Notes under the pieces: model-generated | Told to the model about the DNA's origin: nothing | The model's input: the letters and a program-made list of their open reading frames with translations, nothing else | The model's database searches: none | Part shown: piece after piece, positions 1 to 44,171 of the stretch | Position numbering within the stretch: position 1 is the first letter of the stretch | Layout: each line of letters opens with the position of its first letter | IMG/VR virus record: IMGVR_UViG_3300027017_000001 | DNA length: 44,171 bases | Strand: one strand, 5' to 3' | Source of the DNA: a virus | Made by a program: the position numbers and the translations under genes

Positions 1-123
1 ACCACCGGGCTGTGGTCGAACATCACGGACGACGAAATCAAGGCGGCCGAAGAAGAACCACCACCAGTCCCTGGCGAAAAGGACCTGATCGATGCGCCTG
101 AAAACCCGGGACAAGAAGCGAAG
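1..123. repeat. Terminal overlap, copy 1 (identical to 44049-44171)
   Basis: Base-by-base comparison by eye shows 123/123 identity with the last 123 bases. Confidence 0.95.
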
Positions 124-147
124 CCGGAATCCGGTAAGGACGAGTAG
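1..147 (+). CDS. Portal protein, C-terminal end (continuation of 42735..44171 across the circular junction)
   Basis: Frame 1 reads [48 protein letters not shown] and stops at TAG 145-147. This is the same frame as the open ORF that runs off the right end. Confidence 0.85.
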   Translation, partial: TTGLWSNITDDEIKAAEEEPPPVPGEKDLIDAPENPGQEAKPESGKDE

Positions 148-832
148 AGCCGAACGGCAATACCAGTCCTCGCTGTCGCAGGTAGCGCGCCAGGTGGGAA
201 GCATCATCAACGGCTTTCCGCCTGGCGATCCATCGGTCGAGCCTACCATCTCGCACATGCTGAACCGGTATGCAGAACTGTTGAACGACTGGGCCGTCTC
301 GACGGCGAGCAAGATGATTGCCGAGGTCAATCAGCAGGACCGCAAGGCCTGGGCAATGCTCACTGAGCAAATGGCTCAGGCGCTGCGCCAAGAGATCCGC
401 ACGGCGCCAACCGGCGCCGCCATGCAGGGATTGCTGGCCGAACAGGTCACGCTGATCAAGAGCATCCCTCTCGACGCCGCCAAGCGCGTGCACGAACTGA
501 CGCTGCAGGGCATTGAAGATGGCACCAGGGCCAGCGAGATCGCGAAGGAAATCATGCGATCAGGCGAAGTGTCCGAGAGCAAAGCCAAGCTGATCGCCCG
601 CACCGAGGTATCCCGGACAGCTGCAACCCTGACCGAGGCTCGCGCCAAGGCCGTGGGCAGCGAGGGCTACATCTGGCGAACCTCTGGTGACAGCGACGTC
701 CGCCACTCCCACAAGGAAATGAACGGCAAGTTTGTTCGCTGGGATTCACCGCCCACCCTGGACAAGCTCACCGGTCACGCCGGCTGCCTGCCCAACTGCC
801 GCTGCTACCCAGAACCAGTTATCCCCGAGTGA
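92..832 (+). CDS. Head morphogenesis protein, Phage_Mu_F / SPP1 gp7-like
   Basis: 246-aa ORF. The C-terminal motif GYIWRTSGDSDVRHSHKEMNGK...CRCYPEPV is typical of the MuF family. The gene follows the portal. ATG 92 overlaps the portal end by 56 nt, so the start is not certain. Confidence 0.85.
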   Translation: MRLKTRDKKRSRNPVRTSRAERQYQSSLSQVARQVGSIINGFPPGDPSVEPTISHMLNRYAELLNDWAVSTASKMIAEVNQQDRKAWAMLTEQMAQALRQEIRTAPTGAAMQGLLAEQVTLIKSIPLDAAKRVHELTLQGIEDGTRASEIAKEIMRSGEVSESKAKLIARTEVSRTAATLTEARAKAVGSEGYIWRTSGDSDVRHSHKEMNGKFVRWDSPPTLDKLTGHAGCLPNCRCYPEPVIPE

Positions 833-838
833 ACCCCT

Positions 839-2155
839 ATGCACGTTAGAACCCAAGACGAGGCTGGGCGCTGGTTTGCGCCTGAACGCCTGAGCGCTCG
901 GCAGCGGATGACGCCTGAAGGCTTCCTGCTGTGTGAGGCGGTACCCATCGCTCGCACGGGGACCCTGGTCTACGACGAAAGCGAGCTGGTCAACGAGGAC
1001 GGCCCGATCGTCCAGGGCGGCGCCGGCGGCATCGTGACTATCGAGCGGAACCCAGACGAGGTGTTCCGCGCCGAGACCATCGCCAGCTTCGAAGGGAAGC
1101 CGGTGACCATGGCGCACCCCGACGATTTCGTAACCCCCGAAAACTGGCGCGAACTGTCGAGGGGTATTACCCAGAACGTTCGCCAGGGTGATGGGGTTGA
1201 AAGCGATTTGATGCTGGCCGACCTGTTGATCACCGATGCAACAGCGATCGAGGAGGTTCGCAGCGGCTTGCGTCAGGTGTCCTGCGGCTATAACGCCGAT
1301 TACGAACAACTGGCAGTCGGTCGCGGCCGCCAGATGAACATCGTGGGAAACCACGTAGCCCTGGTAGAGCGTGGCCGCTGTGGCCCGCGATGTGCAATTG
1401 GAGACGCCGAAGTGGCCAAGACGACTGATACAAAAACGAAACGCACCTGGATGGATCGTGTCCGCACGGCATTCAAGGCTAAGGACGAAGCCGCGCTGGA
1501 AGAGGCGCTGGAAGGCGCCAAGACCGACGACGAGGACGAAGACGACGACAAGGATGAAAGCGGGAAAACCAAGACCGGAGATTCCGCTGCTCTCGCATCG
1601 ATCCTCAAAACCATGAAGTCCATGGACAAGCGCATGGCCGACATGGAGGCCGAGGTGAAGAAGATCACCGAGGACGAAGACCCGGACGACGGCGATGCGT
1701 CGAAGACCAAAGATGACATCCTCGAAGCTGAAGCTGCGGCGAAAAACGCTGAAGCATCCGGCAAGACCTACACCGGTGACGCCGAGGTCATGACCGACCT
1801 GCGCTCTCGGTCAGAGATCATCGCCCCGGGTATCACCTTCCATACGCGTGATGCCAAGACCAAGACCGCCGACCACGTCTGCACCTGCCAGCGCCTGGCA
1901 CTCACCAAGGCCATGCAAACCGGCGATGGCAAAATGCTGGTTGAGCCGTTTCTGGCTGGCCGAGACCTGTCGACGATGACTGCCGATCAGGTGGCAGCGA
2001 CATTCGTTGGCGTTACCGAGTTCGCCAAGCTGCAGAACAACGCAACCGGCGCGCGCGCCTCCATCACCACCAAGGATTTCGGCCGCGCTCCTATGAGCGT
2101 CGCGGACATCAACCAACGCAACCGCGAATTTTGGAACGGCTCGGGCCGTAACTGA
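839..2155 (+). CDS. Prohead protease/scaffold-like protein (DUF2213-like N-terminus, acidic scaffold-like C-terminus)
   Basis: 438-aa ORF between the MuF-like and capsid genes. It has an acidic low-complexity stretch (DDEDEDDDKDE) and a coiled region. The family call is from memory. Confidence 0.7.
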   Translation: MHVRTQDEAGRWFAPERLSARQRMTPEGFLLCEAVPIARTGTLVYDESELVNEDGPIVQGGAGGIVTIERNPDEVFRAETIASFEGKPVTMAHPDDFVTPENWRELSRGITQNVRQGDGVESDLMLADLLITDATAIEEVRSGLRQVSCGYNADYEQLAVGRGRQMNIVGNHVALVERGRCGPRCAIGDAEVAKTTDTKTKRTWMDRVRTAFKAKDEAALEEALEGAKTDDEDEDDDKDESGKTKTGDSAALASILKTMKSMDKRMADMEAEVKKITEDEDPDDGDASKTKDDILEAEAAAKNAEASGKTYTGDAEVMTDLRSRSEIIAPGITFHTRDAKTKTADHVCTCQRLALTKAMQTGDGKMLVEPFLAGRDLSTMTADQVAATFVGVTEFAKLQNNATGARASITTKDFGRAPMSVADINQRNREFWNGSGRN

Positions 2156-2166
2156 GGATATCCCCC

Positions 2167-2661
2167 ATGGGTAACGCATTTCTGTATCGCATGCCTGCGG
2201 GCATTCCAGGCGACGTCACTCGCGCCAGTCAATCGACCATCGAGCCGGTGTTCCTGGATTCGGCTTCGCCTTTCGCAGGCTATGGCCTGTTCGGCAAGAT
2301 CGTGGGCGGCAAGTTCGTGCCATTCGGTGCAGGCGATGCCGCTGGTGCTGAGTACGGCCTGTTCGCTCGTCCATACCCGATCACTGGTGGTTCTGGCTCC
2401 GATCCGCTCGGCACCGCCACCCCACCGACCAAAGGCGTCGCAGATGTCCTGCGTCGCGGTTACATGAGCGTGAAGTTGAACGCTGGTACCGCCGCAAAAG
2501 ACGGCCAGGTCTACGTTCGAGTTGCCGCAGCCGCGGCCGGCAAGCCCATCGGTGGCATTGAAGCCGCCGCTGATAGCACCAACACCGTCGCGATGACCAC
2601 CGCGACTTTCATGGGCGCCGCCGATGCCTCTGGCAACGTCGAAATCGCTTACAACATCTAA
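2167..2661 (+). CDS. Head structural (decoration/cement-like) protein
   Basis: 164-aa Gly/Ala-rich ORF directly upstream of the major capsid gene. An RBS-like GAGGA lies upstream. Confidence 0.55.
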   Translation: MGNAFLYRMPAGIPGDVTRASQSTIEPVFLDSASPFAGYGLFGKIVGGKFVPFGAGDAAGAEYGLFARPYPITGGSGSDPLGTATPPTKGVADVLRRGYMSVKLNAGTAAKDGQVYVRVAAAAAGKPIGGIEAAADSTNTVAMTTATFMGAADASGNVEIAYNI

Positions 2662-2673
2662 GGGGAACGCTCG

Positions 2674-3672
2674 ATGAGCAATTTGATTCTGCCGCGCTCG
2701 ATCAAGCGCGCCCACACCCGCGACGGCCTGATGACGTTCGATGCGCAAACCATCGACTCGACTGGCGTCTTTCTAATCGGTGAGCTGGAGCGTCTGGACC
2801 AGAACCTGCACGGCCCACTAGCCTCGGTTACCTGGTCTCGCGATATCCAGCTGCGTGAAGACGTGAGCATTGCGGACGAACTGTCCAGCTTCACCAACAG
2901 CACCTTTGCCGCCGTCGGTGGCACCAGCCCGAACGGCAAAGCCTGGATCGGCAAGGACTCCAGCGCCATTGCAAGTCTTGGTCTGGACATTGGCAAGACC
3001 GCCAAGCCGCTGAGCCTGTGGGGCATGGAGCTGTCGTGGACGCTGCCTGAGCTCGCATCAGCCCAGCAACTCGGCCGCCCGGTGGATAGCCAGAAGTTCT
3101 CGGGCATGCAGCTCAAGCACAACATGGACATCGACGAGCAGGTCTACATTGGCGATACCGAGCTGGGCGAGACCGGCCTGGTGAACTCCAGCGTTGTTAC
3201 CAACGTCAGCAACGCCATCACCGGCAACTGGACCACTGCGACTCCGGACCAGATCCTGGCCGACGTCAACGACCTGTTGAACAGCGTGTGGGCGGCGTCT
3301 GCTTTCGCCATCTGCCCGAGCGAATTGCGCCTGGATCCGGTCAGCTACAGCAAGCTGGTCAGCCGCATCGTGTCGACCGCGGGCAACATCTCGATCATCG
3401 AGTACCTGAAGGTCAACAGCCTGTCGAACTCGATCAATGGCCGTCCGCTGAACATCCAGCCGCTGAAATGGCTAACCGGTCGTGGTGCTTCCAGCACCAA
3501 CCGCATGATGGCGTATACCAACGAGAAGGATCGCGTTCGCTTCCCGCTGGTACCGTTGCAGCGCACCCCGCTGGAATATCGCGGGATTCGTCAGATCACC
3601 ACTTACTACGGCCGCCTGGGCGTGGTTGAAGTGGTTTACCCGGAAACTGTCGGCTACCGCGACGGCATCTAA
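2674..3672 (+). CDS. Major capsid protein (DUF2184/HK97-fold-like)
   Basis: 332-aa ORF. Its position and sequence resemble the capsid proteins that accompany DUF1073 portals and DUF2213 proteins. Confidence 0.8.
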   Translation: MSNLILPRSIKRAHTRDGLMTFDAQTIDSTGVFLIGELERLDQNLHGPLASVTWSRDIQLREDVSIADELSSFTNSTFAAVGGTSPNGKAWIGKDSSAIASLGLDIGKTAKPLSLWGMELSWTLPELASAQQLGRPVDSQKFSGMQLKHNMDIDEQVYIGDTELGETGLVNSSVVTNVSNAITGNWTTATPDQILADVNDLLNSVWAASAFAICPSELRLDPVSYSKLVSRIVSTAGNISIIEYLKVNSLSNSINGRPLNIQPLKWLTGRGASSTNRMMAYTNEKDRVRFPLVPLQRTPLEYRGIRQITTYYGRLGVVEVVYPETVGYRDGI

Positions 3673-3682
3673 GGAGAGCGCA

Positions 3683-3880
3683 ATGAAATTCCTCAATGTG
3701 CTCAAGAGCTTCAAGCTCAACCTGGCCGAAGGCGTAATCCGCGATTTCGAAGCTGGCCTTCATGAGGTCGAAGACGAGATTGCGGATCACTGGTACGTGG
3801 CCGCTAACTCCGAGCCACTGACCGCCAAGCAGGCCAAGGCCTTGCATGGCGATACCAGTGATGACGACGCAAAGGCCTGA
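3683..3880 (+). CDS. Small acidic head-associated hypothetical protein
   Basis: ATG 3683 is preceded by AAGGAGAG. It encodes 65 aa and is the 3' part of track ORF 3626..3880. Confidence 0.6.
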   Translation: MKFLNVLKSFKLNLAEGVIRDFEAGLHEVEDEIADHWYVAANSEPLTAKQAKALHGDTSDDDAKA

Positions 3881-3882
3881 TC

Positions 3883-4266
3883 ATGGACGCCGCCCAGTTC
3901 CGCACTGACTTCCCCGAGTTCAGCGATACCACCAAATACCCAGACTCAGCCGTGAACCTATGGCTGAGTCTGGGCGAGAAGACGCTTGCGCCTGATCGCT
4001 GGTGCGACTATCTGGACCTGGGTCTTGAGTTGTTCATTGCCCACAACCTGGCCATCGCCGCTGGCAACCAATTGACCGAAATGGTAGGCGGCACTGCCGG
4101 CCAGGTTAAGGGGCCGCTGACGTCAAAGTCGGTGGACAAGGTCAGCGCCGGCTACGACACAGGCGCCGTCGCGCTTCAAGACGGCGGATTCTTCAACTTG
4201 AGCACCTACGGCATCCGGTACCTGCAATTGGCCCGCATGGTCGGGACTGGGGGGATTCAGCTTTGA
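3883..4266 (+). CDS. Head-tail connector protein (DUF4054-like)
   Basis: 127-aa ORF whose N-terminus MDAAQFRTDFPEFSD resembles the DUF4054 family. It sits in the head-completion position. Confidence 0.65.
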   Translation: MDAAQFRTDFPEFSDTTKYPDSAVNLWLSLGEKTLAPDRWCDYLDLGLELFIAHNLAIAAGNQLTEMVGGTAGQVKGPLTSKSVDKVSAGYDTGAVALQDGGFFNLSTYGIRYLQLARMVGTGGIQL

Positions 4267-4268
4267 GC

Positions 4269-4751
4269 ATGAAGATCACCACCGACAATGTGGCCAAGGT
4301 GTTGGCAACCATTCAGGGGCTTGCCGGCAAGCAGGTCATGGTTGGCATCCCCGCTTCGAAGGCGACTCGCGAAGATGGTGATACCGAGCCGATCAACAAT
4401 GCCCAGCTCGGTTACATCCACGAATACGGAGCGCCGGCTTCAAACATCCCAGCGCGGCCATTCCTGATTCCGGGTGTTGCGCGGGCGCAGGAAAACATCA
4501 ACGACCACCTGAAAAAAGCTGCGAAAGCGGCCATGGATGGAAACGAGGAAAAGGTTGATGTCGAGCTGAACGCCACCGGGTTGGTGGCTCAGGCTGGCGC
4601 CAGGTATGAAATCAACAATGGTGACCTTGCGCCGCTGTCCGAACGAACTCTGGCAGCCCGAAGGAAGCGCGGCCGGACTGGCACAAAGCCGTTGATCGAC
4701 ACCGGCCAACTGCGAAACGCCATTACCTACGTAATCCGCGAGAAGGACTGA
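4269..4751 (+). CDS. Head completion / virion morphogenesis protein
   Basis: ORF in a tightly packed head-tail joining block. ATG 4269 was chosen over the TTG at 4263. Confidence 0.6.
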   Translation: MKITTDNVAKVLATIQGLAGKQVMVGIPASKATREDGDTEPINNAQLGYIHEYGAPASNIPARPFLIPGVARAQENINDHLKKAAKAAMDGNEEKVDVELNATGLVAQAGARYEINNGDLAPLSERTLAARRKRGRTGTKPLIDTGQLRNAITYVIREKD

Positions 4752-4753
4752 TC

Positions 4754-5125
4754 ATGGCTCAGCTCGATGTATCAGAAATTCTTCTTGACCCTGACTTCAT
4801 GGATCTAGGCCTGATCTGTACAAGGGCGGTGCAAACCGTCGGGGGCAACGGGCGGACCACTACGGCCGACACCAACATCACGTTCGCTGGCGTCGTCACA
4901 AGCGACAAGGGCGACATTCTGGAGCGTCTGGCAGGTGCTGAGCGCAAGAAAGGCTCTATCACCATCCACACGATTTTCCGGCTGACGGCTGGCGAAGGCG
5001 ATACCACCGCTGACGTCGTGACTTGGCGGGGCAAGCAGTACACGGTCTCAAACGTCAACGACTACAAGCACTTTGGGCGCGGCTTCGTTTGTGCCACCTG
5101 TGATCTTCTTCCACTGAAGGGATAA
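4754..5125 (+). CDS. Head-tail joining hypothetical protein
   Basis: 123-aa ORF, 2 nt after the previous stop, in the same operon. Confidence 0.6.
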   Translation: MAQLDVSEILLDPDFMDLGLICTRAVQTVGGNGRTTTADTNITFAGVVTSDKGDILERLAGAERKKGSITIHTIFRLTAGEGDTTADVVTWRGKQYTVSNVNDYKHFGRGFVCATCDLLPLKG

Positions 5126-5128
5126 CCC

Positions 5129-5683
5129 ATGGCGAACACCTCAGCAACCGGCGGTTATCTCACGCCGGCGGGGACGCCTGCGCCATCGGAAGATGATCAG
5201 CTCGAAGATATCCTGCAGGCCATGGTGGTCGGCATCAGTGGACTGCCCGGGCCAATGGTCCGGCCACGCTGGCAGCCAAACCCGCCGAAGCAGCCAGAGC
5301 CGAACGTGAACTGGTGCGCAATCGGCGTGCACGAAACCAAGACCGTCGCCAACCCGGCCATCGACCATGACGGATCGGGCGACGGTCATGACCAGTACCA
5401 GATGCACGAAGAGTTGCAGGTCCTGTGCACGTTCTACGGGCCACAGGCCCAGGCCTACGCGTCGATCCTGCGCGACGGAATCTTCATCACGCAGAACAGC
5501 GAAGCGATCAAGGCCCAGCGGATGGCGTTCTACGGTGCCTCCGATATCCGCCCCGTGCCTGAGCTGGTCAACCAGCAATGGGTGCGTCGCTACGACCTTT
5601 TCATTCAGATGCGGCGCCAAGTGGTACGCGTCTATCCAGTTCTCAACATCCTGTCGGCCGATCCGCTGATCGTCGCCGGCTGA
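5129..5683 (+). CDS. Tail completion/neck hypothetical protein
   Basis: 184-aa ORF immediately upstream of the sheath gene. Confidence 0.6.
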   Translation: MANTSATGGYLTPAGTPAPSEDDQLEDILQAMVVGISGLPGPMVRPRWQPNPPKQPEPNVNWCAIGVHETKTVANPAIDHDGSGDGHDQYQMHEELQVLCTFYGPQAQAYASILRDGIFITQNSEAIKAQRMAFYGASDIRPVPELVNQQWVRRYDLFIQMRRQVVRVYPVLNILSADPLIVAG

Positions 5684-5701
5684 TCCAACCCGGAGAAAGC
5701 A

Positions 5702-7180
5702 ATGCAGACTCTTGCCATTTCGGACGTCATTAACGTCCAGATCGTCATGTCTCCGAAGGCAGCTGCTGTGCGTGATTTTGGCGCGCTGCTGGTCCTCGGT
5801 TCGTCGCCTGTTATCGATGTAAGCGAAGGTCTAAGGCCTTACGCACCTGGCGGCGTAGAGGCTGATTTCGGCACCTCGGCGCCAGAGTATCTGGCGAGCA
5901 ACTATTTCTTCAGCCAATCCCCGCAGCCGTCGATCGTTTACGTCGGCCGGTGGGCGAAGACGGCCACATCGGCGATCCTCAAGGGTGCCGTTCTTTCTGC
6001 TGCCCAGCAGGACATCGCCAACTTCACGGCGGTAACTGCTGGCGGCATGAAGATCACCATCGATGGAACGCTGAAGACACTGAGTGCGATTGATCTGTCA
6101 GCGGTTACCAACCTGAACGGAGTCGCCGCGGCGATCACCACTAAGCTCGCCTCCGCTGGCACTTGCGTGTGGAACGCGACCCAGGGCCGCTTTGAAGTCA
6201 CCAGCTCCACTACAGGCGCCACCTCGACTATCACCTATGCTGAGGCTCCGGCCAGCGGTGTGGATGTCTCGGCTCTGCTCGGACTGCAGACCGGTCAGGC
6301 CTCGGCGCCAGTAAACGGCGTGGTCGCTGAATCGCTGGTCGACGCTGTGGCCCGCCTGGCTGGCATGTCGAATGACTGGTACGGCTTGCTGGTGGCGGAT
6401 TCTGCCCTGGCCGAAGCCGATGTGCTGGCGACCGCTGCATTCATTGAGGGGGCAGGTCAAAGCCGGATCTTCGGTTACACCACCCAGAACGCGCTGGCGC
6501 TCGATCCGATCAGCACAACCGATATCGCAAGCAAGCTGAAGGCCGCGAACTACAAGCGAACATTTACCCAGTTCTCCAGCGCTACACCGTATGCCGCTGC
6601 ATCGGTGTTTGGTCGTGCGTTCACGGTGAACTTCCAAGGCAATAACACCACTATCACCCTGAAGTTCAAACAGGAACCCGGCATTACCGCCGAAAGCCTG
6701 ACCAAGGGACAGGCAACTGCGTTGCGGGACAAGAACTGCAACGTGTTCGTCAACTACAACAACGACACGGCGATCATTCAGGAAGGCGTGATGTGCAACG
6801 GGTACTTCTTCGATGAAGTGCACGGCCTGGACTGGCTGCAAAACGATCTACAGACCGCTGTCTGGAACCTGCTCTACACCGACACCACCAAGGTTCCCCA
6901 GACCAATCCGGGCATCAACCGGATCGTTACCACTCTGGAGTCCCGCATGGATCAAGCTGTAGTAAATGGGCTTGTAGCGCCGGGCCAATGGAATGGCCCA
7001 GCTTTTGGGGCGATCACTACCGGACAATTCCTCACCAAGGGCTACTACATCTACGCGGCGCCGATTGAGTCGCAATCACAAGCCGACCGAGAAGCCCGCA
7101 AGGCTCCAGTCATCCAGATTGCCGTGAAGCTGGCCGGCGCCGTCCATTTTGTCGACGTCATCGTCAACGTCAACCGCTGA
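5702..7180 (+). CDS. Tail sheath protein (DUF3383-like)
   Basis: 492-aa ORF followed by a tube-like gene. The N-terminus MQTLAISDVINVQIVMSPKAAAVRDFG resembles DUF3383 sheath proteins. Confidence 0.8.
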   Translation: MQTLAISDVINVQIVMSPKAAAVRDFGALLVLGSSPVIDVSEGLRPYAPGGVEADFGTSAPEYLASNYFFSQSPQPSIVYVGRWAKTATSAILKGAVLSAAQQDIANFTAVTAGGMKITIDGTLKTLSAIDLSAVTNLNGVAAAITTKLASAGTCVWNATQGRFEVTSSTTGATSTITYAEAPASGVDVSALLGLQTGQASAPVNGVVAESLVDAVARLAGMSNDWYGLLVADSALAEADVLATAAFIEGAGQSRIFGYTTQNALALDPISTTDIASKLKAANYKRTFTQFSSATPYAAASVFGRAFTVNFQGNNTTITLKFKQEPGITAESLTKGQATALRDKNCNVFVNYNNDTAIIQEGVMCNGYFFDEVHGLDWLQNDLQTAVWNLLYTDTTKVPQTNPGINRIVTTLESRMDQAVVNGLVAPGQWNGPAFGAITTGQFLTKGYYIYAAPIESQSQADREARKAPVIQIAVKLAGAVHFVDVIVNVNR

Positions 7181-7193
7181 TCGGAGATGATCA

Positions 7194-7634
7194 ATGCCTA
7201 CTTATAGCTTTCTCGATGTAAACGCCACTCTGGTTGGCGCCGGTGCGGTCATCGATCTGGGCGCCGGATCGGCCAACGCCGAAGAAGGGATCACCACCGC
7301 GATGGTTGACGACAAGAACACCATGCTGATTGGTGCTGATGGCGAAGGCATGCATTCGTTGCATGCCGGCAAGTCCGGCACGGTGACGGTGCGCCTGCTG
7401 AAGACATCCCCGCAGAATGCCAAGCTGATGGCGCTGTATGACGCACAAGGCCTCAGCTCGTCGCTGTGGGGGCAGAACGTCATTACCATCACCAACAGCG
7501 CCAGCGGGGATGCCATCGGGTGCCGAAGCTGCGCATTCAAGAAACGTCCGGATCTGAACTACAAAAAAGACGGCGATATCGTCGAGTGGGTTTTTGACTC
7601 GATCAAAATCGACGCCATCCTGGGTACCTACTGA
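7194..7634 (+). CDS. Tail tube protein (DUF3277-like)
   Basis: 146-aa ORF after the sheath gene. The motif call is from memory. Confidence 0.75.
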   Translation: MPTYSFLDVNATLVGAGAVIDLGAGSANAEEGITTAMVDDKNTMLIGADGEGMHSLHAGKSGTVTVRLLKTSPQNAKLMALYDAQGLSSSLWGQNVITITNSASGDAIGCRSCAFKKRPDLNYKKDGDIVEWVFDSIKIDAILGTY

Positions 7635-8134
7635 TGAGCGAATTCGAACTCGGCGCCGACACCTTCCGTATCGGAAAGCTCAACGCCTTCCAGCAGTTCC
7701 ACCTGTCCCGCAAGGTCGCGCCGATGATCCCGACGCTGATCCCGGTGTTCCTGAAGCTGAAAGAGTCGGAAAAGACGACGCGCGCGTATTTGGCATCTCT
7801 CTCGAGTGATGCCGATTCCGCTGGCAACCCAGATGCACCGAAGCCTCTGAGCGGAGACCTTGGCGCTCTTGGTGAGCTGCTACAGCCATTCGCTGATGGC
7901 ATCGCCGGCATGCCCGACGAGACGGCAGAGTTCATCATCTCGACCTGCCTGGGCGTTGTGCAGCGCAAGCAAGGTGCGTCGTGGTTTCCGGTTTGGAACA
8001 CCAGTCAGAGCGTCTGCATGTTCGACGACATCGACCTGGGCTTGATGATGAAGCTCTGTTTTCGGGTGATTGTGGATTCGCTTGGCCCTTTTTTACGCGG
8101 GATGCTTACCGGCCAGGGCACTCCAAAGGGCTGA
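7634..8134 (+). CDS. Tail assembly chaperone (G-like, zero-frame product)
   Basis: 166-aa ORF between the tube and tape measure genes. It contains the slippery T TTT TTA near its 3' end. Confidence 0.8.
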   Translation: MSEFELGADTFRIGKLNAFQQFHLSRKVAPMIPTLIPVFLKLKESEKTTRAYLASLSSDADSAGNPDAPKPLSGDLGALGELLQPFADGIAGMPDETAEFIISTCLGVVQRKQGASWFPVWNTSQSVCMFDDIDLGLMMKLCFRVIVDSLGPFLRGMLTGQGTPKG

Positions 8135-8328
8135 CGGTCGAACTGGAGAAGCTCCCCGGCGGTGAGGACTGGCTGCTGATCCCCGTGCATGAAGGCATGT
8201 GTCGGTATGAGTCCCTGAAAGACGGGACGCTCGACCTTTCCGATATCGCAAAAATGAACGACTCGCTGCTGGTGCGCGCCGAGAACAAGGCGCGTATGCG
8301 CGAGGCATTAGGGGATTCAAATGGCTGA
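7634..8328 (+). CDS. Tail assembly chaperone, -1 frameshift fusion product (GT-like)
   Basis: The -1 frame is open from the slippery site to 8328 (..PFFTRDAYRPGHSKGLTVELEKL..) and ends overlapping the tape measure ATG. Confidence 0.7.
8089..8095 (+). promoter_or_regulatory. Programmed -1 ribosomal frameshift slippery heptamer T TTT TTA
   Basis: The zero-frame codons are CCT TTT TTA. The X XXY YYZ pattern is satisfied, and the downstream -1 ORF is open. Confidence 0.7.
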
Positions 8329-10066
8329 TCAAGACGTCATCAAGGAGTTTTTGGTCGGCCTCGGTTTCAAAGTCGACCAGAAGGGTGCGAAGGACTTCAC
8401 CAAAGGCATCGACACTGCGACCAAAAGCGTCGTTAAGCTGGTGACTGTGATCGCTGGCGCATCGCTGACCGTTGCTGCTGGCGTGTCTGCGTTCGCATCC
8501 AATCTTGAAGGGCTGTATTTCGCATCCCAGCGCGTCGGATCTTCGGCAGAAAGCCTCAAGTCTGCTGAATATGCTGCTCGCGACCTGGGTGCATCGGCTG
8601 ATGAGGCGCGCGGATCGATCGAGGGGATCGCCAAGTTCCTGCGTGACAACCCAGGCGGCGAAGATTTCCTGAAAGGGATCGGCGTTCAGACCCGAGATGC
8701 AAACGGAAATCTTCGCGACACTGCCGATATGCTGGTCAACATCGGCCAGAAGCTGAAGGCAATGCCGTGGTACCAAGCCAACCAGTACGCTGGCGTGCTG
8801 GGGATTGATGAGCGCACCTTGCGTGCCATTCAGGATGACAAGTTCGGCGCGAAGCTGGAGCAGAACCGGAAAAAGCTCAGGGATAGTGGACTTGATCAGG
8901 CCACCAAGGACGCCCACGCGTTCATGGATGCGCTGCGAAGCGTCGGTCTTCAGTTCGAGACGTTCTCGGTCCAGGTGCAGGCCGCCCTTATGGGCAAGCT
9001 TGGGCCAGACCTGAAGCGTTTCGCTGAGTGGTTCCAGCAGAATGGACCAATGATCGCTAACCGGGTCGCGGACATCGCGGTCAAGATCATTGACTTCGTG
9101 GAGAAGTCTGGCCCGTACCTTCAAAAAATATGGGACTTCTTCGTCAAGCTTGATGAAGCAACGGATGGGTGGAGCACTCGAATCATTGTGCTTCTGGGCC
9201 TGCTGAACGCCCTCGGCGCCTTGTCATTGATCAGTGGCGTCACTCGTCTCGCTGGAGCCTTCCTGTCACTCGGAAGCGCAATTACCGGGTTGTCTGGTGC
9301 CGCTGCAATCATCACCCCGCTGGCGGGCGCGGTAGCATTGTTGTACTCGCCGACGCTGAATGATGGCGAAGACGAAATAATCGAAAAAATCAGGGAAAAG
9401 CAGGGGCTTCCACCTCGTAAGGGAATTTCGGAGGACGGCTCGCCCACCTTTGAAGGTCAGACGCCAAAGCAGGCTGCCCGCGAACGCGCGATGGCTGATG
9501 CCTGGCGCAAGAGCCAGGACGTCGACAAGGACCAATCGAACTTCGTCTCTGATTTCTTCGAGAACATGGGGTGGACGAAGGAGCAGGCAGCCGGCATCAC
9601 GGCAAACCTTGCCGCCGAAAGCAACTTTGACCCCAAGGCAAAAGGCGACTGGGGGATCGCCGGACCGGAAGCGCGAGGAGTGGCTCAGTGGCACAGGGAT
9701 CGACAGGATGAGTTTGAAAAGTGGGCAGGATTCAACATTCGCGACGATCGCGCAGACTTGGTCAAGCAGCTGGAGTTTGTGCACCACGAACTGACCGAGG
9801 GCGCCGAAAAGAAGGCCGGAAATCTGCTCCGAGCCACCAACAACGCCGAAGACGCCGGCGCTGTAGTGTCGCGCTACTACGAGCGGCCTAAGGAAACCGA
9901 GCGGGAAGCGGCGACGCGCGGGCAAATGGCAGCCCAGTTGAGCCAAACCACCCACATCACCGTCCACGGCGCGACCGACCCGAACGCCACCGCGACAGCC
10001 GTCAGCGGCGCACAGACTCGGGTGAACCAGGAAATCACTCGGAATATGAACTCGGCGGTGAATTGA
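8321..10066 (+). CDS. Tape measure protein with C-terminal lysozyme-like (phage tail lysozyme) domain
   Basis: 581-aa ORF with helical and TM-like central segments. The C-terminal motif GWTKEQAAGITANLAAESNFDPKAKGD...GVAQWHRDR is typical of the tail-lysozyme domain. Confidence 0.85.
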   Translation: MADQDVIKEFLVGLGFKVDQKGAKDFTKGIDTATKSVVKLVTVIAGASLTVAAGVSAFASNLEGLYFASQRVGSSAESLKSAEYAARDLGASADEARGSIEGIAKFLRDNPGGEDFLKGIGVQTRDANGNLRDTADMLVNIGQKLKAMPWYQANQYAGVLGIDERTLRAIQDDKFGAKLEQNRKKLRDSGLDQATKDAHAFMDALRSVGLQFETFSVQVQAALMGKLGPDLKRFAEWFQQNGPMIANRVADIAVKIIDFVEKSGPYLQKIWDFFVKLDEATDGWSTRIIVLLGLLNALGALSLISGVTRLAGAFLSLGSAITGLSGAAAIITPLAGAVALLYSPTLNDGEDEIIEKIREKQGLPPRKGISEDGSPTFEGQTPKQAARERAMADAWRKSQDVDKDQSNFVSDFFENMGWTKEQAAGITANLAAESNFDPKAKGDWGIAGPEARGVAQWHRDRQDEFEKWAGFNIRDDRADLVKQLEFVHHELTEGAEKKAGNLLRATNNAEDAGAVVSRYYERPKETEREAATRGQMAAQLSQTTHITVHGATDPNATATAVSGAQTRVNQEITRNMNSAVN

Positions 10067-10067
10067 T

Positions 10068-10658
10068 ATGCCCAATTTTGCTGGTTTCATTACCATCGAC
10101 CCCAAGCGTTCGATTGGCAGCATCGTTGCCCACGTCACTATTGAAGAAGTGGGCACCGATGAACTGCAGATCACGGAGCACCCGGTAGAACTCGGCGCGA
10201 ATATCACAGACCACGCCTTCAAGAAGCCAGCGGAGCTGATCGTCCGGTGCGGCTGGAGCAATGCCAGTCTCGCCGGCGTGGTTTCTGGTGTGAAAGGGCT
10301 AATCACTGCCCTGCAGGGCGGCGACGCATTTGGCTCTGACTACGTTTCAGGGATCTACAACCAGCTCCTGGCATTGCAGGAATCGCGAATTCCTTTCGAC
10401 GTGACCACCGGAAAGCGCCTCTACACCAACATGCTGATGCGTAGCCTGGGCGTCACCACCGATGAGAAAAGCGAATACACGCTGATGGTGACCGCTGTTT
10501 TCAAGCAGGTCCTCATTGTCCTGACGCAGGCTACAACGCTGCCGCCGCGCGACGATCAAGCCGAGCCTGAGTCAACCGCTGAAACGACCGATGCGGGGGT
10601 CAAGCAGGCAGTGGTCGGAGTTCCCGCACCGGGCGGATGGCAACCACCAGACGGATAA
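10068..10658 (+). CDS. Tail/baseplate assembly protein
   Basis: 196-aa ORF directly after the tape measure gene. Function is inferred from position only. Confidence 0.6.
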   Translation: MPNFAGFITIDPKRSIGSIVAHVTIEEVGTDELQITEHPVELGANITDHAFKKPAELIVRCGWSNASLAGVVSGVKGLITALQGGDAFGSDYVSGIYNQLLALQESRIPFDVTTGKRLYTNMLMRSLGVTTDEKSEYTLMVTAVFKQVLIVLTQATTLPPRDDQAEPESTAETTDAGVKQAVVGVPAPGGWQPPDG

Positions 10659-10661
10659 CCC

Positions 10662-10973
10662 ATGGCCAACTTTGAAATTCCGCTGAGCCCAAGCCCGCAG
10701 ACCTTCACTATATCGCTGTCTGGCACCGACTACCGATTAACCGTGCAGTGGCGGAACGCTGAGGGCGCCGGCTGGATACTCGACATCGCTGATAGCGGCG
10801 GGAGCCCGATCATTGAGGGTATACCACTGGTGACCGGCGTGAACCTTCTTGAGCAGTACGACTACCTAGGTTTCACCGGGGTGCTCTGGGTTCAAACCAC
10901 TGCGGATCCCGACGCTGTGCCGACCTTCGACAATCTCGGTATCGGCTCGCACCTTTACTGGTTCACGGAGTGA
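10662..10973 (+). CDS. Baseplate-associated hypothetical protein
   Basis: 103-aa ORF in the baseplate block. Confidence 0.55.
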   Translation: MANFEIPLSPSPQTFTISLSGTDYRLTVQWRNAEGAGWILDIADSGGSPIIEGIPLVTGVNLLEQYDYLGFTGVLWVQTTADPDAVPTFDNLGIGSHLYWFTE

Positions 10974-10976
10974 TCA

Positions 10977-11942
10977 ATGAGCGTTCCTCAATACCTCCGG
11001 CAGATCAGCCTAAAGGTTGGTGATGCGGATGACGCGCTCGACCTTTCGGAGATGCGAATTCGATTCGCAGTAAGGCGTGGCGACTTCAAAACCCCAAACT
11101 CTGCTGATCTGCGCATCTACAACCTTGCAGAAGCGACAATCCAGAGGATCGAAAAGGAGTTTACCCGGATCGTCCTGCAGGCTGGGTACGCGGGAAACTT
11201 CGGAATAATTTTCGACGGAACCATCAAGCAGGTTCGGAGGGGAAGAGAAAGCCAGACGGATACCTACATAGACATCACCGCGGCAGATGGCGACAGCGCT
11301 TACAACTTCGCCGTCATGAATGTGACTCTGGCAGCCGGCTCAACGGCGAATGAACACCTTGAACTTGCTCTCCAGTCCATGGCGTCAAGGGGTATATCGA
11401 TTGGCGAGACCCCGGCCCTGTCGATCAACAAGCTGCCCCGCGGTAAAGTTTTCTACGGCATGACCCGGGACTTTCTCGACATATTGGGTAAAACCCAAAA
11501 TGTGAGTTGGAGCATTCAGGATGGAAAGCTGACCTTAATTCCGAACAATGCCTATCTGCCAGGTGAGGCCGTTGTGGTTACTTCGGCTACGGGCATGGTT
11601 GGGCTTCCTGAGCAAACCCAGAATGGAATCAACGTCAGGACTCTGCTCAACCCAGGCATCCGCATCGGTAAGCAGCTTAAAATCGACAACAGCAGCATCC
11701 AACGCTATCGGTTCGGATTGGGTGTTACTGCCGGAACGTCCAACAGCTTCGTCGCTCAGCAAGCAAAAATTTCGGATGACGGATTCTACAAGGCTTTCGT
11801 GGTCGATCACTACGGTGATAACCGAGGGAACGACTGGTACACGGACACGATTTGTCTGGCGATCGATGCTACCGTGCCGCTTGGGCTTTTGCCACAAACA
11901 GGCGGCGTGGGGCCGGTAGGTCCTGTTAAGCCCTACGGTTAG
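10977..11942 (+). CDS. Baseplate hub-like protein
   Basis: 321-aa ORF upstream of the spike gene. The hub call rests mostly on position. Confidence 0.6.
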   Translation: MSVPQYLRQISLKVGDADDALDLSEMRIRFAVRRGDFKTPNSADLRIYNLAEATIQRIEKEFTRIVLQAGYAGNFGIIFDGTIKQVRRGRESQTDTYIDITAADGDSAYNFAVMNVTLAAGSTANEHLELALQSMASRGISIGETPALSINKLPRGKVFYGMTRDFLDILGKTQNVSWSIQDGKLTLIPNNAYLPGEAVVVTSATGMVGLPEQTQNGINVRTLLNPGIRIGKQLKIDNSSIQRYRFGLGVTAGTSNSFVAQQAKISDDGFYKAFVVDHYGDNRGNDWYTDTICLAIDATVPLGLLPQTGGVGPVGPVKPYG

Positions 11943-12346
11943 TTGCACATGCCTACAGCTTTCGCGTATCGAGACCCCTGATTTGGTGAGTCGGTAACGA
12001 TCGCAGAAGTGCCATTCAGTCTGGCCGAAACGTAAGCGTTTGGTGGGGCGTAGGAATGGCTGCCATCCTGTCGGACAATGATAAACGAACCGTCCAATCG
12101 ATTTCCCCAGCAGCCTTTAAGCTCTAAAGCCGGACCCGCGCCGCTCTTGAATGAGTAGGCACGTAGGTCCTTGGCATGAGCCAGTGGAAGCTCACAGGCT
12201 CGCTCTCGATACAGAACTTCCTGAGCCGCGCCGATCTGGAATTGATCTCCAACGCACTGATGCCCTTTGGCTGTCTGGACATAGACTGTTTCTGCGCTGG
12301 CCAGTGCTGGCGCAAGCAGGGCGCCTATCAATAAAAACTTTCTCAT
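11939..12346 (-). CDS. Secreted hypothetical protein (reverse-oriented moron)
   Basis: ATG 12346-12344 is preceded by GGAGAG. The product starts MRKFLLIGALLAPALASA, a Sec signal with an AxA site. The mature part is about 117 aa with 4 Cys. This is the 3' part of track ORF 11939..12397. Confidence 0.75.
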   Translation of the reverse strand: MRKFLLIGALLAPALASAETVYVQTAKGHQCVGDQFQIGAAQEVLYRERACELPLAHAKDLRAYSFKSGAGPALELKGCWGNRLDGSFIIVRQDGSHSYAPPNAYVSARLNGTSAIVTDSPNQGSRYAKAVGMCN

Positions 12347-12357
12347 GGTGACTCTCC

Positions 12358-13062
12358 ATGGATGCACGCGAGCGGATGAACGACCCGATTGTAGCAATGT
12401 CGGTCGCGCTTGGTGGCTGGCAGTCGAAGCTGCAGACAGCTAGCCCCGGGATTATTGAATCGTTTGATCGTGATGCTATGACTTGCAGCGTTCAGCCCGC
12501 GATAAAAGGACAGATTCGCGATGAAACTGGGGCTGTTCAAGATGTTGATTTACCAATGTTGGTTGACTGCCCTGTGCAGTTTCCGTCAGGTGGCGGTTGC
12601 ACGCTGACCTTCCCCGTAAAAAAAGGTGACGAATGCCTGGTGGTGTTCTCGTCCCGTTGCATAGATTCGTGGTGGCAGTCAGGCGGAGTCCAAGCACAAG
12701 CGGATCTGCGCATGCACGACATGTCAGATGGGTTCGCTCTGCTGGGCTTCCGCTCGCAGCCACGGGTGATCGGAAATATCAGCAGCACCGCGGCACAGCT
12801 GCGCACGGATGACGGCGCAGCATTCGTCGAGGTCGACTCGAGTACGCACGCTATCAACGCAACAACCAGCGGCGCCGCGACAGTTAGCGCCCAGGGCAAC
12901 ATCACCATGAGCGCGCCACTGGTGACAATCAATGGCGATGTGAAGGTAAACGGCCGAGTCGATACGACTGGTGACGTGAAGGCCGGAACCATCAGCCTGA
13001 TGACCCATAGAACCAGCGGGGTTACCGCTGGCGGCGGAACGAGCGGAGTGCCGGTGCCATGA
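12358..13062 (+). CDS. Baseplate central spike (gpV / Gp138-N-like)
   Basis: Motifs FPVKKGDECLVVFSSRCIDSWW and the C-terminal GDVKAGTISLMTHRTSGVTAGGGTSGVPVP are typical of spike proteins. Alternative ATGs exist downstream. Confidence 0.8.
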   Translation: MDARERMNDPIVAMSVALGGWQSKLQTASPGIIESFDRDAMTCSVQPAIKGQIRDETGAVQDVDLPMLVDCPVQFPSGGGCTLTFPVKKGDECLVVFSSRCIDSWWQSGGVQAQADLRMHDMSDGFALLGFRSQPRVIGNISSTAAQLRTDDGAAFVEVDSSTHAINATTSGAATVSAQGNITMSAPLVTINGDVKVNGRVDTTGDVKAGTISLMTHRTSGVTAGGGTSGVPVP

Positions 13063-13412
13063 GATACAGAAAGCTCGATGCCAATGGCGATTACACCTTT
13101 GGACACCAGCAGGCCGACTTCCTACGTGACTCCCCGGAAGCGGTAGCCCAGGCCATCGGCACCAGGCTGAAGCTCGATCAGGGCGAATGGTTTCTGGACA
13201 AAACAGAAGGGATGCCGTGGAAGACGGAAGTTCTGGGCGAGCGGACCATCGCCACTCGTGATTCCGCCGTTCAGAAGCGAATCCTTGGCACACAAGGGGT
13301 CGTCCAGCTCGATAGCTATAACAGCGGCTTCGATCCGGATACGCGCAAGTTCACACCAACAGCCGAAGTCACCACGGTCTACGGCCAGACGATTATCAAC
13401 GGGACTTCCTAA
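13059..13412 (+). CDS. Baseplate wedge small subunit (gpW/gp25 position)
   Basis: 117-aa ORF with a 4-nt overlap onto the spike gene, upstream of the J-like gene. Confidence 0.6.
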   Translation: MRYRKLDANGDYTFGHQQADFLRDSPEAVAQAIGTRLKLDQGEWFLDKTEGMPWKTEVLGERTIATRDSAVQKRILGTQGVVQLDSYNSGFDPDTRKFTPTAEVTTVYGQTIINGTS

Positions 13413-14591
13413 ATGGCCTCTCCAACCGCACCGACTATTACCGCAACCGGGATCACGGCTCCGACTTATGCCGAGATCCTCGATTACCTGAAGGCGAAGT
13501 ATCGATCGATCTACGGAGATGACGTTTACCTTGAGGCTGATTCGCAGGACGGCCAATTTCTGGCGGTACAGGCATTGGCCATCGGTGACGCCAACGCCGC
13601 CACGATTGCCGCCTATCTCTCGTTTTCGCCGGCGACTGCACAGAACGCTGCGCTCTCCAGCAATGTTAAGATCAACGGTATCGCCCGCGCCGTGGCGACC
13701 AACTCTCAGTCCGACCTGACGATCATCGGACAGGCCGGCACCACCATCACGAATGGTTTTGCCGAGGATGTAAACGGAAACAAGTGGGCGCTCCCTGCTT
13801 CAGTGGTTATTCCTCCGTCGGGTGAGGTCGTCGAGACTGCGACTTGCGTGACAGTAGGCGCGATCACCGCAACCGCTGGGCAAATCAACAAAATCTCAAC
13901 AGTTACCAGGGGCTGGCAAAGCGTCACGAATCTTTCGGATGCAGCACCTGGAGCGCCGGTAGAAACCGACCCAAAGCTTCGCGCAAAGCAGAAGACATCG
14001 ACTGCCCTTCCCTCAAGAACTGTTCTTGAGGGAACGATTGGTGCTGTCGCTAACGTTACAGGCGTTACTAGGTACTCGGCAGTCGATAACGACACGAAAG
14101 TAACAGACTCAAATGGAATACCAGGAAATAGCCTGGCCATGGTTGTCGAGGGTGGTGACGCGAATGAGATCGCATCAGCAATAGCGGCAAAAAAAGGCCC
14201 TGGCGGCGGAACCTTTGGTACTACCTCAATTTCCACCACCAACGTTTACGGCATGCCTGTCACCATAAAGTTCTTCCGGCCAACCAACCAACCAATTACG
14301 GCTGCAGCCTCATTAAAGGCACTATCCGGTTACACCACGGCAATTGGCGCGGCGCTTCAACAGGCCGTGTCAGATTATGTAAATCAGGTGGCAATAGGCG
14401 GTGGTCCAAGCGGAACCGTGGAATGGGCTGATGCCCTGACTGCCGCAAATAGTATCCCTGGCAGCGCAACGTTCAAGCTTACGGCCTTGACCATATCTGG
14501 TCCTGGCGGGCCAGGCGCTCCAGATGTACCGCTTGCATTTAACCAGGCCGCCTCATGTACACCGGCTTCCGTTGTCCTTACGGTGACCTGA
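13413..14591 (+). CDS. Baseplate J-like protein
   Basis: 392-aa ORF. The N-terminal region ILDYLKAKYRSIYGDDVYLEADSQDGQFL is typical of the Baseplate_J family. Confidence 0.8.
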   Translation: MASPTAPTITATGITAPTYAEILDYLKAKYRSIYGDDVYLEADSQDGQFLAVQALAIGDANAATIAAYLSFSPATAQNAALSSNVKINGIARAVATNSQSDLTIIGQAGTTITNGFAEDVNGNKWALPASVVIPPSGEVVETATCVTVGAITATAGQINKISTVTRGWQSVTNLSDAAPGAPVETDPKLRAKQKTSTALPSRTVLEGTIGAVANVTGVTRYSAVDNDTKVTDSNGIPGNSLAMVVEGGDANEIASAIAAKKGPGGGTFGTTSISTTNVYGMPVTIKFFRPTNQPITAAASLKALSGYTTAIGAALQQAVSDYVNQVAIGGGPSGTVEWADALTAANSIPGSATFKLTALTISGPGGPGAPDVPLAFNQAASCTPASVVLTVT

Positions 14592-14592
14592 T

Positions 14593-15252
14593 ATGGCAAA
14601 CATCAAGGATTACACCGGGAAAATCACCAGCGAGCACTCCGACAAACCGAAGTACATGGCGATGGTTGAGGCTATATCGCAGTGTTTTTTAGACGCAAAT
14701 ATTGTTGCCAGTAGCCTTCCATCGATATTCGATTTAGATGATGCGGTGGGTGTGCAGCTCGATGATATCGGCCTATGGGTCGGCATATCTAGGAATGTTA
14801 GAACTCCGCTCACAGGCGTGTACTTCTCTCTTGACGTCGACGGGCTAGGGTTTGACCAGGGTGTATGGCAAGGTCCATTCGATCCTGATAGCGGTGTAAC
14901 TAGACTGGACGACGACACGTATCGACTGCTGCTCAGGGCAAGGATCGGTGCAAATCGCTGGGACGGAACAATGGTGCAGTCTAAGGAAATCTTGGACCTG
15001 GTGTTTGCTGATGGAACCCTTGCTTTCATCCAAGACAACCAAGATATGACCATGACCGTCTGCGTTGCCGGAACCTCTCCATCTGCTCTCGAGCTAGCGC
15101 TACTTACTGGCGGGTACATCCCCATCAAGCCTCAAAGCGTTGGCGTTGATTACTACATCGTTTCAACAGAAGAGGGTCCTCTCTTCGGGTTTGACTCAAC
15201 CAACCAATACATCTCCGGCTTCGACCAAGGAAGCTGGGGAAAAATCTACTAA
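14593..15252 (+). CDS. Baseplate protein (DUF2612-like, gpI position)
   Basis: 219-aa ORF after the J-like gene. The motif call is from memory. Confidence 0.65.
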   Translation: MANIKDYTGKITSEHSDKPKYMAMVEAISQCFLDANIVASSLPSIFDLDDAVGVQLDDIGLWVGISRNVRTPLTGVYFSLDVDGLGFDQGVWQGPFDPDSGVTRLDDDTYRLLLRARIGANRWDGTMVQSKEILDLVFADGTLAFIQDNQDMTMTVCVAGTSPSALELALLTGGYIPIKPQSVGVDYYIVSTEEGPLFGFDSTNQYISGFDQGSWGKIY

Positions 15253-15267
15253 AAAATCGGAGTATCT

Positions 15268-16209
15268 ATGCCAACGAATGACTTTTTGCCGTTCGGCTCT
15301 GCCGTGGGTGCTAATGTCTTGTCCCAGGCGGACTATGCAGAACTTACAGCAAGGTCAAATGGATTCTCCGCTGGTACGGCCGCATCAATCCAGCTAAATA
15401 AAGTATGGCGTCAGGCCTCAATCATGGCGGCAATGATCGGCCAGTTTATTGTCGATAATAATGGAACGGACGCAATCGACGATGGGACAATCACAACCTT
15501 GCTTAATAGCTTTAAGCAGGGGCTCAATAAGGCCGGCGTGACTGCTCCGCAGTTTGATAACACAACAAAACTTGCGACTACTGAGTTTGTTAGGAGCTCA
15601 CTTGGAAGCATGGCAGGCGTTAGGGTTTTAAGCGCTGGCGTCAGCCTAACTGCTGCAGATGTTGGGCATGTGGTAGTCGCAAATATTGCCTCTGGAGGGG
15701 TAATAAATCTGCCTGCCTTCTCAAGCCTTTATGCCGGAGCAAGATTCTACATCCAATGCGGCGCTAGCTCTGGGGCTATCACTGTAAATGCTCCAGCAGG
15801 AATGTCATTTGGCGCTCCAAATGCCAGCGGAAACCCGACATCTATAACTGTGCGCCCTGGCGTTGCTCAAGATTTCATTTATATTTCCAGCTCAACCATT
15901 TTGGTGACAAATGGCGCTGGTATTGCGCAGCTTGGAACAAGTGGGTACGAGCTATCCGCAAATGGAAAGATTTTGCAATGGGTTCGGGTTAGCTCGACAG
16001 GGGTAACGCCAAATGTATTTCAGACAATAACACTGCCGATCGCAGCTCCAAATGGTGTTCTATGTGCTTTTGGATCTAACTGCTCGGTTTCTCAATCTGA
16101 TACATTTTCCGTTAATGTCATAGAGAACACCAACAGCACGATCAGGATCTCTTGGTCTGCAACAAACGGTGGCGCTGCCGGCGCTAGGATTTTTATTGTT
16201 TGCAACTAA
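15268..16209 (+). CDS. Tail fibre protein
   Basis: 313-aa ORF. The N-terminus MPTNDFLPFGSAVGANVLSQADYAEL is typical of fibre proteins. G+C is lower than the flanks, and a Tfa-like gene follows. Confidence 0.8.
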   Translation: MPTNDFLPFGSAVGANVLSQADYAELTARSNGFSAGTAASIQLNKVWRQASIMAAMIGQFIVDNNGTDAIDDGTITTLLNSFKQGLNKAGVTAPQFDNTTKLATTEFVRSSLGSMAGVRVLSAGVSLTAADVGHVVVANIASGGVINLPAFSSLYAGARFYIQCGASSGAITVNAPAGMSFGAPNASGNPTSITVRPGVAQDFIYISSSTILVTNGAGIAQLGTSGYELSANGKILQWVRVSSTGVTPNVFQTITLPIAAPNGVLCAFGSNCSVSQSDTFSVNVIENTNSTIRISWSATNGGAAGARIFIVCN

Positions 16210-16220
16210 TTGGGTGAATC

Positions 16221-16643
16221 ATGTTTTATTCAGAAAGTACTGGCGGTTTTTATGACAATGAAATTCATGCTGGGAAAATTCCTGACGATGCAGTCTCTCT
16301 TAGCAAGGATGAATATGATGGCCTAATGTCGGGTCAGTGCTCGGGCCTGGAAATTTACTTCGACAAAGAATCTGGAAAGCCAGCGCTTCGGGTTCGGCCA
16401 GAGCCAACTCGAGAAGAACTGGTCGCCTCAGAGAAAATCTGGAGGGGAGACGCACTGCTGGAGACGGATAGCTTTGTGGCGCGACACCGGGATGAGGTAG
16501 AGGGTGGCGAGAAAACAACGCTTACTGATTCGCAGTACCAGGAACTTCAGCGATACCGCAAAAACCTGAGAAACTGGCCAGATATGCCTGAGTTTCCAGA
16601 TGTCGATCGCCGCCCAAAAGGACCTGTGTGGCTGACACAGTGA
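16221..16643 (+). CDS. Tail fibre assembly chaperone (Tfa/Caudo_TAP-like)
   Basis: 140-aa ORF. The N-terminus MFYSESTGGFYDNEIH is typical of tail fibre assembly proteins. Confidence 0.8.
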   Translation: MFYSESTGGFYDNEIHAGKIPDDAVSLSKDEYDGLMSGQCSGLEIYFDKESGKPALRVRPEPTREELVASEKIWRGDALLETDSFVARHRDEVEGGEKTTLTDSQYQELQRYRKNLRNWPDMPEFPDVDRRPKGPVWLTQ

Positions 16644-16706
16644 CCTTCGCGATGTGCTATCAAAGGTGGACGTAAAGCATTACCCTTGTCGCTCAATCGA
16701 AAAGGC

Positions 16707-17753
16707 ATGGGTTACATGGGTTCTACAGTGCATCACGCCACCTCTGATTCTTATATCTCAGCGCTCGACTCCCTTCGCGCTTACGCTGTAATTATTGTCG
16801 CGATAAGTCACTGGATACCAACAGGCTTCTCTTACAATATCGGGCATGCTGGCGTCAGTTTATTCTTTGTGTTAAGCGGTTTTGTTAATGGCTTGAGCTG
16901 GAGAAGGCCAGGTGGTGGCAATTACTTCAGCTTCATCTGGCGAAGGATTGCAAGAATATGGCCTGCATATTTTCTGGTGGTCTTTCTATCAGTGTTCTTT
17001 TTCTTTGATATGTATGAGGTATCTCCGATTTGGAATATTTTATTCCTTTCAGATGTTGCATCTATCATACATAGATCTCCGTTGTTTCCGGCTCACTTGT
17101 GGTCACTAGGCGTTGAACAGCAATTCTACTTTATTTTTCCTATTATCGCCGCAATAGCATGGAGGGTTAGATCAAAGTATATTGCGTTCATTGTATTGCT
17201 GTTGTGGATTTTTGTGAGGTTGCTGCTTGGATATTTTTCTGATGAAAATATTCAGTTGATAAGGTATTCAGTTGTAAGCTCAATTGATCTTTTTTTGGCT
17301 GGTTTGTTTGCATCGAGATTGCTTGCTGTTAGCGACAGATCATCTATGTTGTTTTCATATTTCGCCGGGGTTGTTGGCTTTTTGATTATTGCAAGCTGTT
17401 TTATGGGTTCTAGGTTTAGCGTGCTTTATGCTGCAAATACAGGTATTGCGCTGATAGGTATTTGTTTTATTTATTCTGCTGTTAATGGATCTAGAGCGCT
17501 TTCGTTGGTTACTGACTTTAAATGCCTTAAGTATCTCGGAAGGATTAGTTATGGGTTTTATCTTTATCATTTTCTAATTGGTATCGCGCTTTACCCTATG
17601 GTTCAAGATTATGGAATTTTGGCGTATTTTTTATGTTCCTTTGTGTTAACTTTAATTGCGTCCTCCATTAGTTTTCATTTTTTTGAGTCTCCTGCTAAAA
17701 ATTATCTTGTAAACGCTTATAAGCGCTCAACTAAGAGTGTCGAAACCTCATAA
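16707..17753 (+). CDS. Integral-membrane acyltransferase family 3 (O-antigen/polysaccharide O-acetylase-like) moron
   Basis: Multi-TM ORF with the N-terminal motif LDSLRAYAVIIVAISHW. Hand-counted lines give about 40% G+C against about 62% in the endolysin gene. An intrinsic terminator follows. ATG 16707 was chosen over the TTG at 16686. Confidence 0.8.
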   Translation: MGYMGSTVHHATSDSYISALDSLRAYAVIIVAISHWIPTGFSYNIGHAGVSLFFVLSGFVNGLSWRRPGGGNYFSFIWRRIARIWPAYFLVVFLSVFFFFDMYEVSPIWNILFLSDVASIIHRSPLFPAHLWSLGVEQQFYFIFPIIAAIAWRVRSKYIAFIVLLLWIFVRLLLGYFSDENIQLIRYSVVSSIDLFLAGLFASRLLAVSDRSSMLFSYFAGVVGFLIIASCFMGSRFSVLYAANTGIALIGICFIYSAVNGSRALSLVTDFKCLKYLGRISYGFYLYHFLIGIALYPMVQDYGILAYFLCSFVLTLIASSISFHFFESPAKNYLVNAYKRSTKSVETS

Positions 17754-17774
17754 GGATTTAATCAGTAGCTATCG

Positions 17775-17798
17775 GCCCGCCTCGAGCGGGCTTTTTTT
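17775..17798 (+). terminator. Rho-independent terminator after the acyltransferase
   Basis: The stem is GCCCGC-ctcga-GCGGGC, followed by T7. Confidence 0.7.
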
Positions 17799-17814
17799 CG
17801 CCTGGAGAAAAGTG

Positions 17815-18240
17815 ATGACGGTAAACGAGAAAGACCGCGACATCCTCGCGCGCACGCTGTGGGGCGAGGCCCGCGGGGAAGGGCTGGCCGGCCAGATTGC
17901 CGTGGCCTGGACCATCCGCAACCGCGTAAACGATGGCCGGACCAAGTCCTGGTGGGGAGAAGGCTATGCCGGAGTGTGCCAGGCGCCGTACCAGTTCAGC
18001 TGCTGGAACAAGAACGACCCGAACTACCCGTTCCTAAGCGGCGCCAAGCCGATCCCGTCCGGCCAGTTCGCCCAGGCCCAGCGTGCGACTGATCAGGTGA
18101 TCGCCGGTACCGTGCCCGATCCCACCGGCGGCGCCACGCACTACTACGCGACCACCATGCCCAAGGCCCCAGCCTGGGCTGCGAAGGCCAAGCAAACGGT
18201 GCGTATCGGGCAGCACGTATTCTTCAAGGACGTGCCGTAA
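17815..18240 (+). CDS. Endolysin, SleB-type cell wall hydrolase (Hydrolase_2-like)
   Basis: ATG 17815 follows GGAG. The motifs ARTLWGEARGE...YQFSCWN are typical of the SleB/CwlJ family. Spanin genes follow. Confidence 0.85.
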   Translation: MTVNEKDRDILARTLWGEARGEGLAGQIAVAWTIRNRVNDGRTKSWWGEGYAGVCQAPYQFSCWNKNDPNYPFLSGAKPIPSGQFAQAQRATDQVIAGTVPDPTGGATHYYATTMPKAPAWAAKAKQTVRIGQHVFFKDVP

Positions 18241-18611
18241 TGACTCCGGCGCAGAAGTTGCTCGGCACCCTGATGCTGGCTGCCCTGCTGATCGCCGCCG
18301 GTACCGGCCTGGGGGCCTGGCTCGCCGCGGGCCACTACCGACCATTGCTCGACGCTGCCCAGGACGATCTGGCTACAACCAAGGCTGGTCGCGACCACCT
18401 GGAAGAGCTGGCGGGCGAGCAGGGCAGGAAGCTCGGCGACCTGGTGCTGGCCGGTCGGGAGCGTGAGCAGCGCGCCGCCCAGGCCCAGGCCGACGCCCGG
18501 GAACTGTCACGGGTCGACAACGCTGAAGCGAACAGGCTGCTGCAGGAGCGAACCGGTGGCGACCAGTGTGTAGCTGCAACCTCGATCATCGACAAGGAGC
18601 TGGGCCTATGA
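18240..18611 (+). CDS. i-spanin (Rz-like)
   Basis: 123 aa with an N-terminal TM helix (LLGTLMLAALLIAAGTGLGAWLAAG) followed by a charged coiled-coil. Its start shares a TAATG overlap with the endolysin stop. Confidence 0.75.
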   Translation: MTPAQKLLGTLMLAALLIAAGTGLGAWLAAGHYRPLLDAAQDDLATTKAGRDHLEELAGEQGRKLGDLVLAGREREQRAAQAQADARELSRVDNAEANRLLQERTGGDQCVAATSIIDKELGL

Positions 18612-18751
18612 CCATTCTCTGGGCGGACCTGCCCGGCCACCAAGCAGGCGCAAAAACCGCTGAAAGCTGCATATCCTCTAGCCTTGGGCCCGGCCACCAG
18701 GGTGGGCCTGCTGGTCTGGTAGAAAAGTGCAGGACCTGGAAAAAAGGGCAG

Positions 18752-18997
18752 GTGCTGCTGCTCGGCCTGCTGCTGGCGGGGTGCGCTGGCCGAGAGCCGG
18801 AGGTGCGCACTGTGCGGGTGGAGGTGCCTGTGCAGGTGCCATGCCGCACGCAAGAGGTGGCGGTGCCACCCTGGGCGGCCTCCGACCTGAAGAAGTCCGA
18901 CGGTTTGGAGCTGAAGGTGCGGGCGCTGCTGGCCGAACGCCGGCAGCGGATCGGGTACGAACGGCAGTTGCTGGCTAGCGTATCGGCTTGCCATTGA
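18752..18997 (+). CDS. o-spanin (Rz1-like lipoprotein)
   Basis: Lipobox LLLAGC is followed by a Pro-rich mature part. Between ATG 18608 and the lipobox the only in-frame canonical start is GTG 18752, which is preceded by AAGGG. The start is uncertain. Confidence 0.6.
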   Translation: MLLLGLLLAGCAGREPEVRTVRVEVPVQVPCRTQEVAVPPWAASDLKKSDGLELKVRALLAERRQRIGYERQLLASVSACH

Positions 18998-19077
18998 TCG
19001 ATCGACATGGCCAGCGCGGCACCGCCTGGGGTGCCGATCTGGCCTGCAATGGATTGGACAGACCTTGTATGAAAATT

Positions 19078-19096
19078 AACCGTTTCGAACGGTTTT
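19078..19096 (+). terminator. Possible terminator at the end of the late operon
   Basis: Hairpin AACCGTT-tcg-AACGGTT with a short T-run. Weak. Confidence 0.35.
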
Positions 19097-19099
19097 CCC

Positions 19100-19365
19100 G
19101 CCTCTCTGCTTAAATTTTGCTAAAGCAAGAATTAAAGCGTCATCAAGCCACTGATTTATAAGGGTTTTTTTGTTCAGTGGTTCCGGTCCATCATCGGCGC
19201 CACAGAAAACCTCCTAAGTACCGGATTCAGGGGCTTAGCTAGGATTTCTGCTGTGTTCGTCTGCATTTACATAAATCTCATTTTCTATCGTTTTCCACCT
19301 TTTTTGCTTATTCTCCAGAATCCTTTGCTGAAATTCAGCAAGGCTCGAAGAGGATTCAGCAAAAA
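19100..19365. other. attP-containing region (core not identified)
   Basis: AT-rich non-coding stretch immediately upstream of int, with repeated GGATTCAG(C/G) motifs and a 7-bp inverted repeat TTGCTGA-aat-TCAGCAA. Confidence 0.45.
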
Positions 19366-20493
19366 ATGGGATCTATCACCGTTCGCAAGCGGAAGGACGG
19401 GTCTGTTGCGTACAACGCCCAGGTCCGGATCATGCAGAAGGGCGTGACAGTTTATCAGGAAAGCCAAACATTCGACCGCAAGACCACGGCCCAGGCCTGG
19501 ATCAAGCGCGTTGAAACGGAAATGGCGGAGCCTGGGGCAATCGCGAGGGCTTCCAGGAAGGGAGTGACGCTCAAGGAAATGATCGCTCGCTACCTCGATG
19601 AGTACGAAAAGCTCCGGCCGCTGGGCAAGACCAAGCGCGCAACGCTGAAGGCAATCGGCGATAGCTGGCTGGGACTGGTAGAAGATAAGGATCTAACCAG
19701 CCAGAAACTGGTCGAGTACGCCAATGAGCGAATGCTGAAAGCTGGTGTCCAGCCGCAGACTGTTGGTAACGATCTCGCCCACTTAGGGGCCGTTCTGTCC
19801 GTGGCCAGGCCTGCCTGGGGCTATGACATTGATCCGATGGCTATGCCAGATGCACGGAAGGTGCTGCGCAAGATGGGGGCGGTGTCTCGGAGCAACGAAC
19901 GCGACCGCCGACCGACCATGGAAGAGCTGGATACTCTGCTGAAGTATTACGAGCAGATGCGCGACAGGAGGAAGCAGGAAATCGATATGGTGCGCATGAT
20001 CGGCTTCGCGCTTTTTTCCACTCGCAGGCAGGAGGAAATTACCCGTATTCGCTGGGATAGCATGGATGAAGCCAAGCAGATGGTTCTGATCACGGACATG
20101 AAGAACCCCGGCCAGAAGTACGGCAACGACGTTTGGTGTCACCTGCCTGATGAGGCCTGGCGAATCATGATGTCGATGCCGCGGGTGGCCGATGAGGTTT
20201 TTCCTTACGTCGCAAAGTCGGTGTCTGCCTCGTTCACCAGGGCCTGTCTGTTCCTGGAAATTGAGGACCTGCATTTTCACGACCTTCGCCATGACGGCAT
20301 CAGTCGACTGTTTGAAATGGGGTGGGATATCCCGAAAGTGGCCTCTGTTTCCGGTCACCGGGATTGGAACTCGATGCGGCGCTATACGCACCTGAGGGGG
20401 AATGGCGATCCATATAAGGACTGGCCATGGTTGGAGAGGATAATATCGGGCCCCACGATCGAGGCCCAGAAGAGATCAGCAAACGCTTCGTAG
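19366..20493 (+). CDS. int: Tyrosine integrase
   Basis: 375 aa. The catalytic-box motifs HDLRH and RRYTHL are present. The N-terminus is arm-binding-like. Confidence 0.9.
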   Translation: MGSITVRKRKDGSVAYNAQVRIMQKGVTVYQESQTFDRKTTAQAWIKRVETEMAEPGAIARASRKGVTLKEMIARYLDEYEKLRPLGKTKRATLKAIGDSWLGLVEDKDLTSQKLVEYANERMLKAGVQPQTVGNDLAHLGAVLSVARPAWGYDIDPMAMPDARKVLRKMGAVSRSNERDRRPTMEELDTLLKYYEQMRDRRKQEIDMVRMIGFALFSTRRQEEITRIRWDSMDEAKQMVLITDMKNPGQKYGNDVWCHLPDEAWRIMMSMPRVADEVFPYVAKSVSASFTRACLFLEIEDLHFHDLRHDGISRLFEMGWDIPKVASVSGHRDWNSMRRYTHLRGNGDPYKDWPWLERIISGPTIEAQKRSANAS

Positions 20494-20757
20494 GCGTCTG
20501 CCCATCAGTTTTTCATGCTCAGTCTTCGCTTTCAGGTGCTGGGCGTCCAGGTAACTGGCGAGGTCGTTCAGGTGAACGCCTCGGGCTGACTTCTGGCTAC
20601 CTTCAATGCGGACCAGGGGCAGATCGATTTCGCCTGAAGCGACCTTGTTTTTCATCTTCTCAGGCGTCAGGTGGCTGAAGTAATCGGCGCACACTCGTTC
20701 CAGGGGAATGATGGCCATGCCGTTGTATTGGGCCATAAGCAAAAATGCGGTGTTCAT
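20476..20757 (-). CDS. PrtN-family DNA-binding protein (probable excisionase/recombination directionality factor)
   Basis: The sequence MNTAFLLMAQYNGMAIIPLERVCADYFSHLTPEK...VRIEGSQKSARGVHL matches my memory of the pyocin-activator PrtN family. The gene is convergent with and adjacent to int. Confidence 0.6.
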   Translation of the reverse strand: MNTAFLLMAQYNGMAIIPLERVCADYFSHLTPEKMKNKVASGEIDLPLVRIEGSQKSARGVHLNDLASYLDAQHLKAKTEHEKLMGRRLRSVC

Positions 20758-20914
20758 GTGAATACCTCGCCCGCCTGGCGGGCTTGTGAAAGTTGAGTGG
20801 GTGTTTCAGAAAGATCTGATGGTTGCCGGCGTTGCGCGCGGCTATGGTTTCAGCGTTCGCCCGGCCCGTTGTCCTGGCTATCCGTCGACTTTCCGGCGGG
20901 CTGTGGCGAACTCC

Positions 20915-21784
20915 TCAGTCACCACAGAAGCAGTCGATATCTTCGGCCAGGTAGTCGAAATCAAAGCCCGTCTGTTTGGCTCGTTGATCAGCTGACCAGG
21001 CCAGCGACCGGTAATTGGGGCGGTCCTGGCGGAACACCTGGCCGAACCGTTCCTCGGTGCCCGACCACCATATGACCCGAGACGGGTCTTCCTGGATGGT
21101 CTTGATTAGCTTGCCTTCGTTCTTCTTCCAGCACAGATCGCAATTTCCAAAGTCTGAGTCCATGCCCAGGTCGAACGGTTGCGTCTTCCAGAACTCGGCG
21201 ACGTCTTCCTTGGTGATGCCGGCAGTGTAGGAGGGGCATAGGTTGTACCAGCGGGTTCCGCCACGGTCGTTCGCCGCCATCATGCGGTGGTAGCGCTTCG
21301 GTTCGTCATAACGGATACCGACCACGCAATCCCATTCGGTGTAGCCCAGGGCGCGCATGTGCTTCTCGCCGATCTTCACCTTCAGGTATGCGGTGCACAT
21401 GTTGTTCGAGAAGTTCGGCAGCACCGGCAACAGGTTCTTTTCTGCCTTCCGATACGCAGCGTAATACTCAAGCATCATGGTGAACGGCTCACCGTTGCGG
21501 CTTGCCGTCTCGAAATCGACGATCTTGTACCAGGGCGCATCGTCCGGCTGTCCGTACACCCGGCACCACTCCATCCACACGATGCTGACGTTCCAGCGCT
21601 TGGCGATCTGATCGATGAAGACCAGCGTTTCCTCGCGCTCCTTGCCGGTATTCTGGAAGAACAGGTGCACATCGGGCGGCAGAGTCCCGCCGTGGGCTTC
21701 GAGGATCTTGTAGACCATGTGTCCACTGGTTCGACCACCGCTGATACCGATCTGGGCTGGTCCAGTGATCAAATATGGGCTCAT
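20915..21784 (-). CDS. PAPS reductase / PP-loop ATP pyrophosphatase family protein (CysH/DndC/SspD-like)
   Basis: 289 aa with the PP-loop GISGGRTSGHM near the N-terminus and the Cys motifs GNCDLCW and DCFCGD near the C-terminus. Confidence 0.8.
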   Translation of the reverse strand: MSPYLITGPAQIGISGGRTSGHMVYKILEAHGGTLPPDVHLFFQNTGKEREETLVFIDQIAKRWNVSIVWMEWCRVYGQPDDAPWYKIVDFETASRNGEPFTMMLEYYAAYRKAEKNLLPVLPNFSNNMCTAYLKVKIGEKHMRALGYTEWDCVVGIRYDEPKRYHRMMAANDRGGTRWYNLCPSYTAGITKEDVAEFWKTQPFDLGMDSDFGNCDLCWKKNEGKLIKTIQEDPSRVIWWSGTEERFGQVFRQDRPNYRSLAWSADQRAKQTGFDFDYLAEDIDCFCGD

Positions 21785-21845
21785 CGCTTCGGCCCTCGGT
21801 AGATGTGCTGGCCCAGGAACAGCAGGGCGGGGAGGGAGAGGAAGA

Positions 21846-22403
21846 TCATGGCGCCACCTGCTTGCTCATGGCTGCGTCGATGGCGGTATCCAGGTCTTCG
21901 CCATTCAGCACTACGTTGTTCGGCGTCTGGCCTGCGAACACTCCGCCGCAGAGTATGGTTTCAAGGTCGCGCTCGCGCAGCCACTGATACCGTTCAGCGT
22001 TTTTGCGCAGCGCATCAGCTACCGGCGCGGGCTGCTCGGCGTAGACGGGACGTATCTCGCGCATGATTCCGAAACGGTTAAATTTGCCAGCTTCATGCGA
22101 GTGCAGTGCGCGTTCCATTTCGCTGCACTGTGTCCATGCCGTCCAGTTAGAGCCCACCCTGTTTGTCTTTCTTCTGGTCTGCCACGCCACCGGCTCGCCC
22201 TGGCGTTGGGCGGCTTTCAGCGCGTCCAGCTCGGCTTTCAGGGCATCACGCTCAGCGAGCCAGCGCAGGGCAGCTTCTTGATTGTATGCGGCCTGTTTCT
22301 TCTGATCCTCAACCTCGGCCTGCAACCGGGTAACGTGTGTGTTACCTGCGTGGCACTCTAAGCAGGTATGGCCGAGGTATTGGCATAACGAGCAGGCAGT
22401 CAT
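21846..22403 (-). CDS. Hypothetical protein with N-terminal Cys/His motif and coiled-coil
   Basis: The start MTACSLCQYLGHTCLECH was chosen because it forms an ATGA overlap with the upstream stop. The product is 185 aa. Confidence 0.65.
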   Translation of the reverse strand: MTACSLCQYLGHTCLECHAGNTHVTRLQAEVEDQKKQAAYNQEAALRWLAERDALKAELDALKAAQRQGEPVAWQTRRKTNRVGSNWTAWTQCSEMERALHSHEAGKFNRFGIMREIRPVYAEQPAPVADALRKNAERYQWLRERDLETILCGGVFAGQTPNNVVLNGEDLDTAIDAAMSKQVAP

Positions 22404-22726
22404 GGCTTCGCTCCAATGCAGCCTGCCGGACATGCGCCGCAGCAGGTGGGCTTCGGGATGGGGTTGAGGGCTTCGGCGGTAGCCGTCACGATGTGGTAGG
22501 CCGCGTCATCCACCTTGACCAGGCCTTTGGCGTTCGCCTCGTACCAGGCCAGCAACAACCCTTCCAGCTCATCAACCCGCTGATCGGTCTTGGTCAGGCG
22601 CTGCTGTAGGGCCTCGCGCTCGGCAAGGACGCGGTCGAAGTCGGCGACGCCAACGTACTGCGCATCGTCGAATTCTGTCTCTACAACGTGCCGGTGATAT
22701 GCACGAAAACGCTTCACTTCATTCAT
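22400..22726 (-). CDS. Hypothetical coiled-coil protein
   Basis: The start MNEVKRF is preceded by GGGAGA. The product is 108 aa. The 5' extension in the track ORF was rejected. Confidence 0.65.
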   Translation of the reverse strand: MNEVKRFRAYHRHVVETEFDDAQYVGVADFDRVLAEREALQQRLTKTDQRVDELEGLLLAWYEANAKGLVKVDDAAYHIVTATAEALNPIPKPTCCGACPAGCIGAKP

Positions 22727-22895
22727 CACTGTTCTCCCGCGTGCGCAGCTCGGCCATGGCCGCCTGGCGCTGCTTGCTGCATTTGTCGTGGTTGCCATGG
22801 GCGCGCGAGTGGTTGCAGATGTCGCACATGACGTTGAGATCGAGCGGCTTCATGGGGCGCCCGCGGATTGTGGTCTTGCGGCGCAGGGCGGTCAT
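22719..22895 (-). CDS. Small Cys/His-rich hypothetical protein (58 aa, not in the ORF track)
   Basis: I translated it as MTALRRKTTIRGRPMKPLDLNVMCDICNHSRAHGNHDKCSKQRQAAMAELRTRENSDE. It has an ATGA overlap with the upstream gene, an 8-nt overlap with the downstream gene, and high GC3. Confidence 0.5.
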   Translation of the reverse strand: MTALRRKTTIRGRPMKPLDLNVMCDICNHSRAHGNHDKCSKQRQAAMAELRTRENSDE

Positions 22896-23209
22896 GGTGA
22901 AGACCGCAGCAGGTCGAGGACTTCCATGATGCCGGCGGCCACGCTGGAAGGCTGGGCCACGGCGTAGGTGGTGAGGTTGCGGATCAACTTTTCCACCTCC
23001 GACTGCTTGAGAATGTCGTCGCCGGCGGCGCGGGCCACGTCCAGGGCGTAGCGCTTGCCCTCCAGGAACATGACCCTGTTGATGGGGCCGGTGATCACGA
23101 TCTCCGGAAGCGGCGGGTTGGCCAGGACTGGCGGGATCAGCTTTGGCGCAGGCGCAGGGGCCCGGCCGGCAAACGCTTCTTCAAGCGCGCGGAATGTGAG
23201 CGGGTTCAT
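22892..23209 (-). CDS. Hypothetical protein
   Basis: 105-aa ORF in the early-left operon. Confidence 0.65.
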   Translation of the reverse strand: MNPLTFRALEEAFAGRAPAPAPKLIPPVLANPPLPEIVITGPINRVMFLEGKRYALDVARAAGDDILKQSEVEKLIRNLTTYAVAQPSSVAAGIMEVLDLLRSSP

Positions 23210-23223
23210 TGGGCACCTCGGGA

Positions 23224-23436
23224 TCAGTCGTTGCGGGTCACGCCCGCCAGGTCGCCGTCGCGTAGGACAGCCGTCTCTTTCAGTTCCAGCAGGATGGCCG
23301 CGGCGTGCTCGCGGTTGAGGGCGTAGAGGTACACGCTGAACGTGCCCTCTACGGTGGTGAAGTCGACGGGGAACAGGCGCCAGGTCCGGCCCTGCTCAAC
23401 AACTACTGCGGCAAGGGTCACGGCCTGGCGGTCCAT
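23224..23436 (-). CDS. Hypothetical protein
   Basis: 70-aa ORF in the early-left operon. Confidence 0.6.
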   Translation of the reverse strand: MDRQAVTLAAVVVEQGRTWRLFPVDFTTVEGTFSVYLYALNREHAAAILLELKETAVLRDGDLAGVTRND

Positions 23437-23445
23437 TCAAGTCAC

Positions 23446-24273
23446 CTACTTCCCGACGCCGATAAATGGGGTCGCACTTCCGCTGGTCATATAAACCGGC
23501 AGTTTGCCGTCCCACTTTTCGATAGCGTTTAGCTCGACGACACCAGGGTTATTGCGCAGGGCCTGGCCACGGATGTTCAGCGACTCCGCCTCGCCTTGGG
23601 CGCGCAGCACGGCCGCGTCCTTCAAGCCCTTGGCTTCCTCGCGGGCCTTGTCTGCCTCGGCGATCACCTGGGCCACTTCGTTCTGGCGCTGCGCCGTCTT
23701 CTGGGTGGCCTCGATCTTCAGGTTTAGCGCAGCCACGACCTTTTCCGGCAACCCGATCTCACCGTTCAGATAAAGGCTCTCGACGATGATCCCCTTGCTG
23801 TCGAAGTGGTCACGCACCCGGGCTTCCACGTCCTTCAGGAACCGCTCCTTGTTCGGGCCGTAGATCTCCTCGGCTGTCAGCTTCGATGCGGTGTTGTTGA
23901 AGGCCGTGCGGATCACCTGCGGGACGTTGACCTGGACAATCTCGTCCATCGACTTGCGGTAGGTTTGGAACAGCAGGGGGGCAGCACCAGGCTTGGCGCG
24001 CAGGGTCATGCCGATGGGGGTGCTGATCTTCATGCCGTCCTTGTCCTGGAACGTGACGGTGCCGATGTTGATGTTCTGGTTGAACGTCGGGAACAGGAAC
24101 AGTTCTTCGTTCCAGGTCAGCCACTTGTAGCCGACACTGGTCTCGGTTGGAGCCACTCCTTTCTCGCTGCCCATGAGATTCACGATCACGCCCGTGTAAC
24201 CGGCGGGCACCTTGGAACAGCCGGCCGTGATGGCGAGCAGGCACAGCATTGCGACAGCGGCGATGCGCTTCAT
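23446..24273 (-). CDS. SPFH/Band-7 (HflC/prohibitin-like) lipoprotein
   Basis: The N-terminus MKRIAAVAMLCLLAITAGC gives a signal peptide plus lipobox. An SPFH-like core and a C-terminal Ala/Glu/Lys coiled-coil follow. The RBS is AGAGGA. The start forms an ATGA overlap with the upstream gene. Confidence 0.8.
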   Translation of the reverse strand: MKRIAAVAMLCLLAITAGCSKVPAGYTGVIVNLMGSEKGVAPTETSVGYKWLTWNEELFLFPTFNQNINIGTVTFQDKDGMKISTPIGMTLRAKPGAAPLLFQTYRKSMDEIVQVNVPQVIRTAFNNTASKLTAEEIYGPNKERFLKDVEARVRDHFDSKGIIVESLYLNGEIGLPEKVVAALNLKIEATQKTAQRQNEVAQVIAEADKAREEAKGLKDAAVLRAQGEAESLNIRGQALRNNPGVVELNAIEKWDGKLPVYMTSGSATPFIGVGK

Positions 24274-24518
24274 AGTTTTTCCTCTTTGGTGTTTGCCGCT
24301 GAGCTGCGGCGCTTGTTGAGCAGGTGGGTGACAAGGCAGATCGAGCCGATTAGCCAGAACGCGATCAGCGAAAACCCGAGAACTACCACCATGGTGGAGT
24401 CAGTGCTGATCATTGCCGGAGCAATCCCCCGCAGAATGACGATCGTCAGGGCCAGGTAGAGCAGTGCTGTCAGCAGTCGCAGAAACAGCCGGCCTGGCTT
24501 AATCAATGCTTCGGTCAT
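24270..24518 (-). CDS. Small 2-3 TM membrane protein coupled to the SPFH gene
   Basis: 82 aa, almost entirely hydrophobic helices (LLTALLYLALTIVIL.., VVVLGFSLIAFWLIGSICLV). Its start abuts the upstream stop. Confidence 0.7.
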   Translation of the reverse strand: MTEALIKPGRLFLRLLTALLYLALTIVILRGIAPAMISTDSTMVVVLGFSLIAFWLIGSICLVTHLLNKRRSSAANTKEEKL

Positions 24519-24749
24519 TCAAGCCACCTGCGCTGGCGGGTTCATGGCGAAGTAGATGCGGGCGCAGGCTTCGGTGTCCGGTCGCGCGCGGTGGCCGCCT
24601 ACCAGTTCATGCTCGGCGCCAGCAGTGATGTTCAGGTAGCGTTTGCCGGTGTCCGGATCGCGGGTGATGCCGGAGAAGAAACCGCCGCCGTAGGGCTGGC
24701 CGATTTCCGGGATGGTCACTGCTGGTGCTGCTTGGGCTGCTGCGGACAT
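24519..24749 (-). CDS. Small protein with DUF1566-paralog N-terminal motif
   Basis: The start MSAAAQ is preceded by GAGGAAAG. The motif IPEIGQPYGGGFFSG parallels WPGQGGI(N/Y)GG in the two larger paralogs. Confidence 0.6.
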   Translation of the reverse strand: MSAAAQAAPAVTIPEIGQPYGGGFFSGITRDPDTGKRYLNITAGAEHELVGGHRARPDTEACARIYFAMNPPAQVA

Positions 24750-24827
24750 GGTCTTTCCTCTTTTCGAAGGCAACAAAAAAGGCGCTGCTGCGCCCTGGTG
24801 CCGGATCAAGAACGAATGAATGAAGGA

Positions 24828-25421
24828 TTAAATGAAATATCTGCGGACTGGGCGGACGCGGAGCTCGACGCCCTTGCCGCCGTAGCCCTGATCGCCACCA
24901 CCGAAGAGCATGAAGAACGCGGTGTCGGCGGAGCGCTGCGTGGACGACCAGTAGGCACCCTTGGTGATCAGGTCATTCGCCCAGGCCTGATACAACTGAG
25001 CAGCCGCCGGCAGGTCGAAGTCAGCATGACCGTCGGCGGTGTACTCCCGGCAAGCTTCGGCAGCTGGATGGCCACCGGCGGCGATCAGTGCGTCGGTGTT
25101 AGCTTTGCCGTCCCACTTGCTTGTCGCCTCTGACTCCTTCTTGTAGCCACCCCACTTGTGCTCGCCGATATCGGAGTCACCGAAGATCAGGTAGTGGGCA
25201 GGCACATCGCCGCGCGCGGCCACGAAACCGCCGTTGATGCCGCCCTGGCCAGGCCAGTATGCGCCCAGGGCTGGGATGTCATTTGGTGCGGCAGGTTGAA
25301 CATTCGCCGCTGGCGGCAGCACCTGGGCGAAGACACTGGCTATGGCGAGCTTCGCCAGGGAAGAGGCCGGCATCTTGATCGATGCATCGCCGTGCTTCAG
25401 GGTGATCATTTCAGGTTTCAT
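24828..25421 (-). CDS. DUF1566 (Lcl C-terminal-like) domain protein, paralog A
   Basis: The start MKPEMITL follows GAGG. Motifs WPGQGGINGG, DFDLPAAAQL and the C-terminal VRPVRR are present, and it resembles 30699..31178. Confidence 0.7.
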   Translation of the reverse strand: MKPEMITLKHGDASIKMPASSLAKLAIASVFAQVLPPAANVQPAAPNDIPALGAYWPGQGGINGGFVAARGDVPAHYLIFGDSDIGEHKWGGYKKESEATSKWDGKANTDALIAAGGHPAAEACREYTADGHADFDLPAAAQLYQAWANDLITKGAYWSSTQRSADTAFFMLFGGGDQGYGGKGVELRVRPVRRYFI

Positions 25422-25479
25422 GCGATTACCTCGGGTAGGCGCCGCCATCAGGGGCCGGATGCGCAGCGTTGGGTAGGGG

Positions 25480-25845
25480 TTATGCGGGGTCGACGATTTC
25501 GTCTTCTGGCTCGCCTGGGTGTTTGGCGAGGTACTGCAGGCCGGCGGCCCTTAAATGTCGCAACACCTTTTCGCTTGGCTCGTAAGGTGTTGTGACATTC
25601 CGAAGCATCCAGGCTTGAACTTCGAAGTCGGCGCCTATCAGGTTCTTCAGCAGCCGCTGGTGAATGTCCTGTTGGTTGTTGATGCCGTGGTCTTTCATGA
25701 CCTGCTTCAGGTCAGGCTTGAACACGCCGGCAACCTCAACCATAAACTTCTCGATGCCCAATGCGGCGTTCTTGGCCGCTTCCTTCTCGCGCTTTCGGCG
25801 CTGCTTGAGGGCTTCCGCCGTGGGTTGCTTCTCTTCGGCCATCAC
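25480..25845 (-). CDS. Hypothetical protein
   Basis: 121-aa ORF with an ATGA-type overlap onto the upstream gene. Confidence 0.65.
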   Translation of the reverse strand: MMAEEKQPTAEALKQRRKREKEAAKNAALGIEKFMVEVAGVFKPDLKQVMKDHGINNQQDIHQRLLKNLIGADFEVQAWMLRNVTTPYEPSEKVLRHLRAAGLQYLAKHPGEPEDEIVDPA

Positions 25846-26129
25846 CGCCTCCTCTTTTTCTTTGGCGCCCCGCGGCCATGGGCCAGCCAGCCGGCGCCGA
25901 TCACCTGGTCGCCGACCTCGGCAATCAGTTCGTTGACCCGCTCGTTCACCGCCGGCACCAGGTCGAACATCAGCGCGCAGGGCACTGTCATGCTGTGGAT
26001 GGTCTTCTCACCGTTGGGAAGTATCAGCCAGACGCTGACGTCCCAGCGGATAGGCTTCGATGGTCTGGTGCCCTTGGGCAGCGTGTGGCCACCGTTCGGG
26101 CCGATGGTGTGCAGCACTGTCATCGTCAT
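25842..26129 (-). CDS. Hypothetical protein with basic C-terminal tail (KKKRRR)
   Basis: 95-aa ORF. Confidence 0.6.
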   Translation of the reverse strand: MTMTVLHTIGPNGGHTLPKGTRPSKPIRWDVSVWLILPNGEKTIHSMTVPCALMFDLVPAVNERVNELIAEVGDQVIGAGWLAHGRGAPKKKRRR

Positions 26130-26201
26130 GGCGTAGCCCGCTGGGTGGTAAATCGAGTTGTGGTTGCCGGCGTCGGCCGGCGACCCTGGTGCCGATCCGT
26201 C

Positions 26202-26576
26202 TCAACGCAGTTTCCCGCCTTCAGCAAGCTCGATGCGGAACTTCGCGGCGATCTGCTCGACCTGTGGAGTCGTCAGCTTTTCGCCCAGCGTTCGGAGCTT
26301 GTTGCGGACCTCGGTTGGTGTCCGACGGATGATTCCGAACTCGGTTTCCACCGTAGCGTTCTGGCGAATCAGGTCGGCCAGCTGGCTTTCCTTCTGTTCG
26401 AAATCGCGCCTGGCGAACTTGCGCTTGGTGATGGCGGTGTTCCAGACGCTGATGGGGCGGTACTGGGTTTCGCTCAGGTCGCAGTGACGGATCTGGCCGC
26501 CAGAGGCAAAGAAGGCCGCTTTTGCGGCCTCCAGTGGTGCTTGGCAGTCTTGGCCAAGCTGGATGAGTGTGTCCAT
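26202..26576 (-). CDS. Hypothetical protein
   Basis: Internal start MDTLIQLGQ at 26576. The longer track ORF would overlap ssb out of frame. Confidence 0.6.
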   Translation of the reverse strand: MDTLIQLGQDCQAPLEAAKAAFFASGGQIRHCDLSETQYRPISVWNTAITKRKFARRDFEQKESQLADLIRQNATVETEFGIIRRTPTEVRNKLRTLGEKLTTPQVEQIAAKFRIELAEGGKLR

Positions 26577-26586
26577 GAGGTGACTC

Positions 26587-27084
26587 TCAGAAGGGGATGT
26601 CATCGTTGAAGCTGTCGTCGAAGTTCTGAGCCTGTTGCGGCGCCTGCTGCTGGCTCTGCTGTGAAGCGTTCGGCCGAGGGCGCGACTGCTGTGGTCGCTG
26701 ACCGGTTGGGCGCTGGTCGTTGGTGCCTTGCTGGCGGTGCGCGGGGCTGCCGAGCAGCTGCATGGTGCCGTGCATGTCCACGATGATTTCCGTGGTGTAG
26801 CGCTTGATGCCATCTTTCTCCCACTCGCGGGTCTGCAGTTTGCCCTCGATGTACACCTGGGCACCTTTGACCAGATACTCGCCGGCGATCTCGGCGACTT
26901 TTCCGAACAGCGTGACGCGGTGCCATTCGGTCTTTTCAGCCTTCTGGCCGGTCTGCTTGTCGATCCATTGCTCGCTGGTGGCCAGGCTCAGGTTCGTGAC
27001 CGCGTTACCGTTTGGCAGATACCGAACATCCGGATCCTGGCCGCAGGTGCCGACCAGGATGACTTTGTTTACTCCGCGGGCCAT
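26587..27084 (-). CDS. ssb: Single-stranded DNA-binding protein
   Basis: The OB-fold N-terminus [22 protein letters not shown], a Gln/Pro-rich linker and the C-terminal DDIPF tip are all present. Confidence 0.95.
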
Positions 27085-27092
27085 GAGGCCTC

Positions 27093-27764
27093 CTATTTCG
27101 AAAGCGCTTTGCGCAGGAATGGGTCCAGGTCGGACTGGTTCAACAGCCAGCGCTTGTAGTCGCTAGGAAGGTCAGAGATGGCCGTGCCTTTGTGCTTGCC
27201 GAAGCTGATCACAGTGGGGATTCGAGCATCTTCCGAGATCTGCCAGAGCTCCTCCCAGTCGTTGACCGGCCGACCCAACCTTGCTGCCAAATCGTCGAGG
27301 ATCTTCACGAGCAGGAGGCGACAGTTCTTCACGTCATCAAGTGCGGCATGGGCATTCCGCAGCAAGGCCGTGGCCTCGTTGCGGTAGTGCAAGTAAATCA
27401 TTGCCGACTGCGTGTGGCTGTCGGCATCAGGCCAAAGCCTTCCGCTCAGCGCCCTGGTGCAAATCCGTTTAACGTTCGGCTGGCCAATGACGCGCCAGTC
27501 GTAGTCGATGTTGTGGCCAATCAGATACTCAGTATCGACCGGCAGCTTGAAGGAGGTGTGGGGCGCGAACCCCTCCAATTCCTCATCGAGGATGTGGCTC
27601 GTTGCCAAGGCGCTCAGCTCAATCGGCTTTCCGGGCTTGTAACGCTGCAAGAACGAGTCGGTTACCGCGATACTGCTGGTGCTGCTCAACTTCAGCCATG
27701 CAGCTTCTACCAGGTGTGGATCATTCAGGCCGGTGGTTTCACTGTCGAAGATGTATGCGGTCAT
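27093..27764 (-). CDS. DEDDh 3'-5' exonuclease (ExoX-like) with C-terminal DUF3820-like tail
   Basis: It has the N-terminal FDSETTGL Exo I motif, an HNIDYD-type Exo II motif and a C-terminal [18 protein letters not shown]. Confidence 0.8.
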
Positions 27765-28351
27765 GCTGCTTGCTCCTGCGCGGAAAGCTCGGTCTTCCTT
27801 TTATTTTTTGCCCTGGTGAAGCTGTCAGCCATGCTCTTATTTCCCGCGGCCTTTGCCGCCGAAATCCCTGCGTCGAACGCAGTTTTCAAGTCAGCAATGG
27901 ATTTGGCCTTGGAAATGTCTGCAATCAGAGCCGTCCAGTCGTACTGCTGGGGGATCTTTTCTTTTTCTGGCGGCTTGGCCCCCGTAATTGGATCAAGCGC
28001 GTCGTGCTCGACGATCTCGAGAGCCGTGACATACAGATACCTGCGTTGGTATGTCTCAACCGCGCCGATGTTCTGAACTTCATGGCACCCCTTCAGTGCT
28101 GCGCTACCCATCGGGCTTGTGAAATCAACGCTGGTGCCATCCTCGATGTCGACCACTTTCAAGGTGGCAAGCTCGGCGGTAAACGACACGAGCCCACAAA
28201 GACCCTTTTCCAGGAACAGGTCATTGATCACGGGGAGAAAGTCGCTGAGTTCGAAGTAGTTGTAACCTGCGAATTTGTTCTCTCCGGACTTGCTGAGAGA
28301 CATTCGCTGCATCTCACAGCGAGCCTCCTGGAGTTTCTTGTAAACGCTCAT
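27761..28351 (-). CDS. erf: Erf-family single-strand annealing protein
   Basis: The start MSVYKKLQEARCEM and the motif KFAGYNYFELSDFLP are typical of ERF. The 5' extension in the track ORF was rejected. Confidence 0.8.
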   Translation of the reverse strand: MSVYKKLQEARCEMQRMSLSKSGENKFAGYNYFELSDFLPVINDLFLEKGLCGLVSFTAELATLKVVDIEDGTSVDFTSPMGSAALKGCHEVQNIGAVETYQRRYLYVTALEIVEHDALDPITGAKPPEKEKIPQQYDWTALIADISKAKSIADLKTAFDAGISAAKAAGNKSMADSFTRAKNKRKTELSAQEQAA

Positions 28352-28358
28352 GGCGACC

Positions 28359-28505
28359 TCAATTCGGTTGGTTGTCCCACTGCTGCTGAATGCGGCGGGC
28401 TTCTTCTTCGTACTCTTTGCGCTGCTCACCGTTGAATCGGTCGGGCGTGAAAGCACCGACTTGCATCCAGTCGAGCTGGGCGGCCAGTCGTGGAGATATG
28501 TTCAT
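28359..28505 (-). CDS. Small hypothetical protein (48 aa)
   Basis: The start MNISPRL lies 5 nt after the upstream micro-ORF stop. Confidence 0.45.
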   Translation of the reverse strand: MNISPRLAAQLDWMQVGAFTPDRFNGEQRKEYEEEARRIQQQWDNQPN

Positions 28506-28510
28506 GGTGG

Positions 28511-28627
28511 TTACCAGGTGATGCGATCGGCGAGGGCGATCATCACCATCAGGAAGATGCAAAATAGAAGTGCGACTGCGGAGCCTCGCCGGTGAGCAGC
28601 GCGTCTTTCTGCTTGAAATCTGGTCAT
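28511..28627 (-). CDS. Small membrane micro-protein (38 aa, not in the ORF track)
   Basis: I translated it as MTRFQAERRAAHRRGSAVALLFCIFLMVMIALADRITW. GAAGG lies upstream, and the start forms an ATGA overlap with the upstream ORF. Confidence 0.4.
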   Translation of the reverse strand: MTRFQAERRAAHRRGSAVALLFCIFLMVMIALADRITW

Positions 28628-28773
28628 GCCTTCACCTGATACGCGATAGTCCATTCACCACACAGGCAAATCCTGCTAGACCAGGCGTGAACGTTCTCAA
28701 TTCCAGCGTCGTAGGCCAGAGATAGGGCGCCGAGCCAGGACTTGTGGGTAAAGGCCAGGGTCATGGTATTCAT
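28624..28773 (-). CDS. Small hypothetical protein (49 aa, not in the ORF track)
   Basis: I translated it as MNTMTLAFTHKSWLGALSLAYDAGIENVHAWSSRICLCGEWTIAYQVKA. The RBS is GGGAGGG, and there are ATGA overlaps at both ends. Confidence 0.45.
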   Translation of the reverse strand: MNTMTLAFTHKSWLGALSLAYDAGIENVHAWSSRICLCGEWTIAYQVKA

Positions 28774-29030
28774 GATGCCCTCCCATACAGCTTGTTCATG
28801 TCCGCCATACGCCGTGAAATGCTTTCCCGGTGTAGCTCCTGCCGTCGGGTCGCAACAACGTCATATGCGCGCTGGGTGAGTTCAAGCGATTCAGATTGAT
28901 TAATGAAGCCGTGGGCCAAATTCGCCTGGATCATGCCTTCGCAAAGCTCGGAGCTTGGGTAGCGCGATTTACCAATTCGGCGCAGCTCGATCTCTACCAT
29001 CGCGATCGAGCGCTGATATCCAGTACTCAT
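28770..29030 (-). CDS. Hypothetical protein
   Basis: 86-aa ORF with a TGATG overlap onto the upstream gene. Confidence 0.65.
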   Translation of the reverse strand: MSTGYQRSIAMVEIELRRIGKSRYPSSELCEGMIQANLAHGFINQSESLELTQRAYDVVATRRQELHRESISRRMADMNKLYGRAS

Positions 29031-29257
29031 CAGGTCCTCTCCTTCATCCCGTAGAACTCAGCGATCTGGTCTACGGCTGCGTTGATACGAATGGCCAGAG
29101 CCTTGCGCTCCGCCAGTTGTTGATCCCTGCGGGCTGAAAGGTCTGCGGTCGTGTAGTCGTGACAGAAGTCAGCACGCGTGGGCCGCGGTCGCCCGAACTC
29201 ATCAAAGCGCCTGTCCCACTCCCGGGCCTGGGCGCTGTCTGCGTAACTGGTAGACAT
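29030..29257 (-). CDS. Hypothetical protein
   Basis: 75-aa ORF. Confidence 0.6.
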   Translation of the reverse strand: MSTSYADSAQAREWDRRFDEFGRPRPTRADFCHDYTTADLSARRDQQLAERKALAIRINAAVDQIAEFYGMKERT

Positions 29258-29278
29258 GGTCGCCTCCAGGGTGGCGGG

Positions 29279-29515
29279 TTACTCGGTGGGCGGGGCGGGA
29301 AACAGCTGCCAATGAGTTATGGTTTCCAAATCCATGAAGTCGTAATCGCCGCCGTACAACTTCCAGCTCCCATCCTGGCGCATGTGGCCCATAGCAAGGC
29401 TTTGCGGGTCGTGAATGCTGGTAAGCAGGAGCGAATGCGAAACCATGGTGTGATCCGTCGTGCACTCATGCGGGCACTCCGGAAGCCTGTCGCTGCACTT
29501 GATCCAATCGCTCAT
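29279..29515 (-). CDS. DUF551-like protein
   Basis: The N-terminus MSDWIKCSDRLPE is typical of DUF551 phage proteins. Confidence 0.65.
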   Translation of the reverse strand: MSDWIKCSDRLPECPHECTTDHTMVSHSLLLTSIHDPQSLAMGHMRQDGSWKLYGGDYDFMDLETITHWQLFPAPPTE

Positions 29516-29790
29516 GCTGCCTCCGGCCAGTGGCGCTCAATGCTCTCTTTCGCGTATGGCGACAAGCGCTCGTAGCTGTTTACCGAGCCGCATCCAGGCA
29601 TGGTGCCTTCCAGCTCGACGCAGGCGCGGATGTCGCAACTCCTGGAGCAAACCCATCCGCCGTAGTGGCAGCGTTGAATCTCACCATCAGGATCAGGGTG
29701 ATAGGCGAAGCCGGCTTTCCACGACGGGGAGCCGCGCAGCTTGAGGCCGCATCCTCGGCAAACTGCTTGGGTGTCGGTACAGCTATGCAT
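29512..29790 (-). CDS. Cys-rich hypothetical protein
   Basis: 92-aa ORF with multiple CxxC-like motifs. Confidence 0.6.
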   Translation of the reverse strand: MHSCTDTQAVCRGCGLKLRGSPSWKAGFAYHPDPDGEIQRCHYGGWVCSRSCDIRACVELEGTMPGCGSVNSYERLSPYAKESIERHWPEAA

Positions 29791-29811
29791 GGCGACCTCC
29801 AGTGTTTGGGG

Positions 29812-30009
29812 TTAGGCGGAAACTGCGACCGGAACAGCTTCACGAAAGCGCGATGGGCTCCAGTCGCACGATTCGTCAGCAGGGATGTGGCCGAACATCA
29901 GCATGCAGCGGTGGCAATGCACACAGTCGCCGCAGGTTTTGCCTTCGGGCAGGTTCATCTGGTCGGCGTTGTCCGCCGACCGTGGATACGGCTTTCGTTG
30001 CTCGCTCAT
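29812..30009 (-). CDS. Cys-rich hypothetical protein
   Basis: 65-aa ORF with the motif CGDCVHCHRC and GGAG upstream. Confidence 0.6.
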   Translation of the reverse strand: MSEQRKPYPRSADNADQMNLPEGKTCGDCVHCHRCMLMFGHIPADESCDWSPSRFREAVPVAVSA

Positions 30010-30106
30010 GGATTACTCCGTGGATTTGGTTCACCTGTATTCGTCAGCACTCATGCCGACCGCTGGTTGCCGATGGGCGCGGGGGAGAGTGCTGACGGGT
30101 AGAGGC

Positions 30107-30143
30107 GAGAAAGACGAAAGCCCCGTTGGACGTCGGGGCTTTC
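30107..30143 (-). terminator. Intrinsic terminator inside the early-left operon (tL-like)
   Basis: A 10-bp stem GAAAGCCCCG/CGGGGCTTTC with an 8-nt loop. On the minus strand it is followed by GTCTTTCTC. Confidence 0.5.
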
Positions 30144-30174
30144 GGTGTAGCTCTACAGTGCAGTGATCTCAGAG

Positions 30175-30339
30175 TCAGAATTTTGGGCGGGGCAGGGATC
30201 GCCAGAACGACCACCGACCCTCAGTACATCGCCAGTGCTCATGGTGAAAGCGCAGTGGATCGGTTGGCAGGCCGGCTGGGATAGGCAGTTCTGGCCGCAC
30301 ATGACTCAGCGCTGCGCCGATCAGGATGATCTGGAGCAT
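30175..30339 (-). CDS. Possible small protein (54 aa, not in the ORF track)
   Basis: I translated it as MLQIILIGAALSHVRPELPIPAGLPTDPLRFHHEHWRCTEGRWSFWRSLPRPKF. GGAGAG lies 4 nt upstream and GC3 is high. It sits just upstream of the terminator. Confidence 0.35.
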   Translation of the reverse strand: MLQIILIGAALSHVRPELPIPAGLPTDPLRFHHEHWRCTEGRWSFWRSLPRPKF

Positions 30340-30698
30340 GGTGCTCTCCGGTTGGGTTGTGATGCAGATGGTCGGCGCGGACCCACGATCGAGTCAGTCG
30401 GGATTTCACCGCTCGGCGTCGACTATCTGTTGATGCAGGTGGGCGGTTATAGGCCGCAGTTTCGTCCGCATCGGAGGTGATCTTCAGTGCTGAGGCCAGG
30501 TCCGCCTTTCCTATGAACTCCCATTTAAGGGCTCGGAACCCCGCCGCATGTGTCAGCCTTTCGGCTCGCAGGGCATGACCTTTCAGCTCGACGCCCTTAG
30601 ACCCTTTCGAGACTGAAGGTCACCTCCGATGCGCTCTCATTGGAGAGGATCGGGCCGGACTTTCCCGGCAGTCAGGGATATCGAATTGAAGGAATGAA

Positions 30699-31178
30699 TT
30701 ACTGAAGGAATCTGCGGACAGGGCGCACCACGCGCTCGCTGTCCTTGCCGTGGCTGACGAGCCAGCCATCTTCAAAGCCCATGTAGTAGGCGTCGTCGGC
30801 TGAGTACTGCGTGGACGACAGGTAGTACCACTCTTCGCTGAACGACTCTGGAGCGTACTGCCAGCCATGATGCAGCTCGCCGATGGAGGGGAGGTAGAAG
30901 TCCTTGTGCCCGTCGGCGTTGTAGCCGCTGGCAGCAATAGCAGCAGGATGCTTGCCTTCGCGGTCGATCAGTACTGCAGTGTTGGCGCGGCCATCTGTGC
31001 GACTCACCGCCTCAACCGAAACCCCGTAATCGCCGTAGGCGTGGCGGCCGACATCCTCGGCGGCAAAGATGATGTGGCAAAGACCTTCAGGGTACTGGCG
31101 AAGGCCGCCGTAGATACCGCCTTGTCCTGGCCAAACTTCGCCGATGGCCGGCGGGGTGAGCTGCTGTTGTGCGTTCAT
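30699..31178 (-). CDS. DUF1566 (Lcl C-terminal-like) domain protein, paralog B
   Basis: 159 aa with the motifs WPGQGGIYGG, DFYLPSIGEL and VRPVRR. Confidence 0.7.
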   Translation of the reverse strand: MNAQQQLTPPAIGEVWPGQGGIYGGLRQYPEGLCHIIFAAEDVGRHAYGDYGVSVEAVSRTDGRANTAVLIDREGKHPAAIAASGYNADGHKDFYLPSIGELHHGWQYAPESFSEEWYYLSSTQYSADDAYYMGFEDGWLVSHGKDSERVVRPVRRFLQ

Positions 31179-31187
31179 CGGGAAGTC

Positions 31188-31304
31188 CTATTGAATTGGG
31201 TAGCCCGGCACTTCATCGGGCCAGGTCTGCACGTACATCGGCTTGAAAGCGGTTGGCTTACTGTCTCGAAGCATGAAGCGGAAGAAGATGAAGAGAGAGA
31301 ACAT
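31188..31304 (-). CDS. Possible small hydrophobic protein (38 aa, not in the ORF track)
   Basis: I translated it as MFSLFIFFRFMLRDSKPTAFKPMYVQTWPDEVPGYPIQ. GGAGGG lies 7 nt upstream. Confidence 0.4.
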   Translation of the reverse strand: MFSLFIFFRFMLRDSKPTAFKPMYVQTWPDEVPGYPIQ

Positions 31305-31370
31305 GGCGTTGCCCTCCAGGCGGTTGTTTTCCCGCTGCCACCGATGCGGTGGCAGAAGTGAAAAGGTCCG

Positions 31371-31598
31371 TCATGCCACGAACAGCTCTTGCTGGCCCGG
31401 CTGAATAGGTTTCGACTCAGGCTGCTTTTCCTCTGGCCAAGGACCCTGGCCAGCCATGTACAAGCATTTCTCTTCAACGCCGTACTCGCGCTGCGTATCC
31501 GGGTGAACGATCGTCATCACGCCGCCGAAGGCCTGCAGGATCAACGCGTGCTCTTCTGCCAGCTTCCCGATGTGGGCGTAGGCTTCTTCTCTGGTCAT
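31371..31598 (-). CDS. Hypothetical protein
   Basis: 75 aa. The RBS GGAGCAAGAC and the first residues MTREE are the same as in the next gene upstream. Confidence 0.6.
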   Translation of the reverse strand: MTREEAYAHIGKLAEEHALILQAFGGVMTIVHPDTQREYGVEEKCLYMAGQGPWPEEKQPESKPIQPGQQELFVA

Positions 31599-31627
31599 GG
31601 TCTTGCTCCAGTAGCCGGCGGGGTTGG

Positions 31628-31855
31628 TTAGGCGGTCAAAATGCCTTCAAGGCTGCTTTCGAAAACTTCCAGAAACTCAGCGGGCTGCGTGATCGGATTC
31701 AGGTCTTGACCTGCGTTTTCCCCTGCGGCCACTACTGCGTCATCAAAGTCGCGGCAAACGGCTTGAGGGCCTTTAAACGCGCTAACTGCATTTGGATGCT
31801 TACGGTAGGAGGCAATGATCTTGGCTTCTTTGGCTTCGAATTCTTCGCGTGTCAT
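31628..31855 (-). CDS. Acidic hypothetical protein, first standard-size gene of the PL operon
   Basis: 75-aa ORF with RBS GGAG. Confidence 0.6.
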   Translation of the reverse strand: MTREEFEAKEAKIIASYRKHPNAVSAFKGPQAVCRDFDDAVVAAGENAGQDLNPITQPAEFLEVFESSLEGILTA

Positions 31856-32184
31856 TTCGTCTTGCTCCGTTCGTGGCTTCCGAATGCCTCCCGGGGTAGG
31901 AGAGGCATTTGTGAAACCAGATGAGCCCTGAATCAGGCAGGGCTCATCTCCTTGCCCTTCGGCGCTACTGGCGCGGTACGGGCCATTCAGTTTGTTGACT
32001 CCAGCCGCGACCCTGTCCGCCGGATAACTGTTCTTGGCGCTTTACGCTGCACGCCCGGGTCAGTTGCCAACCCTCTGAACCGTTTAGGCCGGTTCATCGC
32101 TGCCTTTGAAGCTAAGGGGTGTCGCTAAAGAGCGGCGGGTCTCTTGAGGCCCTGTGAACTCGTTGTTAGCCGTTCATGGCTATA

Positions 32185-32213
32185 AAAGTATGCGTATACG
32201 AATAGCTCGTCAA
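32185..32213 (-). promoter_or_regulatory. PL-like early-left promoter
   Basis: On the minus strand it reads TTGACG, a 17-nt spacer and TACTTT. The spacer is filled by the operator palindrome. Confidence 0.55.
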
Positions 32214-32252
32214 GCCGTATTCGACTATTTTTTAAAAAATATTCGCATGCGG
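32189..32252. promoter_or_regulatory. OL-like operator cluster (three copies of the CGTATACG-centred motif)
   Basis: The copies are TATGCGTATACGAATA (32189-32204), AGCCGTATTCGACTA (32213-32227) and TATTCGCATGCGG (32240-32252). A perfect palindrome TATTTTTTAAAAAATA lies at 32226-32241. Confidence 0.6.
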
Positions 32253-32261
32253 TTTTTTGTG

Positions 32262-32291
32262 GGCGACAAAAAGCCCGCGCTAGGCGGGCTT
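32262..32291 (-). terminator. Terminator downstream of the repressor gene
   Basis: The stem is AGCCCGC/GCGGGCT. On the minus strand it is followed by TTTTGT. Confidence 0.6.
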
Positions 32292-32307
32292 CCTTGAGTG
32301 TTGTTGC

Positions 32308-32976
32308 TTACCGGCGCCTTAGCCAGGAACCGGTTACCACGCCGCAGATCTTTGTGCCCTCGGGCATTTCCAGAATGCGATTAGGGAAATCTGGGTTGAG
32401 CGCGAGCAGAAATGTGCCTTCTTCCGTGATCTGCAATCGCTTAAAAGTCGTCTTCTTGTCGGGATCTGGCGTCCTGACGACGATATCGCTGTTGTGCCGC
32501 GCTTCTATTTCTGGGTCAACGAGAATGATTTCACCATCCCTATACTCCGGCCACATGCTTAATCCGTTTATTTGAAGACAGAAGGAGCTGGCACTGTGTG
32601 CATAAGGGCACTGGAGCCATTCCTCGGCGTCGTTTGTTATTAGTAGATCAATAGAGTCATCGAGCATCCCGGCGGTTACCCATGAAATCAGAGGAACTGG
32701 GTCATATAGTCCATGCCCAGCGCTGATATTGGAATCCTTACCTTTTATGCGGTCAATTAGACCTCCGTCCAGCAAATCTTGCGCGTCCAACTTAAAAGCC
32801 TTGGCGAGACTCGACACGGTCGAAATCCCTGGATCTGACTCCTCTCGCAGCGTCCGGCCAATAGTCGGCTGACCAACCCCAGATTTAGACGCAAGCTTCT
32901 GCTGCGTGTCCAGGTTCGGATTGCCAGCCATCAAGAATTTTAAGTTGTTGGCCAATATCTGCCTGATCGAAAGCAT
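32308..32976 (-). CDS. cI: CI-like repressor (HTH_XRE + S24 LexA-type autopeptidase)
   Basis: The start is MLSIRQIL. The HTH is QQKLASKSGVGQPTIGRTL. An Ala-Gly candidate cleavage site lies in NISAGHG, the Ser motif is GLSMWPE and the Lys motif is TFKRL. Confidence 0.9.
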   Translation of the reverse strand: MLSIRQILANNLKFLMAGNPNLDTQQKLASKSGVGQPTIGRTLREESDPGISTVSSLAKAFKLDAQDLLDGGLIDRIKGKDSNISAGHGLYDPVPLISWVTAGMLDDSIDLLITNDAEEWLQCPYAHSASSFCLQINGLSMWPEYRDGEIILVDPEIEARHNSDIVVRTPDPDKKTTFKRLQITEEGTFLLALNPDFPNRILEMPEGTKICGVVTGSWLRRR

Positions 32977-32990
32977 CGTCGTAGCACCTG

Positions 32991-33080
32991 ATTCGTATCT
33001 GGCTAAGCATCGCATTAAGCATTAGTCGTTTGCGGCTTTACAGGATTATTCGTATACGGCTAAAGTATGCGTGAACGACT
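32991..33080. promoter_or_regulatory. OR-like operator cluster (three motif copies)
   Basis: The copies are ATTCGTATCTGGCTA (32991-33005), ATTCGTATACGGCTA (33048-33062) and a TATGCGTGAACGA-containing copy (33064-33080). Confidence 0.6.
33037..33066 (+). promoter_or_regulatory. PR-like early-right promoter
   Basis: It reads TTTACA, an 18-nt spacer and TAAAGT. The spacer contains an operator copy. Confidence 0.5.
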
Positions 33081-33097
33081 CATAAAAGGTTTCCACC

Positions 33098-33307
33098 ATG
33101 CCAGTAGCCAATTTTCAAAACGACTTGCTCGGCTTCATCAAGGGCGAGCTTCTCAGCCGCCGCGGTGAATGGCGGGAGATCAGCGAGGCCGCCCAGGTCC
33201 CGTATTTCACCATGAGCAAGATTTCCAACGGCTCCACCAAGGATCCGCGCATCAGCTCCGTGCAGGCGCTGACCAACTATTTCCTGCAGCACCCAAAGGC
33301 TGCTTAA
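33098..33307 (+). CDS. cro: Cro-like HTH regulator
   Basis: 69 aa, divergent from cI. An HTH-like segment EISEAAQVPYFTMSKISNG is present. Confidence 0.7.
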   Translation: MPVANFQNDLLGFIKGELLSRRGEWREISEAAQVPYFTMSKISNGSTKDPRISSVQALTNYFLQHPKAA

Positions 33308-33336
33308 CCCTTTCGAACAACCAAGGAGCCTCACCA

Positions 33337-33531
33337 ATGGCATATGACGACACGCGCCACCTGAAAGACCGGGAGATTAAGTCCCGTTACGACGATGAAA
33401 CCTATGAGGCCCTGAAGGCTGTGGCCCGCCTGCACAAGCTCCAGCTCGCCGTATTTGTGCGCATGTGCGTTGAGGAAAAGCTGGAGAGCATCGTCGAGCT
33501 GGATGCTAACGGTAAACACATGCAGGCCTGA
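33337..33531 (+). CDS. Small regulatory protein (RHH-like, cII position)
   Basis: ATG 33337 lies 8 nt after AAGGAG. The product is 64 aa. The segment DDETYEALKAVARLHKLQLAVFVR resembles a ribbon-helix-helix. Confidence 0.55.
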   Translation: MAYDDTRHLKDREIKSRYDDETYEALKAVARLHKLQLAVFVRMCVEEKLESIVELDANGKHMQA

Positions 33532-33550
33532 AGGCCCTGAAGGAGGCTAT

Positions 33551-33796
33551 GTGCCCGAAACCACGATCAGCCACGGGATCGATGGGCGCCTCTACGAAAA
33601 GCTTGAACGACTGGCGAAAGCAGCAGGCATGACGCCTGACGAATACGCCGCAAAGCTTGGAGCGGAGCGTTTTTTCGAAAAGACCAGGCCAAGAGGCGCC
33701 GGAAAAATCCGGCATTTGCCAACAACAAGGCGCGACCCGCCGAAGCCCGGAATAGGGCCTGAAAAAGGAGGGGCTGATGAAGACCTCGATAGGTAA
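33551..33796 (+). CDS. Small RHH-like protein with a basic Pro-rich tail
   Basis: GTG 33551 follows AGGAGG. The segment IDGRLYEKLERLAKAAGMTPDEYAAKL is RHH-like. Confidence 0.5.
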   Translation: MPETTISHGIDGRLYEKLERLAKAAGMTPDEYAAKLGAERFFEKTRPRGAGKIRHLPTTRRDPPKPGIGPEKGGADEDLDR

Positions 33797-33818
33797 CACC
33801 AAATCGCAGGCACAAAAA

Positions 33819-33844
33819 AGCCGGGGTGCGATCCCGGCTCTTTT
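33819..33844 (+). terminator. Intrinsic terminator inside the early-right operon (tR1-like)
   Basis: The stem is AGCCGGG/CCCGGCT with a 7-nt loop, followed by CTTTT. Confidence 0.55.
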
Positions 33845-33882
33845 ACAGCGCTTGCAAAAACTACATCAACGTGGAGCTGATT

Positions 33883-34695
33883 ATGCACGCCTCGATTCCT
33901 GATGTACAGGCCCTGAAAAAGTCCGCGACACAGTTTCAAGATTTGCAAAACGTGTCGCGTACAACAATGTCGTCCCGCGAGATCGCCAGCATCACCGGAA
34001 AGCGCCACGACAACGTGAAGCGCGACATTCTGGCGATGCTGAAAGAGTTGAAATCCGATGCCCTCAGCTTTGAGGACATTTACCTGGACGGCCGGAATCG
34101 TGAGCAGGTCCAGTACCTGCTCGACCGAGAACACACCGACTGTTTGCTCACTGGTTACAGCGCGCCCATGCGCATGAAGGTTATTCGCCGCTGGCGTGAG
34201 CTGGAGCAGCAGCAGGGCGCGCGCAATCAGGTCTTGCTCAACGGCACTAAGGTCGTCGGGGAACTCGCCATCCTGGAGTGCTTCACCCGCCTCCTGAAGC
34301 CTGCACCGTCCAGTCAAGTGATGATGCTCGCCCAGATCGCCACCAACAACGGCCTCGATGCCAAATTCCTTCCAGGCTACGCCGTAGATGCCGCGCCGGA
34401 TGCCATCGGCGGCTCTTCAATGGAAACCAAAGCCGTCACCGACCTCATCAAAGAAAACGGAATAGCCAGCACGGCACCGGCCTTTAACAGGTTGCTTGCA
34501 TCCAATGGCTTCATCAAGAAGTGCCAGCGCAACAGCGCTAAGCGCGGAGTCGTCGACTTCTGGTCTGTGACTGATAAGGGCCTTCGCTACGGCAAGAACC
34601 TGACCAGCCCAAACAACCCCCGCGAGACGGCACCTCATTGGTACGTCGATCGTTTCCTTGAGCTTGCCGGCTTGGTCGGCAAAGGCAGCAAGTAA
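33883..34695 (+). CDS. Rha-family phage regulatory protein with a C-terminal extension
   Basis: The motif MSSREIASITGKRHDNVKRDILAML is typical of Phage_pRha. ATG 33883 follows GGAG. Confidence 0.75.
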   Translation: MHASIPDVQALKKSATQFQDLQNVSRTTMSSREIASITGKRHDNVKRDILAMLKELKSDALSFEDIYLDGRNREQVQYLLDREHTDCLLTGYSAPMRMKVIRRWRELEQQQGARNQVLLNGTKVVGELAILECFTRLLKPAPSSQVMMLAQIATNNGLDAKFLPGYAVDAAPDAIGGSSMETKAVTDLIKENGIASTAPAFNRLLASNGFIKKCQRNSAKRGVVDFWSVTDKGLRYGKNLTSPNNPRETAPHWYVDRFLELAGLVGKGSK

Positions 34696-35471
34696 TGGCC
34701 GGAGACTGGATAAAAATGCGAATCGACCTTCAGACGCATCCGAAAGTGTTCCGCATGGTGTCCGCATTGCAAGCGGACAGGTTGCGGATTATCGGCGGAC
34801 TGCATGTCGCCTGGAGCATCTTCGACACCCACTCAAGTGACGGTGTTTTGGTGGGCTACACCGTTGATGCGATGGACGCTGTAGTTGGCTGGCCCGGCTT
34901 TACCCAGGCCATGATCGACGTCGAATGGGCCTCCGTGAATGACGGTGGAAGCCTTGTAATGCCTCGCTTTGACGAGCACAACGGGGCCAGCGCCAAGCGC
35001 CGCGCCAACGACTCCGAGCGCAAGCGCAACGAACGCAAAAAAACTGTCCGCAATTTGTCCGCTTCGGATGCGGACAGTTTGCGGACCAGAGAAGAGAAGA
35101 GAAGAGAAGAGAAGAAACAAGATCAAGAGCAAGGCGCTGACGCGCCGGCGAAGTCTGGAAAGTTCGATCCCCTGACTGCCAAGCCTGCCAACGTGTCCGA
35201 CAAGGCCTGGGCCGACTGGTGCCAGCACCGCAAAGAAATCCGCAAGCCGCTGACTGCCAAGAGCTGTGAGCAGCAGGCCAAGTCGCTTGAGGGTCATGCC
35301 GCCCCGGACCAGGTGCTCGCCATCTCGATCGCCAATGGCTGGATCGGGATATTCCCGGAGAAATCCAAGGGCAACGTCCACCAGTTCCCCGCATCCCGCC
35401 ACACCGGCTTCGCTGACCGTGACTACCAAGCTGGGCTGATCCAGCGTGAGGACGGTACCTATGCCTTCTGA
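34695..35471 (+). CDS. Replication initiation (O-like/replisome organiser) protein
   Basis: 258 aa immediately upstream of, and coupled to, the DnaC-like loader. It contains iteron clusters and a charged linker. Confidence 0.6.
   Translation: MAGDWIKMRIDLQTHPKVFRMVSALQADRLRIIGGLHVAWSIFDTHSSDGVLVGYTVDAMDAVVGWPGFTQAMIDVEWASVNDGGSLVMPRFDEHNGASAKRRANDSERKRNERKKTVRNLSASDADSLRTREEKRREEKKQDQEQGADAPAKSGKFDPLTAKPANVSDKAWADWCQHRKEIRKPLTAKSCEQQAKSLEGHAAPDQVLAISIANGWIGIFPEKSKGNVHQFPASRHTGFADRDYQAGLIQREDGTYAF
35043..35113. repeat. Putative ori: nested TGTCCGC/GCGGACA iterons plus a (GAGAA)5 polypurine tract
   Basis: The sequence ACTGTCCGCAATTTGTCCGCTTCGGATGCGGACAGTTTGCGGACC is followed by GAGAA x5. A second looser cluster lies at 34746-34801. 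Confidence 0.55.
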
Positions 35472-36273
35472 AAACGTTGTTGCCATCCCGGCGGCGGCCT
35501 ATCCGCCAGGCACCAGAATCCAGCCGGCCATCTGCGAAATCCACGGCGAGTACCAGCAGAAGGTCTATTCGGTGCTGGGTCGTGACCTGAAGAGCGGTTG
35601 CCCGGAGTGCAGCCGCATTCGCGCCGAGGAGGAGGAAGCCCGCAGGCAGACCCAGGAGTCCCAACTGCTCCGCATGCGTATGGCCGAAAAGCTCGGCTCC
35701 TCCCTGATTCCTAAGCGCTTCATGGGCAAGACCTTCGATCAGTACGTTGCAAAGACCGCCGAACAGCGCAAAGCCTTGAACACCTGCCGTCGGTACGCTG
35801 CCGAGTTCGCGGACATTGCCGAGACTGGCCGGTGCCTGCTGCTGCTGGGTAAGCCAGGCACAGGCAAGACGCATCTTGCCGTGGCCATCGCCAACGAAAT
35901 CATGGCGACCACCACCGCGACAGCCGTGTACCGCACGGTCGGCGCTGTGCTCCAGGCCATCCGAGCCACATACGATAACTCCAGCGAGAAAAGCGAAAGC
36001 CAGATCCTGTCGAGCCTGATCAGCCCGTCGCTTCTGATCCTAGACGAGATCGGCGTGAGCAAGGAGAAGCCAAGCGACTTCGAGCTGACGACGCTGTTCT
36101 CGATCATCAACGGCCGGTACGAGGAGCTGCGACCCACCGTGATCGTTTCAAACCTCGACGCCAAGGCATTGGCCGCGGCAATCGGTGATCGCTGTGCAGA
36201 CAGGCTTCGGGAAGGCGGGGTGATCGTCATTCCGTTCGAGTGGGAATCGCAACGTGGCAAGGAGGGATTCTGA
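35461..36273 (+). CDS. DnaC/IstB-like AAA+ helicase loader
   Basis: Walker A is GKPGTGKTH and Walker B is LLILDEIG. ATG 35461 overlaps the upstream stop. Confidence 0.85.
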   Translation: MPSENVVAIPAAAYPPGTRIQPAICEIHGEYQQKVYSVLGRDLKSGCPECSRIRAEEEEARRQTQESQLLRMRMAEKLGSSLIPKRFMGKTFDQYVAKTAEQRKALNTCRRYAAEFADIAETGRCLLLLGKPGTGKTHLAVAIANEIMATTTATAVYRTVGAVLQAIRATYDNSSEKSESQILSSLISPSLLILDEIGVSKEKPSDFELTTLFSIINGRYEELRPTVIVSNLDAKALAAAIGDRCADRLREGGVIVIPFEWESQRGKEGF

Positions 36274-36274
36274 C

Positions 36275-36682
36275 ATGACCGATTACACCGAACTGAAGCG
36301 GCTGGCCGAGGCTGCACCAGAAGGGCCATGGTTTGGGCCGGAGTACGCGCCGGGCACAAGCTACGTGTTTGACGTGGATCTCGGAACGCTGCTCGAGTAC
36401 CAGAGCATTGATTCGGAGAAGGACGCATGTCTTCGCTACGTCGCCGCCGCCAACCCCGCCGCAGTCCTTTCCCTGATCGCTGAGAGCGACCAGCTCAAGG
36501 CCGAACTCTCCGGCCTGTGCACTGGCTTCGAAGCGCAGAACCAAGTGAATGCTGAGTTGAAGGCCGAGAACGAGACGCTGGAATCGAGTCAAGCAAAGTT
36601 GGCTGGCGAGCTGAGTCGGCTTCGAGCCAAGCACAAAGACTGGTCGGTCGACGCCGCCCTAGGCAAGGGAGAGCAGCCATGA
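36275..36682 (+). CDS. Ead/Ea22-like protein
   Basis: The N-terminus MTDYTELKRLAEAAPEGPW plus a coiled-coil is typical of the family. AAGGAGGG lies upstream. Confidence 0.6.
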   Translation: MTDYTELKRLAEAAPEGPWFGPEYAPGTSYVFDVDLGTLLEYQSIDSEKDACLRYVAAANPAAVLSLIAESDQLKAELSGLCTGFEAQNQVNAELKAENETLESSQAKLAGELSRLRAKHKDWSVDAALGKGEQP

Positions 36683-36894
36683 CCGAAAATCTCGCAAAGC
36701 CAAAGGTTGGGATGATCGTTCGCAACAAGCGCAGTGGGACCATGTACCAGATTGCGGTTGTTGAAGCGGGTCGCGTCTATATCCGTCCGTACTGGACAGG
36801 GCGTAACGCTCGATCCACATGGAAATCCATAACCCGGCTCTGGTGCGACTGCTACCGCGTGGATGACACAGCAGTGACGGAGGTGCAGCCATGA
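36679..36894 (+). CDS. Hypothetical protein
   Basis: 71-aa ORF with 4-nt overlaps at both ends. Confidence 0.6.
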   Translation: MTENLAKPKVGMIVRNKRSGTMYQIAVVEAGRVYIRPYWTGRNARSTWKSITRLWCDCYRVDDTAVTEVQP

Positions 36895-37358
36895 CCAATA
36901 TCATCCACAAGCCTCGCCACTTCTGGTCAGCCGGCTCTAACCGAATCCGCGAAGTATTCCGCCTGGCCTACCTGTTCGCCACTGAGCTTGCGACCGCGGG
37001 CGCCGTGGAGATCATCGTCCGCCCGGTGAAGTCCCGCCGCACCCTGGAGCAGAACGCCAAGCTGTGGGCAATGCTGGGCGATATCTCCCGCCAGGTGGAT
37101 TGGCCAGTCAACGGAGTGATGCAGAAGCTCGACAGCGAGGACTGGAAGGCGCTAATGACCGCGGCAGCCCGCCAAGAGATCCGCATGGCCCAGGGCATCA
37201 ACGGCGGCGTAGTCATGCTGGGCGAGAGCACCAAGCGCATGACTGTGGCCGAGCTGGGCGACGTGATCGAATGCATGTACGCCTTCGGTGCCGACAAGGG
37301 TGTCGTTTGGAGTGAGCCGAAGGGGCAGATGCCTGAGACTTGGGAGGCCGCAGCATGA
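36891..37358 (+). CDS. ninB: NinB-like recombination protein
   Basis: The motif RTLEQNAKLWAMLGDISRQVDW...EDWKALM matches my memory of the NinB family. Confidence 0.75.
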   Translation: MTNIIHKPRHFWSAGSNRIREVFRLAYLFATELATAGAVEIIVRPVKSRRTLEQNAKLWAMLGDISRQVDWPVNGVMQKLDSEDWKALMTAAARQEIRMAQGINGGVVMLGESTKRMTVAELGDVIECMYAFGADKGVVWSEPKGQMPETWEAAA

Positions 37359-37681
37359 GCGAATACGGCGAAGACATCCAGAAGTGGATCAAGCGCAGCA
37401 ATCGCAAGGCAGCGAAGCTGGTTCGAACTGAGGACGGCAAGCATCACATCGTCTACTTCGACAAGGGCAAAGCTCGGGTCGGGGTGGTTGAGGACGGTAT
37501 GTACTGCAGGTATGGGGTTTCCTGCCGCGGCGCGATGTACAGCGTAGACCCCATGAGCCTTTGGCAGTCCGGACCAGGGTCTTGCACACAGGAGGACGTG
37601 CAGATCATGACCGACTACCTGAGCGGAACCTCCACCCTGCCCAACTTCGACTTTGGGTCGATCAAGGATCTGAAATGGTGA
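37355..37681 (+). CDS. Hypothetical protein
   Basis: The start MSEYGED forms an ATGA overlap with the ninB stop. Confidence 0.6.
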   Translation: MSEYGEDIQKWIKRSNRKAAKLVRTEDGKHHIVYFDKGKARVGVVEDGMYCRYGVSCRGAMYSVDPMSLWQSGPGSCTQEDVQIMTDYLSGTSTLPNFDFGSIKDLKW

Positions 37682-38259
37682 TCGCCTCTAAACAGCCAAA
37701 GCCCAAGACCTGCAAGAACCCAGAATGCAGGGCCTCATTCGTCCCGCAGCGCCTTGGGCAGGCCGTATGCAGTCCGAAATGCGCGCTGGCCACCGTCGAC
37801 TCGAACCGTGATAGGGCGCGCAGGTCTCTCGCCCAGGTCGAGCGCCGCGAGATCAAGGTCCGCAAGGAGAATCTGAAGAGTAGGGCGGATCATGCTTGCG
37901 ATACGCAGCAAGCGTTCAACGAATGGGTGCGCCTGCGCGATGCCGAGTTGCCGTGTGTGAGCTGCGGCCGTCACCACGAAGGCCAGTACCACGCCGGGCA
38001 CTACCGGACCGTGGCAGCGAGCCCGGAGCTGCGATTTGAGCCGCTCAACGTCCACAAGCAGTGTGCGCCGTGCAACAACCACAAATCCGGCGACATCGTG
38101 AACTACCGCATCGAGCTGGTGAAGCGGATCGGTGCCGACCAGGTGGAGTGGCTGGAAGGTCCCCACTTACCGAAGAAATACACCATCGAGCAACTGAAGG
38201 CGATGACTGCCGAGTACAGAGCAAAGGCCAGAGAGCTGAAGGGGAGGCTTGCATCATGA
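37675..38259 (+). CDS. ninG: NinG/Rap-like structure-specific endonuclease
   Basis: The Cys motifs CKNPEC...CSPKC and CVSCG...HAGHY...CAPCNNHK are typical of NinG. Confidence 0.75.
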   Translation: MVIASKQPKPKTCKNPECRASFVPQRLGQAVCSPKCALATVDSNRDRARRSLAQVERREIKVRKENLKSRADHACDTQQAFNEWVRLRDAELPCVSCGRHHEGQYHAGHYRTVAASPELRFEPLNVHKQCAPCNNHKSGDIVNYRIELVKRIGADQVEWLEGPHLPKKYTIEQLKAMTAEYRAKARELKGRLAS

Positions 38260-38837
38260 AAATCAACTCAGCGCGCCAGGCTTGGCATGACTGCAAGTAC
38301 AACCCGGCCCCTGGCCAGTCCTCTGACATCGCGCAGTTGGGCGTGGTGGTGCAGGGCACGGAACGGGGGCCAACGGCTAGCCATGCAGTCCATGGCGCCC
38401 TGGCGGGGCATATTCAGTCGGCGATCGCCAGGCTGCATCCACAGGTTCGCGTGTTTGGCGACTACATGTATGCCGCCGAGCAAAGCGACGACATCCGCGA
38501 GGCGGCGGAAGAGGTGGTGTTCCTGGTGGTGCAGGGCAGGTCGCCACGGATGACCGCAGCTAAGCGGGAGAAACTGGAGTATGTGGTGAAGGGGGTAATG
38601 AGCCGGTACCGGTACATGCACCAAGGCGGCCAGTCAGCCAATGAGGATCCGCTGGCCAATGCCGAGAAGTTCCGCGCCTGGATGTGGCAGGTCTACGAGG
38701 TGCGCCTTGAGTCGTGCAACTGGGAGCGGGATTGGGGGGGCATGTTGCAGCTGATTTTCGAGTGCTGCGAGGATTTGGATCGGCGTGCACTGAGCCCGGT
38801 CGCAGCGGTAATTTACGAAATGCGCGAGGCCGCTTGA
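38256..38837 (+). CDS. Candidate late-gene regulator (Q-like antiterminator by position)
   Basis: 193 aa and the last gene of the PR operon. It lies directly upstream of a promoter-hairpin-terminator leader. No motif was recognised. Confidence 0.4.
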   Translation: MKINSARQAWHDCKYNPAPGQSSDIAQLGVVVQGTERGPTASHAVHGALAGHIQSAIARLHPQVRVFGDYMYAAEQSDDIREAAEEVVFLVVQGRSPRMTAAKREKLEYVVKGVMSRYRYMHQGGQSANEDPLANAEKFRAWMWQVYEVRLESCNWERDWGGMLQLIFECCEDLDRRALSPVAAVIYEMREAA

Positions 38838-38844
38838 GGGCCTA

Positions 38845-38873
38845 TTGCGTTCCCGTGCGGCTCATGGCATGAT
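38845..38873 (+). promoter_or_regulatory. Candidate late promoter (PR'-like)
   Basis: It reads TTGCGT, a 17-nt spacer and CATGAT. A short hairpin and a terminator follow. Confidence 0.3.
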
Positions 38874-38920
38874 TTCGCCACTGTTAGAGTTTTGCCTTCG
38901 GCAACTTACTCGGAAATTCG

Positions 38921-38949
38921 AACCCGGCCAGCGCGCCGGGTTTTTTATT
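38921..38949 (+). terminator. Rho-independent terminator 1 of the late leader
   Basis: The stem is AACCCGGC-cagcgc-GCCGGGTT, followed by TTTTTTATT. Confidence 0.75.
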
Positions 38950-39015
38950 GTCGACTCCTTTACGATAGCGGTGGGCGTAACCGGTACGTCTCAATACCAA
39001 TCGCAAGGAGTCGAT

Positions 39016-39192
39016 ATGATGGAATTCTTTGATGAGCAGGGCGAGCCAGCCGCAACAGTGTCCTTTGCGGACATTAAGACGCTCTCTCCGCTGACATCTG
39101 ATCCCGATGAAACCCTTAAGAAGTTGGGCCTCGAGGATGAGAAGTTGAAAGCGGTCCTTGTAAAACTGCAAAAGATAGCCAGCTCTCGCTGA
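39016..39192 (+). CDS. Small acidic hypothetical protein (58 aa) between the twin terminators
   Basis: AAGGAG lies 5 nt upstream of ATG 39016. The product is MMEFFDEQGEPAATVSFADIKTLSPLTSDPDETLKKLGLEDEKLKAVLVKLQKIASSR. Confidence 0.6.
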   Translation: MMEFFDEQGEPAATVSFADIKTLSPLTSDPDETLKKLGLEDEKLKAVLVKLQKIASSR

Positions 39193-39202
39193 TAAAGTTA
39201 GA

Positions 39203-39241
39203 ACGACAAAACCCGGCCGCCGCGCCGGGTTTTGTCGTTTT
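39203..39241 (+). terminator. Rho-independent terminator 2 of the late leader
   Basis: A perfect 15-bp stem ACGACAAAACCCGGC/GCCGGGTTTTGTCGT with a 6-nt loop, followed by TTT. Its core is near-identical to terminator 1. Confidence 0.65.
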
Positions 39242-39357
39242 CAGCTCCGCCACACCCATTGCTCCGAGCTGGGAGTGCCGTCGGGGCTGACCTATTCGCC
39301 GCTGCTCCCCAGCGTTTGGCTGAATACCCCGGCCCTTTTTATTCCACGGAGAAACCA

Positions 39358-39681
39358 ATGGCAGAACCAACGAGCACTGCCGCCAGCGTATTGCTGGTCA
39401 AGTACGGCGTGGTCATGGCTGCTTTTATCGGTTCGATCCTGTCCCTTGGTTTTCTGAAAGACCTTACCCGGGGCCAGGCGGCAACCGCTGTAGCTACTGG
39501 CTTCGGCTTTTCGGTCTACCTGACGCAACCAGTGACGTTATGGCTTGCCCCCAAGCTCGACCTGGCTGTGAATGATGACTTGCTGTGCGGCGTGGCATTC
39601 GTGCTCGGACTGACAGCGATGAACATCATCCCAGCCATGAAGGCCGCAATGGGCGCATTCGTAACGGCGCGAGGTGCCTGA
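39358..39681 (+). CDS. Putative holin (3 TM)
   Basis: 107 aa with three hydrophobic helices. It is the first membrane gene after the late leader. GGAG lies upstream. Confidence 0.5.
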   Translation: MAEPTSTAASVLLVKYGVVMAAFIGSILSLGFLKDLTRGQAATAVATGFGFSVYLTQPVTLWLAPKLDLAVNDDLLCGVAFVLGLTAMNIIPAMKAAMGAFVTARGA

Positions 39682-39682
39682 C

Positions 39683-39952
39683 ATGAACAGCATTCTTGTA
39701 TCCGTGCTGGGCTTGGTTGATGCAGCCCTATGCATCGTCGTCGCGCTGGCTGCGTGTGATTACCTGCGCCGTATCCGCCCAATCGACCAGCCACTACTGA
39801 GCGTTGCCTTCTATCTGGTCGCCATTGGGTCGTTCGGATCTTTCGTCACCTCGATGCAAGGTCAGTGGGTAAGCCCGTTCGGAGCGATGCTTCACGCCGG
39901 AATGGTGGCTTACGCGTGGGCTCGCCGCGGGCATGTGTTCGAAGTCAAGTAA
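39683..39952 (+). CDS. Second small 3-TM membrane protein (holin/antiholin candidate)
   Basis: ATG 39683 follows GAGGTG. The product is 89 aa with three hydrophobic segments. Confidence 0.45.
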   Translation: MNSILVSVLGLVDAALCIVVALAACDYLRRIRPIDQPLLSVAFYLVAIGSFGSFVTSMQGQWVSPFGAMLHAGMVAYAWARRGHVFEVK

Positions 39953-40003
39953 GGCGCGACACTTTTCGAGAATCAGCAAATTGTGTCGCGACACGGAGGG
40001 GGA

Positions 40004-40627
40004 ATGGATAGGCCAATGCCTCCTGCGTCATTGCTCGAGCTTTCCGAGTTATTTGATTTCGGAATACGCCTGACTCCCGCTCCCGAAGTGTGGGGGTGGC
40101 TCCAAGCCGAGATCCTCGCCGACACCGGCAGCATCCACAACGAAGACCACGCTCACCTGCTGGATGCAGACATCCGGGTCATGTGGGCGTCGTCGAGCTT
40201 CAACAAGCAGGGTCGCACAGTCTTGGGCCAAGCCGAGCAGGTAGCGTTCCGCGCCGGCGGTTGGCAGAAAGCCCGGATGGAACAGCAGATGCGTGACTGG
40301 TTCGGCGAGGTGCCGGCTTTCATCATCACCTTGGCTGCTGACTACTGCGCCCAGTGCAGCGATGAAGAGTTCTGCGCCCTGGTGGAGCATGAGCTTTACC
40401 ACCTGGCCCACGCCAAAGACAAATACGGTCAGCCAGCATTCACCAAGGAAGGCGCACCCAAGATCGAGATGCGTGGCCACGATGTCGAGGAGTTTGTCGG
40501 CGTGGTCCGGCGCTACGGTGCGAGCCCTGATGTCCAGGCGCTGGTGGACGCTGCAAACAATCCTGCCGAGGTGGGGAAATTGAACATATCGAGGGCCTGC
40601 GGAACCTGTCTGCTCAAGTCGGCCTGA
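40004..40627 (+). CDS. Putative phage metallopeptidase (HExxH)
   Basis: ATG 40004 follows GGAGGGGGA. The motif is VEHELYHLAH. This is a position commonly conserved upstream of terminase genes. Confidence 0.6.
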   Translation: MDRPMPPASLLELSELFDFGIRLTPAPEVWGWLQAEILADTGSIHNEDHAHLLDADIRVMWASSSFNKQGRTVLGQAEQVAFRAGGWQKARMEQQMRDWFGEVPAFIITLAADYCAQCSDEEFCALVEHELYHLAHAKDKYGQPAFTKEGAPKIEMRGHDVEEFVGVVRRYGASPDVQALVDAANNPAEVGKLNISRACGTCLLKSA

Positions 40628-40658
40628 TTCTGGACAGGCTCTGGACGGATGAAAATCT

Positions 40659-41141
40659 ATGGCAGCCCTTCAAAACGACGTGAAGGCCTTTATCGTTCAG
40701 GCCCTGGCGTGCTTTGACACGCCTTCACAGGTTGTTGAAGCCGTCCAAAAGGAATATGGGATCACGGTGACCCGCCAACAGGTGGAGACTCACGACCCGA
40801 CCAAGACATCAGGCAAAGGCCTGGCAGCCAAGTGGCAAATCCTTTTCCACGACACCCGCAAGCGGTTTCGCGAAGAGACAGCGGAGATCCCGATCGCCAA
40901 CCGTGCGTTCCGGTTGCGAGCCTTGAATCGCTTTGTGGAGAGGGCAGAAACGACCAAGAATATCGGTCTTGCGTTGCAGATCCTGGAGCAAGCCGCGAAA
41001 GAAATGGGTAGCGCTTACAGCAACAAGCACAAGCTTGAGCACAGCGGCCCAGGCGGCGGCCCAGTCCAATCTATTTCAACGGTTACCTCAGATCCCGTAG
41101 AAGCTTCGCGGATCTATCACGACCTGATGTCGGGCGAATAA
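40659..41141 (+). CDS. Terminase small subunit (DUF2280-like)
   Basis: 160 aa directly upstream of TerL. The N-terminal HTH-like region resembles DUF2280. Confidence 0.65.
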
Positions 41142-41142
41142 A

Positions 41143-42738
41143 GTGCCAATACCATTTGCGTTTGACTTCAAAAAACCGGACTACATTCAGGTTTTCGAGT
41201 GGCGCACTGAGCGGCTAGAGCGAATTCGCCGTAACCCTTCGGTGCTTCCGGCGCTGAGAGAGTTCTACCGTGAAAATCCAGCCCAGTTCATTATCGACTG
41301 GGGCATGACGGCCGACCCGCGCAACGTTGAGCGCGGCCTGCCTGCATCGATTCCGTTCCTATTGTTCCCGAAGCAGGAAGAATGGATTGAGTGGTTCATG
41401 GAGCGCTGGCGCAACCAAGAGCCCGGCATCACCGAGAAGACCCGCGACATGGGTATGTCATGGCTGACTATCGGCCTGGCATCGACGGTATGCATGTTCA
41501 ATAGCGGCTTTGTGGTTGGGTTTGGCTCCCGCAAGGAGGAATACGTCGACAAAATCGGTTCGCCAAAATCTCTGTTCGACAAGGCGCGCACATTCATGCG
41601 CCTGCTGCCCAGGGAGTTCCGAGGCACCTGGGACGATCGAAAGCACGCGCCGCACATGCGCATCCTGTTCCCTGATACCGGCTCGGTGATCACTGGCGAG
41701 TCAGGTGACGGCATTGGCCGTGGCGACCGGACCAGCTTCTACATCGTGGACGAGTCGGCATTCCTTGAGCGTCCTCAGTTGGTCGATGCCTCATTGTCGG
41801 CAACCACTAACTGCCGGCAGGACATCAGTACGCCAAACGGCATGGGCAACTCGTTCGCCCAGCGCCGGCACAGCGGCAAGATCAAGGTGTTCACGTTTCA
41901 CTGGCGCGATGATCCGCGCAAGGATGATGCCTGGTACGAGAAGCAGGTCAACGACCTTGACCCCGTCACCGTAGCCCAAGAGATCGACATCAACTACGCG
42001 GCTTCGGTTGAGGGAGTTGTCATCCCATCGGCCTGGGTGCAGGCAGCCATAGGCGCGCACCTGAAGCTTGGCATTGAGCCGACAGGTATGCGCCGCGGTG
42101 GTCTCGACGTCGCGGACGAGGGCATCGACAAGAACGCCTTCGCTGGCCGCCATGGCTTCCTGCTGGACTTTCTTGAGTCCTGGTCAGGAAAGGGCGGCGA
42201 TATCTACGCCACCGTGGTCAAGGCGTTCTCAATCTGCGATGAGCGCCGGTATGAGACATTCGACTACGATGCCGACGGCCTGGGCGCCGGAGTGCGCGGT
42301 GATGCTCGGGTGATCAACGAGCTACGTCATGAGCAGGGTATCCAGCAGATCAACGACCAGCCGTTTCGCGGTTCCGGTGGCGTGCATGACCCCGAAGGAC
42401 AGATGGTCAAGGAGCGCCTGAACAAGGACTTCTTCGCAAACGCCAAGGCTCAGGCCTGGTGGGCGCTTCGCATGCGGTTCCAGGCAACCTACCGGGCCGT
42501 GGTTGAAGGAATGGCGTTCGATCCGGACGAGTTGATTTCGATATCGCCGGACTTGGCTGAGCTGCCGCTCCTGACCATGGAGCTCTCGCAGCCCACTTAC
42601 ACAATCAACGCCGTGGGCAAGGTCGTCATCGACAAGGCACCCGAGGGCACTAAATCACCAAACCTCGCTGACTCCGTGATGATTTGTTATCAGCCGGCGG
42701 CCAGGTCCATCGATATCTGGAAGAGACTCGCAGAATGA
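41143..42738 (+). CDS. Terminase large subunit
   Basis: 531 aa with a GTG start. A Walker B-like FYIVDESAF is present. A C-terminal nuclease-like half is followed by the portal gene with an ATGA overlap. Confidence 0.85.
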
Positions 42739-44171
42739 GCAGAAAGCATCAGATGAGCGCTCGAGCTGCGAAGGTCAACCAGCAGACCGACGCCGCCAGA
42801 AAGTCGTTCATGACGAACGACAGCTTCCAAAACTTCACGGCGCGCGTTGGGTTGGGAACCGCCAACCAGAACAGCGCGAGTGGTTACGGATTCAGCTTTG
42901 TCAGCCGCAACCGCATCCAGATGGAGGCTGTCTATCGGTCCAGCTGGTTGGCTGGGCGCGCTGTCGACGTTCGCGCCAAAGACATGACGCGGGAAGGCAT
43001 TGAATTCAACTCGATCATGCCGCCGGATGAGAAGGACAAGCTGTCTCGCGCCTTTGAGCGGCTGCAAATCTGGAAAGGCCTGTGTGACAACGAGAAATGG
43101 TCGCGCCTCTACGGTGGCTCGATCGCCGTGATGCTGATCGATGGCCAGCGCCCTGAAACACCGCTGCGCCTGGATACGATCGGCCCCGGCCAGTTCAAAG
43201 GATTGCTGGTGCTTGACCGCTGGCTCGTTCAGCCGTCGCTGGAGAACCTGGTCACTGAATACGGTCCCGACCTCGGAAAGCCGAAGTATTACACCGTGGT
43301 GGCCGATGCTCAGGCGCTGATCAACCAGAAGATTCACTACAGCCGCGTGATTCGCCGGGAAGGCGTCGAGCTGCCGTACTGGCAGCGCATCGCTGAGAAC
43401 GGATGGGGTCAGTCGGTGCTGGAGCGTCTATGGGATCGGCTTGTCGCGTTCGACAGCGTCACCCAAGGCACCGCACAGCTGGTCTACAAGGCCCACCTGC
43501 GGACCTATTCAGTCGAGAAGCTGCGAGAGTTGATCGCTACAGGTGGCCGATCCTATGAGGCGCTTCTGAAGCAGATCGACATGATCCGCCAGTTCCAGAG
43601 CAACGAGGGGATGACCCTCATGGATTCGACGGACAAGTTTGAGGCGCATCAGTACAACTTCAGTGGTCTGGATGCCGTCATCGACAAGTTCGGAGAGCAG
43701 GTATGTGGTGCGCTTGAAACTCCGGCGGCAATTCTCTTTGGGCAATCCCCTGGCGGCCTCAATGGCAGCTCAGAGGAAGAGATCAGGATCTACTACGACG
43801 GCGTGAAGGCAGACCAAGATTCGGCATTGCGCCCGGGCGTTACGACGCTTTGTGACGTGATCTGCCGGTCTGAGATGGGCAAGCCGCTACCTGATGGCTT
43901 CGCGTTCGACTTCGTGCCGCTTTGGCAGCTCAGCGATACCGAAAAGGCAGAGATCGGAAGCAAGGACACCATTTCAGTGGTGTCGGCGTTCGATTCCGGC
44001 ATTGTCGACCGTGGTACCGCGCTCAAAGAGCTGCGCCAGTCCAGCAATACCACCGGGCTGTGGTCGAACATCACGGACGACGAAATCAAGGCGGCCGAAG
44101 AAGAACCACCACCAGTCCCTGGCGAAAAGGACCTGATCGATGCGCCTGAAAACCCGGGACAAGAAGCGAAG
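42735..44171 (+). CDS. Portal protein (DUF1073-like), runs off the window end and finishes at 145-147 via the circular junction
   Basis: ATG 42735 overlaps the TerL stop. I found no in-frame stop where I read this frame (first ~20 codons from 42735 and the junction region; the rest not read codon by codon), and no portal-frame + ORF ending in the window appears in the track. The total is 486 aa when joined. It is absent from the ORF track because no stop is present in the window. Confidence 0.85.
44049..44171. repeat. Terminal overlap, copy 2 (identical to 1-123)
   Basis: Same comparison as copy 1. The reading frame of the portal ORF is preserved across the junction. Confidence 0.95.

Follow-up and report, generated by a model that had tools for sequence, protein, structure and literature searches.

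A two-gene cassette for an SPFH lipoprotein and a membrane hairpin protein in the putative early operon of a temperate Pseudomonas phage

The IMG/VR virus record IMGVR_UViG_3300027017_000001 (44,171 nucleotides, in the following called the window) derives from a temperate Pseudomonas phage and carries on its minus strand a compact cassette of only two ORFs (24518-23446, ~1.07 kb). The first encodes a small membrane protein with two hydrophobic helices, here named the hairpin partner, and the second a protein of the SPFH/Band_7 family with a predicted lipid anchor. Both proteins belong to families that are already known, PHROG 1130 and PHROG 200, of which the window holds one more member. It is quite probable that the pair represents an early membrane module with the architecture of a periplasm-facing SPFH cage and a co-translated membrane client.

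The region 24749-23446 contains three ORFs of 76, 82, and 275 aa without any gap between them, and the coordinates as well as both junctions given in the initial annotation could be reproduced (Table 1). The proposal of a three-gene unit had to be abandoned, as the first ORF is the truncated stump of a DUF1566 gene and lies outside the cassette. Both cassette genes have a Shine-Dalgarno sequence of their own, that of the SPFH gene being located within the final codons (K-E-E) of the hairpin gene. The 4-bp overlap of the two ORFs is not a matter of chance, as it is found again across phage lineages, with SPFH proteins sharing 36-100% identity with that of the window.

Table 1. Positions of the cassette, its surroundings and the regions of the SPFH protein (window coordinates unless given as residues).
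Feature	Position	Strand	Basis or remark
Candidate OR, partner operator-like repeat	33062-33078
cI-like repressor gene, start of the putative leftward early operon	32308..33015	-	PHROG 4, E=9.5e-39; S24/UmuD-like C-terminus
Candidate OL, operator-like repeat left of cI	32185..32201	.	Direct repeat D2, 88% identical; inverted repeat I6
Intact DUF1566/Lcl_C-type gene, 206 aa; stump paralogue, cassette neighbor	24828..25448	-	PHROG 4245, E=2.1e-28
Terminator-like hairpin with T-run	24779..24796	-	Between intact DUF1566 gene and stump, upstream of cassette; consensus scan
76-aa ORF, stump (5' end) of a DUF1566/Lcl_C-type gene	24749..24519	-	tblastn against phage SC_8_H2H8_2017; TGA 24521-24519 directly against ATG 24518-24516 of the 82-aa ORF
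Junction DNA, 76 nt	24522..24597	-	Between end of DUF1566 homology and start of cassette homology
Shine-Dalgarno AGGTGG of hairpin gene	24529-24524	-	5 nt before ATG; read from sequence
Hairpin partner gene, 82 aa	24518..24270	-	TGA stop overlaps start of 275-aa ORF as ATGA 24273-24270
Shine-Dalgarno GAGGA of SPFH gene	24284-24280	-	Read from sequence
SPFH/Band_7 lipoprotein gene, 275 aa	24273..23446	-	Pfam, PHROG, AF2/Foldseek, lipobox pattern
SPFH protein: predicted signal peptide and lipobox	residues 1-19
SPFH protein: SPFH core	residues ~19-170
SPFH protein: helix	residues 177-241
SPFH protein: C-terminal segment	residues 242-275

The SPFH/Band-7 core noticed in the initial annotation was confirmed by a profile search, in which Pfam Band_7 (PF01145) matched residues 21-205 with positions 2-167 of its 176 (E=1.8e-19; 70.9 bits, gathering cut-off 23.6). 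Furthermore, the protein matches PHROG 200 (“lipoprotein”) with E=2e-74. An AF2 model, which is a monomer model of moderate confidence (pLDDT 75.9, pTM 0.51), has strands and helices over residues 19-169 and then a single long helix, composed to 60% of A/E/K/Q/R, which corresponds to the Ala/Glu/Lys-rich coiled-coil end described before. The segment behind it (KWDGKLP...PF) is conserved, with an invariant C-terminal motif. Searching the model with Foldseek retrieved prohibitin as best match (8rrh, E=3.9e-14, TM ~0.57), followed by erlin, HflK/C, stomatin, and QmcA; these and flotillin were matched over approximately the full length, each with a probability of 1.00. Prohibitin is also the best sequence match in the PDB (E=4.4e-5), and in the structural alignments no more than 14-19% of residues are identical with HflK/C and prohibitin. 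According to the model, the protein has the alpha/beta core and the long helix of the cage-forming SPFH members. Against the NCBIfam hflK equivalog TIGR01933 it remains far below the cut-off (21.4 of 159.4 bits, E=1.4e-4), and the NCBIfam search gave nothing useful for the SPFH, hairpin, 76-aa, and 206-aa proteins. An adjacent pair of SPFH paralogues of the HflK/HflC type was not found, the single SPFH gene being neighbored by the hairpin gene and unrelated small ORFs. The labels “serine protease” and “transposase” on some homologues are unsupported by Pfam, PHROG, and the fold and were taken as annotation carry-over. Some close relatives are named “prohibitin family protein” by NCBI.

At its N-terminus the SPFH protein reads MKRIAAVAMLCLLAITAGC followed by SKV. 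With Cys19 and two K/R within the first seven residues this fits a PROSITE PS51257-type lipobox pattern, in agreement with the signal peptide and lipobox annotated initially. The pattern is also present in 35 of 42 close homologues, and the remaining seven carry an N-terminal TM signal-anchor. As an uncleaved TM anchor thus replaces the lipobox in these seven, the inner membrane is indicated. In the versions of the E. coli phages (P88 and a P1-like phage) the residue at position +2 after the Cys is Asp, the Lol-avoidance signal; in many homologues it is Ser, Gly, or Glu, and in the window protein S-K-V follows the Cys. The sorting rules for lipoproteins in Pseudomonas differ from those in E. 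coli. Taken together, the protein is presumably processed, lipid-anchored, and oriented toward the periplasm; sorting to the outer membrane, which would part it from the inner-membrane hairpin partner, is conceivable.

The hairpin partner had been described as a tiny membrane protein with two to three hydrophobic helices, and two such segments (9-39 and 40-68) were indeed found. These two TM helices are separated by the short conserved loop GIAPAMISTDST and followed by a basic C-terminal tail. Both termini are predicted to be cytoplasmic and the loop periplasmic. The protein matches PHROG 11742 (E=2.4e-19) and PHROG 1130 (“membrane protein”, E=2.1e-6), the latter being matched by 14 of 20 hairpin proteins of the family. 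Alignments show that the family, with lengths of 55-98 aa, shares TM1, a P-x-(L/M)-(I/L/V)-S loop, and TM2, and that the window protein conforms to this layout. A word-indexed homology search with the 82-aa protein yielded three relatives and an exhaustive phmmer search 20 cluster representatives; the hairpin diverges too fast for single-sequence search, and therefore family membership was taken from synteny and alignment. The suggestion of an NfeD-type partner could not be sustained: no match to the NfeD domain was obtained for the window protein even at E<=1 or for the 20 family members at E<=0.01, no OB-fold was matched, and the protein ends 14-18 residues past TM2. It belongs to the two-TM hairpins of PHROG 1130/11742. 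Neither the window protein nor the 20 family proteins have a Pfam family; scattered single Pfam matches among the latter (SxtJ, SecE, and others) were judged as noise from hydrophobic sequence. No holin PHROG or Pfam family is matched, and the topology alone would be compatible with a class II holin.

The pair is conserved as a pair. A survey of co-occurrence, for which the SPFH carriers were clustered at 90% identity into 26 non-redundant phage lineages, revealed an ORF of the hairpin family at most 700 nt upstream of the SPFH gene and on the same strand in 21 of the 26, mostly with the 4-bp overlap. As members of these loci had gone into the hairpin HMM used for it, the strong scores are in part circular, and the actual evidence is the alignment. 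In the opposite direction, an SPFH gene lies downstream in all 69 hairpin-seeded loci; these were obtained by two single-protein scans, as the hairpin alignment has no stretch conserved enough to seed a locus scan. In Kayvirus and phiCbK-like phages, the position of the hairpin gene is taken by a gene for another small TM protein. An unrelated prophage, L059, shares with the window only 24521-23447, at 92% nucleotide identity, and the bounds of the shared segment are exactly the start codon of the hairpin gene and the stop codon of the SPFH gene. By this comparison, the cassette is self-contained and horizontally mobile. Between window and L059 the SPFH genes differ by 49 synonymous and one non-synonymous codon change, and the hairpin genes by 15 synonymous and 14 non-synonymous changes that leave the loop unchanged. 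The codon counts place the SPFH protein under extreme purifying selection, which together with the invariant C-terminal motif gives indirect hints of ring or cage assembly. When the region and 24 kb of the window were compared with phage genomes by megablast, no close relative was detected, only patchy matches of 74-85%.

The 76-aa ORF contains IGQPYGGGF and the neighboring DUF1566/Lcl_C-type genes the related GQGGIxGG motif, which bears out the earlier tie of this ORF to DUF1566-like paralogs. The related phage SC_8_H2H8_2017 has an intact homologue of 215 aa, of which in a tblastn search residues 1-60 match window 24776-24597 with 77% identity (E=1e-20) and nothing beyond, and the nucleotide homology to this phage ends at 24598. 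The first ~50 codons of the stump are thus homologous to the intact gene, and the last ~26 are read-through of the junction DNA to the TGA at the cassette edge. The region of the intact 206-aa gene is 76% identical to SC_8 at the nucleotide level, and its product matches Pfam Lcl_C below cut-off (E=5.4e-4). In SC_8, the full-length DUF1566 gene is the target of a diversity-generating retroelement (DGR) with TR (2848-2951), VR (3548-3651, 90% identity), RT, and an Avd-like ORF. The window gave no match to an RT or Avd, and the 76-aa ORF, which retains no more than residues 1-60 of the intact homologue, does not qualify as a DGR target.

Regarding expression, gene order (cI-like repressor, Erf, exonuclease, SSB, module, PAPS reductase, integrase) and the operator-like repeats flanking cI agree with the placement in an early-left operon, as initially annotated, and it is position and these repeats that point to such a placement. 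The cassette is located ~8 kb downstream of the cI-like repressor gene. The comparison with the position of lambda cIII holds at the level of the operon but fails in detail, as the window cassette is distal to the recombination genes; from the lambda map, we take this region to be the counterpart of the exo-xis accessory region. In L059, where cI is flanked by a 43-nt inverted repeat (candidate OR/OL), the cassette forms the second and third gene after cI, near the start of the operon. In P88 it lies co-directionally between cox and a replication gene, and in the P1-like phage MH422554 in the dmt-ban interval. According to the annotation of P1 (NC_005856), the dmt-ban promoter has C1-controlled operators and the interval holds tciABC, genes for membrane stress and colicin resistance. 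The P1 “plp/upl” genes were rejected as the pair, since plp in NC_005856 lies on the opposite strand and encodes 125 aa that are not SPFH; only the P1-like phage carries the cassette. Judged by position or annotation, the cassette is therefore found in repressor-controlled early operons in four temperate phages, which makes a defense function in the prophage state unlikely. No sigma-70-like promoter turned up close to the cassette, whether in the window or in L059, in a crude scan that was not tuned to Pseudomonas. The candidate PL is separated from the cassette by at least two terminator-like hairpins, so that expression would need antitermination. Terminator-like sites are located at 30144-30115 and 24796-24779, and such sites are no more numerous in the region than in shuffled sequence. 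Moreover, none of the SPFH, hairpin, 76-aa, and 206-aa proteins was matched by a PADLOC-DB v2 family at E<=0.1. With no PADLOC match, no promoter-like site of its own, and the early-operon placement, the option of an abortive-infection or prophage-state defense module raised initially loses its basis.

The pair had also been thought to belong to no standard phage module. However, SPFH homologues of PHROG 200 are present in 704 of 50,697 phage records (~1.4%), and the pair is widely conserved. Most of the carriers are strictly lytic phages such as Kayvirus, Vequintavirinae, Felix-O1-like, phiCbK-like, and PAK_P1-like ones, with hosts of the family ranging from Staphylococcus to Caulobacter. As many carriers are strictly lytic, a lysogeny-specific role is argued against. 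The role of phage SPFH proteins has been called unclear (PMC8540360, PMC13239085), and the gene has been taken as a sign of temperate behavior in therapy candidates such as Kayvirus, PAK_P1-like phages, and Bruynoghevirus (PMC8540360).

We propose the following model. The cassette would be transcribed with the repressor-controlled leftward early operon and would therefore be made upon infection or induction, not in the resting lysogen. The hairpin partner would be inserted as an 82-aa inner-membrane protein, with translation of the SPFH gene coupled to it through the ATGA overlap. With membrane anchor, core, long wall helix, and C-terminal cap segment, the SPFH protein would have the architecture of the cage formers, and the lipoprotein may self-assemble on the periplasmic face of the inner membrane to a prohibitin/HflKC-like dome. 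This dome would enclose a membrane patch together with the co-made hairpin partner, giving a phage-made microdomain by which the inner membrane of the infected cell is remodeled. Its likeliest specific use would be to restrain or redirect the membrane AAA protease FtsH and thus membrane proteostasis. FtsH is suggested because HflK/C and prohibitin, both outward-facing SPFH cages, cage proteases of the FtsH family, and because small hydrophobic peptides such as lambda CIII, SpoVM, and MgtR are classic FtsH modulators. In a temperate phage CII-like proteins could also be stabilized, as a side effect of a function common to lytic phages. For the model as a whole, with FtsH as the likeliest target, we see somewhat less than an even chance, and the assignment of FtsH, drawn by analogy, is by itself doubtful. 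A more general version, in which the pair would be a universal organelle-like device whose self-assembling periplasmic cage, put in place early by phages of diverse lifestyles and hosts, walls off a patch of inner membrane and captures FtsH or another conserved membrane machine, seems rather unlikely; if true, it would be a new class of host-takeover module with the conserved hairpin loop as specificity element.

Several other functions have to be weighed against this model. T4 Imm/Sp and HK97 gp15 are the analogues for superinfection exclusion, in which the early-made pair would change the inner membrane of an already infected or induced cell on its periplasmic side and so block the entry of a second phage's DNA. 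Early-operon placement, the predicted envelope location facing the periplasm, the occurrence in virulent as well as temperate carriers, and the accessory, cassette-like, patchy distribution (see also PMC8540360) would suit such a function, as would the variable dmt-ban locus of the P1-like phage, where P1 has tciABC. However, there is neither PHROG similarity to known exclusion proteins nor a PADLOC match, and exclusion proteins tend to evolve rapidly and to be specific for a host or phage, whereas the SPFH protein has a ratio of 49 synonymous changes to a single non-synonymous one and hosts from Staphylococcus to Caulobacter; we regard exclusion as rather unlikely. A role in lysis timing or membrane stabilization is assumed to be distinctly unlikely. 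Here the cage would sequester or buffer a holin-like or membrane-active hairpin or buffer the true holin, or, in a variant included in the same estimate, reinforce the energized membrane and keep the infection cycle from ending too early, for example through depolarizing abortive-infection effectors. It is true that the hairpin, with its pair of TM helices and basic C-tail, is built like a generic class II holin, that coupled translation would co-produce both proteins, and that in Kayvirus mbpS (SPFH) and its small TM neighbor mbpV adjoin lysK, MbpV being holin-like according to PMC7150955. But the hairpin matches no holin PHROG, the lysis genes of the window are located elsewhere (holin-like 39232-39681, endolysin 17737-18240, Rz-like 18566-18997), and in P88, the P1-like phage, SSE121, and Karma the pair resides among early or nucleotide-metabolism genes.

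The initial annotation favored a bias of the lysis-lysogeny decision, which as a dedicated function would mean that lysogenization is raised by shielding CII/CIII-like proteins from FtsH. The idea has been put forward in genome papers (PMC4936722, PMC10269572) and in PMC8540360, and it is in line with HflK/C among the structural matches, with the shared operon of the cassette and other early-left genes, and with L059, where the cassette directly follows cI and the candidate OL/PL near the position of lambda N and cIII. Yet it is considerably weakened by the 704 carrier records, most of which belong to strictly lytic groups that have no lysogeny decision to make, a point also made in PMC8540360; besides, the HflK equivalog score is far under the cut-off and no CII- or CIII-like partner was identified in the analysis, so we consider this function improbable. 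Least of all do we expect a prophage-expressed moron, a triacylated lipoprotein displayed or released in vesicles as fitness or virulence factor. The category given for PHROG 1130 is “moron, auxiliary metabolic gene and host takeover”, and by its description PM0222 of Pasteurella multocida can be likened to such a factor, an HflK/C-like protein of a prophage island that is secreted in outer-membrane vesicles and needed for virulence (PMC9872710). Against that, the cassette is not framed by a promoter or terminator, its operons are repressor-controlled by position or annotation, and it is frequent in strictly lytic phages.

With a two-gene cassette including a dedicated hairpin, the predicted periplasmic orientation, and early-operon placement in temperate phages, the phage SPFH family has its first concrete handles, and these three points speak against taking the gene as a marker of lysogeny. 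Furthermore, the two ORFs with their 1.07 kb define the minimal construct for effects of a putative virus-made prohibitin/HflKC-like cage on a bacterial membrane. A compact, lipid-anchored, and putatively homo-oligomeric phage SPFH protein with a client of 60-80 aa could be a useful model for SPFH cages in all domains of life.

Compared to known systems, the closest parallels to the cage model are found among cellular SPFH proteins. Prohibitin is oriented toward the intermembrane space, which corresponds topologically to the periplasm, and has the m-AAA protease of the FtsH family as its partner. PHB1/PHB2 (8rrh, 9o9z, 9unl) is the best match of the phage SPFH protein in structure and in PDB sequence; however, prohibitin is eukaryotic, heteromeric, and TM-anchored and only 16-18% identical to the phage protein. 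HflK/HflC of E. coli with FtsH (7vhq, 7wi3, 9cz2) has the same domain order and matches structurally with E ~1e-12 to 1e-10, and its cage sits on the inner membrane facing the periplasm, as predicted for the phage protein. In HflK/C, two paralogues that are anchored by N-terminal TM segments form a hetero-oligomer, whereas the phage protein comes from a single gene and carries a lipobox. The SPFH-NfeD operons, QmcA-YbbJ (8z5g), YuaF-FloT of B. subtilis, and PH1510-PH1511 of Pyrococcus, likewise combine an SPFH scaffold with a small membrane partner in adjacent, coupled genes, but the phage partner is merely a two-TM hairpin without an NfeD/OB-fold domain or Pfam match. QmcA matches the phage SPFH protein over its full length (E=1.6e-9), and in 8z5g the partner sits with the cage. 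QmcA faces the cytoplasm, in contrast to the lipid-anchored phage protein with its predicted periplasmic orientation. T4 Imm/Sp and lambda RexA/RexB, small accessory phage proteins of the inner membrane or envelope that target the envelope of infected cells or lysogens, are functional analogies that have no sequence or family similarity to the cassette; the lysogen makes RexAB together with cI, whereas the cassette is downstream of the candidate OL/PL. P88 gp12/gp11, SSE121 gp209/gp211, and MbpS/MbpV of Kayvirus are direct homologues that do not differ in kind from the window pair, and P88 carries the same ATGA-overlapped pair.

The three abutting minus-strand ORFs of the initial annotation were reproduced from the window sequence with their coordinates and junctions, and both downstream ORFs are preceded by a Shine-Dalgarno sequence (see the table). 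However, the true unit consists of two genes, the hairpin gene and the SPFH gene, and this cassette is mobile. A near-identical SPFH protein led to an unrelated second prophage integrated beside mutS (L059; Logan SRR23365127_60, 12240-25067), which in the cassette region has only the DNA of 24521-23447 in common with the window (92% nucleotide identity), a span bounded by the TGA directly ahead of the hairpin ATG and by the SPFH stop codon. Furthermore, in phages with SPFH proteins 66-97% identical, nucleotide similarity reaches precisely to the SPFH stop on one side and breaks off within the hairpin gene on the other. Compared with its L059 copy, the SPFH gene of the window differs by 49 synonymous codon changes and a single non-synonymous one; for the hairpin gene the counts are 15 and 14, its loop GIAPAMISTDST being identical. 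Both cassette genes are functional, and the constraint on the SPFH scaffold is very strong.

The 76-aa ORF, originally counted as a member of the coupled unit, was rejected as cassette partner, since its homology to Pseudomonas phage SC_8_H2H8_2017 (SC_8; L004, MT121966.1 8073-16972) identifies it as the 5' stump of a DUF1566-type gene. The two phages are 76% identical in nucleotide sequence over 24598-25842, and 24598 is where the similarity ends. The SC_8 counterpart is an intact DUF1566-type protein of 215 aa, whose similarity to the window is confined to residues 1-60 (24776-24597, 77% identity, E=1e-20); the last ~26 codons of the 76-aa ORF are unrelated read-through up to the first stop. 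In SC_8, the 215-aa gene and its neighbour each end in a C-terminal variable repeat with 90% and 84% identity to a template repeat, which adjoins a reverse transcriptase (RT) and an Avd-like four-helix ORF. Judged by sequence, these elements make up an unannotated diversity-generating retroelement (DGR); Asn is abundant in the ORF that overlaps the template region. The window gave no match to RT or Avd, which together with the homology break implies that the 3' two-thirds of one DGR target plus the DGR were replaced and that the SPFH cassette is located there now. Besides the stump (24519-24776, minus strand), the window harbors two intact DUF1566/Lcl_C-type genes of 206 and 159 aa, whose 3' ends share 70% identity over 116 nt (30710-30825 in the 159-aa gene). 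The DUF1566/Lcl_C-type genes of the window look like orphaned former DGR targets.

The 82-aa protein consists of two hydrophobic helices followed by a basic tail. At the 48 IMG/VR loci retrieved with the SPFH protein and in reference phages, a two-TM ORF of 55-98 aa immediately precedes the SPFH gene, and the two usually overlap by 4 bp. These proteins can be aligned as a single family (TM1, short loop, TM2, basic tail) with the loop consensus (A/V)P-x-(L/M)-(I/L/V)-S-(S/A/T)-x-(S/D/N) and a TM2 starting V-x-x-G-F. Among 20 members scanned, 14 belong to PHROG 1130, four to PHROG 11742 and none to a Pfam family. When the SPFH proteins were clustered at 90% identity, 21 of the 26 lineages had a hairpin-family ORF on the strand of the SPFH gene, no more than 700 nt upstream of it. 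Among these are P88 (P2-like), a P1-like phage (L003, MH422554.1), the virulent Vequintavirinae phage SSE121, in which a 54-aa ORF separates hairpin-family ORF and SPFH gene, a Pseudomonas podophage (L001, PQ287648.1) and, with a weaker match, phiEa104. A different small membrane protein occupies the hairpin position in Kayvirus (MbpV, one TM helix) and in the phiCbK-like Karma (three TM helices). Absent from the deposited annotation are the hairpin-family ORFs of L001 (2334-2546(+)) and L003 (2769-3005(+)) and the weaker match in phiEa104; in the case of HHBS55_2, the annotation has a hypothetical CDS on the minus strand over this DNA. In the reverse test with two hairpin proteins as queries, the SPFH gene lay downstream at 69/69 loci; these are rather closely related to the queries, which makes this the weaker of the two pairing tests. 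The pair is deeply conserved, in line with the initial reading of an SPFH gene with a tiny membrane partner, but the partner is not of the NfeD type normal for SPFH genes.

The 275-aa protein matches Pfam Band_7 far over threshold (E=1.8e-19), and its N-terminus, MKRIAAVAMLCLLAITAGC, is a canonical signal peptide with lipobox, which confirms the initial assignment. The predicted Ala/Glu/Lys coiled-coil end is likewise recovered in the AF2 model (pLDDT 75.9), where the SPFH core (residues 19-170) is followed by a single helix of 65 residues with a high content of A/E/K/Q/R; the C-terminal segment has low model confidence yet is strongly conserved. Foldseek against the PDB gave full-length matches to solved SPFH cage subunits (prohibitin, erlin, HflK/C, stomatin, QmcA-YbbJ, flotillin), the best being prohibitin (8rrh, E=3.9e-14), which is also the top PDB sequence match. 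The protein is predicted to be oriented extracytoplasmically, as a lipobox is present in 35 of 42 close homologues and an uncleaved N-terminal TM anchor in the other seven, and the Gram-positive Kayvirus version has an N-terminal TM anchor as well. This exchange of lipid and TM anchor and the Asp that E. coli phage versions have at +2 suggest the inner membrane, a location that this Pseudomonas protein (C-S-K-V) may share.

The window is a lambdoid temperate Pseudomonas phage, and an SPFH protein one residue off is on record from Pseudomonas chlororaphis. The minus-strand gene order and the operator-like repeats around cI make "leftward early operon" a fair label, in line with the initial placement of the cassette in a PL operon. 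The supposed equivalence to the cIII position extends to the operon but not to the site, which is comparable to the exo-xis accessory region of the lambda map. About 8 kb and at least two terminator-like hairpins (30144-30115, 24796-24779) separate the candidate PL from the cassette. The hairpin at 30115-30144 (minus strand) is strong (11-bp stem, eight G-C pairs), which implies that transcription of the distal genes, the cassette among them, requires antitermination; no N- or Q-like antitermination factor was identified. Promoter scans revealed no promoter-like site beside the cassette in the window or L059. In L059 the cassette (5756-6828) forms genes 2 and 3 after cI, with a GerE-type regulator gene between them and cI and the cassette directly after it. 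The arms of an inverted repeat of 43 nt on either side of cI (4403-4445, 5238-5280) are a candidate OR/OL pair; the arm downstream of cI contains TTGACA-17 nt-CACTAT and is plausibly OL/PL. In P88 the pair is located co-directionally between cox and a replication gene, among early genes, and in the P1-like phage within the dmt-ban interval, the promoter of which has annotated C1 operators in P1. The positions in all four temperate contexts place the cassette under repressor control, and it would be expressed upon infection or induction and silent in the resting lysogen.

Elsewhere in the window, an O-antigen acetyltransferase-like gene (16686-17753(+)), likely a lysogenic-conversion moron, lies at the end of the tail region just ahead of the endolysin gene (17737-18240(+)) and the Rz-like gene (18240-18997(+) interval). 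The holin-like gene is ~21 kb away from these, and the lysis genes appear split. The integrase gene converges upon the leftward early operon. Since the large terminase gene (41143-42738) lies at the right end and the plus-strand ORFs from ~90 at the left are taken as head/tail genes, the window looks like a circularly permuted phage map and not a prophage with ends. The terminase gene is preceded by a PHROG 546 gene (function not assigned), whose upstream neighbour encodes a 214-aa protein (39983-40627(+)) matching PHROG 513 "transposase" (E=5e-97). This segment is 74-85% identical with several Pseudomonas phages, where labels vary between transposase, toxin and DUF2280; the transposase label is doubtful.

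Features of the window and, where stated, of the SC_8 stretch L004
Feature	Coordinates	Strand	Remark
Endolysin	17737-18240	+	lysis gene away from cassette
Rz-like gene	18566-18997		lysis gene away from cassette
Integrase	19366-20493	+	beyond PAPS-reductase-like gene
PAPS-reductase-like gene	20915-21784	-	with small ORFs, past the three ORFs
275-aa SPFH ORF	24273-23446	-	start codon within ATGA 24273-24270
Shine-Dalgarno of 275-aa gene	24284-24280	-	GAGGA
82-aa hairpin ORF	start 24518	-	terminates in ATGA 24273-24270 overlapping 275-aa ORF start
Shine-Dalgarno of 82-aa gene	24529-24524	-	AGGTGG
76-aa ORF	24749-24519	-	TGA stop 24521-24519 immediately before ATG 24518-24516 of 82-aa ORF
DUF1566-type gene (206 aa)	24828-25448	-	with small ORFs, between SSB and the three ORFs
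SSB	26587-27084	-	after exonuclease
Exonuclease	27093-27764	-	after Erf
Erf	27761-28456	-	early-left gene order
DUF1566-type gene (159 aa)	30699-31178	-	with small ORFs, after cI-like repressor, before Erf
cI-like repressor	32308-33015	-	first in minus-strand order
Operator-like repeats	32185-32201 and 33062-33078		either side of cI
Holin-like gene	39232-39681	+	only holin-like gene; near terminase gene
RT (L004)	1748-2908	-	SC_8 DGR
Avd-like ORF (L004)	3121-3477	-	SC_8 DGR
Template (L004)	2848-2951		SC_8 DGR
Two DUF1566/Lcl_C-type gene 3' ends (L004)	3548-3651, 4245-4345		SC_8 DGR

The evidence supports an early, periplasm-facing SPFH cage with a hairpin client on the cytoplasmic membrane. 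Such a cage with its dedicated, co-translated client would target the cytoplasmic membrane in the infected cell, at a feature that widely different bacteria share. HflK/C and prohibitin, cages of the same orientation, both cage FtsH-family proteases, and typical FtsH modulators are small hydrophobic peptides. By this homology and topology, FtsH-type membrane proteostasis may be the most specific candidate target, although we propose it only tentatively. That the cassette excludes a superinfecting phage from the infected cell appears unlikely, and that it stabilises the membrane or sets lysis timing somewhat less likely still.

In genome papers the role of the SPFH protein is called unclear (PMC13239085, PMC8540360), and the idea of an HflK/C-related role in lysogeny is repeated (PMC4936722, PMC10269572). 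However, the majority of the 704 phage records with an SPFH homologue come from strictly lytic groups, so that this idea cannot be the general explanation, as PMC8540360 argues likewise. A lysogeny-specific role is even less probable than an effect on lysis timing, and the lysis-lysogeny modulator proposed initially is weakened. At the far end, it is very improbable that the cassette is expressed from the prophage and serves virulence or fitness, as reported for Pasteurella PM0222 (PMC9872710).

The pair had been taken to belong to no standard phage module, but it is a clear member of PHROG 200 and PHROG 1130, phage families catalogued without function; no defence-system profile matched it, in agreement with the initial annotation. 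The window instance is an ordinary member of a widespread uncharacterised phage module, an SPFH-plus-partner operon, and the cassette is real, common and experimentally tractable, its existence not being surprising. The literature found mentions neither the obligate hairpin partner nor the exact limits of the cassette, and it describes neither how differently selection acts on the two genes nor that the 76-aa ORF arose as the stump of a DGR target. The pair is similar in organisation to an SPFH-NfeD operon, but it is not one, since its partner has no NfeD domain. From HflK/C the phage SPFH protein differs in failing the HflK equivalog test and in being a single lipid-anchored gene product, whereas in fold and orientation it is like both HflK/C and prohibitin.
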